From a virus (taxonomy: Duplodnaviria; Caudoviricetes): 64,000 nucleotides of DNA. The translations under genes and the position numbers were made by a program. Below the pieces are notes generated by a model. The model searched no databases, was not told the DNA's origin, and saw only the letters and a program-made list of their open reading frames with translations. Positions 1 to 64,000 of the stretch are shown piece after piece (position 1 is the first letter of the stretch; the number at the start of each line of letters is the position of its first letter). The stretch spans positions 64,001 through 128,000 of the IMG/VR virus record IMGVR_UViG_3300034065_000151; one strand, written 5' to 3'.

Positions 1-1826
1 GATAACAACACATCACCATTTAAAGTCATACCACCAGTAGCACTTGGAAGGGTTCCATATTTTGTACGGATCATACCAAGTTCTTCTAAGCAAGAAGCAT
101 ATGCCCAATCTTGAATCCACATTCTAGTCCAGCGATCTGTGATAAGTTCTTGTTCTTCACGTTCCATAACAACTTCAAGAACAACACGTTCTTGTGGCTG
201 CAATAAACGACGAAGAATAATTAATTCACGGCTTGCTTCATCCCAAGTAAACATAATATTACCAGCGAAGATTTTCTCATAGGATTTAGATAATTGATTC
301 ATCAAGTGAATTGAGAGTGTATCAACATTAGAACCCTGGTATAGCTGGTTAAAGAATGCTTGTGCATACAATCCAGTTTCAGATGAAAGTGAACTGATAC
401 CTAATTGGTTAATACGGTGAATCTTCACAACGTTAACAATCTTGTCTGTGCCATCACGTGGATCATTTAAGTAATAAACATTCTGACCACCAGTTGGTCC
501 ACCTAATAAAGTGAAAGAAATATGACGATGTGAATATGCATTGTCGGCACTCTTACGAAGTTCAGCTAATGCATTATTGATACCAATATCAAATTGATTC
601 TCACCAAGTTCCACGCATACTTGTGGATAACCCATTAAACCTTTTAATGTTTGTACTAATCCCAAGCGCGCGGCATTTGTACCATCAGCACCAATACCAA
701 CTTTATCAGTAGTTGGTACACCAACTTCCTCAGTATCTGCACGTTGCCATCCAGCACCATCCCACACCATTAATTGTTTAACAGTTGTGTTATAGTAGAA
801 GTCACCAATATTAGGAACTACCGGATTGAATGGACCAAGAATATTTGTATCTGAAGCAGTAGTAACTGCAGTCCAATGACCATTGATTAAAACACGAACT
901 AATCCCGGAGTTACAGAGAACCAACTACCAAGAGTAAAGAATTTAACCTGGAAAGTTGGTGGTGCACTTAATGCAGCTTGGATAGTCAAGTATATAAAGT
1001 CACCAGTGTTTGGTGCTGTTGGATATGTTGACTGTGGAATAATAGAAGTGAATGGTGCCCAGACAGCTCCCATTTTAACTTGGAGGTTTGCAGGTGTAGC
1101 AACTTGCCAAACCGAACCATCAAAGAATTGTAGAGCTTGAGTTGAGGTGTTATAAAATAACTGAGCAGTTTCAATTAATGGATTGGCAGATACAGGAGTG
1201 GTTTGCATGTTTGCACGAATCCATGCAGACTGCTCATCATTCCAGATTAAAACTATTCTGGTTGATGTATCAAAATAGACCTGGCCATTAGTTGGATTTT
1301 GTGGTGCTGTTGATGTACTTGGAATTGAGCCAGCATAAGGGCTGCTTTTGTTTGTAGGTACATTTGATTCTAATGGGTATGACTGAACACCCATTGTGTA
1401 ATATTGAAGAATGTTAGAACAAGCATGGATCGATGCATAATAAATTTTATTTGGATCCAAATTAGAAACTGTTACTGACATGTTTAGTGCTGGTGGTACT
1501 GGTGCGATGTTATCACCAAAGAAGCCATAGAATGCAGAAACAACTTGGGCTTGACCAATAACCCCATTGACTGGGTTGGGAGTTCCCCAATTTGAGGATG
1601 CTATATAACGAGTTCCATCTACTGGAAAGTCATCAGCAATAAAAGGTGTTTCAGAAATTAAAACAACAGCACCATCATAAGTAGTCAGATTGTTTGGAAG
1701 TGTCCATGAAATCTGTAATAACGCAGTTGTACTAGGAGCAACAGGAGCAATTCTATTAGCTGTAATAGAGATACCGCGTCCATCAGTCCAAAGACCTGCA
1801 GTTGTTAATTGGGTAGAATCTGCCAT
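1..1826 (-). CDS. gp13: Neck / head-tail adaptor protein (T4 gp13-like) with ~385-aa N-terminal extension; runs off the left edge
   Basis: Absent from the ORF track because it is truncated. Hand translation from ATG at 1826 (MADSTQLTTAG...). The C-terminal part reads LKGLMGYPQVCVELGENQFD...WIQDWAYASCLEELGMIRTKYGTLPSATGGMTLNGD, a gp13-type pattern. Late-promoter-like AATAAATA upstream. Confidence 0.8.
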   Translation of the reverse strand, partial: MADSTQLTTAGLWTDGRGISITANRIAPVAPSTTALLQISWTLPNNLTTYDGAVVLISETPFIADDFPVDGTRYIASSNWGTPNPVNGVIGQAQVVSAFYGFFGDNIAPVPPALNMSVTVSNLDPNKIYYASIHACSNILQYYTMGVQSYPLESNVPTNKSSPYAGSIPSTSTAPQNPTNGQVYFDTSTRIVLIWNDEQSAWIRANMQTTPVSANPLIETAQLFYNTSTQALQFFDGSVWQVATPANLQVKMGAVWAPFTSIIPQSTYPTAPNTGDFIYLTIQAALSAPPTFQVKFFTLGSWFSVTPGLVRVLINGHWTAVTTASDTNILGPFNPVVPNIGDFYYNTTVKQLMVWDGAGWQRADTEEVGVPTTDKVGIGADGTNAARLGLVQTLKGLMGYPQVCVELGENQFDIGINNALAELRKSADNAYSHRHISFTLLGGPTGGQNVYYLNDPRDGTDKIVNVVKIHRINQLGISSLSSETGLYAQAFFNQLYQGSNVDTLSIHLMNQLSKSYEKIFAGNIMFTWDEASRELIILRRLLQPQERVVLEVVMEREEQELITDRWTRMWIQDWAYASCLEELGMIRTKYGTLPSATGGMTLNGDVLL

Positions 1827-1936
1827 AATTGTTAGAAACCTTACTAAAGATGAATTTTGTATTACTATTTATTCATAATTAGTAGATTATTATATTTTAG
1901 AATATAATAAATAGTAGGATAATCAGGAGGATTTAA

Positions 1937-2161
1937 ATGATAAAACCATATATTAAAGCAGTTCATCATATGTTTATGCCCGGGGAAACTGTCACTGCGA
2001 CAATTAAAAAGTATAACTTATACCAGGTAACTAGAGAAGAAATGCCAGGTTTACTTGAGATGTTTAAGGAAGTTAATACAGCTGAAAATCCAAAACCGGG
2101 AATGAATGTTCTCATCCCCATTCTTGAACGTCTTCAACCAGAAGTATTTAAATCAGTTTAA
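1937..2161 (+). CDS. Small LysM-like protein
   Basis: GETV..IKKYN...N....PKPG..VLIP pattern; RBS AGGAGG; AATAAATA at 1906-1913. Confidence 0.55.
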   Translation: MIKPYIKAVHHMFMPGETVTATIKKYNLYQVTREEMPGLLEMFKEVNTAENPKPGMNVLIPILERLQPEVFKSV

Positions 2162-2428
2162 ATAGTCAGATAAGATATCAATCTTAACTTCTAATTCAAC
2201 CTTCTTGGCACGCATACTAGCAATGGCATTAGCTATTGCTTGTGGTGGGTGATGTGGGGAATATTGAGCATACTTTGATTCAATATGAGCTATTGCTGTT
2301 GAAACCAATTTATGTTCATCAACCAAAGTATTACGGTATTCATTTGAAAAAAAGTCCATGGATTTTCCTTTGGAAGGTTTAGGCTTCCGATTAAATTTTG
2401 ATATGATGGATAGGATATGTTTTTGCAT
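2153..2428 (-). CDS. Hypothetical coiled-coil protein (true start possibly ATG 2359)
   Basis: ORF track; AAGGA RBS precedes Met24. Confidence 0.55.
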   Translation of the reverse strand: MQKHILSIISKFNRKPKPSKGKSMDFFSNEYRNTLVDEHKLVSTAIAHIESKYAQYSPHHPPQAIANAIASMRAKKVELEVKIDILSDYLN

Positions 2429-2433
2429 ATATT

Positions 2434-2471
2434 TATTTATGGATATCGAGAACTGAATATATCCATAAATA
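2434..2471. promoter_or_regulatory. Perfect 13-bp inverted repeat; each arm contains CATAAATA (back-to-back late promoters)
   Basis: tatttatggatat (2434-2446) / atatccataaata (2459-2471). Confidence 0.55.
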
Positions 2472-2485
2472 GATTAAATTAGCAA

Positions 2486-3691
2486 TTAAGAATGAAACAC
2501 TTTGATGATTGCATTTGAGATAGCTGTATGACTTGCATCATTATATTGTTGTAACAACTTCATGTTAATCTGGTGACGACCATGAACAGAATCTTCTAAA
2601 GCCATTTCCATTTTTTCAATGATATCTTCTGGGCTATTTGGATTAGCATGATATCTTTTTGATACCCAGAATATTTCTTCAGATACAACTACTGGAACAC
2701 CTTGAGCTACTGCATCAGCTGATACAATATTAAATGTTTCACTGTAGCTAACTTGTAGGTTAATATCCATAGTTGCTATTAATTCAACGAAGTCATCATG
2801 ATCTAACCATTGGTGTTCTACCAAAGTTGCGATCGGTGAACCTGCAAAAATATTACGAATGTTGTGAAGAATTGGATTACCACCACTTTCAAGACGACTT
2901 GTGTTGATATGGAAATACAAATGTTTTCTATGACCTTCAGCATAACGTAATGCAGCAAAGGCTTGTTGAAGTTGGTTTTTCAATGGGCGGATAGCACCAA
3001 AGCAACCAACATGAATACATGATGGATCAACTTCACGATCTTGCCAAGTTGATTCTACTTCTGTACTATAGTAGTTGGGGAAGTAAACAACCTTATCAGT
3101 TGGAATACCTGTTTGTGATACTAATGCTTTTAAGTCATTAACAGAAGTATGTGTATTAGAAGCAATAAAAACTTTTTCAAATTTTGTATATTTCGGCAAC
3201 CATCCAAGAGCTTGACCTTCTTGGGCTAAGAATGGAATGTTACTATGGTTACGGATAATCCATTTTACATGAGGATGTAGTTTAGTTAATACTTCAAATT
3301 TTTCAGGTACTACCCAGATTGCTTCGATAATAACAATATCAGGTTTGAATTTAAATACTTCTTTGTCGATACAGTTGTTATCAATAACTTGTACAATTTT
3401 TGATTCACATTCATGACCATTGAGACCAAGGTCATTAAGCATATCGCTGACCATTGTTGCAGAATTAAGTAAGCCGGAAGAAAGTCCTGAACCTGCTCCG
3501 CCTGAACTATAGGAGCAATATGGATTATCACGATGTTTTAATATAAACAGTATTTTTTTCATTGAAGTTATGTCTTGTGGTGTGGTTGGTTGGTGAAAAA
3601 GTTTCATAAGGGTATCCTTTAAGTGTTGACCATCGAAATAATGGAATAGGTTTTCAAATACATCCATTATTGTTTGTATAAATTTGTTCAT
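2486..3691 (-). CDS. GT-B (GT4-like) glycosyltransferase
   Basis: VGCFGAIRPLKNQ and SETFNIVSADAVAQGVPVVVS correspond to the GT4 nucleotide-sugar-binding domain. Confidence 0.85.
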   Translation of the reverse strand: MNKFIQTIMDVFENLFHYFDGQHLKDTLMKLFHQPTTPQDITSMKKILFILKHRDNPYCSYSSGGAGSGLSSGLLNSATMVSDMLNDLGLNGHECESKIVQVIDNNCIDKEVFKFKPDIVIIEAIWVVPEKFEVLTKLHPHVKWIIRNHSNIPFLAQEGQALGWLPKYTKFEKVFIASNTHTSVNDLKALVSQTGIPTDKVVYFPNYYSTEVESTWQDREVDPSCIHVGCFGAIRPLKNQLQQAFAALRYAEGHRKHLYFHINTSRLESGGNPILHNIRNIFAGSPIATLVEHQWLDHDDFVELIATMDINLQVSYSETFNIVSADAVAQGVPVVVSEEIFWVSKRYHANPNSPEDIIEKMEMALEDSVHGRHQINMKLLQQYNDASHTAISNAIIKVFHS

Positions 3692-3729
3692 GTAAATCCC
3701 CGAAATTGAATTGCTAGAATTGATACATC

Positions 3730-3737
3730 TATTTATA
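3730..3737 (-). promoter_or_regulatory. T4-type late promoter TATAAATA upstream of the glycosyltransferase
   Basis: Exact T4 late consensus; a gp55 homolog is present in the window. Confidence 0.65.
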
Positions 3738-3742
3738 CAAAT

Positions 3743-3774
3743 AAAAAAGCTTACTAAAAATAGTAAGCTTTTTT
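3743..3774. terminator. Intrinsic terminator (bidirectional)
   Basis: aaaaaagcttacta-aaaa-tagtaagctttttt hairpin. Confidence 0.75.
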
Positions 3775-3794
3775 GGGGGAAGATATTTGAAATA

Positions 3795-4244
3795 TTATTC
3801 TTTTACAAGTAGATGATCTGCATCACCAACACCTCGAAGGGTTTTCTTATTAAACTTTAATACTTTATTACCATCTTTGTGATCAGTGATATGAAGTTGT
3901 GTTGGTGTAACTCTGAGAACATTGAATTTACCATAACTACCAGTATCAGTTCCTTTAGTATGAGTGTGTAATTTAACAACATCACCATCATTATATGAGG
4001 CAGTCATTGAGGTTGCACTTTCTTTTATACCTGCTAATGCAGCATAATACTTTGCATACATAGCTAAATCATTTAAATTGTAATAATCAATATCATTATC
4101 ATTTAAATAAGAAATTACTTCTTGATGATCAATCTTAAAATTAAGGGATTTTAAAAAAGACGCTTTTTCTTCATTAGACAATAAAGAAAACATATTTACT
4201 AATTCTGATGATTTTGACTCATTAAGTAATTGTGAGACTTTCAT
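3795..4244 (-). CDS. Hypothetical protein, probable internal head protein
   Basis: N-terminus MKVSQLLNES resembles a capsid-targeting peptide; internal IKES protease-type site. Confidence 0.6.
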   Translation of the reverse strand: MKVSQLLNESKSSELVNMFSLLSNEEKASFLKSLNFKIDHQEVISYLNDNDIDYYNLNDLAMYAKYYAALAGIKESATSMTASYNDGDVVKLHTHTKGTDTGSYGKFNVLRVTPTQLHITDHKDGNKVLKFNKKTLRGVGDADHLLVKE

Positions 4245-4357
4245 TTTTTTCCTTTAGTTATTAGTTTATTATTAATAAACTTCATTTTATAAGCTGTATC
4301 ATATTCTGATTTTAATATGGCTTTTTCTGCTTCAGGCCATCCCTTTTTTAACTTTAA
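4241..4357 (-). pseudogene. 3' remnant of a helical-repeat family gene
   Basis: Hand translation LKLKKGWPEAEKAILKSEYDTAYKMKF...KGKK* matches the family C-terminus (cf. LKKPFPKGEKAILGSSFADAYR at 42054). No start codon before the repeat; the TGA overlaps the next ATG. Confidence 0.7.
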
Positions 4358-4381
4358 GGAAACTTATAATTTTTAGGTATT

Positions 4382-4407
4382 AAAAAGGACTCTTCGGAGT
4401 CCTTTTT
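4382..4407 (-). terminator. Intrinsic terminator after the major capsid gene
   Basis: aaaaaggactc-ttcg-gagtccttttt. Confidence 0.85.
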
Positions 4408-4430
4408 AATTGCTTTACTACCTTTTTCGA

Positions 4431-5669
4431 TTAAACGAATGAAAGATTGGCAACACTTATGCGACCATAATAATCTGCCGAATTGCCTAAAGATGTGCTA
4501 GTTGAGGTAAATGTTGCTTTACCATATCTAGTCATCAATGAAACATGTGGATTGAATGTGTTAGGATCAACAACAACACCACTTGACATGATAGGGATAT
4601 ATGGGCAGTAGAAATAACCTGTATCCATTTCACCTGAACCGCCTTTGAAACCCATAAGGATTGGTTCTGTACCTTGATCAAAGTAGATATAGCTGTAAAC
4701 CTTGATACCACCATTTAATGTACCAACTAATTTGGTGTTGTTTGGACCATCGAATGAACCAGAAACAGCTGGAGCAAATACTGATTTAGATGCTGACTGC
4801 AATACTGATACAACAAGTGGTGAAACTACAATCCAATTACCTGGACCACGACGGGTTTTACGAGCGATTTCGTTAGCTACTTTGTTGATCAATACACCTA
4901 AAACAGCGTGACGATCACCAACATAGTTTGGAACACCAGTAAATGTACCTGACATATCGAATGATTCTGTAGTACCAGCTAAGGCGATAAGATCATTGAT
5001 AATTTCATTGTCGATTTCTGAAACAACAGCTGCTGAAAGTGATGCAGTGATTTCAGCTTCAAGGTCAAGACCGTGAGATGCTTTGATATCTTGCATTGCT
5101 TCAGGAGTCCAACGTGCTTGTAACTTACGTGAACCGGCTGTAACAGTTTGTTTTAATACTTCAAGAGTTAATGCACGACCACCGAATGCTTCATAGTCAG
5201 ATGTATTAGCTGCAATACCTGTTGAGGTACCTGCTGCTGGTCCACCTGCTGCTGCTGGAGCATCAGAAGTTGAGTAGAAACGCTTCATTTTTGAGTTGTT
5301 ACCGAATACTTCATCACCTGGGTTGATGTCTTCAGCTGTACCAGTATCGATAGTGCCTGGAAGGGCAGTAGTGGTTACGGCTTCTGAGAACAAGAAACGA
5401 AGTGAGTATACCAAACCAACAGGACCGGCCATAGGCTGAACACCAACAAGTTCAGTAGCGATGGTACCTGGGATGATACGTCGAATCATCGGGATAACGA
5501 TTTTCTGGAAGTTACCGATTGCGCCAGCTGATGAAGTTCCAGCAGGTGAGGTTTCTTGCAAATGTTGCATTTGATTATCTAGGACTGGTCCCAAGATACG
5601 TTTTTTACTTTCACTAAGACCATCGAGAAGGGTCTCTTTGGTTTCGTTCCAATTTTCATATAGTTCCAT
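4431..5669 (-). CDS. gp23: Major capsid protein (T4 gp23-like)
   Basis: IPMIRRIIP...GVQPMAGPVGLVYSLRF, RKLQARWTPEAMQD, FYCPYIP...MTRYG motifs. Start re-set to ATG 5669 (AGGAG RBS). Confidence 0.97.
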   Translation of the reverse strand: MELYENWNETKETLLDGLSESKKRILGPVLDNQMQHLQETSPAGTSSAGAIGNFQKIVIPMIRRIIPGTIATELVGVQPMAGPVGLVYSLRFLFSEAVTTTALPGTIDTGTAEDINPGDEVFGNNSKMKRFYSTSDAPAAAGGPAAGTSTGIAANTSDYEAFGGRALTLEVLKQTVTAGSRKLQARWTPEAMQDIKASHGLDLEAEITASLSAAVVSEIDNEIINDLIALAGTTESFDMSGTFTGVPNYVGDRHAVLGVLINKVANEIARKTRRGPGNWIVVSPLVVSVLQSASKSVFAPAVSGSFDGPNNTKLVGTLNGGIKVYSYIYFDQGTEPILMGFKGGSGEMDTGYFYCPYIPIMSSGVVVDPNTFNPHVSLMTRYGKATFTSTSTSLGNSADYYGRISVANLSFV

Positions 5670-5685
5670 TGAATTCTCCTGTGGA

Positions 5686-6558
5686 CTAGTTACTTGAAAT
5701 GCCCGCAAGCTTTCTTAATTCAGAATGCTTATCGCTTGAGGCTACTTTTGCTGGCTCTGTACTGTTAGGCACGTCACCGGTTACTACAACTGACTCGATG
5801 ATTTGAGCAGGCTTGTTATCTGTATTATCTTCACGGAGAACACGGGCGATAAAATGACCGTATGCTTCTTCAAGGCGGGAAGTTTCAACATTGGCTAATA
5901 CGAATGCCATTTGTTCTTTTTTCTTACCATTGAGTGATGAAAGAATTTTTTCCATCTTTGCTTCACGAACCATCTTAGACTGGGCTTCTTCAAGCTGTCC
6001 GATAGCTTTTTCTGCATCACTTAACTTAGCGAGTGTAGCGGATAATTTAGATTGAACTGAATTCTCGTCGACATAAGATGTAGCGAAGGTTGTTGCGTAT
6101 GCTTCAAAAATCTTACGACCGAATTCGTTTTGTTTAACGATTTCTAAATCTTCATGAAGTTCAGCCATTTCTTCGGTAAGACGGAGCTCAAAGAAAGCAT
6201 CCATTTTGTCGATTAATTGGTCAAGTTCTTCTGAAAGAGTATCAGCCATTGCGTGTTTTTCTTCTACAATCTTTTCTGCATATTCTGCTTCAAGATCACG
6301 GAAACGCTCAATGTCTGCTTTGAGTTCTGCAACTTCTTCATCTAATTTCTTTGCAACGAAAGCTTCAACATTTTCAATCAATGTATCACGTTCATTCGCC
6401 CACTGTTCAGCAATCTCAGCTCGCACTGTCATGGTAACTTCTTCACGAACAACAGATTTATATTGTTCTACTGATTCAGTCCATTGAGTGGAGATTTCCG
6501 CTTTTGCATCTTCGCTTAATAGCTCTGAGCTTAGCAACTTCTGAAGGATTTCATCCAT
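5686..6558 (-). CDS. gp22: Prohead core scaffold protein (T4 gp22-like)
   Basis: Acidic coiled coil, FGRKIFEAY motif, directly upstream of the major capsid gene. Confidence 0.85.
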   Translation of the reverse strand: MDEILQKLLSSELLSEDAKAEISTQWTESVEQYKSVVREEVTMTVRAEIAEQWANERDTLIENVEAFVAKKLDEEVAELKADIERFRDLEAEYAEKIVEEKHAMADTLSEELDQLIDKMDAFFELRLTEEMAELHEDLEIVKQNEFGRKIFEAYATTFATSYVDENSVQSKLSATLAKLSDAEKAIGQLEEAQSKMVREAKMEKILSSLNGKKKEQMAFVLANVETSRLEEAYGHFIARVLREDNTDNKPAQIIESVVVTGDVPNSTEPAKVASSDKHSELRKLAGISSN

Positions 6559-6675
6559 TAGCTTCTCCTTATATATGGTGGGGTTTTAGAGACATGGCTT
6601 AAGCTATATCTCTAATAGCAATAAACCTTTGTATTTGTTGGTGTAATAAATCACACCGTTTCATAACATACATTT

Positions 6676-6683
6676 TATTTATG
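6676..6683 (-). promoter_or_regulatory. Late promoter CATAAATA for the scaffold-capsid operon
   Basis: One mismatch to TATAAATA, intergenic. Confidence 0.6.
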
Positions 6684-6728
6684 GAAACAGTGAAAAATAT
6701 CAATATTTTTCACGTGTTTTCGTCAAAA

Positions 6729-7055
6729 TTATGCTTGTAATGCGTCCAATTCATCTTCAACGGCAGCTTTATCAGCACGTAATTCTTTAATTTTTTCTTT
6801 GTCTTTGTCTGCCTTAGCTTGAACTAAGTCAGCTTCGATTTTGTCGAGTTTCTTTTGAAGTTTTTTAGCAGGATCTTTCTTGCCTTCTTCAATAGCTTCG
6901 ATTTCTTCAGCTGTAAGTTCTTCAGTTGCAGGTGTTGCAAAACCAGTAACATCTTTCATCTTTGCAGACAAATAGTTATGTAGGTCAAGAGTTGCTTCTT
7001 CTTGCTTGTCGTTGATCAAATTGTTCAACATGTTCTTAAGTGCGTCACGATCCAT
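6729..7055 (-). CDS. Small charged prohead-core-like protein
   Basis: Lies between protease and scaffold; AAGGAG RBS; TATAAATA at 7086-7093. Confidence 0.6.
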   Translation of the reverse strand: MDRDALKNMLNNLINDKQEEATLDLHNYLSAKMKDVTGFATPATEELTAEEIEAIEEGKKDPAKKLQKKLDKIEADLVQAKADKDKEKIKELRADKAAVEDELDALQA

Positions 7056-7097
7056 TTTGGTTCTCCTTGATTAATGGGGGTACTGTATTTATAGTAA

Positions 7098-7382
7098 TTA
7101 TTTTGCTGCTCTTAGTAATGCTTCATAAACCATCGATAACACCTCCGACATTTCTTCGGCAATATAACCTTTGGCTGCTACTTCACATGCACTGACCAAA
7201 CTCTTCCTAAGAAGGTCCGGTCTGTTTTTATATGATTTAACAACAGACTGTAGCATTGGTTGTAACTCTTTACCACGTCCATCTTCAATAGCAATTTCAA
7301 TAGCATCAATAAATTCCTGATTCATTTCTGCATCAGATTCTTTTTATTCTGTTAAAGTATTGAGTAGCTCTTTAACTAACAT
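7098..7382 (-). pseudogene. Head-cluster gene interrupted by an in-frame TAA at codon 13 (or restarting at ATG 7325)
   Basis: ATG 7382 overlaps the upstream stop; reads MLVKELLNTLTE*KESDAEMNQEF..., in frame with ORF 7098-7325. Confidence 0.6.
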
Positions 7383-8164
7383 TATTTAACTTCTTCAACT
7401 AATGTGAATGATAACTTTTCAGCACCGGATCCACGAACCCAACTACCTTCATGTAAATAAAACCATGCACCTGATGTACCATCTTCTAAATCCTTAACAA
7501 CCATATATACTGAATGACCATAAGGAAGACCTTCATCTAAATCTTCTAATGCTTTTAAAGTTTTTACTTTTTTAGCAGCAAATACTTCAGCGATAGATTT
7601 AAACTTAATTGCACCTTCACCATATTTCTTATCAGTATCTGACCAACCAAGAATTTGATAGATGTCAGCACCTTGGTTATATTTGTTATATGATGCAAGA
7701 ACTGTCATGCCAGCTTCTAATCTATTACTTAATACTCTTTTAACAGCTTTGAATTTACGACCATCTGTCAAATCAAAAGTTTTTTCACCTGCTTTAAATG
7801 CTTTTACTAATTCTTTAGCATCTTTACTTTTCATACAACCTGATGAGAATTCGTGTGCTGCCGCCATCTCAGTTATTTTTTTTTTGATAACCTCAGTTGA
7901 TTCAGTCACACCAGCGCGATCGCTAACACGTTTGATTTCAACTGCATCATGTGGACCGCCTGCATTGAAATGGTCACCAACTTCAAGGGCATCAAGTTCT
8001 TCAATTTCATAGTCACTAAGTCCACAATCATCAGATGTGAACCATGTAAATGGATGAGTTGCAGATTTACCATCATGCTCACCATAACCATGTACCCAAG
8101 TTATTTTAAATTTCTTTTCGGTTTTTTCTTCAGAAAGAACCATTAATTCTTTAAGCAGTTTCAT
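7382..8164 (-). CDS. Hypothetical protein, probable internal head protein
   Basis: MKLLKELMVLSE start; VTES and ITEM protease-type sites; lies in the head operon. Confidence 0.65.
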   Translation of the reverse strand: MKLLKELMVLSEEKTEKKFKITWVHGYGEHDGKSATHPFTWFTSDDCGLSDYEIEELDALEVGDHFNAGGPHDAVEIKRVSDRAGVTESTEVIKKKITEMAAAHEFSSGCMKSKDAKELVKAFKAGEKTFDLTDGRKFKAVKRVLSNRLEAGMTVLASYNKYNQGADIYQILGWSDTDKKYGEGAIKFKSIAEVFAAKKVKTLKALEDLDEGLPYGHSVYMVVKDLEDGTSGAWFYLHEGSWVRGSGAEKLSFTLVEEVK

Positions 8165-8166
8165 GA

Positions 8167-9012
8167 TTACTTACCTTTGAAAACATCAGCACGGATACCA
8201 CGTTTTTTCATTTCAGCTTCTACTTTTTTCTTAGCATCACTAGTGCCTTGTGATGAAGTACTTGAAATTTTGCTAAACATTCTGTGGATTTCTGCATCTG
8301 ACAATAATGAATATTCGCCTTTGTAACCTTCTTCAACTGGTTCTTCTTTAGGTTCTTCTTTAGGTTCTTTTTCAGCTTTAGGTTCTTTACCTTCGCTGCC
8401 TTCTTCTTTTTGTTTCATACCGTCTTTAACACCGGCTTCATAAACTTTTAAAAGAAGTTCTTCGAGTTCTTCGACATCTTTACCTTCTTGCTTAGGATCA
8501 CCAATGCCAAATTTCTTAGCAACAGCTTTTGCAAGTTTTTTAACTACTTTAGGAAGATCGTCTTCTTCTTCTTCGTTATTTTTTTTCTTTTTACCATCTT
8601 TATCAGCATTATCGCCTTCGCCTTTATCGGCTGCGGCTTCTTGCTCTTCTGGTGTTGGATCACCATCAGCTGCATCTTCAGTAAGTGGTTTTGCTGGGAT
8701 ACCAGACATCTTACGAAGGGCTGCTAATGCAGATTCTTTAACTTCATAATGCTTCTTAAGCAATTCTTTTGCATTGTCTAAACGAGCTTTATCTTTTTCA
8801 TCCATATTTTTACCTTGACGGTTAATATAGAAGTTCAAACTTGATGAGGCAGCTTTGTGATCTTTGTGAGCAGCAACTAAACCTTTAACGATAGCAGCAG
8901 CAGGTTTTTCAAAAAACCCTTCTGGTGCTTCCCATTTTGTTTCAACTTTTGCAGACCATTTCTTAGCTTCAGTTAAACCAGCTAATTCTTTTAGGCGGAG
9001 ATTATCAGTCAT
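8167..9012 (-). CDS. DUF3175-like domain protein with charged C-terminal region (probable head protein)
   Basis: KKWSAKVET...LNFYINRQGKN....RLDNAKELL recalls DUF3175; LTEA, VKES, LTED and VEEG sites. Confidence 0.6.
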   Translation of the reverse strand: MTDNLRLKELAGLTEAKKWSAKVETKWEAPEGFFEKPAAAIVKGLVAAHKDHKAASSSLNFYINRQGKNMDEKDKARLDNAKELLKKHYEVKESALAALRKMSGIPAKPLTEDAADGDPTPEEQEAAADKGEGDNADKDGKKKKNNEEEEDDLPKVVKKLAKAVAKKFGIGDPKQEGKDVEELEELLLKVYEAGVKDGMKQKEEGSEGKEPKAEKEPKEEPKEEPVEEGYKGEYSLLSDAEIHRMFSKISSTSSQGTSDAKKKVEAEMKKRGIRADVFKGK

Positions 9013-9022
9013 TTTTGTTTCC

Positions 9023-9508
9023 TTATTTGTGGGATTTAAAGTAATTTAATTTTTTAAGTATTTCATTAATAGAATTACTTATTTCCTGCGATACTACTTT
9101 TGCGCCATGAGTTTCAGATGTATTCATGAAACCTTTCCATGACGGATTTTCTAATACACGTTTTGTTGCTGTTAAGCCATCAATTGCTTCTTGACGAAGG
9201 GCTTGAAAGTCTGCATCACTATTTGATCCAACACCTTCAGTTGCTTCATTAACTTCTACTGATTCGGACATTTCCCATGATTCTTTAGAAGCAAGGAATT
9301 TCCAAGCTTGTTGGAAACTAATACCTTCTGGACGTTCACCATCAGATAAGTATTTTTTAACTAATCCTTGGGCTTTACCTTTTGTACCAACTCCACCAGA
9401 AAATTCTTTAAATTTAGCTATTAACACTTTTTTCTCTTTAGAAGAAAGCGGTCTTAAACCCATAGGATCGGGTTTTTTGCCAAAGCCAAAGATTTCATTT
9501 ATTAACAT
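9023..9508 (-). CDS. Hypothetical protein, probable internal head protein
   Basis: MLINEIF start; MSES and VNEA sites; directly downstream of the protease. Confidence 0.6.
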   Translation of the reverse strand: MLINEIFGFGKKPDPMGLRPLSSKEKKVLIAKFKEFSGGVGTKGKAQGLVKKYLSDGERPEGISFQQAWKFLASKESWEMSESVEVNEATEGVGSNSDADFQALRQEAIDGLTATKRVLENPSWKGFMNTSETHGAKVVSQEISNSINEILKKLNYFKSHK

Positions 9509-9510
9509 AA

Positions 9511-10125
9511 TTATTTCTTAGTAATTGATTCGATAAATTTACGAACTTCAGCGGCGAAATACTTCTGTGCTTTTGGATCATTCTGAACTGCTTCTGCTAA
9601 TGTCAAAATACGAGTATGTTCTTTTGCTTCACGAACTGCATCTGGATAGCAACCAGGACCTGAAGGTTGTGATACAATATCCAAAGCGATAAAACTAAAG
9701 TCTTCAACGATACCATCATTGTTAACATTACCAGTACCACGTGATGAAACACCAAGCTTCATACCACCTTCGATTAATTGCTGAACAATCAAACCAGATG
9801 GTGTATTGAAGATTTTACATTTACCAACAGCATTATTACCATCCATCCAAGCTTCAGTAATAATGTGAGAAACGTTCTTAAGATCAACTGATAAATTGTC
9901 TGGGTGATTCAACTCACCAGGACATGAAATACCTTCTTTAATCTGTTGATTGATATGAGCAACCGCATTAGCGATTTCTTTTAAAGGGTACTTACGTTTA
10001 TTCAGATTTTCTTGTTCTGCCGCCATCATGCGACCAGAAAGATATAGGTTCTTACCTGAATCATGTGACTCTACAAGTTGAGCTTGTGCAGGAGTATAAT
10101 GTTCAATAAGCAATTGTGATTTCAT
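9511..10125 (-). CDS. gp21: Prohead protease (T4 gp21-like)
   Basis: N.N.R.YP, GELNHP (catalytic His), GVSSRG.G (catalytic Ser), DIV..PS. Confidence 0.95.
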   Translation of the reverse strand: MKSQLLIEHYTPAQAQLVESHDSGKNLYLSGRMMAAEQENLNKRKYPLKEIANAVAHINQQIKEGISCPGELNHPDNLSVDLKNVSHIITEAWMDGNNAVGKCKIFNTPSGLIVQQLIEGGMKLGVSSRGTGNVNNDGIVEDFSFIALDIVSQPSGPGCYPDAVREAKEHTRILTLAEAVQNDPKAQKYFAAEVRKFIESITKK

Positions 10126-10133
10126 AGGTATAT

Positions 10134-10200
10134 ATTCCCATTAGAGTTAATAGTTTTACAAAGCTGTAACTAACACTTTATTTATTGATCTAATAGGAAT
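10134..10200 (-). promoter_or_regulatory. Late promoter AATAAATA (10179-10186) inside a 12-bp inverted repeat covering the gp21 RBS
   Basis: mRNA arms AUUCCUAUUAGA / UCUAAUGGGAAU (one G-U pair). Confidence 0.6.
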
Positions 10201-10208
10201 TGAATGAA

Positions 10209-10255
10209 TAAAATCAGTTTATATCCCATTTCTGACATATAAACTGATTTTTATT
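10209..10255 (-). terminator. Hairpin / terminator after the portal gene
   Basis: aaaatcagtttatat...atataaactgatttt inverted repeat. Confidence 0.55.
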
Positions 10256-10270
10256 AACCACTTTTAACTA

Positions 10271-11908
10271 TTAGGCTTCTTCCGGAGCTGGTGTTGCTGG
10301 TGCTTTTTCTTCAGGTGAGGCCTCTTCTGGCTCTTCTTCTGCTCCAGCTGCTTCTGGTGGTTCTTCACCACCAGCAGGTCCTACTGTTTCCTTCTTGGTT
10401 TCCACATTTGGATCATAGAACTGACGGATTTCGTCAACTGATAAACCATCTTGGATACCACGTTCTTGTTTCAATAAGGCTTCATTCATCTGGATATCAT
10501 CTTTAGTCAAACCTAAATAACGTTCCATCATGAATCGTTTAGACAAATATGGTGTATCTTCGACAGCTTTAAATGATGCAATAAGTTCAGTATCCAATGC
10601 AGCCTGACGATACAAGGCAAAGTTCTGTGGTTCAGCAAGTGTAAGTTTGAATAGATCAGGATCAATATTGATACCTGTCACTTTAAGATATGCCTTGAAG
10701 TGCTCATCAAAGACTTCCTGGATACATGATTGCAATCTGATAACAAAGTTAGCAAAAATACGTTCTTCCATATATGCCACACCAGTCTTACCATCGTTAT
10801 ATGCAGAACCTGGATTAGTTGCATCCTGTCCTTTCATGTATGATGAAGGAACACGTAAAGCACGGAAAACTTTGTTAAGGAAATAATCTAATTCTGGGAT
10901 TTCCCAGGTAGTACCACCAGGTAAAGTTTCAACACGCGAACTTCTACCTGCTGCAGTTACTGGAAGGAATATATCTTCACCGATCGATTCAGCATTGTAT
11001 TGAGAATCTGTTTGGTTTTGATTAGCAGTGTTTGGCATACGCTTTTGACGCAAGTCGTTACGGATGGTTTCCAAATGCTGTTTAACACGATGTGGTGCCA
11101 TATTACCAACATCGATATAAAATACACGACGTTCTGGGGCACGAACAATACGATAGATAATCGCAGAGTCTTCCAACATGGTTAACTTTTGGTAATCTTT
11201 AAAAGCTGACTGTAATATGGAAAGACCAAATGGTGCAGTATCACTCATATCATCAGATAGAGTAAAGTGTAGCATCGCAATAGCTGGGGTAATTTCAACT
11301 GAATCAGAAGCTGATGCAGTTGCTGAACCTGGTTTCATTGCCTTAACAGAATCCATGAAACTTGATGGACGGATATGGTAAGCAACCTTTTCACCTTGGG
11401 CATTAATTTCAACACCAATTACTCGGGTTGGATCTACATATTCCCATTGTTCAGTATCAGAAGTCTTGCGAAAAAAGCAATCACCATACTTAACCATTTG
11501 ACGGGCAGTATTGTAAACACGTTTGTTAAGTTTGTGGAATCTTGACCAGTGGCGAAGTGCTGCTCTTAAGGTAGTAACAGTGGTATCAGGAATTTCTTGA
11601 TTTTCTTCGGTTTGATAATCAATGATAAATGGTAGGCTTGTACGTTTATCAGGATTTGAAATTTCTTCAGCAATAATATCAAGGGCACGTGAGATATCAC
11701 CAATGTCCATGGCATCATATTGTTTATAGCGTTGAAGACGGGCAGTAGCACCTTTTAATAGATTTGAAAACCAAGCAACAGTAGAGAATGATGAATACCC
11801 TGCTGAGTTGATATTCATACCATCATCCATGTTAATGGTAGGTTGTGAATACGCTGTCTTACGAGATGCTGGAGTTATAATTTTCCAGTAATTTTCCCAT
11901 TGAGCCAT
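10271..11908 (-). CDS. gp20: Portal protein (T4 gp20-like)
   Basis: LEDSAIIYRIVRAPERRVFYIDVGNM, EDIFLP, VETLPGG, ALRVP.S motifs. Confidence 0.97.
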   Translation of the reverse strand: MAQWENYWKIITPASRKTAYSQPTINMDDGMNINSAGYSSFSTVAWFSNLLKGATARLQRYKQYDAMDIGDISRALDIIAEEISNPDKRTSLPFIIDYQTEENQEIPDTTVTTLRAALRHWSRFHKLNKRVYNTARQMVKYGDCFFRKTSDTEQWEYVDPTRVIGVEINAQGEKVAYHIRPSSFMDSVKAMKPGSATASASDSVEITPAIAMLHFTLSDDMSDTAPFGLSILQSAFKDYQKLTMLEDSAIIYRIVRAPERRVFYIDVGNMAPHRVKQHLETIRNDLRQKRMPNTANQNQTDSQYNAESIGEDIFLPVTAAGRSSRVETLPGGTTWEIPELDYFLNKVFRALRVPSSYMKGQDATNPGSAYNDGKTGVAYMEERIFANFVIRLQSCIQEVFDEHFKAYLKVTGINIDPDLFKLTLAEPQNFALYRQAALDTELIASFKAVEDTPYLSKRFMMERYLGLTKDDIQMNEALLKQERGIQDGLSVDEIRQFYDPNVETKKETVGPAGGEEPPEAAGAEEEPEEASPEEKAPATPAPEEA

Positions 11909-11939
11909 TGTTTATATCTTTATAAAATATGTAATACTA

Positions 11940-11968
11940 TATTTATAAAACCCCAGAAGGGGTTTTAT
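11940..11968 (-). promoter_or_regulatory. Terminator hairpin immediately followed by late promoter TATAAATA (11940-11947) for the portal gene
   Basis: aaaacccc-agaa-ggggtttt plus tatttata. Confidence 0.7.
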
Positions 11969-11974
11969 CAGCAA

Positions 11975-12562
11975 TTAGCTTAACTGTTTCTTTAGGGAAG
12001 CTAAACGTTTGTCGTAGCCTTTACCCCAAGATTTGATATAGGATAGGAATTTTGCCCCAAGAGATTTAAGTGTATCAAGGACACCTTCTTCAACTTTAGA
12101 TTTGAAGGTTAACTTAGGAACTGTATCGGTAGGTGGAACAATAGTTGTATATTTCTTAGTGATTTCCTTGAGCTTTTCAGTAAGTTCAGGAACCATTTCT
12201 TCTAATTCTTTGACAATCTTTTCATAGTCAATAACAATCTTATCTGGTTTTCCTTCTTTCTTTTCAGATTTAGATAAGGTAAGTGTATAGGAAACTGTCT
12301 CAATAACACGAGTTAAGACTTGATCTTCAGCATCAAAAAGAGCAAGGATTTTATCTTTCATTTGAGCATTAACTTCTTCACGGCACTTTGCCAAGATCTT
12401 AGCCTGCTCATCAAGGATTTCATATTTTGTTGACAATTTGGTAAACATACCAGATTGGTTACCTTCTAATTCAATAGTAACTCTATCCAAAACGTTCTTT
12501 ACACGTTTTTCAGTATATTTTAAGTCTGGTGATCTTGCTTCAAATAGTTCTGCTACTTTCAT
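11975..12562 (-). CDS. Hypothetical coiled-coil protein with capsid-targeting-like N-terminus
   Basis: MKVAELFEAR start; TATAAATA at 12593-12600. Confidence 0.65.
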   Translation of the reverse strand: MKVAELFEARSPDLKYTEKRVKNVLDRVTIELEGNQSGMFTKLSTKYEILDEQAKILAKCREEVNAQMKDKILALFDAEDQVLTRVIETVSYTLTLSKSEKKEGKPDKIVIDYEKIVKELEEMVPELTEKLKEITKKYTTIVPPTDTVPKLTFKSKVEEGVLDTLKSLGAKFLSYIKSWGKGYDKRLASLKKQLS

Positions 12563-12621
12563 TATTACTCCGATAAAGGTATTAAGTTTACTTATTTATA
12601 GTTTTTAAGACTCTTGATCTT

Positions 12622-12876
12622 CTAAAAATCGTTTATATTCACTATTATAAAATGGTTTTTGGCAATAGTTGCTTCACCTTTTGGCCATGGTTTTTTAAGA
12701 ATATCCAATGCATACATGTAAGCATATTCTGGGTCTTTGGCAAGGGCATCTTCACGCTTCTTTAATTCTTTTGGGTCATGACTATATTTGTTCCAAACAA
12801 TATCCGGTACAACTTCATCAGCTTGTTTATGACCATGAATTAAATGGGGATTTTTATGAAACTGATATAGATTCAT
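12622..12876 (-). CDS. Helical-repeat family protein (MNLY-type, 1 repeat)
   Basis: Clear paralog of the 38.1-42.4 kb array. Confidence 0.75.
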   Translation of the reverse strand: MNLYQFHKNPHLIHGHKQADEVVPDIVWNKYSHDPKELKKREDALAKDPEYAYMYALDILKKPWPKGEATIAKNHFIIVNINDF

Positions 12877-15692
12877 TACTTACTTCCCCCTTTGATATAG
12901 TTATTCACTGTACCAGGAGCTGGAGGTGTTCTATTAGAAACCTGTTCGGTTCCTGTATTCACAACCACCTGTTGCATTAATGATACTAACTGGATCATAT
13001 TGTCATTAATATCTGAAAGGTATTCATGGGCTTTAATATCTGTGGTTGTAGTTTGCCCTGCTGCTGTAACTGTTGCTTCATCAGGACCACTTAAAGCCCC
13101 TGCAGCTGCTTCACCACTGACATTACCTAATGCACTACCGCCCCAAGCACCAAGGCCCGCACCAATCAATCCACCAATAACTGTTCCTACTATCGGAACA
13201 ACAGAACCAAGTGCTGCACCAGCAGCCATACCACCCCAAGCACCAAGACCACCACCTAAAGCACCACCAAGTGCTCCACCTTTTGCTTTGTTTGCTTGTC
13301 TATGTGTAATCTCGCCAGATGCTTCTTTATCAGCGGCGGTTGAATAACCTTCATAACCTTCATATAAGGATCCTACTATAGCTAATGGAACTGCTGCTCG
13401 ACCAAGAACCTTCCCAGCCATACTACCAGCACCTTTTAATAATCCCAATGCTCCGGCACCTTTACTAGCAACTTGTGATGCTTCAGCAGCAATAACAGAT
13501 TCACCTGCCCCAGCAACTGCCCCACCACCTTTACCAAATAATCCTTTAATACCATTAACAATTCCACCACCTTTACCACCGAGACTTAATCCGGCAGCAC
13601 TGGCTTGCACCGCTAAACCAAGTAAAGCAACTGAAGCAGCACTTAAGCCACCTAAGAAACTATTACTCATAAATGATGATACTTTGTTAATTGCATCAGC
13701 AGCATCAGCAACCATTGCATTTGGTTGTGCTGCTTTTGCGGCTGCGGCTGCTTGCTCTGGTGTGTATCCTAAATTAGCACGAGCAGCTTTTTCAGTAACT
13801 GAACCTTGATCTTCTTGTGCACCATATGCACCTATCCCATGAAGATTAGATGTAAGCATTTCCATCATCTGAGTACCGGCAACATTCTGTCCTTGTGCAC
13901 CAATACTCTTTTGTGCGGCTATACCAACTTCACCTAATGTCTTATTAAGCCATGCGGAATCCGCTTGACTAGCATTACGACCTAATTGCATAATTTGCAT
14001 TGCTCGCATTGAGTCAGCTGGACTCCGTCCCTGCATCTGCATTTGCATAGCAACTTTAGCAGCTGATTCATTACGGGATTTAACATCCATATGTTTAGCA
14101 GCTTCTTGGGTTTTGATCATTTCTTGAGCTTGCTCAATACTGATACCCTTCATGACTAAATCTTCACGTTGGGCTTTCAATCCCTCAAAATACATTCCGG
14201 CTTGTTCTTTACCCAAGCCCATCATTGTGTTTGTTATATCTTGATTGGATAATAAATCACCATTCAATTTAATAAATTCTGTTGCTGTAATTCCAAGGAT
14301 ACCTTGTAACTTCTGAAATCCGGTCATTGACTTACTTACATAATCATTTAACTTAGATTGGTTCTGTACATCAACACCTGCTGATGCTGCTTCTGCAATA
14401 GCAGGACCAATCATACTAGCTGACTGTGCAGCAGTAAATCCAAAATGTTTAAATGTAGAACCTAATTGATTTGTTAATTGTGAAAATCCTGCGGCACCAT
14501 ACAATGCCATTGTCTGTTGGTTTTCTTTTAAGAACTTTGTGGTTTCTTCAAAAGACATACCCATTGCAATAGCTTGGCTTTTAACCTGCATAAAGGAAGC
14601 AGGAATATGCTGGACATTAAAGTCACCAATTTCTTTAGCAGCAACTATAGCAACTTCTTTAACCTTACTAAGGGCGGCAAGGACGGCAGCAGTTTCACCA
14701 GCAGCCATTAATTTGTCTTGTAAAGAAGAACCAGTAATAGCACGACCAGCTTTATTAAATATAGAATCAGTCGCACCATGGGCCACCTTATCTAAACCAA
14801 GCGCTGCATTATCTGCATCTGTAGAAAGTTTACCTAAAGCTGTTCCTAATTGAATATCACTAATTCTGGCAAGTTTCTTTAAACCATCAGCAGTTACTTC
14901 ACCATTTTTAGTTATGCCTTCAAATGATTCACCAAGATCAAAACCAGCTGCTGATAATTGAAGTAAAGCATTACGTTGACCTTCAGGAGTTTTACCACTT
15001 TCGGAGATGATACCTTGAGCTTCACCTAATTTCATTCTTAATTTAGAGAAGTCTTCCGGAGATAGATTTCTACGAAGTTCACCAGTATATTTGTCCATCA
15101 ATCCAGTACTTGACAGGATACTCTTATTATTCTGTGTCAATCCTTTAACAGAATTACTAAGTTGACTGATATAATCTTTATAGTGAGCTGAACCCTTTTC
15201 AAAACCTTTATGAGTTTCTAAAAGAGATGCACTAAGTAATGAGGAGTTACGTTGTGTTTGTGTTAATGTATCTTGGAAATTACCGGTTGCTTTTGTTAAT
15301 TCTTTAAGGGCAACTGACTGGCCATGGAAGCCTAATCTGGATAATTTATTGATTTCTTCACCAAGAGAATCATAATATTCAGTAGATTTTTTGATAGTTT
15401 TATTATATTCTACTAATGTGTCTTGACCATCTTGTGTTTCTTTGATCTGCTTATCAGTCATATTACTAAGTTTTTTAGACTTTTCATTCAACTCTTTCAT
15501 GATCTTAGCATGAGCAGATACCTGAACAAATAGCTCATCTTGAGCTTTTGCCGAATCATTTCTGTTTCTGGCACCACCACCCCAAGCACTACTAGCACTA
15601 CTAGTATTACCACCCTTACCTGCCATAGCATCAGCAAAGGCTTTAGACATAGCCTTCGTTAGGTCATTAAAATCAGTCTTATCAAGTGCCAT
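12876..15692 (-). CDS. Tape-measure / baseplate hub protein (gp29-like)
   Basis: 938 aa, helical and Ala/Gln/Gly-rich, C-terminal glycine-zipper hydrophobic segments; divergent from gp26. Confidence 0.7.
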   Translation of the reverse strand: MALDKTDFNDLTKAMSKAFADAMAGKGGNTSSASSAWGGGARNRNDSAKAQDELFVQVSAHAKIMKELNEKSKKLSNMTDKQIKETQDGQDTLVEYNKTIKKSTEYYDSLGEEINKLSRLGFHGQSVALKELTKATGNFQDTLTQTQRNSSLLSASLLETHKGFEKGSAHYKDYISQLSNSVKGLTQNNKSILSSTGLMDKYTGELRRNLSPEDFSKLRMKLGEAQGIISESGKTPEGQRNALLQLSAAGFDLGESFEGITKNGEVTADGLKKLARISDIQLGTALGKLSTDADNAALGLDKVAHGATDSIFNKAGRAITGSSLQDKLMAAGETAAVLAALSKVKEVAIVAAKEIGDFNVQHIPASFMQVKSQAIAMGMSFEETTKFLKENQQTMALYGAAGFSQLTNQLGSTFKHFGFTAAQSASMIGPAIAEAASAGVDVQNQSKLNDYVSKSMTGFQKLQGILGITATEFIKLNGDLLSNQDITNTMMGLGKEQAGMYFEGLKAQREDLVMKGISIEQAQEMIKTQEAAKHMDVKSRNESAAKVAMQMQMQGRSPADSMRAMQIMQLGRNASQADSAWLNKTLGEVGIAAQKSIGAQGQNVAGTQMMEMLTSNLHGIGAYGAQEDQGSVTEKAARANLGYTPEQAAAAAKAAQPNAMVADAADAINKVSSFMSNSFLGGLSAASVALLGLAVQASAAGLSLGGKGGGIVNGIKGLFGKGGGAVAGAGESVIAAEASQVASKGAGALGLLKGAGSMAGKVLGRAAVPLAIVGSLYEGYEGYSTAADKEASGEITHRQANKAKGGALGGALGGGLGAWGGMAAGAALGSVVPIVGTVIGGLIGAGLGAWGGSALGNVSGEAAAGALSGPDEATVTAAGQTTTTDIKAHEYLSDINDNMIQLVSLMQQVVVNTGTEQVSNRTPPAPGTVNNYIKGGSK

Positions 15693-15722
15693 AAAGGGTA
15701 ATTTCCTAAGTGTTTAGTTTGT

Positions 15723-15749
15723 TATAAATATAAGCATAATATATTTATT
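15723..15749. promoter_or_regulatory. Pair of opposed late promoters (TATAAATA + at 15723-15730; AATAAATA - at 15742-15749)
   Basis: Located between the divergent tape-measure and gp26 genes. Confidence 0.65.
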
Positions 15750-15784
15750 GTTAAATCATATATCTAAAATATAGGAGTCTCCGC

Positions 15785-16570
15785 ATGTCAGAAACCAATC
15801 CCCTCATTGCCAATCTTAAACTTCCAGGTCGAATCTTTCAGCTTCCATCTCGTGGTGAATTCTATAAGAATGGTGAACTATCAGCTGATGTCAGAGATGG
15901 TGAAATTCATATTCACCCAATGGCCGCACTTGATGAAATTAACATGAAAAACCCTGATCAATTGTTCTCTGGTGCTGCAGTTAATACAGTATTCAAACAA
16001 TGTATCTCAGGTATTGAAAAGCCAGCAGAACTATTATCTAAAGATGTTGATGCCATTATGATGTACCTTCGGGTAGTTACCTATGGTCCAACCTATGAAT
16101 TCAATGCTCGTCACTTCTGTGAAGGCGGTAAAGAACACTCATATATCGCTGATATCGATACAATGATTAATACTATGACAATTATTGATCCGACAACTAT
16201 TGAAGATAATTATACTGTTACTTTACAGAATGGTCAAGTTGTAAAATTACAACCAAATAAGTATCAACAGGTTTTGGATTTGATTAAACTGAATAGTAAT
16301 AAAACAGAGATAACTGCAGAAGATCAGCAGAAGAATTTGATTATGATGATGATGGGTGTTATCAAGTCAGTTGACGATATTACTGATATCGTAAAGATTG
16401 AAGAATGGACAAAGAAAATACCTTCACCAATGGTGAATCGTATTGCTAAGAAAGTAGAGAATGTGAATAGTTGGGGTCCAACATTGAAATGGACCTGTAA
16501 CTGTAAAGATTGTGGTAAGGATTTTGAAGTTGAAATCCCTATCAACCCAATATCTTTCTTCACCGAATAA
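15785..16570 (+). CDS. gp26: Baseplate hub assembly protein (T4 gp26-like)
   Basis: LPSRG.FY, D.DAI...LR..TYG, C-terminal CKDC and PISFF. Confidence 0.8.
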   Translation: MSETNPLIANLKLPGRIFQLPSRGEFYKNGELSADVRDGEIHIHPMAALDEINMKNPDQLFSGAAVNTVFKQCISGIEKPAELLSKDVDAIMMYLRVVTYGPTYEFNARHFCEGGKEHSYIADIDTMINTMTIIDPTTIEDNYTVTLQNGQVVKLQPNKYQQVLDLIKLNSNKTEITAEDQQKNLIMMMMGVIKSVDDITDIVKIEEWTKKIPSPMVNRIAKKVENVNSWGPTLKWTCNCKDCGKDFEVEIPINPISFFTE

Positions 16571-16584
16571 TAAACATTGGGGAT

Positions 16585-16791
16585 ATGCCAGCGGTTAATA
16601 AGTTGATTAAACGCTTAGGTAATGAAGTTAAGAATATAGTTAAGTCCGCCCTTGAAATTTCATACTTTTCAAGAGGAGCTTGGGGATATCATGAAGTGCT
16701 GATGATGTCTCAGGGGGAAAGGGAATTGGCAGTTGACTTTATTAACGAACGACTTAAAATAGCTTCTACCTCGCACTTCCCAGTTTATTGA
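16585..16791 (+). CDS. gp51-like hub assembly protein (possible -1 frameshift extension of gp26)
   Basis: Y.EV.MMS..ER.L...FI pattern directly after gp26. Confidence 0.6.
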   Translation: MPAVNKLIKRLGNEVKNIVKSALEISYFSRGAWGYHEVLMMSQGERELAVDFINERLKIASTSHFPVY

Positions 16792-16858
16792 TCCCAGGAA
16801 TTCAAGCCAACTTATAATGGGAAGTTTAGCGTGCTTAAGCTGTTTAAAATTAAGTTTT

Positions 16859-16889
16859 AAAAAAGGACCTTCAATAGGTCCTTTTTTTT
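16859..16889. terminator. Bidirectional terminator between convergent genes
   Basis: aaaaaaggacct-tcaat-aggtcctttttttt. Confidence 0.85.
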
Positions 16890-18168
16890 ATGCTTCCATA
16901 TAACTCGGTGCTTGATCCACACTAACTCGCACACCTGTTATTAGTAATACATGATCCACCAGTTGCTGGGGTTCCATATCAGATTTGATTCCATCTAGCC
17001 CATCATGTAACATCAATCCGGTTTGACCGATCGCATTCCAAATGGCATACCGACTTACTCGTTCCCAATCAAAATACAATTTGAAAATCTGTTTCTGATT
17101 CTTGGCTGTTGGTGGTAACTTCAATAAATGAATACACAAATCCCTTTTGGCAGCTTTAAACTGTCTGGTAATAGAAGCAAGTCTCTTACCAATATTAAGA
17201 AGTTCAGATGGAAGTAATTGTGAATTAGCTTGTAATATAATATTGACAGCTTCAGAATATCCCGCACCACTCACCATCATTCTTGGTGATATAGTAGAAC
17301 CATTAGCTAATGCCATTACTAACTTCTTAACAACATTGATATTATCTGATGTTGGTTCAAGCTTGAGTAAATGACAGAGTTCCCAACGGAAGGCAACTTT
17401 TTCACGATCAGCTCTTAAAATATCTGGATATAACATTTCTAAAGATTTTTGATTATCCTTATACTTTTCTTCCAGATGAGTAATCAGGAATTGACAATAA
17501 GAATTCTCAATATCAATGACATCACCAAATAAAGCTGTACGTAACCAACCTGGCCAACATTCAATAGATTTAATTGGCCAAACTGATTTATCTCTTGCTT
17601 GGAGTATTCCACTCTTTTCAAAATAGAAATCAATAGGTCCATCATGTTTGAATAACCAATTGATAGCTGGAAGTAGATCCTCTCGATTAGTTCTTTTTAA
17701 TTCAGCCCTGACATGAGTCTGAGCCTTTTTATCTACTTGAACTTGGCTGATGGTATAGTCACCGAGTGGTTTGATACCAGGAGAAAATCGAACTTCATGG
17801 ATGATAGCTTCAATGGCTTCAATCATATCCATATTAAGTTTCTTAGGACTTATTAAGGTGGGACTTTTCAAACCATTATTGAAGTTGAAACCCAACCGAG
17901 TGATAGTAAAGAAGTGTTCAAGAATGACCTTAGCATCCTTTACTTGACGGGTTAGATTGGTGAGAAGGACTTCTTCGTTGATGAACCCAGGAGCTGCACT
18001 ATTTTGTTGGATACAATGATACCATGCAATGGCAATAGACAAGATGAGGTCTTGTCTTTGTTTACGTTTATTCCACCAAGTACCACTAATTCTAAAAAAA
18101 TTACCCACGTAAAGTGGGCAATCTCTCCGAAATATTTGATCTGTTTTTACTGCATGAAAAAGAAGCAT
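16888..18168 (-). CDS. Uncharacterised protein with a family-A polymerase-like palm domain
   Basis: Motif A-like IDIENSY, motif B-like VKKLVMALANG and motif C-like MLHDGL in the expected order. Confidence 0.5.
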   Translation of the reverse strand: MLLFHAVKTDQIFRRDCPLYVGNFFRISGTWWNKRKQRQDLILSIAIAWYHCIQQNSAAPGFINEEVLLTNLTRQVKDAKVILEHFFTITRLGFNFNNGLKSPTLISPKKLNMDMIEAIEAIIHEVRFSPGIKPLGDYTISQVQVDKKAQTHVRAELKRTNREDLLPAINWLFKHDGPIDFYFEKSGILQARDKSVWPIKSIECWPGWLRTALFGDVIDIENSYCQFLITHLEEKYKDNQKSLEMLYPDILRADREKVAFRWELCHLLKLEPTSDNINVVKKLVMALANGSTISPRMMVSGAGYSEAVNIILQANSQLLPSELLNIGKRLASITRQFKAAKRDLCIHLLKLPPTAKNQKQIFKLYFDWERVSRYAIWNAIGQTGLMLHDGLDGIKSDMEPQQLVDHVLLITGVRVSVDQAPSYMEA

Positions 18169-18170
18169 AG

Positions 18171-18656
18171 TTAGTCGTTAGGTTGAAAGGCTGCTAAGTA
18201 GTCAGTTAATGTAATGACTAATTCATCATAAGAATGAACTACAGGAATATCATATCTATGACAGACAATATCCACATTACCTTTACAATAAAATCCATGA
18301 GGACAACATACAATGACATTATCCCAATCCCGATTTGCTGATAGTCCCAACTCCATAAGAGTTATAGGAGATTTGGTATTAGGATCAAAATAGAATACGG
18401 TTATTTGAGCAGATTCCAATCCATTTAATTCCCAAGTAACTTGTTCATTAAATTGTGGATTTTCAAATTCTTGTACCCATGAGGCATCCCAATCAGTACG
18501 TCTTGGATTCAAAAAGAGAACAGAAAAGTCTCTAAAATCATTTACAAGACGTTCTTGCCATGGTTCAGCTAGCCCCATCTCAATTGATCCTGTCAAAAAT
18601 ACTTTTGGCAAGTGGGGATATACATTGATATTGTTTGGGGCTTTGACTTCAATCAT
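18171..18656 (-). CDS. Nucleoside 2-deoxyribosyltransferase-like protein
   Basis: VFLTGSI...WQ, LNPRR..W, QV.WEL, SPITLMELG, KGNVDIVC. Confidence 0.85.
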   Translation of the reverse strand: MIEVKAPNNINVYPHLPKVFLTGSIEMGLAEPWQERLVNDFRDFSVLFLNPRRTDWDASWVQEFENPQFNEQVTWELNGLESAQITVFYFDPNTKSPITLMELGLSANRDWDNVIVCCPHGFYCKGNVDIVCHRYDIPVVHSYDELVITLTDYLAAFQPND

Positions 18657-18919
18657 TATGCATGACCAAGAACAGCTTCAATACCATCACGCTTCATACG
18701 ACGGTATACAGCTTTAGGACATTTTGGATCAAGAGTGACCGAATTGTGAATTTCAATTTGTGGCTGCATTTCTTTATGACCTTTGGCAGTTTTACCTTCT
18801 TTCATAACAGTCACTTTATGCTGGACATAACCGTAACGGGTATAAGCACCTTCAAGCACACCAGTTTTAACTAATTGGCGAACGATAATACGTAATGCTT
18901 TGGCTTTCTTTTGATTCAT
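18656..18919 (-). CDS. Hypothetical basic protein
   Basis: ORF track; coupled overlaps on both sides. Confidence 0.6.
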   Translation of the reverse strand: MNQKKAKALRIIVRQLVKTGVLEGAYTRYGYVQHKVTVMKEGKTAKGHKEMQPQIEIHNSVTLDPKCPKAVYRRMKRDGIEAVLGHA

Positions 18920-19092
18920 TTTATTTCCTTGGTTGAATTGAGAACTTCTACAAAATTGATTGCTGCTTGTTTTACATCTTCTTCATATGCTCGTTGGGAT
19001 TTTACTGCTGGAACCAAATCACTAACAATTTCCTGAATTTTTTCTTCAGGCAAATTACCAACATCCACATAAAAAATTCTTCGATTACTCAT
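18916..19092 (-). CDS. 58-aa protein beginning with a portal clip-domain motif
   Basis: Below the ORF-track cutoff. MSNRRIFYVDVGNLPEEKIQEIV...; AAGGA RBS; ATGA overlap with the next gene. Confidence 0.75.
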   Translation of the reverse strand: MSNRRIFYVDVGNLPEEKIQEIVSDLVPAVKSQRAYEEDVKQAAINFVEVLNSTKEIK

Positions 19093-19101
19093 CTTATTTC
19101 C

Positions 19102-19398
19102 TTAATAATTTAAAATACTATTGGTATTAAAGTACATATTATACAACTCAACTAATACATCACCATGACAAGCATCAGGTTTACACCAACAGCCTAATGT
19201 TAAACCTTTTAATTCTGGTAGAGAATTAAATAATTCAGGAGTATCTAAAATATATTGTCTATACTTTTCGATAACTTCTTTACGAGTTCCATGAACTCCT
19301 ATTATAAATGGATTTCCCCATTTACTTGGTCTCGTAATTATAAAATCGTAGTTGTCCCTTTTGCAGTGGACAACATTAATCTTCTTGTTTTTCTTCAT
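19102..19398 (-). CDS. DUF4326-like protein
   Basis: VVHCK...RPSKWGNPF...LGCWCKP.ACHGDVL. Confidence 0.85.
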   Translation of the reverse strand: MKKNKKINVVHCKRDNYDFIITRPSKWGNPFIIGVHGTRKEVIEKYRQYILDTPELFNSLPELKGLTLGCWCKPDACHGDVLVELYNMYFNTNSILNY

Positions 19399-19801
19399 GT
19401 TTTAAATGGGCACGGTCAATAGCTTCAGCCGCCGCTTGAGGTACATCATTTGGAATCTCTACATAAGCACCAAGTACATATGCACGACCACCTTCAGCCC
19501 ACTCGGGATTTACAATTTGTTTAGGTCCACCCAACCACGAGAATGCATGTGCATTCATGTTGTTATTTGTGGTGACAAACCAATTAATATCACCGAGGTC
19601 ATCACGACCTCGTTTGATAGTTTTTAGAATTTGATATGCTTCTTTTGAAACACCAAGATGTTTTCCCGTATTCATAATAACTTGACCAATACGAGTAGGA
19701 CCATCAAGTGAAGTTGCTACTTCATTTTCAATTGATTTTGTTGCTATTAGGTCTATAATTAAAGAACCTTTATAAGCAGTAATAGTTGCATGAATTGTCA
19801 T
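19376..19801 (-). CDS. Hypothetical protein
   Basis: ORF track; fits the operon. Confidence 0.6.
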   Translation of the reverse strand: MTIHATITAYKGSLIIDLIATKSIENEVATSLDGPTRIGQVIMNTGKHLGVSKEAYQILKTIKRGRDDLGDINWFVTTNNNMNAHAFSWLGGPKQIVNPEWAEGGRAYVLGAYVEIPNDVPQAAAEAIDRAHLKHEEKQED

Positions 19802-19804
19802 CTT

Positions 19805-20020
19805 TTAATCCTCAGTAAATTCAACAATAGTTTTCCAAGTAATAGGACCACAGCCTTCATATTGGCCCTCAAACTTAGTACCTTCTTTACATACATCAAA
19901 TCGCCATGCTTCATCTTCTTGACCTTCAGTAGCAATCTTACTACGGAAAGCATAAAGACCTGCTTTAGTTACTGTGAATTGACCAATTTCAGATTCACAA
20001 ATCATTGTTAGTTTTGACAT
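19805..20020 (-). CDS. Hypothetical protein
   Basis: ORF track; first gene after the promoter at 20056. Confidence 0.55.
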   Translation of the reverse strand: MSKLTMICESEIGQFTVTKAGLYAFRSKIATEGQEDEAWRFDVCKEGTKFEGQYEGCGPITWKTIVEFTED

Positions 20021-20055
20021 AATTATGTCCCAATAAATTAATATTTCGAACTTTA

Positions 20056-20064
20056 ATTATAACA
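20056..20064 (-). promoter_or_regulatory. Host-sigma70-type extended -10 promoter (TGTTATAAT)
   Basis: Perfect TGnTATAAT, intergenic, oriented with the downstream genes. Confidence 0.6.
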
Positions 20065-20072
20065 CAAAATTG

Positions 20073-20681
20073 TCATAAAATACCAGAATATCTTGGATTT
20101 TTATCACTATCAACATGTTCAATAAGATAACCATTATTTTGTTTGAACAACAATACTTCCCATTTAGAAACACTTGCTGTTCCTAGCTTACCAAGCTTCG
20201 GCCGTAATATAATAAACTTAACTTGTTCCGGTGGAATCATTAGGTTTTCAATATATACTGAATCTGACGCATGTGCAAAATCAATTTTATATAATTTCTT
20301 AGGACTACCATTAGGTATCTGTGTTATTTCAAAGGTACCACTCGGAAATTGTGCAGAGTGATGTGTACTTGGGTTTGGATGAATTAATGCTTTTCTACCT
20401 TTTGTATCAGTAACAAATTTAACTAAGCAATCAATGAAAGCCGTTCGTGCTCTATAACTTATATTTGGGTTTTCCTTACCAAGGGCTGTTTTAATTGTTT
20501 CTTTATCAGGTGGGATGAACATCATCCCTGCTTGTTTGGAAATCCATGGGCCAAGATAATTACTTGCCCGCTGATACATTTCATAGTATCCGGTAATTAT
20601 TTTAAGTAAGTCAGAAAAGTCTGAAGTGTTTCGAGAGATATCATGTTTTGCATTCCATCTATTTTTATTGTCTGTATCCAT
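20073..20681 (-). CDS. Hypothetical protein
   Basis: ORF track. Confidence 0.6.
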   Translation of the reverse strand: MDTDNKNRWNAKHDISRNTSDFSDLLKIITGYYEMYQRASNYLGPWISKQAGMMFIPPDKETIKTALGKENPNISYRARTAFIDCLVKFVTDTKGRKALIHPNPSTHHSAQFPSGTFEITQIPNGSPKKLYKIDFAHASDSVYIENLMIPPEQVKFIILRPKLGKLGTASVSKWEVLLFKQNNGYLIEHVDSDKNPRYSGIL

Positions 20682-20710
20682 TATATCATAAGGTTGGGGT
20701 TGGGGGATTA

Positions 20711-21361
20711 CTATTCATCATTTGAATAGTCATGAGGAGTGCACCAAAAGGTTGGGCACTTTAATAGGTCATCGAAATAATGTACCTGGAGAGTTTGTTC
20801 ACAACAACCATCTGATTCAAGATCATAAGTTGTAAGTTCAAATCGTGGAAGAGGAGTCTCTTGCTTTAGATCAGTATAAGCAGTATGACTTTTCTTAACA
20901 ATAACAAATACGGGAGTACGATTCCATTTGAAAATCAACATTGGAAATTTACTTGTTTTTAAAGCATCAACTTCAGATTCTTTAAACCATTTAAAAATGT
21001 TTGCAGTATTTGCAGCAAGAGAAGTAAAACTATCTGAGTCAGCATAACTCTTACATTCAATAGAATGTAAGAAAGTTAAACCGGCTTTTTTTTCATTGAT
21101 TGGTACAACGTCAGCGGTGAATATCTTCATAGCTTCAGCACCAAACATATCACCAAACTTTTCAAAGTTCTTACCACCAACTCGTGCACCAGAACCTGGA
21201 CTACGAATGAAATTCAATGGTGCTAATGCAGCTGATAGCTTTTTAGCAACTTGTCCTTCAAATGAGTTACCTTTGGCTTTACCGCCACCGGGTCTCATTT
21301 TACGTTTTTTAGGGGAAACTGAATCCATGTCAGCATCGCTAATGGTAGATTTTTTAGTCAT
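20711..21361 (-). CDS. Holliday-junction-resolvase-like PD-(D/E)XK nuclease
   Basis: KAKGNSFE..VAK.L, R.PGSGA, D.V, IECK. TATAAATA at 21397-21404. Confidence 0.8.
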   Translation of the reverse strand: MTKKSTISDADMDSVSPKKRKMRPGGGKAKGNSFEGQVAKKLSAALAPLNFIRSPGSGARVGGKNFEKFGDMFGAEAMKIFTADVVPINEKKAGLTFLHSIECKSYADSDSFTSLAANTANIFKWFKESEVDALKTSKFPMLIFKWNRTPVFVIVKKSHTAYTDLKQETPLPRFELTTYDLESDGCCEQTLQVHYFDDLLKCPTFWCTPHDYSNDE

Positions 21362-21404
21362 ATTTTATAGGGAGTAGTTAAAAAGGAATTACCTTTTATT
21401 TATA

Positions 21405-21749
21405 CTATTCCGGGTCCCATACTTTAAACCATGATGTTAAGGGCTTAGTATGATATAAAACAGTTCGTGAAAGGATGACCAATCTGAGTTGACATTTGCC
21501 CTTTTTGACCTCAAATGTCTTATGACAAACATATTTCTGTTTAACTTTAAATGGGAAATTGATGCAAATATACCAACCATTAAGGAATTCTGATTTATAC
21601 TTATCTAACTGGATATTGTCACCATACACAATAAATGCATCTTTACTGAAAGGTTTTCCTTCTAGTCTATCTTGTTCTAATATTAATTTCATGGGTTGGA
21701 TAAGGTATAGATACACAAGTTTCTGGCCTGTGTAAGTCGGGTTAAACAT
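21405..21749 (-). CDS. Hypothetical protein (likely start MKLILEQ at 21692)
   Basis: ORF track; ATGA overlap with the upstream gene. Confidence 0.5.
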   Translation of the reverse strand: MFNPTYTGQKLVYLYLIQPMKLILEQDRLEGKPFSKDAFIVYGDNIQLDKYKSEFLNGWYICINFPFKVKQKYVCHKTFEVKKGKCQLRLVILSRTVLYHTKPLTSWFKVWDPE

Positions 21750-21949
21750 TCAAATAATATGCCAGGAGTAACTAAATTGCCACTAGTCATATGACAAAGC
21801 TGTAAAATAGATGATTCAATTTCATTAATTGTTTTCTGATCAGGAATCACCGCTTTAAAATGAGTCTCAATAAAATATATTGGATCATGTATTAAACTAG
21901 CTTGTTGAGATAGGGTTAACTTTGGTGGTGGTATATTATTGTATGTCAT
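21689..21949 (-). CDS. Small protein resembling the N-terminus of T4-like large terminase
   Basis: LT.SQ.....DPIYFIETHFKAVIPD vs the recalled TerL pattern FT.EQ..E..KC..DPIYFIENY.KI..PD. Confidence 0.6.
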   Translation of the reverse strand: MTYNNIPPPKLTLSQQASLIHDPIYFIETHFKAVIPDQKTINEIESSILQLCHMTSGNLVTPGILFECLTRLTQARNLCIYTLSNP

Positions 21950-22347
21950 TCAGCATCATCTTCCGGGATAACATTAACACCAAGCAAATTGATATCAGTA
22001 ATTTCTTTTGTACCATTATCTCGCATGTGTACATTACCTGTAGAATAAGAGCGATAAGAAACTGGAACATGACCATTTATTAAGGTTTCTAATATATGTC
22101 CCTGATGTGTATCAGCAACTTTAATTGTACCAATCATGTTACCTCCTTCTAGTTTCAAATCAGAAACAGTAAAGGCTACATCTTTTTGATCTATAGTACA
22201 ACCAATTGAACAACCAATAATTCCAGGCAATGGCTGGTTCTTAGCCTTCCATTCATCAATCGCTTTTTGTAAAGCTTCTGATGAGTAACAATTGCCATTC
22301 CGTGTTGGTACATCAGCTTTTAATATATCAACCTTAAATTCTTCCAT
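21946..22347 (-). CDS. Degenerate prohead-protease paralog (catalytic motifs eroded)
   Basis: Aligns along its length with 9511-10125: NGNCYS/NKRKYP, PGIIGC/PGELNH, IDQKDVAF/VDLKNVSH, DTHQGHILETLI/NTPSGLIVQQLI, SYRSYSTGNV/GVSSRGTGNV. Confidence 0.75.
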   Translation of the reverse strand: MEEFKVDILKADVPTRNGNCYSSEALQKAIDEWKAKNQPLPGIIGCSIGCTIDQKDVAFTVSDLKLEGGNMIGTIKVADTHQGHILETLINGHVPVSYRSYSTGNVHMRDNGTKEITDINLLGVNVIPEDDAE

Positions 22348-22348
22348 C

Positions 22349-24319
22349 TCAGTCTCCTAAAATTCGGGAAAAGCCCGATTCCTTTCTAACTACGACCGTT
22401 TTATCAAATCGGCCGACAGCCTCAGGACGATGTGAAATAATCCACATACTCAAATTATCTTCCCGAGTCTTACCCTTCAACAACTTAAATATGTTATTAA
22501 CACCTAATGAATCCAAACCACCATCAATCTCATCAACAAACAAACAGTTCACATGAGAATGTAAATGATGCAATACATCCCTAAATGATAATGACAATGA
22601 AAGATTAACACGTTTCTTTTCACCACTGGAAAGGTTACCGAAATCCAATTCACGACCATACTGTACCACAGTACAGCTCATATCATCATCAAACTTAATA
22701 ACATGAGGTAAACCCAATTCTCTGGTGTAATAAAATAAACGCTTATTCAAGAATGGAATTGTACGGCTAATAATTGTACGACGGATAAATGAATTCTTAT
22801 CAGTTAACAGTTTCAATAGGAATTGCTGATGTTCTATCAGTTTCTTCAATCTATCAAGTTCTGTATAATCAACTATATTTATAGGACTTTTCAACAGTTC
22901 TTCATGGGCTTCAATATGAGGATTAACAAGAACTGGTTGGTTTTTAAGCTGTTCAAGCACCTCAATATATGGATTAACTGGAATAGGCTGATTTTTAAGT
23001 TGTTCAAATACCTCAGTATATGGATTACTTGAATCCTTTAACTCTTTTATTTTGTTTTCAGCAATAACAGCATTAGATTCAGCTTTAAGAACTTCTTCAA
23101 GACTGCCAAATTTCATTACTTCTAATGCTGATTTCTTATCATTCAATAATGTTGCTAGTTCTGCATTTCTAATATTAATTTCATGAATCCATGTATTAAC
23201 ACTTGTTTCTTTATCATGAATAGATTCTTTTAATCCACTTATTTTCTTAGCAGCACCTTCAAATTTCTGTAAACAGTATGGACACTTTTCATCTACTAAA
23301 TGCGATAATTCTTTAGTCAGTTTTTTAATATCTGTTTCTAAAATCAAATTATCTTTTTTTAATCCATTAATCTCATTAGTGAGTCTGGTTTCTTCTGTTT
23401 TAATTCCATTAACTAATACATGAAGTTCCTTTTCTACTTCACTATCAAATGTGGAAATTAAATCATAATCTTTTTGCAATTTAACAAGTTGGGATTGTTT
23501 TTCAGTATCCCATTTGGTGATACGATCTTCTGCTTCCTTAAGCTGTTTAACCGTTTGTTTTTCTGTATCAGTATCCCATTTTTCAATACGATCTTTTGCT
23601 TCTTGAAGCTGATTAGCATATTGATTTACTGTATCATTATCCCATTTAGTAACACGCTCCTCGGCATTTTTAACTTGCTTCTGGAATAAAGCTGATTGAG
23701 ATTCCTGCTCTTTGATAACAGCTTCTTGAATAGCCGCATTACTTTCAGTTGCTTTGATAATAGCTTTCAACTTGATTGCCTTCTCAGACAACAAAGTGAT
23801 ATTAAACAATTCTTCAATCTGTGCACGTTGTTGAGCAACTGGCATCAACAAGAATGGGGTTGAGTCACCGGAGAATACAATGATCTTAGTAAACAGTTCA
23901 TAACTGATACCAATAACTTCAAGGATTAACTTATTGGTTTCTGCAGCACTTGCACAAGTAATATCTTCACCATTCTTAGTGAATGTGATTTCAGTTGATT
24001 CACCACGACTGCGATATATCTCATATGTGTCAATACCCTTATCAAAGAATAAGCGTACTTCCAACATGGTTTTCTTCAGATTATTGGTTGCATTAATCAA
24101 TCGCTGAAGCGATATCTGGCTTAATGGTTTATCATAAACCGCATAGACCAATGTATTAAGAATGGTGGTTTTACCGGAACCATTAGCACCATCATTATCA
24201 AGATTCTCGCCTTGAAGATGGGTAGTACCAGGATCACTTAAATCGATGACTGTGGTTTGATTACCAAAGGATAATACATTGCGGATATGTAGTTCTTTAA
24301 AACGAATTGGAATACTCAT
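22349..24319 (-). CDS. gp46: Rad50/SbcC-like recombination ATPase (T4 gp46-like)
   Basis: Walker A NGSGKTT, CPYC zinc hook, LSSGEK signature, LFVDE Walker B, ISH. Confidence 0.95.
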   Translation of the reverse strand: MSIPIRFKELHIRNVLSFGNQTTVIDLSDPGTTHLQGENLDNDGANGSGKTTILNTLVYAVYDKPLSQISLQRLINATNNLKKTMLEVRLFFDKGIDTYEIYRSRGESTEITFTKNGEDITCASAAETNKLILEVIGISYELFTKIIVFSGDSTPFLLMPVAQQRAQIEELFNITLLSEKAIKLKAIIKATESNAAIQEAVIKEQESQSALFQKQVKNAEERVTKWDNDTVNQYANQLQEAKDRIEKWDTDTEKQTVKQLKEAEDRITKWDTEKQSQLVKLQKDYDLISTFDSEVEKELHVLVNGIKTEETRLTNEINGLKKDNLILETDIKKLTKELSHLVDEKCPYCLQKFEGAAKKISGLKESIHDKETSVNTWIHEINIRNAELATLLNDKKSALEVMKFGSLEEVLKAESNAVIAENKIKELKDSSNPYTEVFEQLKNQPIPVNPYIEVLEQLKNQPVLVNPHIEAHEELLKSPINIVDYTELDRLKKLIEHQQFLLKLLTDKNSFIRRTIISRTIPFLNKRLFYYTRELGLPHVIKFDDDMSCTVVQYGRELDFGNLSSGEKKRVNLSLSLSFRDVLHHLHSHVNCLFVDEIDGGLDSLGVNNIFKLLKGKTREDNLSMWIISHRPEAVGRFDKTVVVRKESGFSRILGD

Positions 24320-24810
24320 AGGAAATAGATTAACTTTGCATTAGTACGGCTGAAATTTATACAGGGAATGAGTGTTTCACGCATCTCATCAAAGGCTTGT
24401 GGACTGAATTGTTTTGAAATAATAAGGTGGTCAACTGTTTTACCACGACCACCATGGGGACGGCTTATTAGAAAAATACGATTACCATTTTCAAATTCAA
24501 TTACATCCTTAGTAAATCTTTTAATTGGGATTCGATATAATTCGGGAATGCTATAAAAAATATCCCTTAACTGATATAAGATATAATCTTTTAAATTGGC
24601 ATTAGAAGAAGGAGTGGCAATGATAACATTTTTATTACTTTGATATAAACAAACCCATAAAGTAAACAACAAAACATCATCAACATCAGCACCATCTATC
24701 AGCTTATCTTCAAAGGTATTACTAAGATCCCTTCCACCATACATAGTTGAAAAGACTTCAAACTTTGTATGACTTTGTAGTTCAATAATTTGTTGTAAAG
24801 TATAGGTCAT
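24316..24810 (-). CDS. Degenerate large-terminase ATPase-like domain
   Basis: LW..LY..NKNVIIA...L..I...IP....IEFENGNRI....GRGKTVDHLII...LIPCI follows TerL ATPase order; Walker A and the Walker B DE are absent. Confidence 0.7.
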   Translation of the reverse strand: MTYTLQQIIELQSHTKFEVFSTMYGGRDLSNTFEDKLIDGADVDDVLLFTLWVCLYQSNKNVIIATPSSNANLKDYILYQLRDIFYSIPELYRIPIKRFTKDVIEFENGNRIFLISRPHGGRGKTVDHLIISKQFSPQAFDEMRETLIPCINFSRTNAKLIYFL

Positions 24811-25178
24811 GTGAAATATATTGCCCTTCCATTTTTTGGATCCATTGTTAACAAAAGCAATGCCAACTGATTCTTGTATCGTTCTAACTCATCAATAATA
24901 CCCATTGAACAAGCAATCACATTATGCTTTACATTAGCAAATGAATGCATGGTATTGATACCAACAAAACTGAAATTGCATTTGTTGTATAACTCGATAT
25001 TAGCAATTGGATGTGGGTTGTATTGAAAGGGAATACTATTCATGGTTGTTAAGATACCAGATAGTTCAACCGCTTTATCATAAGCAACTATACCCTCTTT
25101 ATAGATGACAAGATACTTTTCATCTGGACTGTTTTGACCAATCCGAATCATTTTATCAAAGAGATAGATTTCTTTCAT
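24807..25178 (-). CDS. Hypothetical protein, probably a second, more divergent terminase-ATPase-like paralog
   Basis: PDEKYLVI...SIP...IELYNKCNF...HNVIAC...AIYFT parallels 24316-24810 (...LIYFL). Confidence 0.45.
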   Translation of the reverse strand: MKEIYLFDKMIRIGQNSPDEKYLVIYKEGIVAYDKAVELSGILTTMNSIPFQYNPHPIANIELYNKCNFSFVGINTMHSFANVKHNVIACSMGIIDELERYKNQLALLLLTMDPKNGRAIYFT

Positions 25179-26215
25179 AGTGTTTCATAGATTTCTACAA
25201 GAATATCAGGTTCGATAGTTACAGTACGAGTTACACCAGTTTTTAACATAGTAATGACTGCATCATTTAATAAACTTAAATCAAGATCATCAATGGTTTC
25301 ATCACCATTAATTGAGTTCTTTTTCTCTTCAGAATTTTCTTCCAGTGAGAACTCACGGAATGTACCAGCCTTCAGCATTTCATCCTTAAAGGACTGGGCA
25401 TCTGAATAGCTAATATCTGTGTCAATAATACATTGTACCCGACATTTAGGTGGGAATGTTAAGGTTGGATCATTCAACACATCTGAAAGTTTTACCTTAC
25501 GGAATGTTGGACAGCCTTCCCAATTAATAAAATCCACATCTTCTGTTCTGGTATCTAATATTGACATACCACGATTTTCATCCCAAGCATCACCGAAGTT
25601 AGTTGGAAAGGTATTACCAATATAGATTACATTATCATTAGCTTGACGTTTGTGATAGTGACCAGAGAAGATATAAGTTGGGCCTTTAAAGACTTTATGA
25701 TCTGGACCATGTTCCATCATTCTATCGGAACCGGTTACTACAAAGTTCTTGAATTCAAAGTGACCGAATACATATTTAGGCTTATGCTTTTTAATAATAG
25801 CTGCAGCATTACCATATTCTGCATCAAATAAGTATGGGAAGAATATACACTTTTCATTATCAATGTGGTCATTAAGTGGTTCGTCCACTAATCGAACATT
25901 TAAGAATTGAGTGTAATGATAAGTAGAGAATTGGTACCGGTCATTGCGATGATAAAGATCATGATTACCAACCAGAAAATAGATTGGTAAGCCGAGTTTA
26001 TTTAATTTATCTAAGGCATCATAGGAAGCATTTAATGTAGCTACATTAATTGCATTCCTATTTTCAAACCAGTCACCCATGAAAACAATAGTATCACATT
26101 TATTCTTCTTGACCTGAGACATAAACCAGTCTACATATTCCGTGCAGTCTTGGTTATGTTGATCACTATTATTACGACATCCCCAATGGATGTCGGTAAA
26201 CATTGCTATTTTCAT
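25175..26215 (-). CDS. gp47: Mre11/SbcD-like nuclease (T4 gp47-like)
   Basis: DIHWG, GDWF, GNHD, GHFE, SGHYH metallophosphoesterase motifs. Confidence 0.95.
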   Translation of the reverse strand: MKIAMFTDIHWGCRNNSDQHNQDCTEYVDWFMSQVKKNKCDTIVFMGDWFENRNAINVATLNASYDALDKLNKLGLPIYFLVGNHDLYHRNDRYQFSTYHYTQFLNVRLVDEPLNDHIDNEKCIFFPYLFDAEYGNAAAIIKKHKPKYVFGHFEFKNFVVTGSDRMMEHGPDHKVFKGPTYIFSGHYHKRQANDNVIYIGNTFPTNFGDAWDENRGMSILDTRTEDVDFINWEGCPTFRKVKLSDVLNDPTLTFPPKCRVQCIIDTDISYSDAQSFKDEMLKAGTFREFSLEENSEEKKNSINGDETIDDLDLSLLNDAVITMLKTGVTRTVTIEPDILVEIYETL

Positions 26216-26217
26216 TA

Positions 26218-26439
26218 TTAACCTTGAACTTTATTCATTGTCCATTTACCATCACGGAAATCACCACGAGGATCATATTGACCTTCGGTACCAAATCCAT
26301 CATTATTACCATGGATATCATTAATCATGAATTCTAAATCCTGTGCAAATTCTTTTGCAAAGTTATTATCTTCATTGGATAATTTAATAAGACGAGTCAA
26401 TACTAATTCAATATTTTTTTGAATTTTTGTTTGCTTCAT
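26218..26439 (-). CDS. Hypothetical protein
   Basis: ORF track; TAATG coupling with gp55. Confidence 0.6.
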   Translation of the reverse strand: MKQTKIQKNIELVLTRLIKLSNEDNNFAKEFAQDLEFMINDIHGNNDGFGTEGQYDPRGDFRDGKWTMNKVQG

Positions 26440-27380
26440 TACTTTTCCTTTTTGGCTTTTGGCATTTTCAAAATTTTAAGTTCTTTAACAACTTTAGGAG
26501 CTTTGACAGGTTTCTCTTTTTTAACTTTAGGAACCTTTAGCTTTACTACTTTTTCTTTCTTAACCTTAACAGGTTTCTCCACTGCAACTTCACCTTCGGG
26601 CTTTGGTTTACGCTGGAACATAATCCGTTTAGGAGGTGGAGCTTTAACTGGTAATGCGGCGACTTCATCAACCTTACCAACAGCACCTTCTCGGATTGAA
26701 ATAGCACCAGTTTCTGGGTCTATAATTATATCTTCTGCTTTGTATGTGGTAATAGAGCTTGGTGATTTCCCCCGATTCCGTACTCGATCTTCAAATGGAG
26801 TAACTGGACATTGTGTTGGTGCTTTAGGAACATCGACAAGAACACCATCAACTAAGACTTTCTGTTGAAGTAGTTCTTCATCTTCGGCTTCTAAAAGGAA
26901 CTGATTATATACTTCTACATGCTCATCTGATTCTTTAATTTCAAAATGAGATTCATCTTTTTCACCTTGTAAGAAATTGTATGATGGATTTGATCCAGCA
27001 TCAATTAATAACATATCTCTAATATTTCGGTGTTTTTTCTCATCAGCAATACATTGTAAGAACGTATTGTGAATAGCAGATGTGTAGTATGAGAAGGGAT
27101 TTGGTTTATCACTTCTATCAAGATCAAAGTTTAAAGCGTTTTTACATAGATTTTCAACTGCAGTCGAAACCATATCAGCTCTAAAGGTATAATTTACAAA
27201 GTTACCTTTACGTGAATAGCGCTCTGCAATCATCCATATCATGGCGATAAGTTCACTTGTCACTTCATTCAGTTCTTTGGCTTTGATAACTTCTGGTAAT
27301 AATACACCATTCGTTACGTAATGCCCAACTTCACTTGTGGATTTCTCTCTTTTTACTCGTTTTGCTTTAGTTTGAATCAA
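26439..27380 (-). CDS. gp55: Late-transcription sigma factor (T4 gp55-like) with Lys-rich C-terminal extension
   Basis: HYVTN, IA..YS.K.NF.NYTFR.DMV, NPFSYYT; adjacent to gp47/gp46 as in T4. Confidence 0.9.
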   Translation of the reverse strand: MIQTKAKRVKREKSTSEVGHYVTNGVLLPEVIKAKELNEVTSELIAMIWMIAERYSRKGNFVNYTFRADMVSTAVENLCKNALNFDLDRSDKPNPFSYYTSAIHNTFLQCIADEKKHRNIRDMLLIDAGSNPSYNFLQGEKDESHFEIKESDEHVEVYNQFLLEAEDEELLQQKVLVDGVLVDVPKAPTQCPVTPFEDRVRNRGKSPSSITTYKAEDIIIDPETGAISIREGAVGKVDEVAALPVKAPPPKRIMFQRKPKPEGEVAVEKPVKVKKEKVVKLKVPKVKKEKPVKAPKVVKELKILKMPKAKKEK

Positions 27381-27425
27381 AATCTGCTTCCCCTTTGTTT
27401 AATGCTACAATAAGGGATTAGTTGT

Positions 27426-27434
27426 ATTATAACA
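27426..27434 (-). promoter_or_regulatory. Extended -10 promoter (TGTTATAAT) for the gp55-gp47-gp46 operon
   Basis: Perfect TGnTATAAT in the divergent intergenic region. Confidence 0.65.
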
Positions 27435-27491
27435 CGATTTTCAAAAGAAGGGAAACTAATAAATAAAAGAACGATATATCCAGGATAAAAT

Positions 27492-28187
27492 ATGCAAGAA
27501 TTTACTACCCTTTTCGAAGCAGCTTTGAGCCCAGAAGCAACCAAAAAAGTTGCTGTCTTTGTGGGTAGATTTCAACCACCAACCCAAGGCCATTACACTG
27601 TCATCGACTTCATCAAGAAATTCATCCGTGATCATAAAAACCTTGGACTAGAAGCTAATCCTGTTATCGTCATTATTGATAATGATAAGTCAAACCAAGA
27701 CAAATCCCGTAACCCTTTATCTGTTGCCGATAGGGAAACATTTATGAAGGCATCTGGTAAAGCTAATGGTTGTGTATTCTTTGATGCACACAATGCATTT
27801 GCTGCTTTTGCTGACCTACGAGACAAAGGATATGAACCAATTGCGATCGCGGCCGGTTCAGATAATGTTGACAATTATATACATATTTTAGACCAGTACT
27901 TTAAGACTGATGATGATAAGGATATCAAGCATTATAAAATTCAGTTAGGTCGTACTGGCAATTCAATAGAATCCAATAAAGAAGAAAAAATCAAAGGATT
28001 GGATTATGCACTCACCCACCTGGAAGATACTGGCGATATTAAAGTTAGTAACATTTCGGCATCATTAGCACGCTTTGCTGTTAAGAAAGATAAACTTGAA
28101 CTATTTGCTAAGATCGTTGGGTTAGAAAATAAATTACCTTTAGCTAAGACTATGTTCAATAAAATAGCTAAAACTGTTAAGGAATAA
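27492..28187 (+). CDS. Cytidylyltransferase-like (HxGH-superfamily) nucleotidyltransferase
   Basis: VGRFQPPTQGH, NPLS..DR, GSD, ISAS. AATAAATA at 27458-27465. Confidence 0.8.
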   Translation: MQEFTTLFEAALSPEATKKVAVFVGRFQPPTQGHYTVIDFIKKFIRDHKNLGLEANPVIVIIDNDKSNQDKSRNPLSVADRETFMKASGKANGCVFFDAHNAFAAFADLRDKGYEPIAIAAGSDNVDNYIHILDQYFKTDDDKDIKHYKIQLGRTGNSIESNKEEKIKGLDYALTHLEDTGDIKVSNISASLARFAVKKDKLELFAKIVGLENKLPLAKTMFNKIAKTVKE

Positions 28188-28189
28188 CT

Positions 28190-29578
28190 ATGGCTACACT
28201 TTCCCAATTACAAGATAATGTAAATGCATATACTGAAAATGTAACTCAAGCAACTAATACATTACAAGTAGCTCAAACTAATCTTAATACTATTGTTGCT
28301 GATCCTAATAGTACAATAGCACAGAAAAGTACTGCACAAATAGCTGTTGGTGATGCTCAAACTGAATTAAATGATAATCAACATAATTTGAATATTGCTC
28401 AAGGGGAATTAGATGCTGCACAAGCCTCTAGTAATCAACCATTACCTGTTCAAACAACTGCACCACAATCTATCATCTCAGATAACTCAATCCCTACCCC
28501 TGCCCTCAAAGCTGCTGAAGGTAGAGATAAACAAGCTGAAACTGGTAATGGTGCCATCTTTACTAATTCTGATGCTAACTCAACTAATATAGTTAATACA
28601 CAAACAGGTACAGTTTCTGTTGTTGATACGACAACTGGAGTAGTTGTTGGTTCTGCTGGTACAACTCCAACTGGTACTCAGCCTGCTAATACAGTTCCTG
28701 TTTCATCTGTTCCATTATCAACCAATGAACGTAAAGTTATCATTACTGGTAACCCAACTACTGGTGGTGGTGATGTTGTTATCTTTGATGCAATGCCTCA
28801 GATTCAAGAACAAGGATCAGCAAATTATGAAAGCTTTACACCTATACAACATCCAGGTGAAATCTTAAAATACAAAGGATCATCAGCGAGAAGTTGGAAT
28901 ATCACCGCACATTTTATTTCCAGAACATCAGCTGAAGCTACTCGTAATATCTATATGCTTAATTTAATCAGAAGTTGGCGTATGCCATACTATGGACAAG
29001 GTACAGCTACTAATCCAGCAACACAACAATTTTTGGGTGCCCCTCCTCCAATCCTTACCTTAAGTGCATACGGAGATTCAATGGTAGGACCTGTTAAGTG
29101 TGTTCTTGAAAACTATGGTACTGACTTTCCAAATGATGTTGATTATATACCAGCGATTGATGGTACACCATTTCCGGTTATTATGAATATAACAGTAACC
29201 CTAAAAGAATCATGGTCTCCTGCAGAATATAGTGGATTCGATTTACAATCATATCGCCTCGGAGATATGAAAGCGGCTTTTACAAAGAGAGCTCCATCAC
29301 CACAGTTATTATCTAATCAGACACCTGCTCAAACAGCAATGACTTTACCGACTTTTTCAGCTGCAGAACCTGTTAACTTAAATCAATTCCAGGTTAATGC
29401 AGCAGGACCTATTACTATGCCTACTAGTTTAGCTGCTAAACAATCATTTGGCCAGGGTGATACTCAGTTACTAAATTCCAAAGCAATACAAAATTCATTA
29501 GCTGATGTTAGTTCATATGGTTCTAGTGCTCCTGAACCATCATTAACTGATCAACTTGGACCGTTACAAGGACCTTAA
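28190..29578 (+). CDS. Baseplate / tail-tube initiator-like structural protein
   Basis: Tube-like central domain (Y.GS..R...I.A.F...PPPIL.L.AYG....I.V.LKE) with low-complexity flanks; precedes gp53. Confidence 0.55.
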   Translation: MATLSQLQDNVNAYTENVTQATNTLQVAQTNLNTIVADPNSTIAQKSTAQIAVGDAQTELNDNQHNLNIAQGELDAAQASSNQPLPVQTTAPQSIISDNSIPTPALKAAEGRDKQAETGNGAIFTNSDANSTNIVNTQTGTVSVVDTTTGVVVGSAGTTPTGTQPANTVPVSSVPLSTNERKVIITGNPTTGGGDVVIFDAMPQIQEQGSANYESFTPIQHPGEILKYKGSSARSWNITAHFISRTSAEATRNIYMLNLIRSWRMPYYGQGTATNPATQQFLGAPPPILTLSAYGDSMVGPVKCVLENYGTDFPNDVDYIPAIDGTPFPVIMNITVTLKESWSPAEYSGFDLQSYRLGDMKAAFTKRAPSPQLLSNQTPAQTAMTLPTFSAAEPVNLNQFQVNAAGPITMPTSLAAKQSFGQGDTQLLNSKAIQNSLADVSSYGSSAPEPSLTDQLGPLQGP

Positions 29579-29580
29579 TT

Positions 29581-29991
29581 ATGACAACTACAACTCCAAT
29601 TGGAACAAACCTTTCCACTAATAATACCAATAGTCTATACAATAAATACTCTCGCTATGAACGTGGCGGTTTATCTGAACAAGCTAATGGATTTATTGAA
29701 TGGTGGGAACGTACTGTATTCCCTAAAGATGCTACTGATATCACTTATGCAGTAGAAAACTTCTATGCTCAACGCCTTGATCTTATTGCTAGTGTCTTTT
29801 ATGATGAACCAAGATGGTGGTGGATCATTGCTCAATACAATAATATTTTAGATCCATTTACAGAAATAACTGCCGGCCGTGTTTTATTAATACCAACCAA
29901 AGCCAGACTCAATTTAATGTTGCCTACTAATCAAGGCGGTACAGGTTCTACAAGAGAATCAGTTAATCTTATATCTCCTATTATATCATAA
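29581..29991 (+). CDS. gp53: Baseplate wedge protein (gp53-like, LysM-type)
   Basis: RLDLIA..FY.....WWIIAQYNNILDP....G..L.IP. Confidence 0.8.
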   Translation: MTTTTPIGTNLSTNNTNSLYNKYSRYERGGLSEQANGFIEWWERTVFPKDATDITYAVENFYAQRLDLIASVFYDEPRWWWIIAQYNNILDPFTEITAGRVLLIPTKARLNLMLPTNQGGTGSTRESVNLISPIIS

Positions 29992-32336
29992 TGACTCAAA
30001 CCAATACAAATTATCCTAATCCTTTAGATAACTTTAGATCATATTCCTATCAATTTGTTATGACAGTTGCTGGAACTACTGAAGCTTTCAGGAAAATGGT
30101 AGGCGGTGGTGGCGCAGCTGGTTCAACTCAACCTGCTCCATTACTCCAAGCAGTCAACACTTCTAAAATTGGTGATCAAATCAACATTGAAGGTGAACGT
30201 GCCTACCTTCTTGTAGATACTCGCCGATTTTCACAGTTCTCTATTACTAATATGTCTCTTGGACATATCTATGGTACTGGTAATCCCAACAACCCATCGA
30301 TGCCATCCACAACCCATACAATGACTCTGATTGATACAACTGGTCTCTCATTCATTAATATGCTTATGGATATCATGAGAAACAAATTGCAGTCATCCAA
30401 GTCTTCTATATTCTTTTTACTGGCAGTTCTTTTCATTGGTCATGATGATGATGGTAATACTGAAACTATCTCCACCACTTATATTCCATTCAGTATCATG
30501 AAACTCGGTATGAAATTTGATAGCTCTGGTGCTATCTTTGATATGGAATTTATTGAACTTCAAGGTGGTAACTTTAGTCAAGGATCAGGTACTCATAATA
30601 ACTACCTTGGTACTATTAACTCTGTGACAACACAAGGTCGTGCCAATACTCTTGGTGGACTTATTAGTTCCCTTGAACAACAATTAAATGTTAACTCATT
30701 TGATATGTTTCAAAAATATAATAATGCTGTTCAAGCAGCTGGTGCTACTAATACCAATCCTACTTCAAACAGATTTGGTAAACTTGTACAGTATATGATT
30801 ACTCTTCCGGATGGTTGGAGTGATTTTGAATTATCTGCTGCTGCTCAATCTGCTAATCTTGAGAAGACATTCCTTGCAAATGGAGCAACACAAAAAGTTG
30901 CTGATGATCAACTAGCTGCGGCTCAAGTAGCTTTATTTAATCTTACCCAAGGTCAAGGTTCTGCTAATGCAACTCCTGCTGATATTGCTGCAGCTAAAGC
31001 TGCTGTAACCTCTGCTTTGAATGCACAAAATAAAACTGCTGCTTCTAATACTGCTGCATATAAAGCCTCACAAGAAAACTTAAGACCATTACAACAACAG
31101 ACTAAGAATAATATTCCTTATAGCCAAATGTCATTCTCATCTAATACAGAAATCACCGATGCGATCCGTGATATCTTGGAATGCTGTGAAGCTGTATTAA
31201 ATTTAGCTAGTGAAGATAAACGCAAAGCTGGAACTGCTGTACTCTGGAAAGTGGTTCCTAATATTACTTGTGATGATATTTCATTCACTTTACACTTTGA
31301 TGTATTTGCTTATCCTATTGAAAAGCCGGTTTCTAATACAACCTCAACTCTTTCTGCTGGTTCAACTAATACCCAAATCATTGGTGGTCCTGCTGGAACT
31401 ATTAGAAATCTATTAACTTATGACTACTTATTCTCCGGATTCAATAGCCATATCAAAGATTTAAATATTAACTTCGATCCAACTGCTGGTGCCTTAATCA
31501 TTGATACTAATGTCAGCCTTGGTAAACCACGTATGGCTATCCTATCTGCTGCAGGTCAAACCACTCAAGCAGTTAATGGTGCATCTGATGGACAAAAGAG
31601 TACCACCAAGTCAGCACCTGATGTTAGAGCTTCTGATCCAATCTTTTTCCCTATCCGTACCACTGACCAACAAACAAATGGTTCTGGTATGAATCTTGAT
31701 GACTTACCAACAACTAATGCAGTTAAGGTTGCACAAGCCAAAGCAGAATATCAACAGACTCTTGCAACAGTTCACTTCATGAGTTCTATGGCTTTAGAAA
31801 TGACAGTTCGTGGTAATCCTAATATCATTAAAAAGTTTGCTGATGCTTCTCAAAAGGGTGGACTGGCACCACATACTGTATTTGTTACTGGTCAAGAACT
31901 AAGTGCCATTCCATTAAACATTACCGTTAGTAATGCACAACAAGATTACTTAAACCTAGAAGCTAAAGTACAAGGTGCTAAAGCAAAATATATCAAGGAT
32001 TATATTACCCCTAAAGTAGATTCTGTTCAGAAAGCTTTAGCTACTAGTGGTGGTGCCAAAGATGCTTTACTAAATGGATTAGATCCAATCTGTACCCCAC
32101 TTTATGCACAGATAAATATCTATGCACCAAATATTGATTACTCAACTGCTGATTTTAAAGATGGTGAGAATTTATTTACCAATGAATTCTTTTATCAAGG
32201 TCCATACTTTATTTCATCTATTGTAACCAACTTTGTTAATGGTGAATTTACCCACACATTTAGTATGATTCCATTCAATACTGATGATTCATACTCCGCT
32301 AATACAAGTACTACACCAACAGCTAAAAAACCATGA
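29991..32336 (+). CDS. Baseplate hub protein (gp27-like)
   Basis: NPLD.F.SYSY start, MTVRGNP, G.Y.I..I...F.NG.FT end; lies between gp53 and gp5. Confidence 0.65.
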   Translation: MTQTNTNYPNPLDNFRSYSYQFVMTVAGTTEAFRKMVGGGGAAGSTQPAPLLQAVNTSKIGDQINIEGERAYLLVDTRRFSQFSITNMSLGHIYGTGNPNNPSMPSTTHTMTLIDTTGLSFINMLMDIMRNKLQSSKSSIFFLLAVLFIGHDDDGNTETISTTYIPFSIMKLGMKFDSSGAIFDMEFIELQGGNFSQGSGTHNNYLGTINSVTTQGRANTLGGLISSLEQQLNVNSFDMFQKYNNAVQAAGATNTNPTSNRFGKLVQYMITLPDGWSDFELSAAAQSANLEKTFLANGATQKVADDQLAAAQVALFNLTQGQGSANATPADIAAAKAAVTSALNAQNKTAASNTAAYKASQENLRPLQQQTKNNIPYSQMSFSSNTEITDAIRDILECCEAVLNLASEDKRKAGTAVLWKVVPNITCDDISFTLHFDVFAYPIEKPVSNTTSTLSAGSTNTQIIGGPAGTIRNLLTYDYLFSGFNSHIKDLNINFDPTAGALIIDTNVSLGKPRMAILSAAGQTTQAVNGASDGQKSTTKSAPDVRASDPIFFPIRTTDQQTNGSGMNLDDLPTTNAVKVAQAKAEYQQTLATVHFMSSMALEMTVRGNPNIIKKFADASQKGGLAPHTVFVTGQELSAIPLNITVSNAQQDYLNLEAKVQGAKAKYIKDYITPKVDSVQKALATSGGAKDALLNGLDPICTPLYAQINIYAPNIDYSTADFKDGENLFTNEFFYQGPYFISSIVTNFVNGEFTHTFSMIPFNTDDSYSANTSTTPTAKKP

Positions 32337-33712
32337 CAACTATCACCGATCGTTTCCCAACCTTTAATCCATTTATCATGGATGGTACCGTTGTATCCAC
32401 TGCCGACCCAGATCAAATGGGACGTGTCCGTGTATGGGTTCCCGCTCTCGATGGTGATGACTTTGTTATCGAACAACTCGCTTGGGCCGAATATGTTTCC
32501 CCTCTCATGGGATTCACGGTCGACTATCAAGCAGGTGAAGGTAATGCACAAAATACTTCCCAAGCTGCCTATGGCTTCTGGGCAATACCTAAAGTTGGAT
32601 CAGAAGTAATGATCTTCTGTAAAAATGGTGATCCTCGTAAACGTTGCTACTTCGCTGCCTCTATGGGACTTCATACCAACCGCTCACTTCCTGCTGGCCG
32701 TAATGTAGATACTCTCGGTAACCAAGGACCATTCGGTGACTCAGGTGATGGTACTGGTAAACTCAACCCAATCCAACCAGCTTATAACAATCTCCGTACC
32801 CAATTCGAAAATAAGATCACTGCCTCTGAAGCACAAACTCGTGGCGCCTATGAACGCCAAGCTGCACAACCCGGTGAAAATAAAGATGGCTCTGAAGGTT
32901 ATTCCACATCACCAGCTGATGCAACCTACTTAGATCCACAAACTTACTGTCTTGTTACTCCTGGTCGTAATGCAATCATCCTTCAAGATGATCCAGCTCA
33001 TGCCCGCTTACGTTTCAAGACTGCTGAAGGTCATCAGATCATCCTCGATGATGCCAATGAACGTATCTATATATCCACCTCGCAAGGTGCCTCCTGGATT
33101 GAAATGGACCAAGACGGCCATATCAATATCTATGGTACAGATTCAGTCTCACTCCGCTCTGGTAAAGATATCAACTTCTATGCTGATGGTAATATCAACT
33201 TTGAAGCCAAAGGTGGTATCAATATGATTGCCGTTAATAATGATGTCAGAATTACAGCTGGTAGTCATTTCCAAGTTCAGGCCACAAAGAATATAGTACA
33301 GACTGCATGTGGATTATTTGATGTGGATGCCGAGTCTGGTATGCATTTATCTGCCACTGGTAATATTGATATGAAAGCCACTAATGCACTTAATGCAACT
33401 GGTATTGCTTCGATCGATATGAGAACTGGTGGTGACCTTAAAGCTACTGGTTCTAAAGGTGTTGATATCCTTGGTGGTCCAGTTAAAATTGGTGGACTTA
33501 CTGTGGATATTGGTGCAACTGCCGGTAATGTTACTATCTCTGGTAATAGTGTCAGTATTGATGGTCCTCCTGCAATGCCTCCTACTTCAGCCCAAACTGC
33601 TGCCGGTGCTTCTTGTGCAGATCAAGCAACTGGACCAGCTATTGTTCCTGGACATGAGCCTTGGACTAGACCTACATCAACCACCAAGCGTGGTCAGTAC
33701 TGGAAACCATGA
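32333..33712 (+). CDS. gp5: Baseplate spike (gp5/VgrG-like: OB fold plus beta-helix), no lysozyme domain
   Basis: DPDQMGRVRVWVP, P.VGSEV, T.EGHQIILDD, beta-helix repeats, P.HEPW terminus. Confidence 0.9.
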   Translation: MTTITDRFPTFNPFIMDGTVVSTADPDQMGRVRVWVPALDGDDFVIEQLAWAEYVSPLMGFTVDYQAGEGNAQNTSQAAYGFWAIPKVGSEVMIFCKNGDPRKRCYFAASMGLHTNRSLPAGRNVDTLGNQGPFGDSGDGTGKLNPIQPAYNNLRTQFENKITASEAQTRGAYERQAAQPGENKDGSEGYSTSPADATYLDPQTYCLVTPGRNAIILQDDPAHARLRFKTAEGHQIILDDANERIYISTSQGASWIEMDQDGHINIYGTDSVSLRSGKDINFYADGNINFEAKGGINMIAVNNDVRITAGSHFQVQATKNIVQTACGLFDVDAESGMHLSATGNIDMKATNALNATGIASIDMRTGGDLKATGSKGVDILGGPVKIGGLTVDIGATAGNVTISGNSVSIDGPPAMPPTSAQTAAGASCADQATGPAIVPGHEPWTRPTSTTKRGQYWKP

Positions 33713-33717
33713 TTTTT

Positions 33718-33755
33718 GTTATCAAGTGTTTCCAATAAATATAATACTTGATAAC
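33718..33755 (+). promoter_or_regulatory. Late promoter AATAAATA (33734-33741) in the loop of a 13-bp inverted repeat
   Basis: gttatcaagtgtt / aatacttgataac. Confidence 0.6.
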
Positions 33756-33769
33756 TATTTTGATTGATT

Positions 33770-34138
33770 ATGGCTTCTAACTACATTGGATTCTCTACAG
33801 CACAATGGGGTAAAACTAAATCGTTTACCTTAACAGGTATCGACATCGTTAAACAAGACCTGCTTAACCATATTTGGACAATCCAAGGTACCAGACTTAT
33901 GATGCCAGCTTTTGGTACTCGTATTCCTATTCTTACCTTTGAACCAAATGATCCAATCACTATCAATATCATCAAAGAAGATTTAACCACTGTATTCAAT
34001 TACGATCCACGTGTTAATCTCATTGCTCTCAATGTAATGAGCATTCCTGCCAATAATACAATTATTGCTGCCGCTGATCTATTCTATGTTGAATATGGTA
34101 TCACCCAATTATTTCAAATTGAAATTCCGTCCCAATAA
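33770..34138 (+). CDS. gp25: Baseplate wedge / sheath initiator (gp25-like)
   Basis: VKQDLLNHI.T..G.R.M.P.FGT.I....FEP, YDPRV. Confidence 0.9.
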   Translation: MASNYIGFSTAQWGKTKSFTLTGIDIVKQDLLNHIWTIQGTRLMMPAFGTRIPILTFEPNDPITINIIKEDLTTVFNYDPRVNLIALNVMSIPANNTIIAAADLFYVEYGITQLFQIEIPSQ

Positions 34139-34155
34139 TTAACCTACTATAAACT

Positions 34156-37100
34156 ATGACAATTATTAACAAATACGCAGCTGAAAGTTGGGATAAGGTT
34201 TATACCGCATTCACTCAAATCAATTTCACTTCTTTCGACTACGATACTGTCAAAGAATCACTAATCCAATACCTGCAAATCTACTACGCTGAATCATATA
34301 ACGATATGATCGAATCGTCAGAATTAATTGCTATTCTAGAAATGTTTGCATATGCTGCTGAATTGATAACCTATCGTGTTGACATAGCTTCGCATGAGAA
34401 CTTTATTACTACTGCCCAACGTAAGCAGTCTATTCTTCGTCTCGCTAAGTTAATTTCATATTCGGCTTCCCGTAATATCCCAGCTCGTGGTTTGGTTAAA
34501 CTTAATACCGTTCGTACCGATCAAACTGTTTATGACTCCCTTGGTAATAACTTAGCCAATGTCACCATCACCTGGAATGATCCATCTAATTCTAATTGGA
34601 AAGAACAATTCTTCTTGGTAATGAACCTGTCTCTTACCACCACCTTCGGCCAACCATCTAAATCATTCCAAGTTGCTGATGTACTCATGCAACAGTATAC
34701 TTTTAACAATAACTTAGCTGCCTTTAATAATGGTGTCTTTGCCTTCAATGCATCTACTACTACCCAGTCTGTGCAGATGGAAGCTGTCCCTATTGATATC
34801 GATGCTAATGGTCCATTTGAACGTTCACCTGACTTAAATGCACAATTCAATATTGTCTATGCTTCTGATGGCCGCGGTGACGGCTCTGATTATACTGGCT
34901 TCCTTCTTTTCGTTAAACAAGGTTCCTTACTTCAAACCAATTATGTTATCCCAGAACCTACTGCTAATCGCCGTATTGAACTTGATGCCATCAATATCAA
35001 TAACACAGACGTCTGGCTTTATGGTGTAGATAATACTGGTACCATTACAGAAAACTGGCTTCCTGTCAATACACTTAATGACCAAACCCTTGCATTTAAT
35101 AACAATACTACAACCAGAAAACAATACTCTATTGATACCCTAGAGAATGACCGTATTGCTATTAACTTCGGTGATGGTAACTTCAGCGATGCCCCAGTCG
35201 GTGCCTACCAAATCTGGACCCGTGTTTCTGCTAACCAAGATATTACCGTACAGAAACAACAGATTGTTAACCAGAAAATGTCTTTCACATACTTGGATAA
35301 TACCAATGTGTCCCATGTGTTTAACATGACATTCTCTCTTACTTCATCACTTCAAAACAACTCTGCTTCTGAAACTATTGAACACGTTCGTCAATCTGCT
35401 CCATCCACCTATTACGCCCAAGATCGTATGGTTAATGGCCAAGATTACAATACCTATATGCTTAAGGATTCTACTATCCTTAAACTCAATACTATCAACC
35501 GTACCTTCGCCGGTCAACCAAAATACATAGAATGGAATGATGCCTCTGGTGCCTACCAAAACATCAAACTATTCGGTGATGACCTCACCATGAACCTATC
35601 CACTTCAGTTGATATGGTTTTGACAACTACTAGTTCCCAAAGTATTATTGATTCTTATATAGAACCATTACTACAGACTAATGCTTTACTTAATACTTTA
35701 ACCCATCAAATTGCAAGTGCGGCCGATAGTTATGGTATCATTTCCTATCCTCGACGTGTTTTCATCGAAGATAACCAAAAGGTCTACTTTGATATCAATG
35801 GTAACCCAGTCAATCCTTACGGTAGACAATTACCTTCACCCGCTCAAATAGCTGCTAATGCTGCATCTCCTGCACCATTACCATTATCCCAGATTGGTAC
35901 CCCTTTACATACTGGTGATGGTTCCCTATTAGAAAAGACTGTTATCCAAGGTGCACTTGATAATCATTGGTATGGTTCACCTACCTCTACTGTTACTATT
36001 AATGGTACTATCTCAGGTGTTATTCCTGATCCTGTTGCCGATCCAAGTTCTGATAGCAATATCTATGCACCTAATATGCCAAGAACTATTGATGGTGTCA
36101 ATCTATATCCACCTGGTGATACTGGTTCTGGTTTCCAAAATATTAACCTTCAACAGTATTTCGGGTTGAAATATAACCGATTCCTACAGGCATTTGGTAC
36201 TGGTGATATTGCCCTTTATAACGTGAATGACTTCGTGCTATTAACCCCACCACAATTACCACCAACCCAGAACTGGGGATATGGTGATGGTGCACCCAAT
36301 AGCATTACTAATTCAAATGGTACCCTTGATAGTTCTCATAATCCTGTACCTTGTCCATGTAATGGATTGAATGCCTATAACTATAAAATGGAAGTCCTTA
36401 CAATTGAAATGACTTCTGATAGTACTACCTTTGCTATTACCAGTAATATCCGTGGTACTTTGCCTAGCTATAGCCTTACTAAAGCCGCTTCTGTTACCAA
36501 TCCACAACCACGCTGGTCACAACAATCTCCTACTGCAGTTCCTTGCGATTTCATTATTTCAAATGGTACTACTCAGTATAAGGCAGGTGATGCATTTGTC
36601 ATCAATATTACGTTCCAAAATGGCCAATGGGGTTCCGTTGTTCGCTCATTCGGCACAAATAATGCACATAAAGCTAACCTTTCAGGATGGTGGGAATTAA
36701 TCCCAGAAACGGTCATTAATGGATCTACTGCTGAAGGTGGCTTAAACCTATTCACTCAAGGCGCTTCTGACGGTCCTAACTCAGTTCAAGCCATGACATT
36801 TGACCAAGGTTCAGCCGGATCATCATGGATATTCTTAGTCGCTTCAACTCTTTCCACCTCTGGAACAGTTGCTAGCTGGTCTATCTATAACCGTGATATG
36901 AAGATCATTGCATCCAGTCCTACTACTAAGTTCTGGTTCAATACCGCTTCACAAATCCTTGACCCACAAACCCTAAAACCTCTTTATGACAAGATTCGTA
37001 TCCTTCGCTCTAACCTCGACGAACTCGGTATGCCTCTTAAACAAGCTGATATCTATGACTGCGTAAACTTTGTCTATGATATCAATGGTGAAGTTATTAC

Positions 37101-38112
37101 CAATTCCCTTGAATTACTTCCTACTGATACCAGTACATTCACCCTTGCCGGTAACGGTTCTCCTGATAATATCCTTCAGTTCGAAAACTTTGCCCAGAAC
37201 TCCTACCAGTTCACTGTCATCAATGTTACCGATCCTACTAATCCTATCATCGATAATGTCCTTAACTGCTCAGACTATACCTATATCTCTGGCTATGATA
37301 TGACACAATATGATATCAATGGCTATGACTCAGGCGTCATCTCAGTCACTGGATTCTCACAACCATTCAACTTCATCCCCGGCTCTTTCATGTCATCCAA
37401 TACAGTCAATGGATTCCAAATCGCCAGACAACTCTACGTACCAGCTCCTGCTGTTGTCAGTCCTACTACTAACCAATACAGCTGTAATATCACTACTGGT
37501 CTTGATTTCATGTGGCAACATTACACTCCGGACTCTAACCTTATTGACCCATCACCAAGTAATATCCATGATGCCTTCTTGTTAACATCTGGCTATTATA
37601 CATCGGTAATGGATTATGTGAATGGATTTACTACTGTAGCTCCACAGCCACCTACTCCTCTCGATCTATTAACTTCTTATGGTTACCTTCTCGAGAATAA
37701 GATGTTGTCTGATACACTTGTCCTTCATTCAGGTAAGATTAAACTTCTATTCGGTTCCCTTGCTGATCAAACCCTTCGTGCTAAATTCAGTGTTATCATG
37801 GCACCTACTGCTACCTTCTCATCAGAACGTATCAAACAAGAAGTTATTAATACCATCAACACCTATTTCACAATACAATCATGGGACTTCGGCCAATCCT
37901 TCTATGCTACCGAACTATTGTCTCTTATTCACCAAGCCTTACCTACACAGATTTCATCAGTAGTTATTGTGCCCACCTATAGCGTTAACTCATTCGGCTC
38001 TCTATTCACTATCAATGCAGGCTTCGATGAAGTCCTTCAATCCTGCACCCAAGTAACAGATGTGGAGATTGTTGCTGCTTTAACACCATCAGTTATTAGA
38101 CAGGTTGTTTAA
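34156..38112 (+). CDS. gp6: Baseplate wedge protein (gp6-like) with a large central insertion
   Basis: DYD..K..L..YL, ENFI.TA....S..RLAKL.SY, FGDG, ETIE.VR..AP..Y..QDRMV...DY. Confidence 0.9.
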   Translation: MTIINKYAAESWDKVYTAFTQINFTSFDYDTVKESLIQYLQIYYAESYNDMIESSELIAILEMFAYAAELITYRVDIASHENFITTAQRKQSILRLAKLISYSASRNIPARGLVKLNTVRTDQTVYDSLGNNLANVTITWNDPSNSNWKEQFFLVMNLSLTTTFGQPSKSFQVADVLMQQYTFNNNLAAFNNGVFAFNASTTTQSVQMEAVPIDIDANGPFERSPDLNAQFNIVYASDGRGDGSDYTGFLLFVKQGSLLQTNYVIPEPTANRRIELDAININNTDVWLYGVDNTGTITENWLPVNTLNDQTLAFNNNTTTRKQYSIDTLENDRIAINFGDGNFSDAPVGAYQIWTRVSANQDITVQKQQIVNQKMSFTYLDNTNVSHVFNMTFSLTSSLQNNSASETIEHVRQSAPSTYYAQDRMVNGQDYNTYMLKDSTILKLNTINRTFAGQPKYIEWNDASGAYQNIKLFGDDLTMNLSTSVDMVLTTTSSQSIIDSYIEPLLQTNALLNTLTHQIASAADSYGIISYPRRVFIEDNQKVYFDINGNPVNPYGRQLPSPAQIAANAASPAPLPLSQIGTPLHTGDGSLLEKTVIQGALDNHWYGSPTSTVTINGTISGVIPDPVADPSSDSNIYAPNMPRTIDGVNLYPPGDTGSGFQNINLQQYFGLKYNRFLQAFGTGDIALYNVNDFVLLTPPQLPPTQNWGYGDGAPNSITNSNGTLDSSHNPVPCPCNGLNAYNYKMEVLTIEMTSDSTTFAITSNIRGTLPSYSLTKAASVTNPQPRWSQQSPTAVPCDFIISNGTTQYKAGDAFVINITFQNGQWGSVVRSFGTNNAHKANLSGWWELIPETVINGSTAEGGLNLFTQGASDGPNSVQAMTFDQGSAGSSWIFLVASTLSTSGTVASWSIYNRDMKIIASSPTTKFWFNTASQILDPQTLKPLYDKIRILRSNLDELGMPLKQADIYDCVNFVYDINGEVITNSLELLPTDTSTFTLAGNGSPDNILQFENFAQNSYQFTVINVTDPTNPIIDNVLNCSDYTYISGYDMTQYDINGYDSGVISVTGFSQPFNFIPGSFMSSNTVNGFQIARQLYVPAPAVVSPTTNQYSCNITTGLDFMWQHYTPDSNLIDPSPSNIHDAFLLTSGYYTSVMDYVNGFTTVAPQPPTPLDLLTSYGYLLENKMLSDTLVLHSGKIKLLFGSLADQTLRAKFSVIMAPTATFSSERIKQEVINTINTYFTIQSWDFGQSFYATELLSLIHQALPTQISSVVIVPTYSVNSFGSLFTINAGFDEVLQSCTQVTDVEIVAALTPSVIRQVV

Positions 38113-38459
38113 TGAACCTATATCAATTCCATACAATACCTGAGTCACTCCATAAACATGCAGTTGCTCAGGAAACTGTACCTGAACTCGTCTGGAAGAA
38201 ATATAAAAATGATCCCGAAGAACTAAAGAAATATGAAAACGTTCTCGCTAAATCCCCACAATATGCCTGCCAATATGCTATTGATATTCTCGGTAAAGCT
38301 TTCCCTAAAGGTGAACCTGCTATCATGAAAGATGCCTGGTATGCAGCCTGGTATGCCATGGATATTAAAGATAAACGATGGAAAGCCGCCGAACCAACCA
38401 TCTTCGACGACGAAGAAGCTGCTAAAGACTATATCCGCTACTTTGGAATCAATCGATGA
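38112..38459 (+). CDS. Helical-repeat family protein (2 repeats)
   Basis: MNLYQFH head plus ~25-aa YA..YA..IL...FP.GE.AI repeats. Confidence 0.8.
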   Translation: MNLYQFHTIPESLHKHAVAQETVPELVWKKYKNDPEELKKYENVLAKSPQYACQYAIDILGKAFPKGEPAIMKDAWYAAWYAMDIKDKRWKAAEPTIFDDEEAAKDYIRYFGINR

Positions 38460-38983
38460 ACCTCTACCAATTCCACGATCACCCTGAATCTATCCATAGC
38501 CACGATAAAGCAGATACTCATGTAGTAGATGTCTTCTGGAACAAATATAAAAATAACCCTAAAGAACTAAAAACTAGAAAACATGCTATTACTAAATCTT
38601 CTAAATACTCTTTCTATTATGCCAGCGATATACTAAAAGGTAGATTCCCATTAGGTGAACCCGCCATCGCCACTGATCCCTATCAAGCTAAAGACTATGC
38701 CACCACAATACTTAAAGGTAGATTCAAACTAGCCGAACCCACTATCGCTAAAAATAGCTATGCTTCTTATATCTATGCACTAAAGGTTCTCAAAGGTCCA
38801 TTCAAATTAGGTGAACCTGCCATTCTTAAAGACCCAGAAGATGCATTACTATATGCTAAAAACGTTCTAAAGAAACCATGGCCTAAAGCTGAACCCATCA
38901 TTGCATCCAATATCTGGACAACCATAGAATATAATACATCCTTTAATCAACACCTAGCATATACACGTACCTATAAAATATAA
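38456..38983 (+). CDS. Helical-repeat family protein (4 repeats)
   Basis: Same head and repeat unit. Confidence 0.8.
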   Translation: MNLYQFHDHPESIHSHDKADTHVVDVFWNKYKNNPKELKTRKHAITKSSKYSFYYASDILKGRFPLGEPAIATDPYQAKDYATTILKGRFKLAEPTIAKNSYASYIYALKVLKGPFKLGEPAILKDPEDALLYAKNVLKKPWPKAEPIIASNIWTTIEYNTSFNQHLAYTRTYKI

Positions 38984-39090
38984 ACTACTCATGGATAAAA
39001 CTATTTTAAGTAATTGAGTGTTAACCAATAGTAATTTGTAGTAGGTTTTAGAAAAGTTAGTTTGTCCCTTTGAATCGAACGGAATCGAGA

Positions 39091-39546
39091 ATGAATCTTT
39101 ACCAGCTCCACTCAGCACCAACCAGCATATATGGACATGACAAAGCGCATGAGACAGTACCTGAACTTATCTGGAAGAAGTATGAAGGTAACCCTGACCA
39201 AGATGAGCAGCTCAAGAGGTATGAGGACATCCTTGCAAAGGATCCTGGGTATGCTTACAAGTATGCATTCCTGATTCTTAAGAAACCCTTTCCTAAGGGT
39301 GAGAAGGCGATTGCAACCAGTCCTGAATATGCTTTTAACTATGCTCTACATGTCCTTAAAGGACCATTTAAAGCAGGAGAACCAGCTATATCCAAGGATG
39401 CTTATTATGCAGTATGGTATGCTGTGGACGTCTTAAAGAAGCGGTTTCCTATGGCAGAAGACTTGATATATGATGATTATGACCTAGCCATTGAGTACAA
39501 TAGTATGTTACATAAGCATGATATAAAGATCCCACATCGACCATAA
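39091..39546 (+). CDS. Helical-repeat family protein (3 repeats)
   Basis: Start re-set to MNLYQLH. Confidence 0.8.
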   Translation: MNLYQLHSAPTSIYGHDKAHETVPELIWKKYEGNPDQDEQLKRYEDILAKDPGYAYKYAFLILKKPFPKGEKAIATSPEYAFNYALHVLKGPFKAGEPAISKDAYYAVWYAVDVLKKRFPMAEDLIYDDYDLAIEYNSMLHKHDIKIPHRP

Positions 39547-39653
39547 GTAAACCTTTTATTATATCACATGATAAGTAATAAGTGTAGTAAGTGTAGTAAA
39601 TATAGGAACTGTTGGATGATAATATCCTAAGTGAAACCTTCTATTATAACATA
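39547..39653 (-). promoter_or_regulatory. Two orphan leftward extended -10 promoter-like motifs flanking a short TAAGTGTAG tandem repeat; candidate origin element
   Basis: Minus strand TGTGATATAATAAAAGGTTTAC (39547-39568) and TATGTTATAATAGAAGGTTTCAC (39631-39653); third copy at 41722-41743. Confidence 0.5.
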
Positions 39654-39670
39654 AAAATTGGAACTGATGT

Positions 39671-40039
39671 ATGAAAGTTGCAGAATTATTTGAGGCCCGG
39701 ATTAAGTATAAGCGTCCAGATTTCCAGGAAGAATGGAATGAGGCGCAACGTTATCCTGAACTTAAGAAGCTTGGTAAACAAGGATGGATTAAGTTAGTTA
39801 ATGATGGACAGATTGTTAATAGTAAGACCTTATTAAATATAGGTAATATTGATTTAGATTTATCTGGTTTGGATAAGGCGAAGTTAGCCAGAGCTGAAGC
39901 GAGTATTAATAAGGGTGAGGTAGAGTTACCTATAGTGGTTAAGATTAATGGTAAGTATGATTTGCTTGGTGGTAATACCCGCTTTGCATATATGAAATCA
40001 AAGGGTATCAATCCTATAGTATGGTTAATTAAGATATGA
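39671..40039 (+). CDS. ParB/Srx-like domain protein with capsid-targeting-like N-terminus
   Basis: LPIVV....YDLLGGNTR motif; MKVAELFEAR start. Confidence 0.7.
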   Translation: MKVAELFEARIKYKRPDFQEEWNEAQRYPELKKLGKQGWIKLVNDGQIVNSKTLLNIGNIDLDLSGLDKAKLARAEASINKGEVELPIVVKINGKYDLLGGNTRFAYMKSKGINPIVWLIKI

Positions 40040-40527
40040 ATTTATATAAGCTACATGACAAACCTGAGAGTATCCATGGACATGATAAGATGGATACCCA
40101 TGTCATCGATGCATTCTGGGATAAGTACAAAGATAATCCTGCTGAATTAAAGAAGCGTGAGAAAGCAATTGCTAAACATACAGAGTATGCACATCATTAT
40201 GCCAATATATTAAAGGGACCATTCCCAGCTGGAGAAGATGCTATTGCTAAAGATGCATTTAGTTCTTTATATTATGCTGGGAGTATATTGAAGGGACGGT
40301 TTCCTAAGGGAGAGAAGGAAATAGCAAAGTATCCAGGATATGCTTATAGGTATGCTGAGTATGTATTGAAAGGGCCTTTCAAATTAGGTGAGGATGCGAT
40401 ATCAAAGAATCCTGAGTATGCTTTTAAGTATGCTTATTATATATTAAAGAAGAAATGGTCTAAAGGAGAGGATGCGATTAATAAGGATCCATACTTTAAG
40501 GAAAGATATGCAAGGGAATTTAAATGA
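40036..40527 (+). CDS. Helical-repeat family protein (4 repeats)
   Basis: Same head and repeat unit. Confidence 0.8.
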   Translation: MNLYKLHDKPESIHGHDKMDTHVIDAFWDKYKDNPAELKKREKAIAKHTEYAHHYANILKGPFPAGEDAIAKDAFSSLYYAGSILKGRFPKGEKEIAKYPGYAYRYAEYVLKGPFKLGEDAISKNPEYAFKYAYYILKKKWSKGEDAINKDPYFKERYAREFK

Positions 40528-41099
40528 ATCTATATGATATGCATCATGATCCTAAGAGTATCCATAAACATGATGAAGCCGATATGACAATACCTAAAGT
40601 GTTTTGGGATAGGTATAATCATATGCCATCTGAATTAGAGAAACGTGAAGCAGCCCTCGCAAAGAGTCCTGAGTATGCTTACTATTATGCCAGGGAAGTA
40701 TTAGATAAACGTTTCCCTAAAGGAGAAGCTGCCATTGCGACAAGTCCTAAGTATGCATATTATGCGTATTATGTGATAGATGGAAGGTTTCCTGTGGGAG
40801 AACCTGCTATAGCAAAGGATATAAAATACAGTGTGAATTATGCTATCCATGTAATACATGAGGAGTTTCCATTAGGGGAAGATATTATAGCGACTGATGT
40901 AGAGTATTCATATGAGTATGCATATGGATTGGGTAAAGTATTTAAGAAGGGTGAAGCTAAGATAGCAACAAATGCCGAGTATAGTTGTCTTTATGCTCTG
41001 TGGGTATTAGGAAAGAGATTCCCATTAGGAGAACCTGTGATAGCCAAAGATCTTCATTATAAACATGAATACAATAAACAGTTTGGAACTAACCTATGA
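40524..41099 (+). CDS. Helical-repeat family protein (5 repeats)
   Basis: Same head and repeat unit. Confidence 0.8.
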   Translation: MNLYDMHHDPKSIHKHDEADMTIPKVFWDRYNHMPSELEKREAALAKSPEYAYYYAREVLDKRFPKGEAAIATSPKYAYYAYYVIDGRFPVGEPAIAKDIKYSVNYAIHVIHEEFPLGEDIIATDVEYSYEYAYGLGKVFKKGEAKIATNAEYSCLYALWVLGKRFPLGEPVIAKDLHYKHEYNKQFGTNL

Positions 41100-41719
41100 A
41101 CTTTTATAAACTACATGATGAACCGGAAAGCATTCATAAGTACCAGGAAGCTTTAGATAAAGTAGTAGATGTATTCTGGCATAAATATAAAAATGATCCT
41201 GTTAAATTAAAAGAACGGGAACCAGAGATTGCTAAATCGGCAAAGTATAGTTATGCATATGCCTTTGGGGTATTACATAAAAGGTTTCCTGCAGGGGAAG
41301 CAGCTATATCTAAAGTACCACAGACAGCATATAATTATGCCAAGAATATAATACAGGGACCATGGCCAGAAGGAGAAGATGCCATTGGTAAAGAATCATA
41401 CTTTGCTTACTATTATGTAGAAGAATACCTTAGGAAGAAGTTCCCTAAGGGAGAAGCTGCGATCGCAAAGGATCCATATTATGCTGCTGAGTATGCAAGG
41501 ATAACAGGACAACCTTTTAAGGCAGGTGAGAAGGCAATTGCTACTAACAATTATGCATCGTATATCTATGCGAGGGATGTATTGAAGAAGCCATGGAAGC
41601 CTGGAGAGGCAGCTATCTTGAATGATAAGGATGGTACCGAATACAGTGAGAACTATATGAAGTTTTGTAATGAATGGTATGCTAACCAGAAGAAAAACAA
41701 AGGATCTAAAGATGAATGA
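41096..41719 (+). CDS. Helical-repeat family protein (5 repeats)
   Basis: Same head and repeat unit. Confidence 0.8.
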   Translation: MNFYKLHDEPESIHKYQEALDKVVDVFWHKYKNDPVKLKEREPEIAKSAKYSYAYAFGVLHKRFPAGEAAISKVPQTAYNYAKNIIQGPWPEGEDAIGKESYFAYYYVEEYLRKKFPKGEAAIAKDPYYAAEYARITGQPFKAGEKAIATNNYASYIYARDVLKKPWKPGEAAILNDKDGTEYSENYMKFCNEWYANQKKNKGSKDE

Positions 41720-41969
41720 AAGTAAACCTATTATTATAACACATTGTGCAGATGATGTATATGATAAATTTTGGCGTAAGCAGAAACCAAACACCAGGGT
41801 ATGTATTGATTCCTATGAGAATGAGATAGCAAAGATACCAGGACATGCTTGTGCTTATGCTAAGTATGTATTGGGTGGAAGGTTTCATAAGGGAGAGAAT
41901 GCTATCTATAGTGATTTGCATACTTCTGCTATCTATATACATTTCTTGGAGTCCTTGAATGATCAGTAA
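41712..41969 (+). CDS. Divergent helical-repeat family protein (1 repeat, head replaced)
   Basis: YAKYVLGGRFHKGENAI repeat; the MNLY head is missing. Confidence 0.55.
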   Translation: MNESKPIIITHCADDVYDKFWRKQKPNTRVCIDSYENEIAKIPGHACAYAKYVLGGRFHKGENAIYSDLHTSAIYIHFLESLNDQ

Positions 41970-42053
41970 AGTCACTGCCGATAAGATTAGATATAGCTTC
42001 CTTATATTCTGGACCATATACCTAATTGCTAATGCTATCAAATGGATGGTATC

Positions 42054-42407
42054 ATGAACCTTTATACATTACATGATCATCCTGAAAGTATCCATGGACA
42101 TGATAAAAAGGATTCACGAGTACCTGAACTCATTTGGGCCAAATATAAAAAAGATCCTGCTAGTATGAAAAAATATGAATCAGTACTCGCAAAGGATTCT
42201 CATTATGCTTACCTCTATGCCGCCAATATCCTCAGACATAAATGGTTAAAGGGAGAACCTGCGATAGCTAAAGATGCAACATGTTCCTGGGAATATGTTA
42301 TGCATGTATTAAAGAAGCCATTTCCTAAAGGAGAGAAGGCTATCCTTGGTAGTTCCTTTGCAGATGCATATAGATTAAACCTAGAAATATATAAAGATAA
42401 AGAATAA
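42054..42407 (+). CDS. Helical-repeat family protein (2 repeats)
   Basis: Start re-set to MNLYTLH. Confidence 0.8.
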   Translation: MNLYTLHDHPESIHGHDKKDSRVPELIWAKYKKDPASMKKYESVLAKDSHYAYLYAANILRHKWLKGEPAIAKDATCSWEYVMHVLKKPFPKGEKAILGSSFADAYRLNLEIYKDKE

Positions 42408-42449
42408 AAGCATTATGCTGTACACAAGTATCAAAGAATAGCAGTTTTT

Positions 42450-42512
42450 ATAGTTTCCTGGAATCCGATAAATATAGATACCTATCTCATCTATCATTCT
42501 CCAGGAAACTAT
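42450..42512 (+). promoter_or_regulatory. Perfect 13-bp inverted repeat covering the RBS and start codon, with late promoter GATAAATA (42467-42474) in the loop
   Basis: atagtttcctgga / tccaggaaactat(g). Confidence 0.75.
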
Positions 42513-45500
42513 GTCACAGAATTTAGACTTCAATAAGCTCCTTCCATCAGGCATACAAAACGAAACACTATCTAGTCTGGTCTCTAACCTGTTCAACCGC
42601 TTTGTCTCCACAGAACAATCTGTTAACATCGCAGGTACAGTCGGTATCCCTATCTCTGGTAATGCAATCATCCAACAACCTTCTCTCGATCGCCAAGAGA
42701 ATGCCCTAGTCCCCAGTCTCTTCTACCAATCAGGTAATAAAAAATACCTATACACCTTCGAAGACTTTGTTAATAAGATGGCAACTCTTGATATTGATAT
42801 CCAGGATATGAGAACCTGGATGGCTGAGCAGAGTTATAATTATTCCCCGCCTATTGACTATGATAAGTTTATTAGCTATTCTAATTACTATTGGACAGGA
42901 TCATCCTTACCAGCCGGATCGGGACCTTCATGGAATCCTAATAACGTATCCGAGTTTTATGTAATAGAACGTCCTGCTCTTAATGACACTACAAAGATGC
43001 CGGTGGTTGCTGCGACCACCTTTAACATTAATTTGTATGCAAACAATCGTCCACCTGAAACCTTTATCATTCAGTTCAGTTCACCTACCCAGTTCCACAT
43101 TGCAAGTAACCTTGGTGCGGTTACATCAAGTGTTACCACCTTGGTATCTACTACCCCAGAAGATATTACTCCAGTCATTATATCTGTTATCGATCCTGTC
43201 TTAGGACCTGGTAGTACTAACCTTGTTAGCTTTAATATCATTAATGGTACTAACCTATTCAATACCGGTGATTACTTTACCCTTAACATTAACTACTTCA
43301 CCAGTTCTTTATTCGCTACTCTATCTCCAGGTACTACTATCAATCAAGGTGCCATTGCTTCTATCCAATCACTATCTCCTATGATGATCATCGATGGTGT
43401 ACGTATTACTTCCGGTATGCGTATCCTCGTGAAGAACCAAACTGTACCTACCCAGAACGGTATCTACATCGTATCAACAGGTAATCCTTGGTCTCTTGCT
43501 ACTGATTCGACAACTACTAATCTTATTATTAACTCTGCAGTATATGTGACTAAGGGTTTGCTTAACATAGGAACCACTTGGAAGTATGACAATACGAATC
43601 ACTTTGTGGAGGTCGTACCTAATCCTGTACCTAATGTGAATGCGTGGCAGTTGTATAACTATTGGGTACACAAAGATGATCTTAATAGTTTGGCACAGTT
43701 TGGTATCTCACAGAGTAATAGTATCCAGGCAAACCGTCCTATCATTGAGTACACTAATAAGTTACAGATGAACAAGTTCTTTGATAGTACAGATACCCCA
43801 AGTGATTCTGGTATCTCTTACCTACAAACAAAGACTCGCTTCAATCAGATACCACAGTTCGATCTATATCGTTACGATGGTACACACGCAGGTATGACCT
43901 CCGGACTATTCTTCTATGCAGAAGGTCCTAACTATATAACAGACAACATATTACTCCGTAGAGTAGTAACTACATCGACAGGTGATTATGTATTCGGCAT
44001 TGGTCTTACTGACAGTCAAAATCAATTTCTTTACTTTAAAGACAATGGCACGCTTAAATCTATCTGGCAACCCGGTGTTACAACCGCTACTGCATCTACT
44101 CCATTATATAATGGGACTGGTAACGGATCTATAACAATCACCCCTACTACCACTGCTGATAACCAAGAGTGGACAATCACCTGTCTTACTCCTATAACCT
44201 TCTCAGTCAATGGTACACGTTCAGGTTCCATCGGTACACTTACCATCGGTACTACCTTTACCTGTGATGATCTTACACTCGGCATTACAGCAGGTACAAC
44301 TCCATTCATTCCAGGTGACAACTTCTCCTTCGATGTATGGGCTCCTGTATCTCCTCGCTACATCAAACAAAACCCAGATGGTTCCATCGTAAACTATCCA
44401 GGTGGATATGCTGCTGATCAAGCAACTGCTAATCCAAGTGGTGCGTGGTTGACACCAGGACGTATGTTCCAGAACTTGAGTCGTGAGTTGCAGCCTACTA
44501 TTGCCTTTGGTGATTTCATTAACCATGGTCGTGCAGTCTTGAGATTGCAGGATGGTTTTACTGGTGCTTCATTCGGTGATAACAATAGTAGAACACTATC
44601 ATTCAATCCTGGACTGGGTGGACGGATCAGAGAGTTCTCTAGTAACTTCCCATTGCTTGCCAGTATGTTAATTGAACAGGATATATCTGTTCTTACTATC
44701 CTGGACTTCATCCAACAACAATACAATATCGGATTGGCAAGTATCACCCAGTTCGTTAACAACTCTTTGGCTGAGTACTTAGGTCAAGGTCATATCATTA
44801 ACACAACCACCATCGATCCTAACGATCCAAGTATAGTTTCTTTTGAACAATACTTTGAAACCTTACGTGGTCAGAATATGAATTTGAGTACTGTGTTTAG
44901 TGATAGTACTGCGTTGGTAAAGAATTGGCCGGCGACATTACCGATGATAGGATTGTTACCGAAGGTACAGCCTACTATTGGGTTTGATGATGAGTTGAAT
45001 ATCCATACCATTGTGCATCATGATAATCATATTTCACCGGTGGTATTACCTAATGTTGAGTTTGATAAGATGTTAGTTAAGACAGTAGTAGATCGTCCTG
45101 ATGGAACAAAGAGTCCTGGTACCTTTGCACAGTTCGCTCCAGCTAATCCTTATCCTGGTCAACTCTGGATGCAAACTTCTACACAGTTGTTATATGTGTA
45201 CTATCCAACTGGTTGGATATTATTCAATAGTAGTTACCTACAGAACAGTTTAGTGTTAGCAGTTGAACAAAGGTTATATGATAGTGTACATCCTGCCCAG
45301 CAGTTGAATCTTAATCTTGAGACCGTACCTGTTACTACATCCCAGTATCAAGCAGTTGAGTTAGCACAGTTCGCGGCAGAGTATAACTATGATATGTTTG
45401 CTCCTGACTATGTTGCTACTAATGCATTTACCTGGAACTATAAGCAGGCAGTAGTACCTGGATTGGTGGGACCTACTCCTGCCCGTTGGTATGATTTATA

Positions 45501-48500
45501 CAATGATTACTTTGACAACTTTGGATCAGGTGTCTTGGCGACTGACCGACCTGATTTATATCCATGGAGATTATTAGGATATGCAACCGAGCCCGCTAAC
45601 TGGGCAAGTTTATATGCATGTACTGTTCAAGCGACAAGTAATGTAGTAACAGCAATTGTGTGTGCTAATAGTAATGATGGTTCTTTGAATGGTTTAGGTA
45701 TCATTGATGGTTATAATTTAAATACTGGTGATCGTGTATTATTAACTGCACAGACTAATCATACAGAGAATGGATTATGGATAGCAGGACCTGGTGCTTG
45801 GGGTCGTGCAAGTGATCCATTAGTGGATGGCTTAACTGTTAATGTCACTAGTGGTTCACAATGTGCAGGAACTACTTGGGTAATCACTACACCTAATCCT
45901 ATCCTATTAGGAACTACTCCTGTAACATTCCAACAAGCAAGAATCTGGAACATCAATATGTGGGCTAGTATCCATGCCACACATCCTACCTTAAAACGTT
46001 GTGTTAATATTAACACTGATATGTTATTACCGCCATATGTATCGTCAACAATACCTGCATCATTAGATGCATTATTGACAGTGATCCCTGTAGGAATATC
46101 TGATGGGTATGTATTTGGGGATAATGGTCCTATTGAATTGGTATGGAGAAAGTCATTAGAGTATAACTATGGATTGGCCCGTAGTTATTTTAGGTTATAT
46201 CCATTACAGTTCTTGGATAAGTCATGGGGTGAAACCTATATGTCAGTTGGAACTAACCTTCGTACTGAGCGTAACCTAATGACATCATTACCAAGTAGTA
46301 ATTTCTTATTGCATGGAGAACGTCTTACCATCAGTAATGTATACACACCTGCTGAGATACAAGCCAGAGTCCAAGGTCCTATTACCTGGACAGGAGCTGC
46401 TAATGTTTCCTTTGTGGTTACCCATTGTGCAGATAATACAACTGTCTTTTATGCATATGTGAATGGTCAGCTTCAAGGTATGGTCTATGAAGAAGTACCA
46501 TTCTCCTTTAGTTATACCGATCCTGTAACTGGTGCAGTGATATCTTTTGTTAATAATGTTATAGAAGATTTAGGTATCCCTTTCAATATGGGTGATACTA
46601 TCAACATCACCTTCTACAATGATATAGTAGATCCATCCTATGTTCCACCTGTTGCTAATCCACTAGGAGAACAAGGCTGCGTCATTCCTGGTATAGTTAC
46701 CACAGTAACAACTATTCCAATGGTACAGGTGTTACCGACATATGTGCATGTACCAGCGACTACAAAGATTTTTAAGGGTGTGGGTCAGTGGTTTACCAAT
46801 TTGATTAGATACAATAGTATAGACAGTGTAGTATCATTGACAGCAGAAGCGTATCGTGGATGGAGTGTTAACTTAGTGAATCGTATTGGATCATTGATGC
46901 GTCCTGATTCATTGGCGATTAATACTGCCCAAGGAGTTATGCCAGATACCGGATATAGTGTGGTCTTGAAGAAGTCCAGCAATACAAAGAGTCTATGGAT
47001 CAGCGGACTACGTATCCAATTAACAAAGGTAGGAGCTGCCACATTAACAGCACCTGGATATTATGTACCTGTTGGGGTTGGTGCTGATTGGGTATTCCGT
47101 GTTGAGGTTTACAATAATGCATATCCTCAGGCGACGTATTATGTATTGGATACTGCTGGACCTTATGAGACCTTTAATGTATTGGATCAGAGTGCTACCA
47201 AGTTAGCATGGAATCGATATATGAATGTATTGAGTACTGAGACGATAGTAATGCCGTTACAGATAACTGGTATACAGAATGTGATTAACTTTGTTTATGG
47301 ATATAGTAATTACTTGCAGGATCAGGGTTTCAAGATTAATGCAAGTGATGTACCGATGACAGATCAATTGACTGGACGTAATATCGATTGGCAGTTAGAG
47401 ATAGAGAAGTTTATTAATCAGGTATACTTAGAGATGTCACCTGGACAAGGTACCATCTTAAATCCATTTATGGATAAGTTATATGTACAGACTCCTATTG
47501 GGTTGCAGAGTCCATATACCGAATCTAATTTCATGGATGCCTTCTCTACCCAAGCATGTTATGATGTTATCGGAAGTATAATCCCAGTTAATAAATTGAA
47601 TGTGATTAGGACTGATGATCAGACTATAACGTATTCACAGACACCTATCTATAGTGCGCATATCTTCTTGGATGAGTATGAGCATGCGATTGTGTTTAAC
47701 GATAACTTTTCAAGTGATCCTGCATCAGCTACAGTCTTTAATAGTTTCTTGGGTGAGTATATGCAGACTGTATACTTAACCTTCTCCCGTCAGGATGTTG
47801 TCGATAGTAAACCTACCTTCGATGGCTTCTTCCTATCAGGTGATAATGTAGCCCGTAACTTTACCGCAGCCACAGATAATATTGCTAACTATTATGATTC
47901 TGACAAGACCTTTAATGATCCAGTAACTGCGCAGCATGCAATGTCTCTGGTAGGATTTCAGACCAAGGATTACTTTGATCAGATTGATATAAGTCCTACA
48001 ACCCAGTTGAATTTCTGGAAGGGTATGATTGCAGCTAAAGGAACTAACCTTACTATTGATGCCTTTGCAAACTATGTTGCGTTTAACAATACATCGACCG
48101 ATGAATTTTGGGCATACAAGTTAGCAACATATGGTGATGCACGTGAACGTACTATGCCAGAGTTGAAAGTACAACCAGCGGATGTAGTGGGAACCTTTAC
48201 CCAGTTACAGTTCTATTCTGCGAGTGATCCAAATTATGTGCCATTGCCATTATATACACAGGTGGAAGCGAATGATGATACCCGTTGGTATTCTATCGAT
48301 GATTTAGGAACTACCTTAAGGTTTGATGCCAATGCAATAAGTGAATCTGTTACAGTAACAGGAACTGGTGTACAGTATATTACCTTGAAGAATATCTATC
48401 ATAATGGTGACACAATGGCACCAGTAGTAACTGGACCTTCTGGTGCCAGTATTGTATCTGCGAATATGTTGAAGGTAACACAGGCAGGAACATATGAAGT

Positions 48501-51078
48501 ATCAGGATATACTTGGTTGAATCCAACTAAGTTATCACCTATTAAATTGTATGATTATAGTGAACAGACCTTAGATTTGCAATTAGGTTTATGGCATCCT
48601 GCTATCGGTATCCATGCATATGAACCATTAGAAGTTATCAATATGGTAACTGATAGTGATCCAGCTAATTATAGTTATACCCAACAGTTGACAGACAATC
48701 CTAACTATATGAATTTGAAGCCATGGGGTGATAATGAAGTTGGGCGAGTATGGTGGGATACGAGTAACCTTGGATACATGCCGTATTATGATGCAACGAT
48801 CTTTGGCAGTATTGAATCGAGATTAGCGCGTTGGGGTAAGTTAGCAGATTGGGCGAGTATTGATTTGTATGAATGGACAGAGAGTGAATTTAGTCCATCG
48901 CAATATAATGCACAGGCATTATTACAGCAGGGTGATAGTACAATAGATCCATCGATTGCATTATCAGGACAGGTTGGATTTGTTAATACATATTCAAGTG
49001 ATCGTAATATAACAGTACGTCCTGTGGCATGGTCACAAGCAGGAGTTGGTAATGGTAATGCACATCCTGCATTTGGTCCTACCCAATTAGTAACGATGTA
49101 TGTATCAGGTAATACCTTGATTGCAGATAGTGGAAGACTTGCAGCTATTAATGTAACCAGTGGTTATAACTTTGGTGGATGGGATACCATCAATCAAGTA
49201 CCTGTAAATGAAGTTAACATAGGAACAACAGTTACATATAATGTAGGGTCATCGTTGCAGTTGAGTAATCCTGTATTGGTATATCCGAGTGTGCAGGCGA
49301 CTGGAACTATTGCGACTATTTCGGTAGAGAATGTACCTGACAATAGTATCTATGGAACAATTATTGGTGCGATTAGTTTATATGTATTGAATGCCGCAGA
49401 TGGAACTGTATCCTTGAGGATGTTGAGTTCAACTGGTGGTTTTCAAGATATGCCAGTTACCGATTGGTATAGTGATAACTTATTAACCAATTCAAGTTTG
49501 ACATATGTATATGAAGCATTTGGATTGCAGGTAGTAATAACCAGATCAACGATAGGAACTATAGTAGCTGGTGATATAGCTACAGCTATTGCAAATTCAG
49601 GTAATGATATCTATGTACGTGAGTGTGTGGATTTTACTGCGATCGTGCCTATTACACAATCATTGTTTGTTAATGATCCGAGTGATCCATTGTTTGGATC
49701 AGCTGATTATATGTGGAAGACATGGCCAGTACCATCTCAGGCATTATTGAATGTGGATTTACCTCCACCATATAATATGTGGTTACCAATTTTGGGTGCC
49801 GAGATACCTGTGGTAACAACTGCAGCAGTTATAACCGAGATGGGAAGTGGTACTAATACTTGGATATTACCAAGTGGTATAACTATTACCCGATACAATT
49901 CTACATGGACACCAATGGCACAGTTAATGAATACCAAGATGAGTCATGTATCTAATGGTGTGAATGTTGTTTCCTTTACAGTAGCCAGTGAAACAAGTCT
50001 TGATCAGAATAGATTATCCATATATATTAACAATGCGCAGATAGCACCTGCATTGTACACAGTGTTTAACAATGTGATAACCTTATCTAAGGTATATCCA
50101 GAGGCAAGTATTGTATCGATGTTATATAGACAGTATACACCGACTGCATTGGATTTATCATTTGATCCAACAGTGGCAGATAATGTGAAGATACAGACAT
50201 GGTACGTACAGGATTATGAGTATACGCAGAAGGATGTTAGAGATAGTTCTGGAAATATAACAGGAAGCAAGTATTATTTCTGGGTGACTAATAAGACAAT
50301 CCCTCAGGTGAATCAAACTATGTCCTTGAGTCAGGCAGCGCAGATATTAGAGGATGGCGAAAGTACTTATACGACCTTTAGTAGATTGCTTCCAGATAGT
50401 AGTTCATCTTCTGGAGCTGGATATGATTCATGTGCGATAGCAGGATTGAATATATATGTGACAAAGACTAACAGTTACAAGTTAAGGTTCTTGCGTGATT
50501 TCACGTTGAGAGATGATCCAGAGCAGATTAGTTTGAAGAATGTGCATACTGAGTGGTTATTAATTAACAGGCATCAAGTGACAGTGATACCGCAGCAGTT
50601 ATGGGCAGTATTGACAAATGCGGCATGTGGGCAGGATCCATTGGGTAATCAATTACCCTCTTTGGTGAGAACTAACTATGACAATAAATATAATACTAAT
50701 TATAGATATGGTTTTGGTGATGGTCAGATATTTGCTGATACAAGTCTTATCCAAGAGTCTATAGTTAATACTATTTTGAATACTTCACTTACAATTGATG
50801 TTGGAACAACTGTAATACCGGAATACATAACAGTATTAAATATGTCACAAAGTGCATTATGGTTTAGTACACCAGCTATTGCAAGAACAACAATGAATTT
50901 GATTTATGAGTATGCGCGAGCTAATCAGATAAATGAGATTTTCTTTAATGCATTGAATGTTGCTTTGGCGTGTAATTATGAAATGACAGATATATTTAAG
51001 ACCAGTTATATTACAGTTAATTCATCGACAGTTGTTGCTCAACAAACCCAAGGGGAACAGGTAGATGAGTTCTATTAA
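42511..51078 (+). CDS. Giant (2855 aa) virion structural protein, gp7-position baseplate wedge / fibre scaffold
   Basis: Follows gp6. ID.DKFI.Y.NYYW, RPIIEY and FWKGMI..KGT motifs; two G.R.LV..QT...NG.Y fibre domains. Confidence 0.7.
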   Translation: MSQNLDFNKLLPSGIQNETLSSLVSNLFNRFVSTEQSVNIAGTVGIPISGNAIIQQPSLDRQENALVPSLFYQSGNKKYLYTFEDFVNKMATLDIDIQDMRTWMAEQSYNYSPPIDYDKFISYSNYYWTGSSLPAGSGPSWNPNNVSEFYVIERPALNDTTKMPVVAATTFNINLYANNRPPETFIIQFSSPTQFHIASNLGAVTSSVTTLVSTTPEDITPVIISVIDPVLGPGSTNLVSFNIINGTNLFNTGDYFTLNINYFTSSLFATLSPGTTINQGAIASIQSLSPMMIIDGVRITSGMRILVKNQTVPTQNGIYIVSTGNPWSLATDSTTTNLIINSAVYVTKGLLNIGTTWKYDNTNHFVEVVPNPVPNVNAWQLYNYWVHKDDLNSLAQFGISQSNSIQANRPIIEYTNKLQMNKFFDSTDTPSDSGISYLQTKTRFNQIPQFDLYRYDGTHAGMTSGLFFYAEGPNYITDNILLRRVVTTSTGDYVFGIGLTDSQNQFLYFKDNGTLKSIWQPGVTTATASTPLYNGTGNGSITITPTTTADNQEWTITCLTPITFSVNGTRSGSIGTLTIGTTFTCDDLTLGITAGTTPFIPGDNFSFDVWAPVSPRYIKQNPDGSIVNYPGGYAADQATANPSGAWLTPGRMFQNLSRELQPTIAFGDFINHGRAVLRLQDGFTGASFGDNNSRTLSFNPGLGGRIREFSSNFPLLASMLIEQDISVLTILDFIQQQYNIGLASITQFVNNSLAEYLGQGHIINTTTIDPNDPSIVSFEQYFETLRGQNMNLSTVFSDSTALVKNWPATLPMIGLLPKVQPTIGFDDELNIHTIVHHDNHISPVVLPNVEFDKMLVKTVVDRPDGTKSPGTFAQFAPANPYPGQLWMQTSTQLLYVYYPTGWILFNSSYLQNSLVLAVEQRLYDSVHPAQQLNLNLETVPVTTSQYQAVELAQFAAEYNYDMFAPDYVATNAFTWNYKQAVVPGLVGPTPARWYDLYNDYFDNFGSGVLATDRPDLYPWRLLGYATEPANWASLYACTVQATSNVVTAIVCANSNDGSLNGLGIIDGYNLNTGDRVLLTAQTNHTENGLWIAGPGAWGRASDPLVDGLTVNVTSGSQCAGTTWVITTPNPILLGTTPVTFQQARIWNINMWASIHATHPTLKRCVNINTDMLLPPYVSSTIPASLDALLTVIPVGISDGYVFGDNGPIELVWRKSLEYNYGLARSYFRLYPLQFLDKSWGETYMSVGTNLRTERNLMTSLPSSNFLLHGERLTISNVYTPAEIQARVQGPITWTGAANVSFVVTHCADNTTVFYAYVNGQLQGMVYEEVPFSFSYTDPVTGAVISFVNNVIEDLGIPFNMGDTINITFYNDIVDPSYVPPVANPLGEQGCVIPGIVTTVTTIPMVQVLPTYVHVPATTKIFKGVGQWFTNLIRYNSIDSVVSLTAEAYRGWSVNLVNRIGSLMRPDSLAINTAQGVMPDTGYSVVLKKSSNTKSLWISGLRIQLTKVGAATLTAPGYYVPVGVGADWVFRVEVYNNAYPQATYYVLDTAGPYETFNVLDQSATKLAWNRYMNVLSTETIVMPLQITGIQNVINFVYGYSNYLQDQGFKINASDVPMTDQLTGRNIDWQLEIEKFINQVYLEMSPGQGTILNPFMDKLYVQTPIGLQSPYTESNFMDAFSTQACYDVIGSIIPVNKLNVIRTDDQTITYSQTPIYSAHIFLDEYEHAIVFNDNFSSDPASATVFNSFLGEYMQTVYLTFSRQDVVDSKPTFDGFFLSGDNVARNFTAATDNIANYYDSDKTFNDPVTAQHAMSLVGFQTKDYFDQIDISPTTQLNFWKGMIAAKGTNLTIDAFANYVAFNNTSTDEFWAYKLATYGDARERTMPELKVQPADVVGTFTQLQFYSASDPNYVPLPLYTQVEANDDTRWYSIDDLGTTLRFDANAISESVTVTGTGVQYITLKNIYHNGDTMAPVVTGPSGASIVSANMLKVTQAGTYEVSGYTWLNPTKLSPIKLYDYSEQTLDLQLGLWHPAIGIHAYEPLEVINMVTDSDPANYSYTQQLTDNPNYMNLKPWGDNEVGRVWWDTSNLGYMPYYDATIFGSIESRLARWGKLADWASIDLYEWTESEFSPSQYNAQALLQQGDSTIDPSIALSGQVGFVNTYSSDRNITVRPVAWSQAGVGNGNAHPAFGPTQLVTMYVSGNTLIADSGRLAAINVTSGYNFGGWDTINQVPVNEVNIGTTVTYNVGSSLQLSNPVLVYPSVQATGTIATISVENVPDNSIYGTIIGAISLYVLNAADGTVSLRMLSSTGGFQDMPVTDWYSDNLLTNSSLTYVYEAFGLQVVITRSTIGTIVAGDIATAIANSGNDIYVRECVDFTAIVPITQSLFVNDPSDPLFGSADYMWKTWPVPSQALLNVDLPPPYNMWLPILGAEIPVVTTAAVITEMGSGTNTWILPSGITITRYNSTWTPMAQLMNTKMSHVSNGVNVVSFTVASETSLDQNRLSIYINNAQIAPALYTVFNNVITLSKVYPEASIVSMLYRQYTPTALDLSFDPTVADNVKIQTWYVQDYEYTQKDVRDSSGNITGSKYYFWVTNKTIPQVNQTMSLSQAAQILEDGESTYTTFSRLLPDSSSSSGAGYDSCAIAGLNIYVTKTNSYKLRFLRDFTLRDDPEQISLKNVHTEWLLINRHQVTVIPQQLWAVLTNAACGQDPLGNQLPSLVRTNYDNKYNTNYRYGFGDGQIFADTSLIQESIVNTILNTSLTIDVGTTVIPEYITVLNMSQSALWFSTPAIARTTMNLIYEYARANQINEIFFNALNVALACNYEMTDIFKTSYITVNSSTVVAQQTQGEQVDEFY

Positions 51079-54000
51079 TAATGCAACATCAGGTTTATAT
51101 CTTGACAGTTTGGTCAGTTATATAAATGATGTTAAACCTTATCGTACTAAGATAGCTACAGGAACCGGTGCCGTCACAGAGAGTTATTTATTTTCTGATG
51201 TGATGAATGTAGCTATTTCAGAGTCTGATAAGATGACTGTTTTCTTAGGGGCGGATATTATGCCATCAGCCGCCACCTTGATAACACGAGCTCGTAGATC
51301 GCAGTCTTGGTATCAGGATATTGTATCGGATGGTCAGCGTAATGTATGGCCAGTACCTTTATTATCAGTACCAAAGTTTGCAAGTCAGGCCAGTTTACAG
51401 AATTTCGTATATGGTGATCACAATGAGTATACAGGAATTCCTGGATTAACTCATGGTGTGTTTAATGATAAGCGTTGGGATGGTCCTGGTATTTCTGATG
51501 TTCAAAAGAATGGTGTCCATCAACAGGATACTATTGGATATACATTAAGTCATGGTGTCTTTACCTTTGATATATTAACAACTGATCAAGGGGTACCTGG
51601 AAGATATTGGAAGCAGTCTGATTTAGAGAATATCACCGGAACATTTGCCCATACTTTCAACAACAATCCTGGTCAACTTATCTATGATAATGTGTATCAG
51701 AGCATTGGTAATATTATTAATATTACAGGAACTACTTATGAGGAGTGGACATTAACTTGTACTAATGAGAGTCCATTCCAAGTTAGTGTGGTTGGTAATA
51801 TTTCAGGTAATATTGGAACAGCAACCTTTGAAACACCATTTGTGAGTGCTGAGATATCTTTTACATGGGTACCTGCATTCCCTGCTGATACCAGTACAGA
51901 TATTATTCTTGGTCAGAAGTTTATATTGACACCAAGTGCGACAGTTACAATTAGTCCAACAGCACCAGTAGAAACCTGGTCATTAATAAAAAGTAATCCT
52001 ATTGCATTAACAAGTGCACCAGTGTTTACATCTTCAGTGATTCGTGATACGCCAGCATTAGAAGTACACACTCGCAATATTGATTCAAATGGTATAGCAG
52101 TAACTTGGACATTAGTATTCCAAGGAAATGGCACCTATAATCTTAACAGATCAACTGCAAGTCCGAATGGTATTAGTTATCCAATTAATGTAGATCTTCA
52201 GAATGGTTGTTCTTTTAAGAATGCTGATATAGCATTTACTATATTGACTACAACAACCCCATTCATATTGAATGATACATTTACATGGGTATGTAACGCA
52301 TGTCCAGCGCATTATAAAGTATTTGGTAGTGTATCAGGATGGCAACCAGATGCGACTATTGGTAAGTGGTATTGGAATGGTTTGATTGGATTTAAGATTC
52401 CAGCATTAACATATTTTGCACAGTCACCTGCAATTAATCAGGCATCAACTGGTAATCCGCCTGATTGGATAGCTGGCCCTGCTCCATTATTTGTAGCATT
52501 GAAAAATGTACGTTCAATAGCAGAGCCTTCTGTTTATACGATAACCTTTACATCACCAACAAATGCAACAGTCCAGAATAATATCTATGGATGGTGTGCG
52601 GGTTTAATTACGAATACACCATGGTATGATGAGTTTAGTTCATTCCAGATTAACACAGTACCGGGATTGTCTGAGTATGTTGCTGGAGATATAGTACAGG
52701 TTTATTTGGCACCATCCCAGAGTATGTCAGTTCAGTTAGCTGGATATGATTCAACTGGTTATGATAGTGCAGGATATGATGCAGATGCAACTGATCAATT
52801 AATAGCAGCTGGATATAATCAAGAAAAATTCCCATTGTATCATGGTTATGGAGCTGTGATATTCCCTAATGCAGCAACTGGTGATCAGTATATTATTGAC
52901 AAGACATTCTATGATAGGATGCAGTTTAAGCTAGTTGGTTCTTCATTGAATCATCCTGAGTTAGCTGCTGTGAATGATTGGGTGCCGTTAGAGTTTAGGT
53001 ATTTTGACCGTGTAGATACAGTTACTGGATTGCCAACATCACCATCAGACTTTTCTGATTTAACAACATATGTACAGGCATATAGTGCAGCGAATCCTAA
53101 TCAGTTAATTTTTAGTATTGCATTACCACGTTATGAGAAGACTAATAGAAATGCCTCTGCGATATTAACTATTGACAGTACATTTTTTGCTACATATCTT
53201 GGAGTGAGTAACAGGTATTCATTTGAGTTTTTACCTGATCAGAGTTATGGTCAGACTATTAGAGTTAAGATTACAGAGAACATTAAGATATATGAGATAG
53301 CGCGTTTGGATTTTGCTGAAGGTCCGGCTAATAATTACTACTTATATCAATACAATTGGAATACAGGATTGTATAGTTTGGTGCATAAAACCACCCCTGC
53401 TTTACCGTATCCATTTAACATTAATATTATTGAAGATGCAAGTAATCCGTTTCAATTTTATGATGTGAAAATTTGGTATACTGATCTTATAAATACAACC
53501 ATTGCTGAGGGTGGGTCATTACCATTCTTGCGACCTGGATATGGAATAGTCCCTTATGGAACACTTCCGTATCAGGATATTACCCCTAATGGTATTTTAC
53601 CTGAAATGACAGGAACACCACCATTTAGTCTTGGGAACAAGCCGGTTTATACTGGTAATCCTAATGATTGGATAATGGTAAGTCCTACAACTTTCCCGAG
53701 TATTGCGGTATTTGACAATCCCCCGCCTGATGTAGCATCTTCTCAGATAACTGAGGGATTGACTATTATGGAGACCATTTTAGCGAGTGATTTGGGTTAT
53801 GACGATATGCCATATGATACTGATTTTTATGATTCAAGTCCAACCGATATTTGGAGTAACAGGTTGAGTGTATTAATGGATGCTACACAGTATCCAATTA
53901 ACAATCAATCACCCCCAAATGGTGGATTATTGATTAGTATAGTTGCTGGAGAGTATTTAGTTAACTGGACAGGTGCGCAATTTACTGGTACCCCAACGGT

Positions 54001-54169
54001 AGTTATAGCATCGACAGCTAATCCTGGGTCGTATTATAGTCCTTCTGTTAGTTTGTATGTGTACTTACAGGATCCAACTTTAGTGAGTAAGAATGCTTTT
54101 ATGTTTAATTTAAGTGGTGCTCCAGTGGGTTTTACAGCTCCGTTTAAATTATGGATAACACAACTTTAA
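51065..54169 (+). CDS. Large baseplate / virion structural protein
   Basis: YINDVKPYRTKI motif; beta-rich composition; xYDxx repeats. Confidence 0.65.
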   Translation: MSSINNATSGLYLDSLVSYINDVKPYRTKIATGTGAVTESYLFSDVMNVAISESDKMTVFLGADIMPSAATLITRARRSQSWYQDIVSDGQRNVWPVPLLSVPKFASQASLQNFVYGDHNEYTGIPGLTHGVFNDKRWDGPGISDVQKNGVHQQDTIGYTLSHGVFTFDILTTDQGVPGRYWKQSDLENITGTFAHTFNNNPGQLIYDNVYQSIGNIINITGTTYEEWTLTCTNESPFQVSVVGNISGNIGTATFETPFVSAEISFTWVPAFPADTSTDIILGQKFILTPSATVTISPTAPVETWSLIKSNPIALTSAPVFTSSVIRDTPALEVHTRNIDSNGIAVTWTLVFQGNGTYNLNRSTASPNGISYPINVDLQNGCSFKNADIAFTILTTTTPFILNDTFTWVCNACPAHYKVFGSVSGWQPDATIGKWYWNGLIGFKIPALTYFAQSPAINQASTGNPPDWIAGPAPLFVALKNVRSIAEPSVYTITFTSPTNATVQNNIYGWCAGLITNTPWYDEFSSFQINTVPGLSEYVAGDIVQVYLAPSQSMSVQLAGYDSTGYDSAGYDADATDQLIAAGYNQEKFPLYHGYGAVIFPNAATGDQYIIDKTFYDRMQFKLVGSSLNHPELAAVNDWVPLEFRYFDRVDTVTGLPTSPSDFSDLTTYVQAYSAANPNQLIFSIALPRYEKTNRNASAILTIDSTFFATYLGVSNRYSFEFLPDQSYGQTIRVKITENIKIYEIARLDFAEGPANNYYLYQYNWNTGLYSLVHKTTPALPYPFNINIIEDASNPFQFYDVKIWYTDLINTTIAEGGSLPFLRPGYGIVPYGTLPYQDITPNGILPEMTGTPPFSLGNKPVYTGNPNDWIMVSPTTFPSIAVFDNPPPDVASSQITEGLTIMETILASDLGYDDMPYDTDFYDSSPTDIWSNRLSVLMDATQYPINNQSPPNGGLLISIVAGEYLVNWTGAQFTGTPTVVIASTANPGSYYSPSVSLYVYLQDPTLVSKNAFMFNLSGAPVGFTAPFKLWITQL

Positions 54170-54230
54170 AAATACCTTTAAACTATAAATAAATGAGTGC
54201 TATAGCACTATAAATTAAAATGGAGATACA

Positions 54231-54884
54231 ATGAATTCAGCATTAATTAAAACCCACGTACATGGCCATGTTCATATTAAAGATGGTATAACGGGTGAAG
54301 TCCTTGTCGATCAAGACAATGCTATTCACAACCAGAATATGGCTGTTGCTTTAGCACGTGGTTTATCAAACGATCCAGGTCAAAGTGGTATACAAACTAG
54401 CCAAATCTTTGCTCTTGAGCTCGGTAATGGTGGATCAGTTACAACAGGTGGTGTAATTACTTATCAGTCTCCAAATGTTACTGGTACTAATGCTCGCCTA
54501 TACAACCAAACATATTTCGATCAAGTTGATGAAAATACATCAGGATTTGGTCCTGGTAATTCTGTAACATATCAACAATCCCAAACCGATACAACCTCTA
54601 TTGTTATTGTCACAATGACAGTAGCTGCAGGTGAGCCGAGTGGACAGGACACATCAGATTCAACACCACCGACAACTGCGCAGGATGCATATGATTTTGA
54701 TGAATTAGGATTGTTTACAAATGGTGTTGCCAATTCTACTGGGATACCAGGGGTGAGTACATTTGGATATACACAGACACCTGATACAGCATTGTTATTA
54801 TCCCATATTATATTTTCACCAATATTAAAAACAAGCTCTAGAGAGTTGGTTATAACTTATACACTTACAATATCGGTTTCATGA
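54231..54884 (+). CDS. Baseplate / tail structural protein
   Basis: DQDNAIH...FDELGLF...LLSHIIFSPI.K...R...I.YTL. TATAAATA at 54184-54191. Confidence 0.65.
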   Translation: MNSALIKTHVHGHVHIKDGITGEVLVDQDNAIHNQNMAVALARGLSNDPGQSGIQTSQIFALELGNGGSVTTGGVITYQSPNVTGTNARLYNQTYFDQVDENTSGFGPGNSVTYQQSQTDTTSIVIVTMTVAAGEPSGQDTSDSTPPTTAQDAYDFDELGLFTNGVANSTGIPGVSTFGYTQTPDTALLLSHIIFSPILKTSSRELVITYTLTISVS

Positions 54885-54888
54885 TTTT

Positions 54889-55125
54889 ATGAATTATCAA
54901 ATGCATTATGATAGGCTTATTGAAAGAGCAAGAATTAGAAAATTGGAAGGATATGTTGAAAAACATCATATTCTTCCTAAATGCATTGGTGGTTCAAATG
55001 ATAAAACAAATATTGTATCTTTAACACCAGAAGAACACTATGTTGCTCATCAGTTATTAGTTAAAATATATCCAGGAGTGCAAGGATTAATTTATCTCGT
55101 AAAGCAAATAGACCTTTTTCAATAA
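54889..55125 (+). mobile_element. Truncated free-standing HNH homing endonuclease
   Basis: YVEKHHILPKCIGGSNDKTNIVSLTPEEHYVAH; stops after 78 aa with no C-terminal DNA-binding modules. Confidence 0.8.
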
Positions 55126-55139
55126 TAGGGAATTAATAA

Positions 55140-56138
55140 ATGCAATTATCGTTTCGACAAGGTATTATAAGATATCAGACTACTCTACAGGGACCGCAAT
55201 GGTTGTTGAAGACGAGTATGTCTGGTACCAGTGTTGATCTTAATGCGAATGGTGAACCGACTGTAATGACATTTGCTCATTATGGTGCTAACTATGTTAT
55301 GGAAGAAAACCATACAGTAGTTGGTGCATGGGGTAGTGGAGCAGTAGGTTCGACAAATGGTCCATTGGCACCAAATGTTACTCAGTATTTGTATTGGGAT
55401 GTTGATTTAGCAACTGGTGCATTGACACGTGGTTGGACTTTATTGGCACCGATAACAAATGGAACTGCACCAGTAAATCCAGTAAATGATCAGCATTGGT
55501 TTGATTCAGTTAATACGAGAATGCGAGTATGGCGTCAAAATGGATCCGCTCCTGGAATGTGGCAGGATAAGATTCGTTTATTTGCTGGTACCTATTTATC
55601 TAATGCTATATTAGTACCGAGTCCATTGGGAAGTCAGGTTGGAATAACTGGAACTTTCACTGGTGGTAATCTAATATTAGGTATTAACAATGTACCTTTG
55701 AAACAGTCAGATGGTACATTTGCAACGACTGCATCTTCCTTAATTATTCAGCAGACAAGTGGACAGAATGTTCAGTTTGATATGGTCCTCACTTATGGAC
55801 AGTCAATTGAAGATATTCCTGCATTTTATCTTGTTGCATATCAACCAAATAAAACTATTAAATTAGCATCAAGTAACAGTGTGACCAGTTTTGTGCATGG
55901 TGTTGTTATAGAAGATTTGTATCAGAATGAGCCAGGTCAAATTATATCAAATGGTGTTGTAAGAAATGATCAATGGTCATGGCCGACATCGAGTATTGGT
56001 GCTCCGTTATTTTGTGGTCCATCAGGACAGTTACAATTAACACCACCACCTGTTGGATTTGTTCAGCAGGTAGGAACTGTATATGATATTGATTCTATTT
56101 ACATGAACCTTTTCCCTCCAGTTAGATTGAGTATATAA
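55140..56138 (+). CDS. Virion structural protein
   Basis: Fibre-type AP.NP...QHWFD module; located in the fibre cluster. Confidence 0.6.
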   Translation: MQLSFRQGIIRYQTTLQGPQWLLKTSMSGTSVDLNANGEPTVMTFAHYGANYVMEENHTVVGAWGSGAVGSTNGPLAPNVTQYLYWDVDLATGALTRGWTLLAPITNGTAPVNPVNDQHWFDSVNTRMRVWRQNGSAPGMWQDKIRLFAGTYLSNAILVPSPLGSQVGITGTFTGGNLILGINNVPLKQSDGTFATTASSLIIQQTSGQNVQFDMVLTYGQSIEDIPAFYLVAYQPNKTIKLASSNSVTSFVHGVVIEDLYQNEPGQIISNGVVRNDQWSWPTSSIGAPLFCGPSGQLQLTPPPVGFVQQVGTVYDIDSIYMNLFPPVRLSI

Positions 56139-57095
56139 ATGACAAATACAGTAAAACCTCTAATTTTAGGAAATGATGGTACATTTGCCCAATTAACTAC
56201 TGGTGATATTATTAACACTGGTGGTACTGTTTGTACAACTTTTACTGTTGGTGGTCGTGGTTTATTATTTGATGATGGATCCAGTACAGGTGGTGGAAGC
56301 GGTGGTGACGGATCAACAACCATTAATCTTCAGACCGCTTATGACAATTCCCCGACAGTAAGTGGTCAAGCTGGGATTGTATTGTATCCAGGTAAAGATT
56401 TCATAATTAAAGATTCTCATGCTGATGGTAACTTTTTTACCGTATCAGCTGCTAATGGTACAGTCACAATTAATGGTGATTTAAATGTTATGGGATCGAC
56501 AACAACTATTGAGACTTCAGTAATTGTTAGTGATCATCAGTTTATTAATCCTGCTAGTGGAACAACAATACCATTGCGTATTGAGCCACAGAGTGGTGTT
56601 ACACCAATTGTAGATTTGTTTAATGTGAAGTGTATTTTTGGTGGTGTACCAGTTTTCAAAATTGATTCAAGTGGTAATCTTGTATCTACTGGAACTCTTA
56701 CTATTTCTGGCCTAATTAATGGTGTGGATATAGTAGCAAATCAGACCATATTGAATGCTCATATTGCAGGTACAAGTTATCAGCATACGGCGTCAGTTAT
56801 TAATATTACTCCAATTGCTAGTATTCCAGCAGCTACAAATGTGCAGCAGGCATTAGAAGCTGTGGCGGCACAAGCTGTGGCGAATACTGCTTGGGGCTAT
56901 GAATTTACCCAGATTGCTCCGGTAACTACATGGACAATCAATCATAATGGTAATACTTTACGGGCTTCAGTGACAATTTATGATACTTCTTGGGCTCAAA
57001 TTATCCCCGCTCAGGTTCAAATTGTTAACGCAAATCAGATAGTTGTGTCATTTACAAGCGCTATTGCTGGAAGTGCTATGGTAATTTTGTTCTAA
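56139..57095 (+). CDS. Tail-fibre-like protein with a C-terminal W.I.H domain
   Basis: G/T-rich body; C-terminal domain shared with four downstream proteins. Confidence 0.6.
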   Translation: MTNTVKPLILGNDGTFAQLTTGDIINTGGTVCTTFTVGGRGLLFDDGSSTGGGSGGDGSTTINLQTAYDNSPTVSGQAGIVLYPGKDFIIKDSHADGNFFTVSAANGTVTINGDLNVMGSTTTIETSVIVSDHQFINPASGTTIPLRIEPQSGVTPIVDLFNVKCIFGGVPVFKIDSSGNLVSTGTLTISGLINGVDIVANQTILNAHIAGTSYQHTASVINITPIASIPAATNVQQALEAVAAQAVANTAWGYEFTQIAPVTTWTINHNGNTLRASVTIYDTSWAQIIPAQVQIVNANQIVVSFTSAIAGSAMVILF

Positions 57096-57159
57096 TTTGG
57101 CCCTTATAATAAATACATATTAGAAATTCTATCATTATCTTATAGGGCAACATCACAAC

Positions 57160-57384
57160 ATGAAAACAATTGAAACTCAAGATATTGTATTGGCTGCAAC
57201 CCTTAAGGTGTTGGGATATAAGCTAGATACGATTCAAAAGATTGGCAATAAAGGCATTTTCTTTTTCAATGAAGTGAATAATGATATTATCAATGAATAT
57301 GATCTTGGCAATCTTAAGGTTGAACCAGTCGCATTTAATTCAGCTATCAAAGCATTAACTACGGCTAGTCGTAGAATCACGTAA
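57160..57384 (+). CDS. DUF5659-like small protein
   Basis: T.DI.LAA.L...GY.L..I......F.F pattern. Confidence 0.55.
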   Translation: MKTIETQDIVLAATLKVLGYKLDTIQKIGNKGIFFFNEVNNDIINEYDLGNLKVEPVAFNSAIKALTTASRRIT

Positions 57385-57406
57385 AACATAACAAGGGGAA
57401 TTAAAA

Positions 57407-60277
57407 ATGAAAATTAATGGTAATCTAGTATTTAATAGCGACGCAACTGGTGAAATCCAGTATGCTTTCTTAGACAGACTTAGTGCTGCACCGACATTTA
57501 ATGCAGCTGAAGCTGGTCGTATTTACTACGATACAACTGCTAAGCTTTATTATTTCAATGACTCTACTGCTTGGGTTGCGATCGCAACTGGTGGTAATGC
57601 GACTGCACTTCAAACTGAAGTTAATGCAATCGAAACATCTTTAGGTACAATCGTTAATTCTGATGGTACATATAATGGTGGTAATGCTCTTTCAGGCGTT
57701 CCATTCATTTCAGCGGCAACCTCAGTTACTGATGCTTTAACAATCCTTGCTACTGAAGCACAAGGTAAAGTTGATCTTTCAGAATTGAATGACGTTAGCC
57801 TTACAGCTCTTACTAATGGTCAATTCTTAGTATATAGTACAACAGATTCAAAATGGGAAAATAAAACCTTAGTATTAGCTGCTGTGACTGATGTTACTGC
57901 AACTGCTACTGAAGTTAATCAACTTTCCGGTGCTGTTGTAACTGCTGGTGATCTTAACAAACTTCATGCTGTAACTGCATCTGCTGCTGACCTTAATGTA
58001 AGTACTGGTCTTGCTGCAACTAATGTAACTTCAACTGAACTTGGTTATGTACATGGTGTTACTTCTGCAATTCAAACTCAATTAAATAACCAACAGCCAC
58101 TTAATGCTGGTCTTACTGATTTAGCTTCTTTAGCTAATGGTGTTGGTACTGGTCTTGTTGTTCAGACTGGTGTTAATACATTCTTAGATCGTTCACTTGT
58201 TGCTCCTTCAGATGGTTTCAGTATTACTGATCCTGATGGTGTTGCTGGTGCTCCAACCTTTGCATTGACAAATAATCTTTTAGCTCTTGCTGGTGTTTCT
58301 GCTAATGGTTTTGTTACCTATGTTGGTGGTAATGCTTTTGCAGAACGTTCAATTACTGGTACTGCTAATAACATCGTTGTTACAAATGGTGATGGTGTTG
58401 CTGGTTCTCCAACAATTAACCTTGCTGCAGTAACACAAGGTACTTCAGGTGCATTCTTAAAATTCGCTGTTGATAGTCTTGGTCGTGTTGTAAGTAACAC
58501 ACCTGTTACTACTGGTGATATTACTTCACTTGTTGATGCTACATACGTAAATGTTTCAGGCGATACAATGTCTGGTAATCTTGTTATGTCTAGTGGTTCA
58601 ACAGTAACTGGTTTACCTACTCCAGTTGGTGCTACTGATGCAGCTTCTAAAGCTTATGTTGATGCAGTTGCTTCTAACCTTAATATCAAAGGTTCTGTAC
58701 AATCAGCTTCAACTGTAAACATGCCTGCAACATATTCAAATGGTGCAAGTGGTGTTGGTGCTACTCTTACAAACACAGGTACTCTTGCTGCATTGATGCT
58801 TGATGGTGTTGCTGCTACTGTTGGTGAACGCGTTCTTGTTAAAAATCAAACTACCGCTGTACAAAACGGTGTCTATACTGTAACAACAGTTGGTTCTGGT
58901 TCAGTTGCTTGGGTTCTTACTCGTGCTCCTGATTCTGATAATAGTATTAACAATGCTGTAACTCCAGGTGATTTCGTATTCGTATCACAAGGTTCTACAC
59001 AAGCAAATACTGGTTGGACTGAAACTGCAGTTGGTACTGGTTCTAATGGTGATATCGTTCTTGGTACTGATGTTATCCACTTTACACAATTCTCTGGTGC
59101 TGGTACATACACTGCTGGTGATGGTCTTACACTTTCAGGTACTGTATTCTCAGTTGATTATGGTGCTGGTATTGGTTCACTTCCATCAGGCGACGTAGGT
59201 ATTGATCTTTACAGTTCAGTTGGTGCATTGCTTCTTACTACTGATGGTTCTACACAGAATCCAGTTGTTGGTTCTATGTTGGCACTTTTACTTAAATCAG
59301 CTGGCGGTCTTACACAAGATACAACTGGTCTTTACATTCCAACTGCCGGTGTTTCAAATGCAATGCTTGCAAATAGCATAATCACTTTAGACGTTGATGG
59401 TGCTGGTACTAGTACTGTTGCTCTTGGTGGTACATTGACTATTCTTGGTACAGCTGCTCAAGGTATTTCTACTTCGATTGCTGGTTCAACAATCACTATT
59501 AATGCTGCTAATGCTTCAACCTCTAATAAAGGTGTTGCAAGTTTTGATGGTTCAGTATTCACTGTAACAACTGGTAATGTAACTGTTTCAGCTGGTGGTA
59601 TTACTAATGCCATGCTTGCAAATAGCACAATCGCTTTCTCTGGTACAACTGGTGGTACACAAACTATAGCTCTTGGTGGTACACCATTGTCTATCGTTGG
59701 TGGTTCTTCTCCAGTAACTACTGTTTCATCTGCTGGCGTATTAACAATTAATGTTGCTTCAGCTACTGTTTCAACTCTTGGTCTTGCAAGTTTCGCAAGT
59801 ACATACTTTGCAGTTACTGCAGGTGCTGTATCTCTTGCAACAACTTTCGGTGCTGGTGGTATCACAAATGTTAATTCAACTGTTGATTCTGCTGCTGCTA
59901 ATGACTTGTTAACATTTGAGTCTGGTAAATGGGTTAATAATACTCGTGCTGCAGTATTTGGTACACAATCAGTTGGTTCATTATCTGATGTTACTACTAC
60001 TGGTGTTGCTTCTGGCGATACATTGGTATGGAATGCTTCAACTTCTAAGTTCGCTGCAATCCCAACCTACTTCTTGTACTCTGCTGGTTCAGCTTTAACA
60101 AGCCACACAGTTTCACACAGTTTAGGTCAAAAGTATTGTAACGTAACAGTTGTTGATGGTTCAGATGAAGTTGTTATCCCACAATCAATTACTTTCGTAG
60201 ATGCTAATACATTAACAGTAACCTTTACATCAGCATTACAATGTAAAGTTGTTGTAATGGGTGTTGCTCAAGCCTAA
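57407..60277 (+). CDS. Long fibre protein (956 aa)
   Basis: G/A/T/S/V-rich; LSEL.DV, VD..GRV, DAASKAYVD and GERVLVKNQT..QNGVY fibre modules; strongly biased codon usage. Confidence 0.8.
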   Translation: MKINGNLVFNSDATGEIQYAFLDRLSAAPTFNAAEAGRIYYDTTAKLYYFNDSTAWVAIATGGNATALQTEVNAIETSLGTIVNSDGTYNGGNALSGVPFISAATSVTDALTILATEAQGKVDLSELNDVSLTALTNGQFLVYSTTDSKWENKTLVLAAVTDVTATATEVNQLSGAVVTAGDLNKLHAVTASAADLNVSTGLAATNVTSTELGYVHGVTSAIQTQLNNQQPLNAGLTDLASLANGVGTGLVVQTGVNTFLDRSLVAPSDGFSITDPDGVAGAPTFALTNNLLALAGVSANGFVTYVGGNAFAERSITGTANNIVVTNGDGVAGSPTINLAAVTQGTSGAFLKFAVDSLGRVVSNTPVTTGDITSLVDATYVNVSGDTMSGNLVMSSGSTVTGLPTPVGATDAASKAYVDAVASNLNIKGSVQSASTVNMPATYSNGASGVGATLTNTGTLAALMLDGVAATVGERVLVKNQTTAVQNGVYTVTTVGSGSVAWVLTRAPDSDNSINNAVTPGDFVFVSQGSTQANTGWTETAVGTGSNGDIVLGTDVIHFTQFSGAGTYTAGDGLTLSGTVFSVDYGAGIGSLPSGDVGIDLYSSVGALLLTTDGSTQNPVVGSMLALLLKSAGGLTQDTTGLYIPTAGVSNAMLANSIITLDVDGAGTSTVALGGTLTILGTAAQGISTSIAGSTITINAANASTSNKGVASFDGSVFTVTTGNVTVSAGGITNAMLANSTIAFSGTTGGTQTIALGGTPLSIVGGSSPVTTVSSAGVLTINVASATVSTLGLASFASTYFAVTAGAVSLATTFGAGGITNVNSTVDSAAANDLLTFESGKWVNNTRAAVFGTQSVGSLSDVTTTGVASGDTLVWNASTSKFAAIPTYFLYSAGSALTSHTVSHSLGQKYCNVTVVDGSDEVVIPQSITFVDANTLTVTFTSALQCKVVVMGVAQA

Positions 60278-60294
60278 TAGTAATATGCTTTAAT

Positions 60295-60326
60295 AAAGGG
60301 GGATTCTTCGGAATTCCCTTTTTATT
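60295..60326 (+). terminator. Intrinsic terminator after the fibre gene
   Basis: aaagggggattc-ttcg-gaattccctttttatt. Confidence 0.8.
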
Positions 60327-60385
60327 TGCCGTTTTTGATAAATACCTATAACTAATTCATTCAGTTTACTTCGAGAGGTTATAAA

Positions 60386-60988
60386 ATGAAATTCTATGGT
60401 TCCGCTGATCTACAGCAAAATCTTTTAATCGATGCCGTATTACCGTTAGATACTTATTTTCCTGTATCTCCTGTCGTAGGACAACTTGCATTTACAAACA
60501 GTATTCTTTATATTTGTGTTGCTGTCACAAATAGTTTACCAGTTTGGGTCCCGCTAACACAGCAGCTTACCGCATTTACCTATATACAAAGCTCACCATC
60601 TGCATCTTGGACAATTAATCACCCATTAAATAGTTCAAATTTACAAGTACAAGTCTTTGATACTAACAATATGTTAGTCATTCCGGATTCAGCTACAATC
60701 AATAATCCTGGACAAATTACTGTTGGTTTTGCCAATAACTTCCAAGGTTCAGCAGTTCTTTTAACTGGTGTCACTGAAGGTTTACCAGCACCAACATATG
60801 CATATGAATTCTATCAAACCACTCCAGCAACCACCTGGACAATTAATCATGGCTTGGGTCGTTATCCAATGGTACGTGTATTCATTGGTTTCGAAGAAGT
60901 TCAACCTGCTTCAGTTGTGTTTACCAGTTTGAATACTGTTACATTGACATTTACTACTGCACAAGTAGGTCAAGCAAAACTTATATAA
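60386..60988 (+). CDS. Fibre-associated protein with two W.I.H domains
   Basis: N-terminus resembles that of 57407; two domain copies; GATAAATA upstream. Confidence 0.65.
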   Translation: MKFYGSADLQQNLLIDAVLPLDTYFPVSPVVGQLAFTNSILYICVAVTNSLPVWVPLTQQLTAFTYIQSSPSASWTINHPLNSSNLQVQVFDTNNMLVIPDSATINNPGQITVGFANNFQGSAVLLTGVTEGLPAPTYAYEFYQTTPATTWTINHGLGRYPMVRVFIGFEEVQPASVVFTSLNTVTLTFTTAQVGQAKLI

Positions 60989-60998
60989 TAGGATTTAT

Positions 60999-61238
60999 AT
61001 GCCAAGAGTTATACCGGCCGTTTTCAGATTTACCCAAGCAACACCATCAGCTACTTGGAATATTCAACATAATTTAGGTAGTAATGGTAGTAAAGGTGTT
61101 CCTATTGTAGATACCTTTATTAATGTTGCTGGTGTTCCAACAAAGATTATTCCTGCTAGTGTTCATATGGTTGATGCTAATAATATTACTATTCTTTTTA
61201 GTGTAGCACGAACAGGTTTTGCAGTTATAACAGCTTAA
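60999..61238 (+). CDS. Single W.I.H-domain protein
   Basis: FTQATPSATWNIQHNLG...IIPASV..VDANNITILFS. Confidence 0.7.
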   Translation: MPRVIPAVFRFTQATPSATWNIQHNLGSNGSKGVPIVDTFINVAGVPTKIIPASVHMVDANNITILFSVARTGFAVITA

Positions 61239-61247
61239 GAGGATAAT

Positions 61248-61472
61248 ATGGCAGGTATTAATTTTTTATCAGTAACACAAAGTACTCCATCAACTGCTTG
61301 GGCTATTCAACATAATATGGGTTCTATGCCATCTGTTGATACTAATGTTTATGATAGTTATGGAGTATTACAAAAAGCATTTCCATTATCAGTCACACAA
61401 ATTGATGCAAATAATATTCTTATTACTTGGTCAACTCCATTTGCAGGATTTGCCACTTTAACAACAGTATAA
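61248..61472 (+). CDS. Single W.I.H-domain protein
   Basis: VTQSTPSTAWAIQHNMG...FPLSV..IDANNILITWS. Confidence 0.7.
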   Translation: MAGINFLSVTQSTPSTAWAIQHNMGSMPSVDTNVYDSYGVLQKAFPLSVTQIDANNILITWSTPFAGFATLTTV

Positions 61473-61508
61473 AACATATAAATAATATATCACATAGAGG
61501 AGATTAGC

Positions 61509-61949
61509 ATGGCAGTTACAGATTTAATTCCCGGAGTAGAAGAAGTAAGAATGGTTATAGCTGGTATAGTTTTACTTGCTGTACTTGGTGGTATTGGTTA
61601 TGTTTGGTGGACTCATGAAGAACTGTCCGCACTTAGAACTGCCAATGCAACATTAACTTCTAATAACAAAATATTACAAGAAAACAATGATGTCATTAAA
61701 AATAACTTCAATGTTTGTACTAATGCCAATGTAACAAATCAGGCAACTGTACAAAGTTTTCTTAAAGAACGTGAAAGTTCACAGATAGCAATTACTTCAT
61801 TAGCCCAACAAAAGAAAGCTGGTGATGCTATAATTGGAAATCTCCAACAGAAACTTTCTGCTATGGAAAAGGATCCAGCTAATAATGGTGTTTTAGCACC
61901 TGACCTACGTGAGACAATCCGTGGTATCCAAGCAGCAAGGAGCAAATAA
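61509..61949 (+). CDS. Inner-membrane spanin (Rz-like)
   Basis: N-terminal TM helix plus coiled coil; coupled to a lipoprotein gene; TATAAATA at 61477-61484. Confidence 0.75.
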   Translation: MAVTDLIPGVEEVRMVIAGIVLLAVLGGIGYVWWTHEELSALRTANATLTSNNKILQENNDVIKNNFNVCTNANVTNQATVQSFLKERESSQIAITSLAQQKKAGDAIIGNLQQKLSAMEKDPANNGVLAPDLRETIRGIQAARSK

Positions 61950-62353
61950 TGAAAAAAATAATTATGATATTATGTACAGCTATACTATGTGCATGTAATC
62001 CAGTTAAACCAGTTCCTTTAGCATTGCCTGTTATTAAACAAACACAATATGTAATTAAGATTCCACCTGCCGAATTGATGACCTTACCAGCTAAGGTTCC
62101 TGATATTAATGTCGATACTGCTTTACAAGCTGAAGTAGCACAGTGGGTTATTAATAATGAAAAGTATACAACACAATGTACAAATCAGTTAAAGGATATT
62201 GCCACATTCTTTGTTACCCAACAGAACCAATTAAATGATACAGCTGCTGCACAGAATGCTCAACAAAAACAAGCCGCTCAAGATTCATACAATAGTGAAG
62301 CTGAAAAAGCTGCAGAGAAAACTGTTAATCTTAATGCCCAACCGGTAAAATAA
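61949..62353 (+). CDS. Outer-membrane spanin lipoprotein (Rz1-like)
   Basis: Signal peptide with LCAC lipobox, Pro-rich segment, PPAELM. Confidence 0.75.
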   Translation: MKKIIMILCTAILCACNPVKPVPLALPVIKQTQYVIKIPPAELMTLPAKVPDINVDTALQAEVAQWVINNEKYTTQCTNQLKDIATFFVTQQNQLNDTAAAQNAQQKQAAQDSYNSEAEKAAEKTVNLNAQPVK

Positions 62354-62354
62354 A

Positions 62355-63992
62355 ATGTCATGTAATTGTGTCAAGCCAGTAGTAACTCCTTTATGGACAC
62401 CAATCCCTGCTTATCGTGCACCAACGGCAATTCAGCCAGGTGAAAATATAGACTGCTATATGCAACGAGCAGGGAATACTTCTGGTTTAATGAATGACTC
62501 TGGTGCAAAAGTTCCCAACTTAATCAACAATACCACACTCACTTCCGATTTAAATTTGGCAGTTAATACAACTTTCACATTGACACCGGGCTCGGATAGA
62601 ACACCAACATCATGGACAATTAATGTTAATGGTGTAGATGGTTTGGCTCCCTTAACTGAATTACATTTTGATACAACTGCAGGTACCTTATCTGGTACTG
62701 TCTCTGATACAAATACAAATACAAATCAATCCTATGCTGTTTTAATAACCGCGCTCGATGGAACTGGTGAAATTGATTCCCGTTCCTTTAACTTCTTTCC
62801 CAAGAAAGCAGCTAAGGGTGATGCAATAACTTTCATTATTCCACTGGATGGTAATGTACATTGTACAAGTCCATTTGGTCCACGTAATCCACCAGCAGCC
62901 GGTGCATCAAGTATTCATCATGGTATGGATTTTGCTCGAGTAGATCATTCAATTGGAAATATATTAGCATCAGCAGATGGTACAGTTGTCCGCTGTGGAC
63001 CTGGAACAGGTTGGGGTAATATTATTTTCATCAATCACTATAATGATCAGGGAACATTAATTTGTGCAACAGGTTATGCACACTGGTCAACTTCTTATGT
63101 GAAGGTCGGTGATAAGGTTTCTCAGGGACAGAAGATTGCTCTTGAGGGGAATGTTGGTATTGGTTCAGGTGCCCACCTTCATTTTGAAATGCATAAAGGT
63201 GGATTTAAAAATCCGGTTGATCCAGCTCCATATCTTCAGGGTGCTTTATCTATTGCGAATGATAATTCAGATACACAGGTTGGACCTGATGGTACTGCTT
63301 TACCAACAAGTTTTGTGTCACAAAATAATTCAAATGTGGGTATGACTTCAGCTGAAGCAAGTAATCCAAATTCAGGTTGTCCTTTAGTATTGCCAAGTGA
63401 TACAGGATTACCACCAGTTCCAGCAGGCAATCCACCTGCAGTTCCAGCAACTAATATAGCTAAAGTTAGATCATCTTGTGCTTTACCACCTGCACAGACA
63501 CCATCACCTGCAACAGTTATTGCTGCTATACAACAGGCTTGTACTGAAGCTGGATATCCAGTGGGTTCCGCAGATGCAACATTTATACAAACTGTGGCTA
63601 CTATTGAGAGCGGATTGGATCCATATGCTAAGAATCCAACCACAACTTGCACTGGTTTATACCAAATGACCGATGCCTTAGCAGTTGTGATGTTTGGGAA
63701 GATTGGGATAAGTCCAACCTGTGAGAATAGATGTGATCCATATCTTGCAACAAAAGCAATGATACAGTGGTATCAATCAGAGTTTATTACATATTGGAAC
63801 ACTTGGATATCTTCAGGTAAGACACAAATTAAAACAAATGCACCATTGACTCCAACTCCTTGGTCAGCACAGTATGCTAACTTTACACAAGGGGAATTCC
63901 TATATGGATTGATTCACCATGATGGAGTTGGTAATGCAAATGCCGGCAAAGACTTAGGTGGTGTTGCTTATTGGCGTAAGGTTACTACTTAA
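62355..63992 (+). CDS. Peptidoglycan hydrolase: Ig-like + M23 peptidase + lytic-transglycosylase-like domains
   Basis: FD...GTLSGT (Ig-like); H.GMD and HLHFE (M23); IESG.DP.AKNP...TGLYQ (SLT-like). Confidence 0.85.
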   Translation: MSCNCVKPVVTPLWTPIPAYRAPTAIQPGENIDCYMQRAGNTSGLMNDSGAKVPNLINNTTLTSDLNLAVNTTFTLTPGSDRTPTSWTINVNGVDGLAPLTELHFDTTAGTLSGTVSDTNTNTNQSYAVLITALDGTGEIDSRSFNFFPKKAAKGDAITFIIPLDGNVHCTSPFGPRNPPAAGASSIHHGMDFARVDHSIGNILASADGTVVRCGPGTGWGNIIFINHYNDQGTLICATGYAHWSTSYVKVGDKVSQGQKIALEGNVGIGSGAHLHFEMHKGGFKNPVDPAPYLQGALSIANDNSDTQVGPDGTALPTSFVSQNNSNVGMTSAEASNPNSGCPLVLPSDTGLPPVPAGNPPAVPATNIAKVRSSCALPPAQTPSPATVIAAIQQACTEAGYPVGSADATFIQTVATIESGLDPYAKNPTTTCTGLYQMTDALAVVMFGKIGISPTCENRCDPYLATKAMIQWYQSEFITYWNTWISSGKTQIKTNAPLTPTPWSAQYANFTQGEFLYGLIHHDGVGNANAGKDLGGVAYWRKVTT

Positions 63993-64000
63993 TTATATAA

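Follow-up and report, generated by a model that had tools for sequence, protein, structure and literature searches.

We found that an uncultured jumbo T4-like phage carries miniature copies of head proteins among its recombination and accessory genes, and that these pieces are probably genuine, retained, non-catalytic mimics. The window analysed is a stretch of 64,000 nucleotides of this phage (IMGVR_UViG_3300034065_000151:64001-128000), in which an original prediction had flagged five small ORFs as one coordinated system of dead or truncated head-packaging proteins. All five are present on the minus strand and tightly packed (Table 1), and 4-nt start/stop overlaps occur at 25175-25178, 24807-24810, 24316-24319, 21946-21949 and 18916-18919. 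Four of the five, lying amid non-structural genes, do resemble head proteins; the likeness failed for the third supposed terminase piece, an 86-aa ORF. A sixth piece, of capsid-protein origin, is found beyond the window at genome positions 3641-3853.

Table 1. Head-protein-like ORFs and neighbouring features in the window.
Feature	Position	Strand	Evidence or remark
Genuine prohead protease, 204 aa	9511..10125	-	His/Ser/Asp triad intact
Genuine portal, 545 aa	10271..11908	-	TATAAATA at 11940-11947
Portal-clip miniprotein, 58 aa	18916..19092	-	Pfam, PHROG, tblastn, T4 gp20 alignment
Extended -10-like string upstream of the sub-block with the portal piece	20056..20064	-	surroundings 99% identical in L007
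T4-type late-promoter string upstream of PDDEXK endonuclease gene	21397..21404	-	conserved in L007
95-aa ORF	21405..21692	-	translationally coupled to the 86-aa ORF
86-aa fast-evolving helical ORF	21689..21949	-	no demonstrable TerL piece
Catalytically dead gp21-type protease core, 133 aa	21946..22347	-	PHROG, Pfam, own protease, Foldseek
gp46 (Rad50/SbcC-like)	22349..24319	-	profile matches
terA, TerL ATPase core, 164 aa (own TerL residues 33-191)	24316..24810	-	hhalign, phage record matches
terB, predicted TerL N-domain-like fold, 123 aa	24807..25178	-	structure neighbours only
gp47 (Mre11/SbcD-like)	25175..26215	-	profile matches
gp55-like late sigma factor	26439..27380	-	heads the block
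Extended -10-like string upstream of gp55	27426..27434	-	

The 58-aa ORF is the portal clip peptide that had been proposed: it matches Pfam Portal_T4 (26.1 bits, cut-off 22.9) and phrog_213 (E 2e-7), tblastn against 50,697 phage genomes matches 1719 records, with 40 of 40 rows sampled evenly through the ranking falling in portal genes (39 annotated as such), and residues 3-38 align to T4 gp20 281-316. The T4 clip domain (279-358) encloses this segment, and the terminase docks on the clip tip, where N291, M292, R295 and K296 contact gp17 (PMC4493910). A 24-residue gp20 peptide (288-311) is described as binding gp17 and inhibiting DNA packaging (cited in PMC4493910). Like that synthetic peptide, the ORF frees the homologous clip segment (equivalent to gp20 281-316) from the rest of the portal. 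Unlike the peptide, it is a natural gene, and its contact positions differ: an acidic residue stands at the position of R295, so the piece, a candidate for binding, may not bind terminase as the T4 peptide does. The ORF covers only positions 205-240 of 433 in the Portal_T4 profile (PF07230), and the full wing-stem-clip-crown architecture (~500 aa) is absent from it. It is 46-50% identical to foreign T4-like portals compared with 29% to the phage's own, and a word-index protein search with it returned one foreign portal.

A second phage, L007, has an intact 58-aa ortholog. All 13 changed codons between the two fall within codons 9-32 and none in the other 34 (P about 6e-5), and the amino-acid changes are confined to the gp17-docking segment. 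Over the whole ORF (58 codons) dN/dS is 1.05, and the local pN/pS of 1.46 is not significant; pN and pS are both elevated in the variable block, which a recombination patch could explain as well as selection.

The protease copy also has the proposed gp21 fold with eroded catalytic motifs. It matches phrog_207 (E 5e-11) and the phage's own protease (E 2e-8), and scores 25.4 bits with Pfam Peptidase_S77 (PF03420), slightly below the cut-off of 27. The top Foldseek match of its AlphaFold2 model, a poor one built from a two-row alignment (pLDDT 54.7), is T4 gp21 (5JBL), a match that is weak alone and agrees with the sequence. A PDB sequence search returned nothing significant, and a word-index protein search one close relative only. 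The columns of the His-Ser-Asp triad hold Cys, Arg and Asn both here and in L007, and Val, Arg and Thr in a 130-aa paralog of phage G002. Compared with the real enzyme, the copy is shorter by ~40 residues at the N-terminus and ~45 at the C-terminus, where the gp21 C-terminal segment is missing, and it follows gp46 instead of lying beside the portal in the late head module. It is under purifying selection (dN/dS 0.20 vs L007). The same truncations and Ser-to-Arg change are common to the window phage, L007 and G002, so that the dead protease is, on this comparison, old in origin. The truncated dead form occurs in a 368-kb relative, and a 595-kb phage has a His-less relative. About 15 proteins of the phage share 10-residue capsid-targeting leaders.

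Small diverged prohead protease paralogs are already published for phiKZ-like phages (SPN3US gp117; 201phi2-1 gp206, 145 aa; PhiPA3 gp143, 136 aa; PMC5694885). The copy resembles these in being a second prohead protease of its phage, short (~130-145 aa) and highly diverged, with no prohead-targeting C-terminal part and a gene apart from the head module (PMC5694885). In contrast, theirs belong to the S80 branch and gp117 still aligns Ser and Asp (PMC5694885), whereas the copy described here derives from a T4-type S77 enzyme and has kept none of the three catalytic residues. A sequence match of the copy to SPN3US was not found.

Two TerL ATPase-like domains without Walker motifs had been claimed, and the claim holds for terA. 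Against a 52-sequence TerL profile, terA reaches 98.3% hhalign probability (E 1e-14); 282 phage records match it, and 25 of the 25 matches listed fall in the TerL gene (two annotated 'hypothetical protein', two in records without annotation). The Walker A P-loop and Walker B acids of Terminase_6N (PF03237) are absent from it; a Gly-Arg-Gly-Lys-Thr string aligns to the Gly-Arg-Gly preceding Walker B, and L007 has Leu in place of its Lys. T4 gp17 is the top Foldseek match of the terA AlphaFold2 model (two-row alignment, poor, pLDDT 47.5), again weak alone and in agreement with the sequence evidence. With terA, a PDB sequence search gave nothing significant and a word-index protein search one close relative only. 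For terB the likeness is partly confirmed, by one predicted model: 10 of the 10 nearest structural neighbours of its ESM Atlas model are TerL N-domain clusters (TM 0.72-0.82). A P-loop is missing from terB, but the position of Walker B still holds Asp-Glu. Profile searches gave no sequence signal for it, hhalign against the TerL profile scored it no better than control ORFs, and exhaustive HMMER found no family and one close relative only among 1.84 billion representatives.

Both ORFs stop near the C-motif and lack the RNase-H-like nuclease and the portal-binding subdomain; without this portal-touching part they cannot compete for the portal itself. The sole Terminase_6C match is the real TerL, whose gene is interrupted by an intein-like insertion that carries an endonuclease-like ORF. 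Compared with L007, dN/dS is 0.24 for terA and 0.063 for terB, next to 0.06-0.07 for gp46 and gp47; terB is frameshifted in one small contig (L011). Like T4 vs.8 and Ksap1/Ksap2, terA and terB are small, free-standing, TerL-ATPase-like, outside the packaging module and lineage-restricted (PMC13601566). However, vs.8 has retained both Walker A and Walker B and is an activator of EcAvs2 (PMC13601566), whereas terA and terB lack a P-loop, neither has both motifs intact as vs.8 does, and terA has also lost the Walker B acids. Also unlike vs.8, they lie between gp47 and gp46.

The 86-aa ORF had been read as a TerL N-terminus. Only a 9-residue motif matches, hhalign gives 4.7%, equal to control ORFs, and its Atlas neighbours are generic helical bundles; its reading as a TerL piece is not supported. 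It is 41% identical to its L007 counterpart (dN/dS 0.59), within an island of 56-61% nucleotide identity. The expected matches to gp20, gp21 and gp17 were thus found for the portal piece, the protease copy and terA, respectively, and not for this ORF. As for where the pieces came from, identities of just 22-29% to the phage's own proteins rule out recent self-duplication.

Do the pieces form one system? All five ORFs occur together only in the window phage and L007. Among relatives whose gp47 is 58-63% identical, G001 and G004 (gp47 63% identical) have a terA-like gene only, a 159-aa counterpart with 24% identity in the same gp47-gp46 slot; G002 has the dead protease only, at a different position; and G003 and the cultured RsoM2USA have none of the five. 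The portal piece is absent from five relatives, and gp47 and gp46 directly adjoin in G002, G003 and RsoM2USA. Since relatives have one piece or none, the pieces are not a co-inherited system: beyond L007, the components do not co-occur across related genomes. Patchy presence among relatives is as expected for conflict or accessory genes.

The original prediction had also placed the set before late expression, downstream of host-type TGnTATAAT promoters, with the real portal and protease under late promoters. Both host-type strings exist, but the motif shows no enrichment across the window (4 found, 2.5 expected). For the real portal, a TATAAATA is found 32 nt upstream; a sigma-70 consensus scan and the TGTTATAAT count in the window were both at chance level, and we therefore dropped promoter-based timing. 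Thus, a putative pre-late placement now draws on synteny with gp55, gp47 and gp46.

What could such pieces do? Our leading reading, put forward tentatively and at somewhat less than even chances, is that they are separately evolving accessory pseudo-subunits acting by competitive binding. Each would be non-catalytic and of old descent from a head-assembly protein, with its parent's fold or binding surface retained. The 58-aa ORF, the clearest case, encodes the tip of the portal clip, on which terminase docks, as a separate protein; we infer that it binds a large terminase and blocks docking on a portal, which would interfere with packaging. It may act against a satellite or relative that infects the same cell, or hold back the phage's own terminase until proheads are ready. 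The dead protease core, without the prohead-targeting C-terminal part, and the P-loop-less TerL cores, without the portal-binding and nuclease parts, would bind the partners of their parent enzymes with no chemistry; the protease might grip the 10-residue leaders. Interference with packaging or assembly is a plausible main role for the pieces, if one that falls a little short of an even bet. A dominant-negative poison or a timer of head assembly, offered earlier as an alternative to decoys, gains real support from our analysis for the portal piece, the counterpart of the gp20 clip segment.

We consider it less likely that the pieces are immune decoys, occupying sensors of portal, terminase, protease or capsid without activating them; for example, a sensor that needs the 12-fold portal for clustering could be capped by a monovalent clip peptide. 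Prohead protease activity has been reported as a CBASS trigger, as the original prediction noted, and adds a fourth head protein to those sensed. The pieces span all four, and sensing of portal, terminase and capsid has been published (PMC13601566, PMC12847820); SpbK and Avs4 both recognise the portal clip, which is where SpbK docks, and a SpbK escape mutation lies in the clip helix (PMC12847820). Precedent comes from SPbeta-like phages, whose DSAD1 fills the tail-tube pocket of DSR2 and blocks this sensor by replacing a structural-protein trigger (PMC10973363); for DSAD1, overlapping binding surfaces and not tail-tube homology are reported (PMC10973363), whereas the pieces here are true trigger homologs or fragments. 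Fast divergence, patchy distribution and a block that is early/middle in T4 also fit decoys. However, the stand-alone TerL-ATPase look-alikes vs.8 and Ksap1/2 activate Avs2 and do not block it (PMC13601566). Avs2 makes contact with the ATP that terminase binds and adds a bridging one, while Avs3 senses residues of the active site (PMC13601566); terA and terB have lost these features, Walker-held ATP and active-site residues. The accessible part of the EVADES preprint describes as anti-Avs proteins a ligase and a DprA-like protein, neither of them a trigger mimic, and the pieces do not co-occur across relatives.

Could terA and terB instead serve their neighbours, by regulating the gp46/gp47 (Rad50/Mre11) recombination nuclease or joining it as non-catalytic accessory subunits, in a role unrelated to head assembly? 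The order gp47-terB-terA-gp46 is translationally coupled through the 4-nt overlaps, the terA-like gene keeps its slot in G001/G004 and the constraint on terB equals that on gp46/gp47. Yet gp47 and gp46 abut in G002, G003 and RsoM2USA, so the nuclease does not need terA and terB, and terA diverges much faster than its neighbours (24% vs 63% identity). The T4 gp47-gp46 slot also holds small variable ORFs, which again counts against this role, and we regard it as improbable. Marginally less probable still is that some pieces, notably the portal and 86-aa ORFs, are functionless relics of recombination or homing-endonuclease traffic, open by chance. Their dN/dS values, the missing portal piece in five relatives and the mobile elements hosted by the genome, such as the intein-like insertion in the TerL gene, are compatible with decay. 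However, the 58-codon frame is kept in both phages, with its own ribosome-binding site and an ATGA junction, and changes confined to 24 codons do not amount to uniform decay; the protease copy, terA and terB clearly evolve under purifying selection.

Portal, terminase, protease and capsid are conserved parts of tailed phages that bacterial innate immunity reads, and dead mini-versions kept by selection offer a direct test of whether viruses mimic their own triggers. With mimics of this kind a phage could evade sensors, compete with rivals or set the start of packaging. The clip miniprotein is tractable, with 58 residues, a variable part that coincides with the terminase interface and a T4 counterpart peptide known to bind terminase. 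Comparison with relatives corrects the idea of a system to one of independent accessory genes, which changes how to search for them. More speculatively, huge phages may keep a changeable arsenal of non-catalytic portal clip, terminase core, protease core and capsid motif, monovalent competitors that would blind sensors or jam the packaging of rivals, in which the clip miniprotein would be a natural, fast-evolving docking-blocking peptide.

The flagged ORFs lie in a single minus-strand run of tightly packed genes, and gene order is the same in L007, a 101-kb metagenome contig from a close relative, against which all dN/dS values given here are pairwise comparisons. The record is 140.8 kb long (CheckV completeness 40%; the window takes bases 64001-128000), relatives found through TerL include complete genomes of 350-368 kb, and, judged by the portal, the closest phages in culture are two jumbo myoviruses, RsoM2USA (48% identity) and XacN1.

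Coordinates of the block, in gene order, and of other features (positions in the window unless marked; C1, the phage record itself)
Feature	Coordinates	Strand
gp55-like sigma factor, 73-aa ORF, gp47		minus
terB	24807-25178	minus
terA	24316-24810	minus
gp46		minus
Protease copy	21946-22347	minus
86-aa ORF	21689-21949	minus
95-aa ORF		minus
TATAAATA string	21397-21404	minus
PDDEXK_15 endonuclease gene	20711-21361	minus
202-aa ORF, TGnTATAAT string, small ORFs		minus
Portal piece	18916-19092	minus
87-aa ORF and onward		minus
Genuine portal	10271-11908	
Genuine protease	9511-10125	
Genuine capsid protein	4431-5708	
Low-identity island	21427-22017	
141-aa ORF	19376-19801	
Insertion relative to L007	~19479-19929	
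Large paralog family	38112-42407; C1 50699-51570, 76622-76876	
70-aa capsid piece	C1 3641-3853 (L119:3641-3853)	minus
Fractured TerL gene	C1 38891-41869 (L005, L022)	
Proteins sharing a leader	C1 41941-63898	minus
297-aa protein of LR756511.1	L120:2878-3771	
Two-frame terB	L011:1108-1456	

Three head-protein look-alikes, the 58-aa portal piece, the 133-aa protease copy and terA, are secure by sequence. The portal piece passes the Pfam cut-off for Portal_T4 and matches 1719 records among 50,697 phage genomes; in an even sample of rows down the ranking, 40 of 40 matches lie in portal genes. Its aligned counterpart is T4 gp20 281-316, within the clip domain (279-358), whose tip residues N291, M292, R295 and K296 contact gp17, and a gp20 peptide (288-311) that binds gp17 also inhibits packaging (PMC4493910). 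Thus, the label of portal clip peptide in the original prediction was correct and is functionally meaningful.

As predicted, the 133-aa ORF is protease-like, with matches to profiles of head-maturation proteases and to the enzyme that the phage itself encodes; the catalytic core is its whole extent. Where the catalytic His, Ser and Asp would align, it has Cys, Arg and Asn, in agreement with the proposed erosion of its catalytic motifs. The triad of T4 gp21 is assigned in part from PMC5694885. The copy has a dN/dS of 0.20, and its best database match, a 297-aa protein of a 595-kb uncultured phage (LR756511.1), carries Met in place of the catalytic His and is fused to an extra C-terminal domain. 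In a more distant relative, G002, the sole piece is a 130-aa dead protease at a different position. Because the two proteins are truncated alike and have the Ser-to-Arg change in common, their sequences point to a single old duplication. About 15 unrelated proteins encoded immediately ahead of the window have a common N-terminal leader of 10 residues. It ends in Glu, and we liken it to the T4 capsid-targeting sequences cleaved by gp21; the dead protease might read this leader.

terA matches a 52-sequence TerL profile (E 1e-14), and all matches listed for it among phage records fall within TerL genes. It aligns with residues 33-191 of the phage's own TerL, its P-loop and Walker B acids are both replaced, and its dN/dS is 0.24; both its likeness to the TerL ATPase and its loss of Walker motifs had been anticipated. 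The same TerL claim for terB (dN/dS 0.06) holds in part: an exhaustive HMMER search found no sequence relatives other than one close phage, and the ten structures closest to its ESM Atlas model all belong to TerL N-domain clusters, a single model-based line that suggests TerL likeness. Both ORFs end near the C-motif and so lack the nuclease domain and the portal-contacting subdomain (gp17 D325-S344 in T4, PMC4493910). In two distant relatives (G001 and G004) the gp47-gp46 slot likewise holds a terA-like gene, which encodes 159 aa, lacks the P-loop and is 24% identical, versus 63% for gp47. In one 2.2-kb metagenome contig, terB occupies two overlapping frames, by frameshift or assembly error.

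The 86-aa ORF, proposed as a TerL N-terminus, was rejected: it shares only a 9-residue motif with TerL, which is not retained in the ortholog and scores on par with control ORFs, and the ORF's model looks like an ordinary helical bundle (dN/dS 0.59). It sits in an island of 56-61% nucleotide identity to L007 (flanks 85-93%) that also spans the protease copy 3' end and the 95-aa ORF. Where the 141-aa ORF is inserted, L007 has a 50-aa ORF. About ten copies of a large paralog family (84-207 aa) were also seen.

When the proteins of the record were compared all against all, a sixth head-protein piece emerged, a 70-aa ORF that matches Pfam Gp23 (37.6 bits, cut-off 24.4) and is 46% identical to the capsid protein of this phage across 41 residues. 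Small ORFs of G001-G003 give weak, sub-threshold Gp23 motif matches. The genuine TerL, encoded outside the window, is fractured into three ORFs: a 294-aa N-terminal one whose end resembles the N-terminal start of an intein, a 222-aa endonuclease-like one, and a 381-aa one that opens with what looks like the C-terminal end of an intein (His-Asn then Cys), ahead of the nuclease domain. G001 and G004 share the split; TerL is unsplit (525-559 aa) in G002, G003 and G005.

When are the pieces made? Consistent with the late promoter proposed for the real portal, TATAAATA lies upstream of that gene; it also occurs within gp46, upstream of the protease copy, and, kept in L007, directly upstream of the PDDEXK_15 gene, an arrangement reminiscent of T4 gene 49 and its late promoter. 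Of the claimed host-type promoters, both TGnTATAAT strings exist; the motif shows no enrichment, and consensus scans did no better than chance. By analogy with T4 gp55/47/46, pre-late expression of the block is plausible.

The set is not the one system originally proposed. Distant relatives hold differing parts (terA-like in G001 and G004, protease in G002, no piece found in G003 or RsoM2USA), and thus each piece is an accessory gene in its own right rather than a component of a system inherited together; the portal piece is absent from all five more distant relatives examined. That the pieces are relics is improbable. gp46, gp47 and gp55 have dN/dS of about 0.06, the portal piece 1.05, and its pattern is not uniform decay: all 13 changed codons fall within codons 9-32, the gp17-binding segment, and the other 34 codons have zero amino-acid changes. 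Since pS is also raised in this segment and its local pN/pS of 1.46 is not significant, a recombination patch is an alternative account. The clip motif is 46-50% identical to foreign T4-like portals versus 29% to the phage's own, and the charge at the R295 position differs, which would fit a target that is not the motor of this phage itself.

What could such pieces do? Their common denominator is chemistry lost and fold or surface retained, the usual signature of proteins acting by binding. The clip piece may bind a large terminase, as the T4 peptide does, or a sensor that reads the portal clip, such as SpbK or Avs4 (PMC12847820). We tentatively favour interference with packaging or assembly. 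A role as immune decoys is rather doubtful; against TerL-core decoys, the stand-alone look-alikes of TerL described so far are activators of Avs2, and the nucleotide site read by Avs2 and Avs3 is lost from terA and terB (PMC13601566). For terA and terB, an accessory role with Mre11-Rad50 is unlikely. Small protease paralogs of phiKZ-like phages (PMC5694885) and the stand-alone vs.8 of T4 (PMC13601566) are already published; new are the variants that a single jumbo T4-like lineage brings together, namely an S77 core that is fully dead, TerL cores that lack the P-loop, and a naturally encoded clip miniprotein.

Follow-up and report, generated by a model that had tools for sequence, protein, structure and literature searches.

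The DNA analysed here, referred to as the window, is a 64,000-nucleotide stretch of a 140.8-kb IMG/VR virus record that is about 40% complete, has 36% G+C, and derives from a jumbo phage with a T4-type portal. Positions are numbered within the window unless the record is named. On the minus strand, between a gene for a DUF4326 protein and an ORF for an 87-residue protein, lies a short ORF that corresponds to part of a portal gene (Table 1). An initial annotation had placed a 58-residue peptide at this site, and translation of the minus strand yields exactly the 58 residues quoted there. The two translation signals it ascribed to the ORF are also present. Specifically, the ATG is preceded by its own ribosome-binding site, in which the core AAGGA forms part of a AAGGAAATAA motif as in the next gene, and the stop codon overlaps the next start codon as ATGA, an arrangement that is retained in an ortholog described below. 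A ribosome-binding core as good as this one precedes 1.3% of random ATGs in the genome.

Codon usage likewise indicates a coding sequence. The codon log-odds score of the mini-portal ORF is +26.0 in frame, versus -39 and -51 off frame. The in-frame value equals the median for 56-codon pieces taken from the long genes of the phage, and no off-frame piece reaches it. Because of the ribosome-binding site, the codon usage, the ATGA coupling and the existence of a syntenic 58-residue ortholog, we regard the ORF as a real gene: it is an intact, translated, stand-alone accessory gene, whose start codon is positioned three codons ahead of the clip motif.

Table 1. Features of the mini-portal locus and of the resident portal gene (window coordinates)
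Feature	Position	Strand	Remarks
Full-length portal gene of the phage, 545 aa	10271..11908	-	Pfam Portal_T4, E 2.7e-83
Bidirectional terminator hairpin	16859..16887	.	Ends the minus-strand gene run
Downstream 87-aa ORF	18656..18919	-	Conserved in Ralstonia phage RsoM2USA, directly after the orf202 homolog
58-aa mini-portal (putative clip-mimic) CDS	18916..19092	-	Stop included
ATGA stop/start overlap	18916..18919	-	Shared with the downstream 87-aa ORF (translational coupling)
Codons 33-58, tail	18919..18996	-	Alone without significant portal similarity; predicted helix continuation
Codons 9-32, hypervariable segment	18997..19068	-	Site of ortholog differences; approximately gp20 288-311
Codons 4-15, RRIFYVDVGNLP	19048..19083	-	Corresponds to T4 gp20 282-293 (first clip strand and tip turn)
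Shine-Dalgarno core AAGGA	19099..19103	-	6 nt 5' of the ATG; shares bases with the DUF4326 stop codon TAA
Upstream DUF4326 gene	19102..19398	-	Inserted together with the mini-portal ORF
T4-type late-promoter motif TATAAATA	21397..21404	-	35 nt 5' of the PDDEXK gene; conserved in L001

The relationship of the peptide to portals is evident in several independent searches. The Pfam profile Portal_T4 (PF07230) matches with 26.1 bits, above its curated gathering cut-off of 22.9 (E = 4.5e-6), and aligns residues 3-38 to profile positions 205-240 of 433; in the entire record, only the portal gene and this ORF match the profile. The PHROG portal family phrog_213 also matches (E = 2e-7). When 2.3 Gb of GenBank phage DNA was searched by tblastn, the peptide matched portals of the KVP40 type (E = 3e-4, 46% identity over residues 4-42), with at least 80% of the peptide covered in one phage record and two matching places present in seven records. 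A hidden Markov model built from portal clip segments only assigns 42.6 bits to the peptide and 35.7 bits to its ortholog, and the best of 20,000 shuffled sequences reaches 10.5 bits. The portal match therefore withstands the shuffled control that the initial annotation had called for. Most of the signal resides in residues 3-15, and the sequence from residue 16 onward scores 2.6-2.9 bits by itself (p ~0.01).

Judged by these profile matches, the peptide is a homologous fragment of the PF07230 Portal_T4 family. A weak match to phrog_12349, a family of unassigned function with 97 positions, aligns peptide residues 2-34 to profile positions 57-89 (23.3 bits, E = 1.2e-4) and may link the peptide to a wider family. 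The phage's own portal also matches phrog_12349 weakly (13 bits), and does so at the same profile positions.

The aligned residues 3-38 correspond to residues 281-316 of T4 gp20, such that residue i of the peptide equals gp20 residue 278+i. This places the fragment within the gp20 clip domain, in agreement with the earlier proposal that the segment belongs to the portal clip, where terminase docks. The clip domain of T4 gp20 (residues 279-358) is formed by three β-strands and helix α6, and its tip residues N291, M292, R295 and K296 contact the large terminase subunit (TerL) gp17. Mutation of these residues abolishes packaging, as exemplified by R295A-K296A (PMC4493910). In addition, a synthetic peptide representing gp20 residues 288-311 is cited as binding gp17 and inhibiting T4 packaging (Lin, Rao and Black, 1999, as cited in PMC4493910). 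The clip sheet combines one strand of one subunit with two strands of the adjacent subunit, and contributes to assembly of the portal ring.

The peptide shares the first clip strand, the tip and helix α6 with the gp20-type clip (PF07230; PDB 3JA7, 6UZC). The invariant clip residues R4, R5, F7, Y8, D10, V11 and G12 are all retained in both the peptide and its ortholog, and L14, P15, K18 and Y36 are retained in the peptide as well. Unlike gp20-type portals, however, the peptide is the product of a separate 58-codon gene and includes neither the later clip strands nor a stem, wing or crown. Past approximately residue 38 it continues as a tail that has no significant portal similarity and is predicted to be helical. 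Since nothing beyond first strand, tip and helix can be aligned, the fragment is a partial clip rather than the full set of three strands and α6. Similarly, its 58 residues, coverage of about 36 of 433 profile positions, and predicted composition of a coil segment and a single helix do not describe a functional portal.

Within this partial clip, residues 10-33 cover the equivalent of gp20 288-311, the published TerL-binding stretch. The mini-portal peptide thus presents, as a free peptide, the same region as the synthetic T4 peptide, but it is natural, gene-encoded and longer, and its tip is more acidic. Of the residues equivalent to TerL contacts, N13, L14 and K18 are retained, and the equivalent of R295 is Glu (Asp in the ortholog). 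Position 16 is Glu in the peptide and Ala in the ortholog, and is occupied by Lys in 26 of 27 aligned T4-like portals. Glu/Ala16 and Glu/Asp17 stand where the gp20-type tip is basic. AlphaFold2 predicts an extended segment for residues 1-15 and one helix for residues 16-56/57, with no hairpin, and gives the same outcome whether or not the alignment includes clip homologs (pLDDT 69 and 75). In the predicted models, the first strand and tip lead into an elongated helix, and the hairpin that comes next in real portals is missing.

The initial annotation compared the peptide with a segment of the window's own portal, and that segment is indeed present (RRVFYIDVGNMAPHRVKQHLETI, with the clip motif at 11102..11131). 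The resident portal is nearest to that of Ralstonia phage RsoM2USA (48%) and to those of XacN1 and the PA5oct group. The peptide scores best against other portals. BLOSUM62 sums taken over 36 aligned residues are 94-95 for the portals of KVP40 and many T4-like phages in IMG/VR, 74 for Aeromonas phage AS-zj, 70 for T4, 62 for RsoM2USA, and 55 for the phage's own portal. Over 23 helix residues, the sum is 30-31 for the KVP40 and IMG/VR T4-like portals versus 3 for the own portal.

The strand and tip residues RRIFYVDVGNLP are identical at 12 of 12 positions in the IMG/VR T4-like portals, a set that was selected with a pattern requiring IFY[VM]DVG and is hence biased for this comparison. The corresponding values are 11/12 for KVP40, 8/12 for T4 (RRVWYVDTGNMP) and 8/12 for the own portal. 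The earlier claim that the motif lies nearer to a T4-family consensus than to the phage's own portal is therefore upheld by the substitution scores for KVP40 and T4-like portals, but the consensus given in its support was off by one residue, and over these 12 positions T4 itself is no closer than the own portal. These scores are consistent with a foreign target or a foreign origin of the mini-portal. Because it is nearer to T4-like portals than to the own portal, the ORF did not, on this evidence, arise by recent duplication of the portal gene of this phage. The best nucleotide match between the two is only 21/24 nt, which also led us to reject a role for the ORF as a donor cassette for portal gene conversion.

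Searches for stand-alone copies, which the initial annotation had suggested, were made among 5.8 billion proteins (near-length and longer) and 1.84 billion representatives. They revealed a single relative, P0002, with 58 residues and 78% identity, which is carried by six ENA contigs and proves to be a syntenic ortholog in a related metagenomic phage. A second candidate from the representative search, P0003 (2332 residues), is a repeat-protein artefact that scores 10.8 bits per repeat. Further scans for stand-alone copies found 80 loci in IMG/VR, all of them full-length portals, and none in JGI metagenomes. Similarly, the C-terminal half has no tblastn matches among GenBank phages, the pattern M-x-x-RR[IVM]FY-x-D-x-G has no matches in IMG/VR and eight chance matches in metagenomes, and an ESM Atlas search with the peptide returned no usable match.

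On the 101-kb contig that carries the ortholog (L001), the gene order matches that of the window, with the DUF4326 gene, the 58-residue ORF, the 87-residue ORF, a deoxyribosyltransferase-like gene and a 426-residue ORF in succession, and DNA identity in this region between the two phages is 86.5%. In both lineages, the DUF4326 gene and the mini-portal ORF are in one frame and are separated by TAA and three codons (19093..19104, minus strand). Read-through of this stop would yield a fusion of about 160 residues, and a search for a fused homolog did not find one. In RsoM2USA, homologs of the 202-residue and 87-residue ORFs abut, and the DUF4326 gene, the mini-portal ORF, and ORFs of 71 and 141 residues are absent. 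The mini-portal gene thus lies within a lineage-specific insertion. The 141-residue ORF (19376..19801, minus strand), which is upstream of the DUF4326 gene, is also absent from the ortholog contig, where it corresponds to an alignment gap of about 400 nt; the island therefore varies even among close relatives.

The gene run that contains the mini-portal ORF is headed by a PDDEXK gene and comprises nine tightly packed genes that extend to a strong terminator. The late-promoter motif TATAAATA occurs 18 times in the record, and 11 of these copies are located at most 80 nt 5' of ORFs of at least 150 residues, versus 0.56 expected. Copies precede the genes for the portal, the tail tube and the baseplate. 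This distribution suggests that the phage uses T4-type late transcription. Since the motif also heads its gene run, the mini-portal ORF is probably made late, along with the portal. Other copies in the window are at 11940..11947 and 12593..12600 on the minus strand, and at 15723..15730 and 54184..54191 on the plus strand. A scan for sigma-70 promoters was uninformative, with fewer sites than in shuffled sequence.

The mini-portal gene is patchy, being absent from the syntenic site of RsoM2USA and present in two lineages, and it evolves rapidly. The peptide and its ortholog differ by 22% in amino acid sequence, versus 1-2% for the N-terminal piece of TerL and for the portal. Codons 9-32 hold 20 of the 21 nucleotide differences and all 13 amino acid differences, a clustering of nucleotide changes that has a probability of 2e-7 if changes are evenly spread. 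This hypervariable segment, which nearly coincides with the equivalent of the TerL-binding peptide, has dN 0.38 and dS 0.24, and codons 33-58 contain one synonymous change.

Omega for the whole ORF is 1.05, versus 0.02-0.41 for the neighbouring genes, and replacements are as numerous as expected under neutrality. With two lineages only, an omega near one is inseparable from relaxed constraint or from an imported patch of recombined sequence. The replacements are conservative, with a mean BLOSUM62 score of +0.77 versus -0.59 +/- 0.47 in simulated mutations (P = 0.002). Stops arise in 45% of the simulated mutation sets; the frame is open in both lineages, free of indels, and the amphipathic moment of the helix is kept in the peptide and the ortholog. 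The near-identity of the flanks of the variable segment at the DNA level may reflect just recent shared ancestry. Two other sources of this pattern were considered and rejected. A diversity-generating retroelement is ruled out, given that the differences have no adenine specificity. An RNA element behind the invariant 3' half is likewise discounted, since this half has no Rfam match and folds more weakly than shuffled sequence (z = +1.8).

The presumptive partners of the clip within the phage itself have not changed in parallel. The N-terminal TerL pieces of the two phages differ at 4 of 294 positions, none of them near the portal-contact region, and of the 11 positions at which the two portals differ, none falls in the clip. 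Because the contact region of the own TerL and the clip of the own portal are unchanged, variation in the peptide does not track the motor or portal of the phage, and we infer that it tracks something external.

What, then, might a phage gain from a gene for the beginning of a portal clip? The product would be a free-standing first part of a T4-type clip, composed of an unpaired strand (RRIFYVDVG), a turn at the tip (NLP) and, up to the C-terminus, an amphipathic helix. In a real portal, this segment meets the neighbouring subunit through its strand, TerL and the neck through its tip and helix, and host sensors. Missing the two later clip strands along with stem, wing and crown, the peptide cannot build a portal. 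It could, however, occupy a surface that is normally bound by the portal clip. Competitive mimicry of this general kind is a fairly probable mode of action, which, like the identity of the target, is inferred.

The leading interpretation, which we favor only tentatively, is that the mini-portal serves as a decoy or blocker of a host immune sensor directed at the portal clip, either of the Avs4/Avs11 type or of the SpbK type, and that it would be made late, as is the real portal. A sensor decoy is favored because the gene is accessory, because its changes resemble an arms race with an external partner, and because partial copies of other commonly sensed proteins are encoded alongside. Portals are recognized by Avs4 and Avs11, and capsid proteins by other Avs families. 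In the SPβ portal, the clip helix is where the TIR defence protein SpbK docks, and A291P, a mutation in this helix, allows partial escape (PMC12847820). A decoy for a sensor that reads the helix sequence is disfavored because the peptide helix is so unlike that of the own portal, as indicated by the sum of 3 over 23 residues noted above. The initial annotation had stated that Avs4 contacts the clip. Indeed, the clip is among the contacts of EcAvs4, which reach the stem, clip and wing of the portal monomer (PMC12847820), but this interface is far larger than a 58-residue piece. An Avs4 decoy is accordingly disfavored because the stem and wing that Avs4 also contacts are absent from the peptide.

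A precedent for the sensor reading is DSAD1 of phage SPβ, which inhibits the sensor DSR2, itself responsive to the tail tube protein. Both cases would share the logic of a phage protein directed against an immune sensor that is triggered by a virion protein. The likeness to DSAD1 is one of proposed logic; the mini-portal peptide, for its part, shows sequence homology to the portal clip.

Ranked nearly as likely as the sensor decoy, and thus possible if still on the unlikely side, is interference with competing T4-like phages. The peptide might bind their TerL at its docking site or cap their portal subunits, thereby blocking packaging or assembly of the portal ring, and the diverged clip of the phage itself would be spared. 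In the capping variant, the peptide would donate a first clip strand to the hairpin of a neighbouring subunit and offer none in return. The single strand without a predicted hairpin and the sharing of the clip sheet between subunits, which contributes to ring assembly, agree with such a scheme, although the assignment of this strand as the first strand of the clip is deduced from topology. The inhibition of T4 packaging attributed to the synthetic gp20 288-311 peptide, in the citing source, favors the TerL variant, but the acidic tip, with Glu/Ala16 and Glu/Asp at the R295 equivalent, may weaken canonical TerL docking. An action on competitors explains the consensus-like sequence well, since strand and tip agree at 12/12 positions with many T4-like portals and at 8/12 with the own portal, and it fits the lack of co-variation with the own TerL and portal. 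The dead-looking TerL-ATPase and protease copies described below would also fit a set of poison subunits. Conversely, the own portal strand differs just conservatively from the peptide, which creates a risk of self-poisoning if both are made late. Gpi, a small protein of the Vibrio cholerae satellite PLE, provides an analogue in that this product of a competing element binds phage TerL and blocks packaging. Gpi is satellite-encoded, and the abstract that reports it makes no mention of likeness to a portal, whereas the mini-portal gene belongs to a phage and has a portal as its source.

The ORF could also be a functionless or near-neutral relic, a piece of portal sequence from a foreign T4-like source that was captured by recombination, stayed open by chance, and is transcribed through its operon only. 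An omega of 1.05 with a neutral number of replacements, a tiny family of two lineages with no members in IMG/VR, JGI metagenomes or GenBank phages, and conserved flanks that are conserved at synonymous sites too are what such a relic would exhibit. However, the start is precise, the ribosome-binding site is good, the stop overlaps the next start, and codon usage is typical of resident genes. Likewise, the conservative replacements, the absence of stops and indels, the preserved amphipathicity, and the retention of all invariant clip residues in both lineages speak against neutrality, and we consider a relic improbable. The least probable of the four readings is that the peptide regulates or chaperones head assembly or packaging in the phage itself, for instance by keeping its TerL or portal monomers inactive before proheads become available. 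The clip is the docking site for TerL and the neck, the ORF is probably co-transcribed late with structural genes, and its gene run includes a PDDEXK nuclease and adjoins gp46/47-like genes, all of which would suit a regulatory role. Yet RsoM2USA, the nearest cultured relative, lacks the gene and has its two neighbours side by side, and the peptide resembles foreign clips more than its own. Moreover, 13 of 24 residues in the contact segment have changed while the own TerL contact region and portal clip have not.

In the literature searched, we found no published description that combines a portal, its clip domain and a decoy. Published work comes closest with the synthetic gp20 peptide, DSAD1 acting on DSR2, and PLE Gpi acting on TerL. 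The portal clip is the docking point of the packaging motor and the neck, forms a joint between subunits, and is the target of at least two kinds of bacterial immune sensors, and the peptide changes fast exactly where the clip meets its partners. If the sensor or competitor reading is correct, then a soluble, gene-encoded copy of the clip would be a simple and unpublished route by which a phage interferes with immunity or with rival phages. A peptide that binds TerL or a portal sensor would also constitute a ready-made probe or inhibitor for those proteins. Its small size of 58 residues, together with the precedent of the synthetic T4 peptide, makes mimicry easily testable.

The mini-portal is not the sole partial copy of a head or packaging gene in this genome, and leads to the others came in part from a comparison of small with large ORFs across the record. 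A 70-residue ORF outside the window (record 3641..3853, minus strand) matches Pfam Gp23 over its first 35 residues with 37.6 bits, above the cut-off of 24.4 (E = 2.3e-9). It shares 44% identity over 36 residues with residues 341-375 of the own capsid protein, and is nearer to foreign capsids (64% for Vibrio phage 2.275.O and 56% for the PA5oct group); a pattern scan of IMG/VR found no relatives. A 133-residue ORF (21946..22347, minus strand) is a partial paralog of the prohead protease (25% over 89 residues, pairwise E = 2e-9), which scores 25.4 bits against Pfam Peptidase_S77, just below the 27-bit cut-off, and matches phrog_207 (E = 5e-11). This ORF is conserved in the ortholog contig and absent from the syntenic site of RsoM2USA. 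Finally, a 164-residue ORF between gp47-like and gp46-like genes (24316..24810, minus strand) aligns with the TerL ATPase from just after Walker A onward (27% over 110 residues, pairwise E = 1e-11) and does not retain the Asp-Glu of Walker B. Two further candidates were not accepted. A 123-residue ORF (24807..25178) was rejected as a second TerL ATPase because it does not align with the N-terminal TerL piece, and an 86-residue ORF (21689..21949) is unsupported as a TerL N-terminus, as it has no Pfam match.

It is conceivable, if somewhat unlikely, that the mini-portal acts in concert with other partial or dead versions of proteins for head assembly and packaging. Such a set would number at least four members, namely the portal clip, the capsid fragment, the protease-like ORF, and the TerL-ATPase-like ORF without Walker B. 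If such a set exists, it would blunt pattern-recognition immunity against the conserved core proteome of phages, or poison the assembly line of T4-like competitors. It would then represent a general strategy of jumbo phages that has so far not been described.

The TerL of this phage is itself unusual in being encoded in two pieces, both outside the window (L012:2894-5869, which is record 38894..41869, minus strand). The N-terminal piece, with 294 residues, comprises the equivalent of gp17 118-345 and a 36-residue N-terminal half of an intein that begins at Cys259. The C-terminal piece, with 381 residues, starts with the other intein half, which matches the engineered atypical split intein CatC (6dsl_B, E = 7.9e-10), and continues with the nuclease domain. 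A 222-residue endonuclease-like ORF (DUF7487/REase_MTES_1575) sits between the two, and N-terminal TerL pieces of about 290 residues are common to many relatives. Adjoining TerL, and also outside the window, a 184-residue ORF (L012:6285-6836, minus strand) scores 28.5 bits against the ART-PolyVal ADP-ribosyltransferase profile, whose cut-off is 31.2. The record also holds a paralog family of proteins with 160-200 residues, together with shorter versions, that share 45-55% identity and are encoded at 38456..41719 (plus strand), at 12622..12876 (minus strand), and at record 50699..51570 (minus strand).

Follow-up and report, generated by a model that had tools for sequence, protein, structure and literature searches.

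Two small genes between gp47 and gp46

The window, the whole 64,000-nucleotide stretch of DNA that was analyzed, belongs to a giant T4-like phage. Two small genes, ORF1 and ORF2, lie between its recombination-nuclease genes gp47 and gp46. The genes of the locus are:

22349..24319, minus strand: gp46-like Rad50/SbcC ATPase; its start overlaps the ORF1 stop (ATGA)
24316..24810, minus strand: ORF1, 164 aa; by sequence and predicted structure a stand-alone homologue of the TerL ATPase core (gp17 N-subdomain I), without P-loop, Walker B acids, lid or nuclease
24807..25178, minus strand: ORF2, 123 aa; probable second TerL-ATPase-core-like protein, far more diverged, without Walker A
25175..26215, minus strand: gp47-like Mre11/SbcD nuclease; its stop overlaps the ORF2 start (ATGA)
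26439..27380, minus strand: gp55-like late sigma factor; heads the minus-strand block containing ORF2 and ORF1

The block runs without gaps from 27380 to 21405, with the gp55-like gene first. Stop and start codons overlap as ATGA at all three junctions, gp47/ORF2, ORF2/ORF1 and ORF1/gp46, in agreement with the coupling into the gp47-gp46 operon proposed in a preliminary description of this DNA. The coordinates given there for ORF1 and ORF2 are exact and both are real minus-strand ORFs, but the two tandem domains it described are two separate small genes. Its word "inserted" is apt because gp47 directly abuts gp46 in close relatives. When the region was shuffled, an open stretch of at least 164 codons arose in 0 of 2000 shuffles and one of at least 123 codons in 7 of 2000. 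The late-promoter motif TATAAATA was not found upstream of ORF2/ORF1. Because of this and the ATGA coupling, we infer that the two genes would be co-expressed with gp47 and gp46, with early or middle timing.

Other small ORFs lie in the neighborhood, among them a prohead-protease paralogue that lacks its His and Ser, and a portal-motif peptide. They have the look of dead or incomplete versions of head-assembly proteins (protease and portal).

ORF1 and ORF2 compared with the TerL ATPase core

BLASTP aligned ORF1 with the N-part of the phage's own TerL (47.8 bits, E=1e-11), and ORF1 also matches phrog_5989 'terminase large subunit' (E=6.5e-8). Its Pfam Terminase_6N score, 16.3 bits, is under the 22-bit gathering threshold. 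A profile of its small relatives searched against the PDB matched T4 gp17 with E=1.1e-16, positions 3-160 of the family profile aligning to native gp17 residues 102-284. The AlphaFold model of ORF1, built from a diverse alignment, has a pLDDT of 94.7. Its best structural match in the PDB is the gp17 ATPase domain (TM 0.79), nearly all PDB matches at E<=1e-3 are viral packaging terminases, and structure searches of BFVD and the ESM Atlas also point to TerL. The earlier suggestion of a dead TerL-ATPase-like protein is thus backed for ORF1 by sequence, profile and predicted structure, the best structural matches being TerLs and not unrelated folds. On sequence and model, ORF1 is a true homologue of the TerL ATPase core, the resemblance being far beyond chance.

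The phage's own TerL is complete and intein-split. Located beyond the window, at about 38.9-41.9 kb of G000:C1, it carries intact copies of Walker A, Walker B and motif III and a nuclease domain; Terminase_6C was found in this real TerL only. The possibility that ORF1 and ORF2 are parts of a split functional TerL, raised in the preliminary description together with a comparison to the full-length protein, is therefore ruled out.

The motif positions are:

24412..24417, minus strand: Walker B position; ORF1 S132-K133 replace the Walker B Asp and the catalytic Glu
24442..24447, minus strand: arginine-finger pair, ORF1 R122-G123; placed by the aligned sets and the P74-26/gp17 alignment
24682..24690, minus strand: Walker A site, deleted, ORF1 residues 41-43; placed by alignment, model secondary structure and motif table
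24888..24893, minus strand: Walker-B-like D96-E97 (GIIDE) of ORF2; placed by a non-significant hhalign alignment

All the ORF1 motifs first picked out are present (LWVCLY, NVIIA, IEFENGNRI, GRGKTVDHLII and LIPCI), as are the C-terminal ends, IYFL in ORF1 and IYFT in ORF2. ORF1 retains the Rossmann-like sheet, the TerL-specific IEF-NG-RI hairpin and the R-G of the arginine-finger loop. Walker A is absent, as had been reported: the counterpart of the own-TerL P-loop, SRQSGKT, is deleted at residues 41-43, and in the model strand beta1 (37-41) passes directly into helix alpha1 (43-56). For Walker B and the catalytic Glu, where the own TerL has LYLDE and gp17 has IYIDE, ORF1 reads LIISK, again as first described. 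The protein stops at the motif-III strand, without the lid/subdomain II, the portal-binding subdomain or the C-terminal RNase-H-like nuclease. With the P-loop deleted and the Walker B acids replaced, it follows directly from sequence and model that canonical ATP binding or hydrolysis would not be possible, so ORF1 would have to act through binding alone. ORF1 is very probably a stand-alone pseudo-enzyme derived from the TerL ATPase core.

The R122-G123 pair of ORF1 aligns with the trans-acting arginine finger, which is R139 in P74-26 TerL (PMC5389665) and R245 in T4 gp17. In TerL the pair stands about 11 residues ahead of the catalytic Glu position. It could point to a protein that caps or regulates the packaging motor. 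The small protein, here called a mini-TerL, would dock through its arginine-finger face on the ATP-bound face of a genuine TerL subunit. Having no nucleotide site of its own, it would either stimulate hydrolysis in trans or end ring growth, and so poison the phage's own premature TerL or the TerL of a competing phage or satellite. This reading is unlikely. R/K-G is among the best-conserved features of the family (G invariant in the aligned sets, R or K before it in 15 of 16 small relatives), the P74-26 R139A chain scores 6 bits below wild type, and the TerL-specific hairpin is retained. However, the position can hold R, K or Q, a variability uncommon in catalytic fingers, and the role of the motif may be structural. 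The R-G is missing from ORF2, and the gene is dispensable in close relatives, one complete genome included. If the motor were capped or tuned in this way, viral terminases would have their first dedicated pseudo-subunit.

The second assignment, described as weak at the outset, stays weak. ORF2 lacks Walker A, has the Walker-B-like GIIDE and ends in AIYFT. No match was found in Pfam or PHROG, by BLASTP to TerL or to ORF1, or in a comparison with T4 vs.8, and the hhalign scores against TerL are non-significant (E=0.018-0.085, probability <3%). The hhalign alignment is nevertheless collinear and in the expected register over the TerL motifs IP, IE..N, IIDE and IYF. An AlphaFold model from two sequences was uninformative (pLDDT 33). 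The ESM Atlas model (pTM 0.74) has terminase ATPase clusters as ten of its ten structure neighbors, with TM 0.72-0.82 over 108-118 of the 123 residues, the same TM range as the verified ORF1 in ESM Atlas. The faint TerL skeleton first seen in ORF2 thus obtained no significant sequence support, while the register and the structural neighbors speak for it. Going by this one language-model structure search, ORF2 is probably also a stand-alone pseudo-enzyme from the TerL ATPase core.

A less probable, though still considerable, alternative is that ORF2 is not derived from TerL and is an unrelated, lineage-specific small alpha/beta protein adjoining ORF1. The lack of significant similarity to TerL, ORF1, vs.8, Pfam or PHROG fits this, as do the poor two-sequence model, the single cluster to which the ORF2 homologues belong, and the fact that Rossmann-like folds are common. 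But none of the ten neighbors belongs to the generic P-loop or Rossmann families, the best hhalign alignment has the right register, and the size and C-terminal end of ORF2 match those of the 127-134-aa mini-TerLs at loci L003, L006 and L012.

Distribution and divergence of the mini-TerLs

About 15 diverse stand-alone small relatives share the build of ORF1. Walker A (G/A-x4-G-K-T/S, or a variant with a displaced Lys) is missing in ORF1 and in all 15 small relatives that were read, and the Walker B position in the relatives is occupied by VST, IND, LST, IHS, VSS and similar. Though these proteins come from different phages, nearly all share the C-terminal stop point and the hydrophobic core is kept. 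The near relatives P0002 (79%) and P0003 (89%) have lengths almost those of ORF1 and ORF2, and both are carried by a 101-kb ENA contig; the mini-TerL P0016 comes from a contig of 217 kb. Many further matches of 200-310 aa lack the Walker A Lys (RQxG[TS]T). Terminases with a deviant Walker A have been reported (Mitchell and Rao 2004), and these matches are therefore not called dead.

A mini-TerL is found between gp47 and gp46 in three of about 90 related contigs (L003, L006 and L012). It is absent at L004, L005, L009-L011, L017-L020 and about 58 further loci, and from a complete 358-kb relative. L003 and L004 differ by one clean 610-bp indel. In the same genome pairs the identity is 28-35% for the mini-TerLs against 54-74% for gp55, gp47 and gp46; the mini-TerLs evolve much faster than the neighboring genes. 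Elsewhere the gp47/gp46 slot contains an SDR-like 200-aa ORF, an HNH endonuclease, an oxygenase-like ORF, an acidic 162-aa ORF or T4 46.1/46.2, none of which is homologous to ORF1 or ORF2. Holding such unrelated cargo, the slot behaves as a general insertion hotspot, and the position of a mini-TerL within it therefore says little.

ORF1 and ORF2 had no tblastn match among 50,697 cultured phage records, and P0005 and P0010 matched true TerLs only in the same records. PAU gp87 was excluded; it is that phage's real TerL. IMG/VR scans with P0004, P0005 and ORF1 and metagenome scans for P0002/P0003 DNA were without a match.

Two further explanations bear on these data. The mini-TerLs might be co-translated with the Rad50/Mre11 recombination nuclease gp46/gp47 and serve it as an accessory subunit, since they are ATGA-coupled between gp47 and gp46 in four diverged phages. 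This is highly improbable: gp47 joins gp46 directly in most relatives, the slot is a general insertion hotspot, and the ORF1 family has a near-neutral pI with no DNA-binding signature seen. A DNA-mimic or DNA-binding role was likewise rejected on the pI.

The second explanation, also improbable, is that these genes are decaying relics of old partial TerL duplications, now functionless. The loss of active-site motifs, low identity to TerL, patchy distribution, fast divergence and absence from the complete relative would agree with decay. Yet ORF1 and ORF2 are intact and tightly coupled, and frames of such length are not chance products here, as the shuffles show. The ORF1 fold is predicted at very high confidence from a diverse alignment, about 15 relatives keep nearly the same boundaries and the hydrophobic core, and near relatives at 79-89% identity are almost unchanged in length. 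If they were only relics, the result would be a tidy annotation of two ORFans.

Possible functions and known systems

No phage 'pattern' is sensed more widely by bacterial innate immunity than TerL, since its active site is not free to mutate. ORF1 and ORF2 are read here as non-catalytic TerL mimics, for which we infer a function as follows. Taken as a whole, the best explanation, put forward tentatively, is that they are dead TerL look-alikes kept by selection in a conflict with host sensors. ORF2 and ORF1 would be translated alongside gp47/gp46, ahead of TerL. They would be dispensable, fast-evolving accessory genes in a hypervariable slot, and selection would keep them as look-alikes of the TerL ATPase surface. 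That they act against the host sensors of the TerL ATPase fold in particular (Avs1-3 and Upx) is argued by analogy and is possible but doubtful. The mini-TerL could be a decoy or blocker that fills the sensor pocket without the activating bound ATP and active-site residues. Or, it could be a vs.8-like accessory protein rid of exactly the features that the sensor recognizes.

For EcAvs2 and Upx the TerL ATPase domain is by itself a sufficient activator, and what SeAvs3 and EcAvs2 recognize are active-site residues and bound ATP (PMC13601566). This literature link of the TerL ATPase domain and vs.8 to Avs2/Upx is consistent with mimicry. Retention by selection fits the P-loop loss and near-common stop point shared by about 15 relatives, the nearly equal lengths of P0002/P0003, and frames that remain open at a genomic GC content of 34%, at which no shuffle reached 164 codons. 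The patchy presence, the 610-bp indel and the 28-35% identity suggest a fast-evolving accessory gene, the coupling and lack of a late-promoter motif suggest early or middle expression, and neighboring ORFs resemble dead or partial protease and portal copies. On the other hand, without ATP, lid and nuclease a mini-TerL would match the Avs interface only in part and might fail to bind at all, and vs.8, the sole tested analogue, activates Avs2 instead of blocking it. Fast evolution and patchy presence fit relaxed constraint too, the slot position is uninformative, and the ORF2 part depends on one language-model structure search. In the literature searched, no anti-Avs paper involving the large terminase and no description of a TerL decoy was found.

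A broader version is that the gp46/gp47 block encodes a decoy set consisting of two TerL cores, a dead protease paralogue and the portal-motif peptide. The look-alikes would be made before the real head-packaging proteins and would saturate or blind fold receptors, Avs1-3 and Upx for TerL and Avs4 for portal. This is quite unlikely; if true, it would be an undescribed phage 'molecular decoy' strategy against fold-based innate immunity. Under the mimic reading, a TerL fold that has lost the ATP pocket offers a natural way to probe the requirements of the Avs/Upx sensors, as it may bind them without activation or go unseen. The family provides small, well-folding constructs for direct tests.

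Among known systems, N-subdomain I of T4 gp17 (PDB 2o0h, 2o0j, 3cpe; Pfam Terminase_6N) is homologous to ORF1 over residues about 102-284. The two have in common the N-terminal helices, beta1, alpha1, the VIIA strand, the IE-NGS-I hairpin, the R-G arginine-finger loop, the Walker B strand and the motif-III strand. Unlike gp17, ORF1 has the P-loop deleted, Ser-Lys for Asp-Glu, and no lid, portal-binding part or nuclease. It is encoded in the early/middle gp55-gp47-gp46 block and not among the late head genes. T4 46.1 and 46.2, small ORFs in the same gene 47/46 slot, resemble neither ORF1 nor ORF2 nor the family profile.

Of the known proteins, T4 vs.8 (NP_049732) comes closest. It stands alone, resembles the TerL ATPase and triggers EcAvs2 (Evans et al., Nat Commun 2026, PMC13601566); the authors of that paper suggest that proteins of this type are possible anti-defence factors. 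Like ORF1, vs.8 is small, stand-alone and non-late, comes from a T4-like phage, descends from the TerL ATPase core, keeps the R-G loop and ends at the motif-III strand (..FFVIGMQ vs ..LIYFL). Unlike ORF1, it has both Walker motifs in canonical form, GGRQSGKS/T for A and IIDE/IIEE for B, and its gene adjoins denV and vs.7. GGRQ[ST]GK[ST] and II[DE]E are present in six of six vs.8 homologues; ORF1 has neither and ORF2 has no Walker A. A six-member vs.8 profile matched the ORF1 family by hhalign only weakly (E=0.0036, probability 9%, collinear over 76 columns), and placing ORF1 in the vs.8 family is unsupported. Since the ORF1 family matches gp17 at 1e-16 and vs.8 at E=0.0036, they are probably separate TerL offshoots, not one family.

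Ksap1 and Ksap2 are non-terminase Avs2 activators (PMC11564622, PMC13601566). As described, they resemble the mini-TerLs in being small and lineage-restricted, with a terminase-ATPase-like secondary structure and a predicted place in the Avs2 pocket; they come from unrelated phage groups and are reported as triggers, not blockers. The mini-TerLs belong to a little-known class of packaging-motor look-alikes, possibly with an immune role, and together with T4 vs.8 and Ksap1/2 they suggest that small TerL look-alikes are a recurrent accessory class in large phages.

A TerL ATPase core without a nucleotide site

Two ORFs lie between the genes for gp47 (Mre11/SbcD-like) and gp46 (Rad50/SbcC-like):

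24807-25178, minus strand, ORF2, 123 aa
24316-24810, minus strand, ORF1, 164 aa

ORF1 is a large terminase (TerL) ATPase core, and several independent lines concur. The likeness to TerL proposed in the preliminary description was borne out by BLASTP against the N-terminal part of the phage's own TerL (E=1e-11, 27% identity over 110 residues), by profile comparison and by structure. A profile of twelve small members matches T4 gp17 with E=1.1e-16, covering native residues 102-284 (numbering verified by D255/E256) with a gap at the Walker A segment of gp17. The AlphaFold model, built with 41 sequences, has a pLDDT of 94.7 and a pTM of 0.88. Foldseek places the gp17 ATPase domain first (TM 0.79, E=3e-8), and viral packaging terminases account for nearly all of the 24 PDB matches at E<=1e-3, the TerL chain of the Avs3 complex 8dgc among them. 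Searches of BFVD and the ESM Atlas concur. The PHROGs family phrog_5989, 'terminase large subunit', matches with E=6.5e-8; the match to Pfam Terminase_6N is weak, its 16.3 bits not reaching the cut-off of 22 bits. Searched exhaustively with phmmer, 1.84 billion representatives gave 37 matches. About 12 are stand-alone proteins, mostly of 157-171 aa, several aligning with ORF1 over its full length, and the remainder are N-terminal parts of TerL.

Small uncharacterised proteins of cultured phages in BFVD also have predicted structures similar to that of ORF1, with by-target TM values of 0.63-0.71. These are candidate mini-TerLs, stand-alone ORF1-like proteins, that are tractable by experiment.

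Cultured-phage proteins in BFVD matching the ORF1 model
S5Y8Z1, Mycobacterium phage Catdawg, 125 aa
A0A1C9EHN3, Gordonia phage Hedwig, 122 aa
A0A2C9CX17, Yersinia phage fHe-Yen9-04, 185 aa

ORF1 is catalytically dead, and the deadness is family-wide. As the first reading of the sequence had it, both Walker A and LDE are gone: the model has no P-loop, because strand 37-41 passes straight into helix 43-56, and S-K stands at the Walker B D-E position, which is mostly lost among the small relatives. GK[ST] is missing in all of them. Nearly all small members end at the motif-III strand of TerL (..LIYF; TerL counterpart ..MIITSTPNG) and therefore have no lid, subdomain II or nuclease. The hydrophobic core, an IEF-NG-RI hairpin and an R/K-G loop are kept in the small family; the G of the loop is invariant, and R or K precedes it in 15 of the 16 small relatives read. 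A functionless relic, to be set beside both these losses and this retained core, is improbable. In the printed alignment the R-G of the ORF1 family falls on the R-G of the TerL arginine finger, the R139A chain scoring 6 bits below wild type; R139 is the trans-acting finger of P74-26 TerL (PMC5389665). The protein might cap or regulate TerL through this kept finger face, a doubtful reading.

ORF1 and ORF2 as pieces of the real terminase, an alternative raised in the preliminary description, are ruled out. The genome has its own TerL outside the window, encoded by two ORFs at ~38.9-41.9 kb of the phage's contig (G000:C1):

L001:1267-2151, minus strand, TerL N-part, 294 aa, with SRQSGKT, LYLDE and TSTPNG
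L032:1357-2502, minus strand, TerL C-part, 381 aa, with Terminase_6C over the cut-off

The N-part has a tail of ~36 residues starting C-L-S. The C-part begins with ~117 Hint-like residues closing ..SHN|C, followed by the remaining TerL. A 99-aa ORF and a 222-aa ORF lie between the two parts, the latter weakly matching a restriction-endonuclease-like family. The gene looks to have been fractured by an atypical split intein with a free-standing homing endonuclease, an arrangement resembling AceL-TerL and the 'fractured gene' cases.

In other TerL-ATPase matches of 200-310 aa (P0008, P0010, P0017, P0018, P0020, P0024, P0026, P0028-P0032 and P0038) the residue after RQxG is T, S, G, R, I, M or A in place of the Walker A Lys. 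Several end at ..EFxCxF, the motif closing the ATPase domain. These matches are candidates for terminases with a deviant Walker A, for N-parts split from fractured TerLs, or for another class of inactive paralogue.

The gp47/gp46 slot

The window spans positions 64001-128000 of an IMG/VR viral contig of 140,766 bp (completeness 40% by CheckV). T4-like markers in the genome are a gp20-type portal, a gp55-type late sigma factor, gp46 and gp47. Minus-strand positions 27380-21405 hold continuous genes with zero gaps, in the order gp55, a 73-aa ORF, gp47, ORF2, ORF1, gp46, a 133-aa protease-like ORF, an 86-aa ORF and a 114-aa ORF. ATGA overlaps occur at all three of the gp47/ORF2, ORF2/ORF1 and ORF1/gp46 junctions. 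Shuffling the ORF1/ORF2 region yields an open frame as long as ORF1 in 0 of 2000 shuffles and one as long as ORF2 in 7 of 2000, and codon-position GC in ORF1 has the same pattern as in its neighbours, that of ORF2 being roughly similar. The T4 late-promoter motif TATAAATA precedes structural genes, including the portal and other head genes, and a PDDEXK endonuclease gene; it is absent upstream of gp47, ORF2 and ORF1. The copy at 21397-21404 (minus strand), just 5' of that PDDEXK/RusA-like gene (20711-21361), marks the end of the block. The gp55-like factor (26439-27380, minus strand) has 313 aa versus 185 in T4, with a long Lys/Pro/Val-rich C-terminal tail (KPKPEGE..KVKKEK..); gp55 ORFs of relatives range from 180 to 319 aa.

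The first comparison set consisted of 19 IMG/VR loci whose gp47 shows 41-67% identity. A mini-TerL of 127-134 aa sits exactly at the gp47/gp46 junction in L003, L006 and L012 (profile E=1e-11 to 5e-15); the other loci reaching gp46 have a direct gp47-gp46 join or a short unrelated ORF. Between L003 and L004 the flanking DNA is 78% identical on both sides, and the difference is a clean 610-bp indel containing the mini-TerL and an 88-aa ORF. Among 80 further loci a mini-TerL is found only in L033 (the same contig as L006), gp47 abuts gp46 in ~58, and the rest carry unrelated cargo: an SDR-like ORF of ~200 aa (8 loci; conserved across several), an HNH endonuclease (L092), an oxygenase-like 163-aa ORF (L061) and a very acidic 162-aa ORF (L038). 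Loci showing accessory cargo also include L064, L065, L069, L071, L072, L087, L090 (~4470-5100) and L035. In T4 the slot holds genes 46.1 and 46.2, unrelated to mini-TerLs. A complete relative of 358 kb, with terminal repeats, has no mini-TerL, just its own TerL. For the same genome pairs, mini-TerLs are 28-35% identical versus 54-74% for gp55, gp47 and gp46.

From these patterns and cargo, the slot is a general accessory hotspot in T4-like phages and the mini-TerL a dispensable, fast-evolving passenger, probably inherited within the clade and repeatedly lost. That it serves as a gp46/gp47 cofactor, considered alongside the overlapping genes and the many direct gp47-gp46 joins, is very unlikely.

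ORF2 and other possible look-alike ORFs

The fainter TerL skeleton earlier ascribed to ORF2 has tentative backing from one predicted structure, and sequence and profile comparison gave no significance. Its only homologue cluster (P0003) is 89% identical and of equal length, and no ORF2 homologue occupies the slot in the relatives examined. There is no significant match in Pfam, PHROGs or PDB, nor to TerL, ORF1 or vs.8. Against TerL-containing alignments hhalign gives a non-significant E=0.018-0.064 (probabilities <3%) in collinear order, with IP on the LP columns, IELYN on IEFxN, GIIDE on Walker B and AIYF on the C-terminal strand. The AlphaFold pLDDT is only 33. The ESM Atlas model has a pTM of 0.74, and all 10 of its structural neighbours prove to be clusters of terminase ATPases (TM 0.72-0.82, aligned over 108-118 of the 123 residues), one consisting of stand-alone 126-aa proteins; ORF1, as positive control, gave TM 0.78-0.80 to like clusters. 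This single line, a language-model fold, suggests that ORF2 is probably a second TerL-core derivative.

Two neighbouring ORFs resemble other head proteins, and a third has a short TerL-like stretch:

21946-22347, minus strand, prohead protease paralogue, 133 aa, directly 3' of gp46
21689-21949, minus strand, 86-aa ORF
18916-19092, minus strand, portal-motif ORF, 58 aa

The first matches Peptidase_S77 (E=1e-5, under the cut-off) and phrog_207 (E=5e-11). Other residues stand at the His and Ser positions of the real prohead protease (9511-10125), and the paralogue is kept after gp46 in L003, L009, L010 and L011, including ones that lack a mini-TerL. The 86-aa ORF has DPIYFIETH, resembling DPVYFIKNY of the TerL N-terminus; the DP-YFI match spans a mere 9 residues (pairwise E=0.024), and the ORF matches no family. 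The 58-aa ORF starts ..RRIFYVDVGNLPEEK.. (portal motif RIFYVDVGNLP) and is 44% identical over 18 aa to residues 260-277 of the phage's portal (pairwise E=7e-6).

Possible function and relation to vs.8

The fold, the absent nucleotide site, and the gene coupling and accessory status of ORF1 are established, and the protein therefore acts by binding. The top-ranked reading, a tentative one, is that it would mimic the TerL surface in conflict with TerL-sensing immunity; it gains some weight from the protease paralogue and the portal-motif ORF. Among host immune sensors, EcAvs2 and Upx are activated by the TerL ATPase domain alone, and SeAvs3 and EcAvs2 recognise bound ATP together with residues of the active site (PMC13601566). 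No description of a TerL decoy or dead TerL paralogue was found in the literature searched.

In T4, the uncharacterised protein vs.8 is a homologue of the TerL ATPase domain of that phage and conserves Walker A and B (Evans et al., Nat Commun 2026, PMC13601566). Non-terminase activators such as vs.8, which triggers EcAvs2, might be anti-defence proteins (PMC13601566). GGRQ[ST]GK[ST] and II[DE]E are present in vs.8 and in five homologues, and each of these six proteins closes with ..FFVIGMQ; their boundaries are therefore the same as those of the ORF1 family. Similarity between the vs.8 and ORF1-family profiles reaches just E=0.0036 and a probability of 9%. The ORF1 family is much closer to TerL itself. 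On these sequence comparisons it is treated as a separate P-loop-less offshoot, distinct from vs.8 and analogous to it in architecture.
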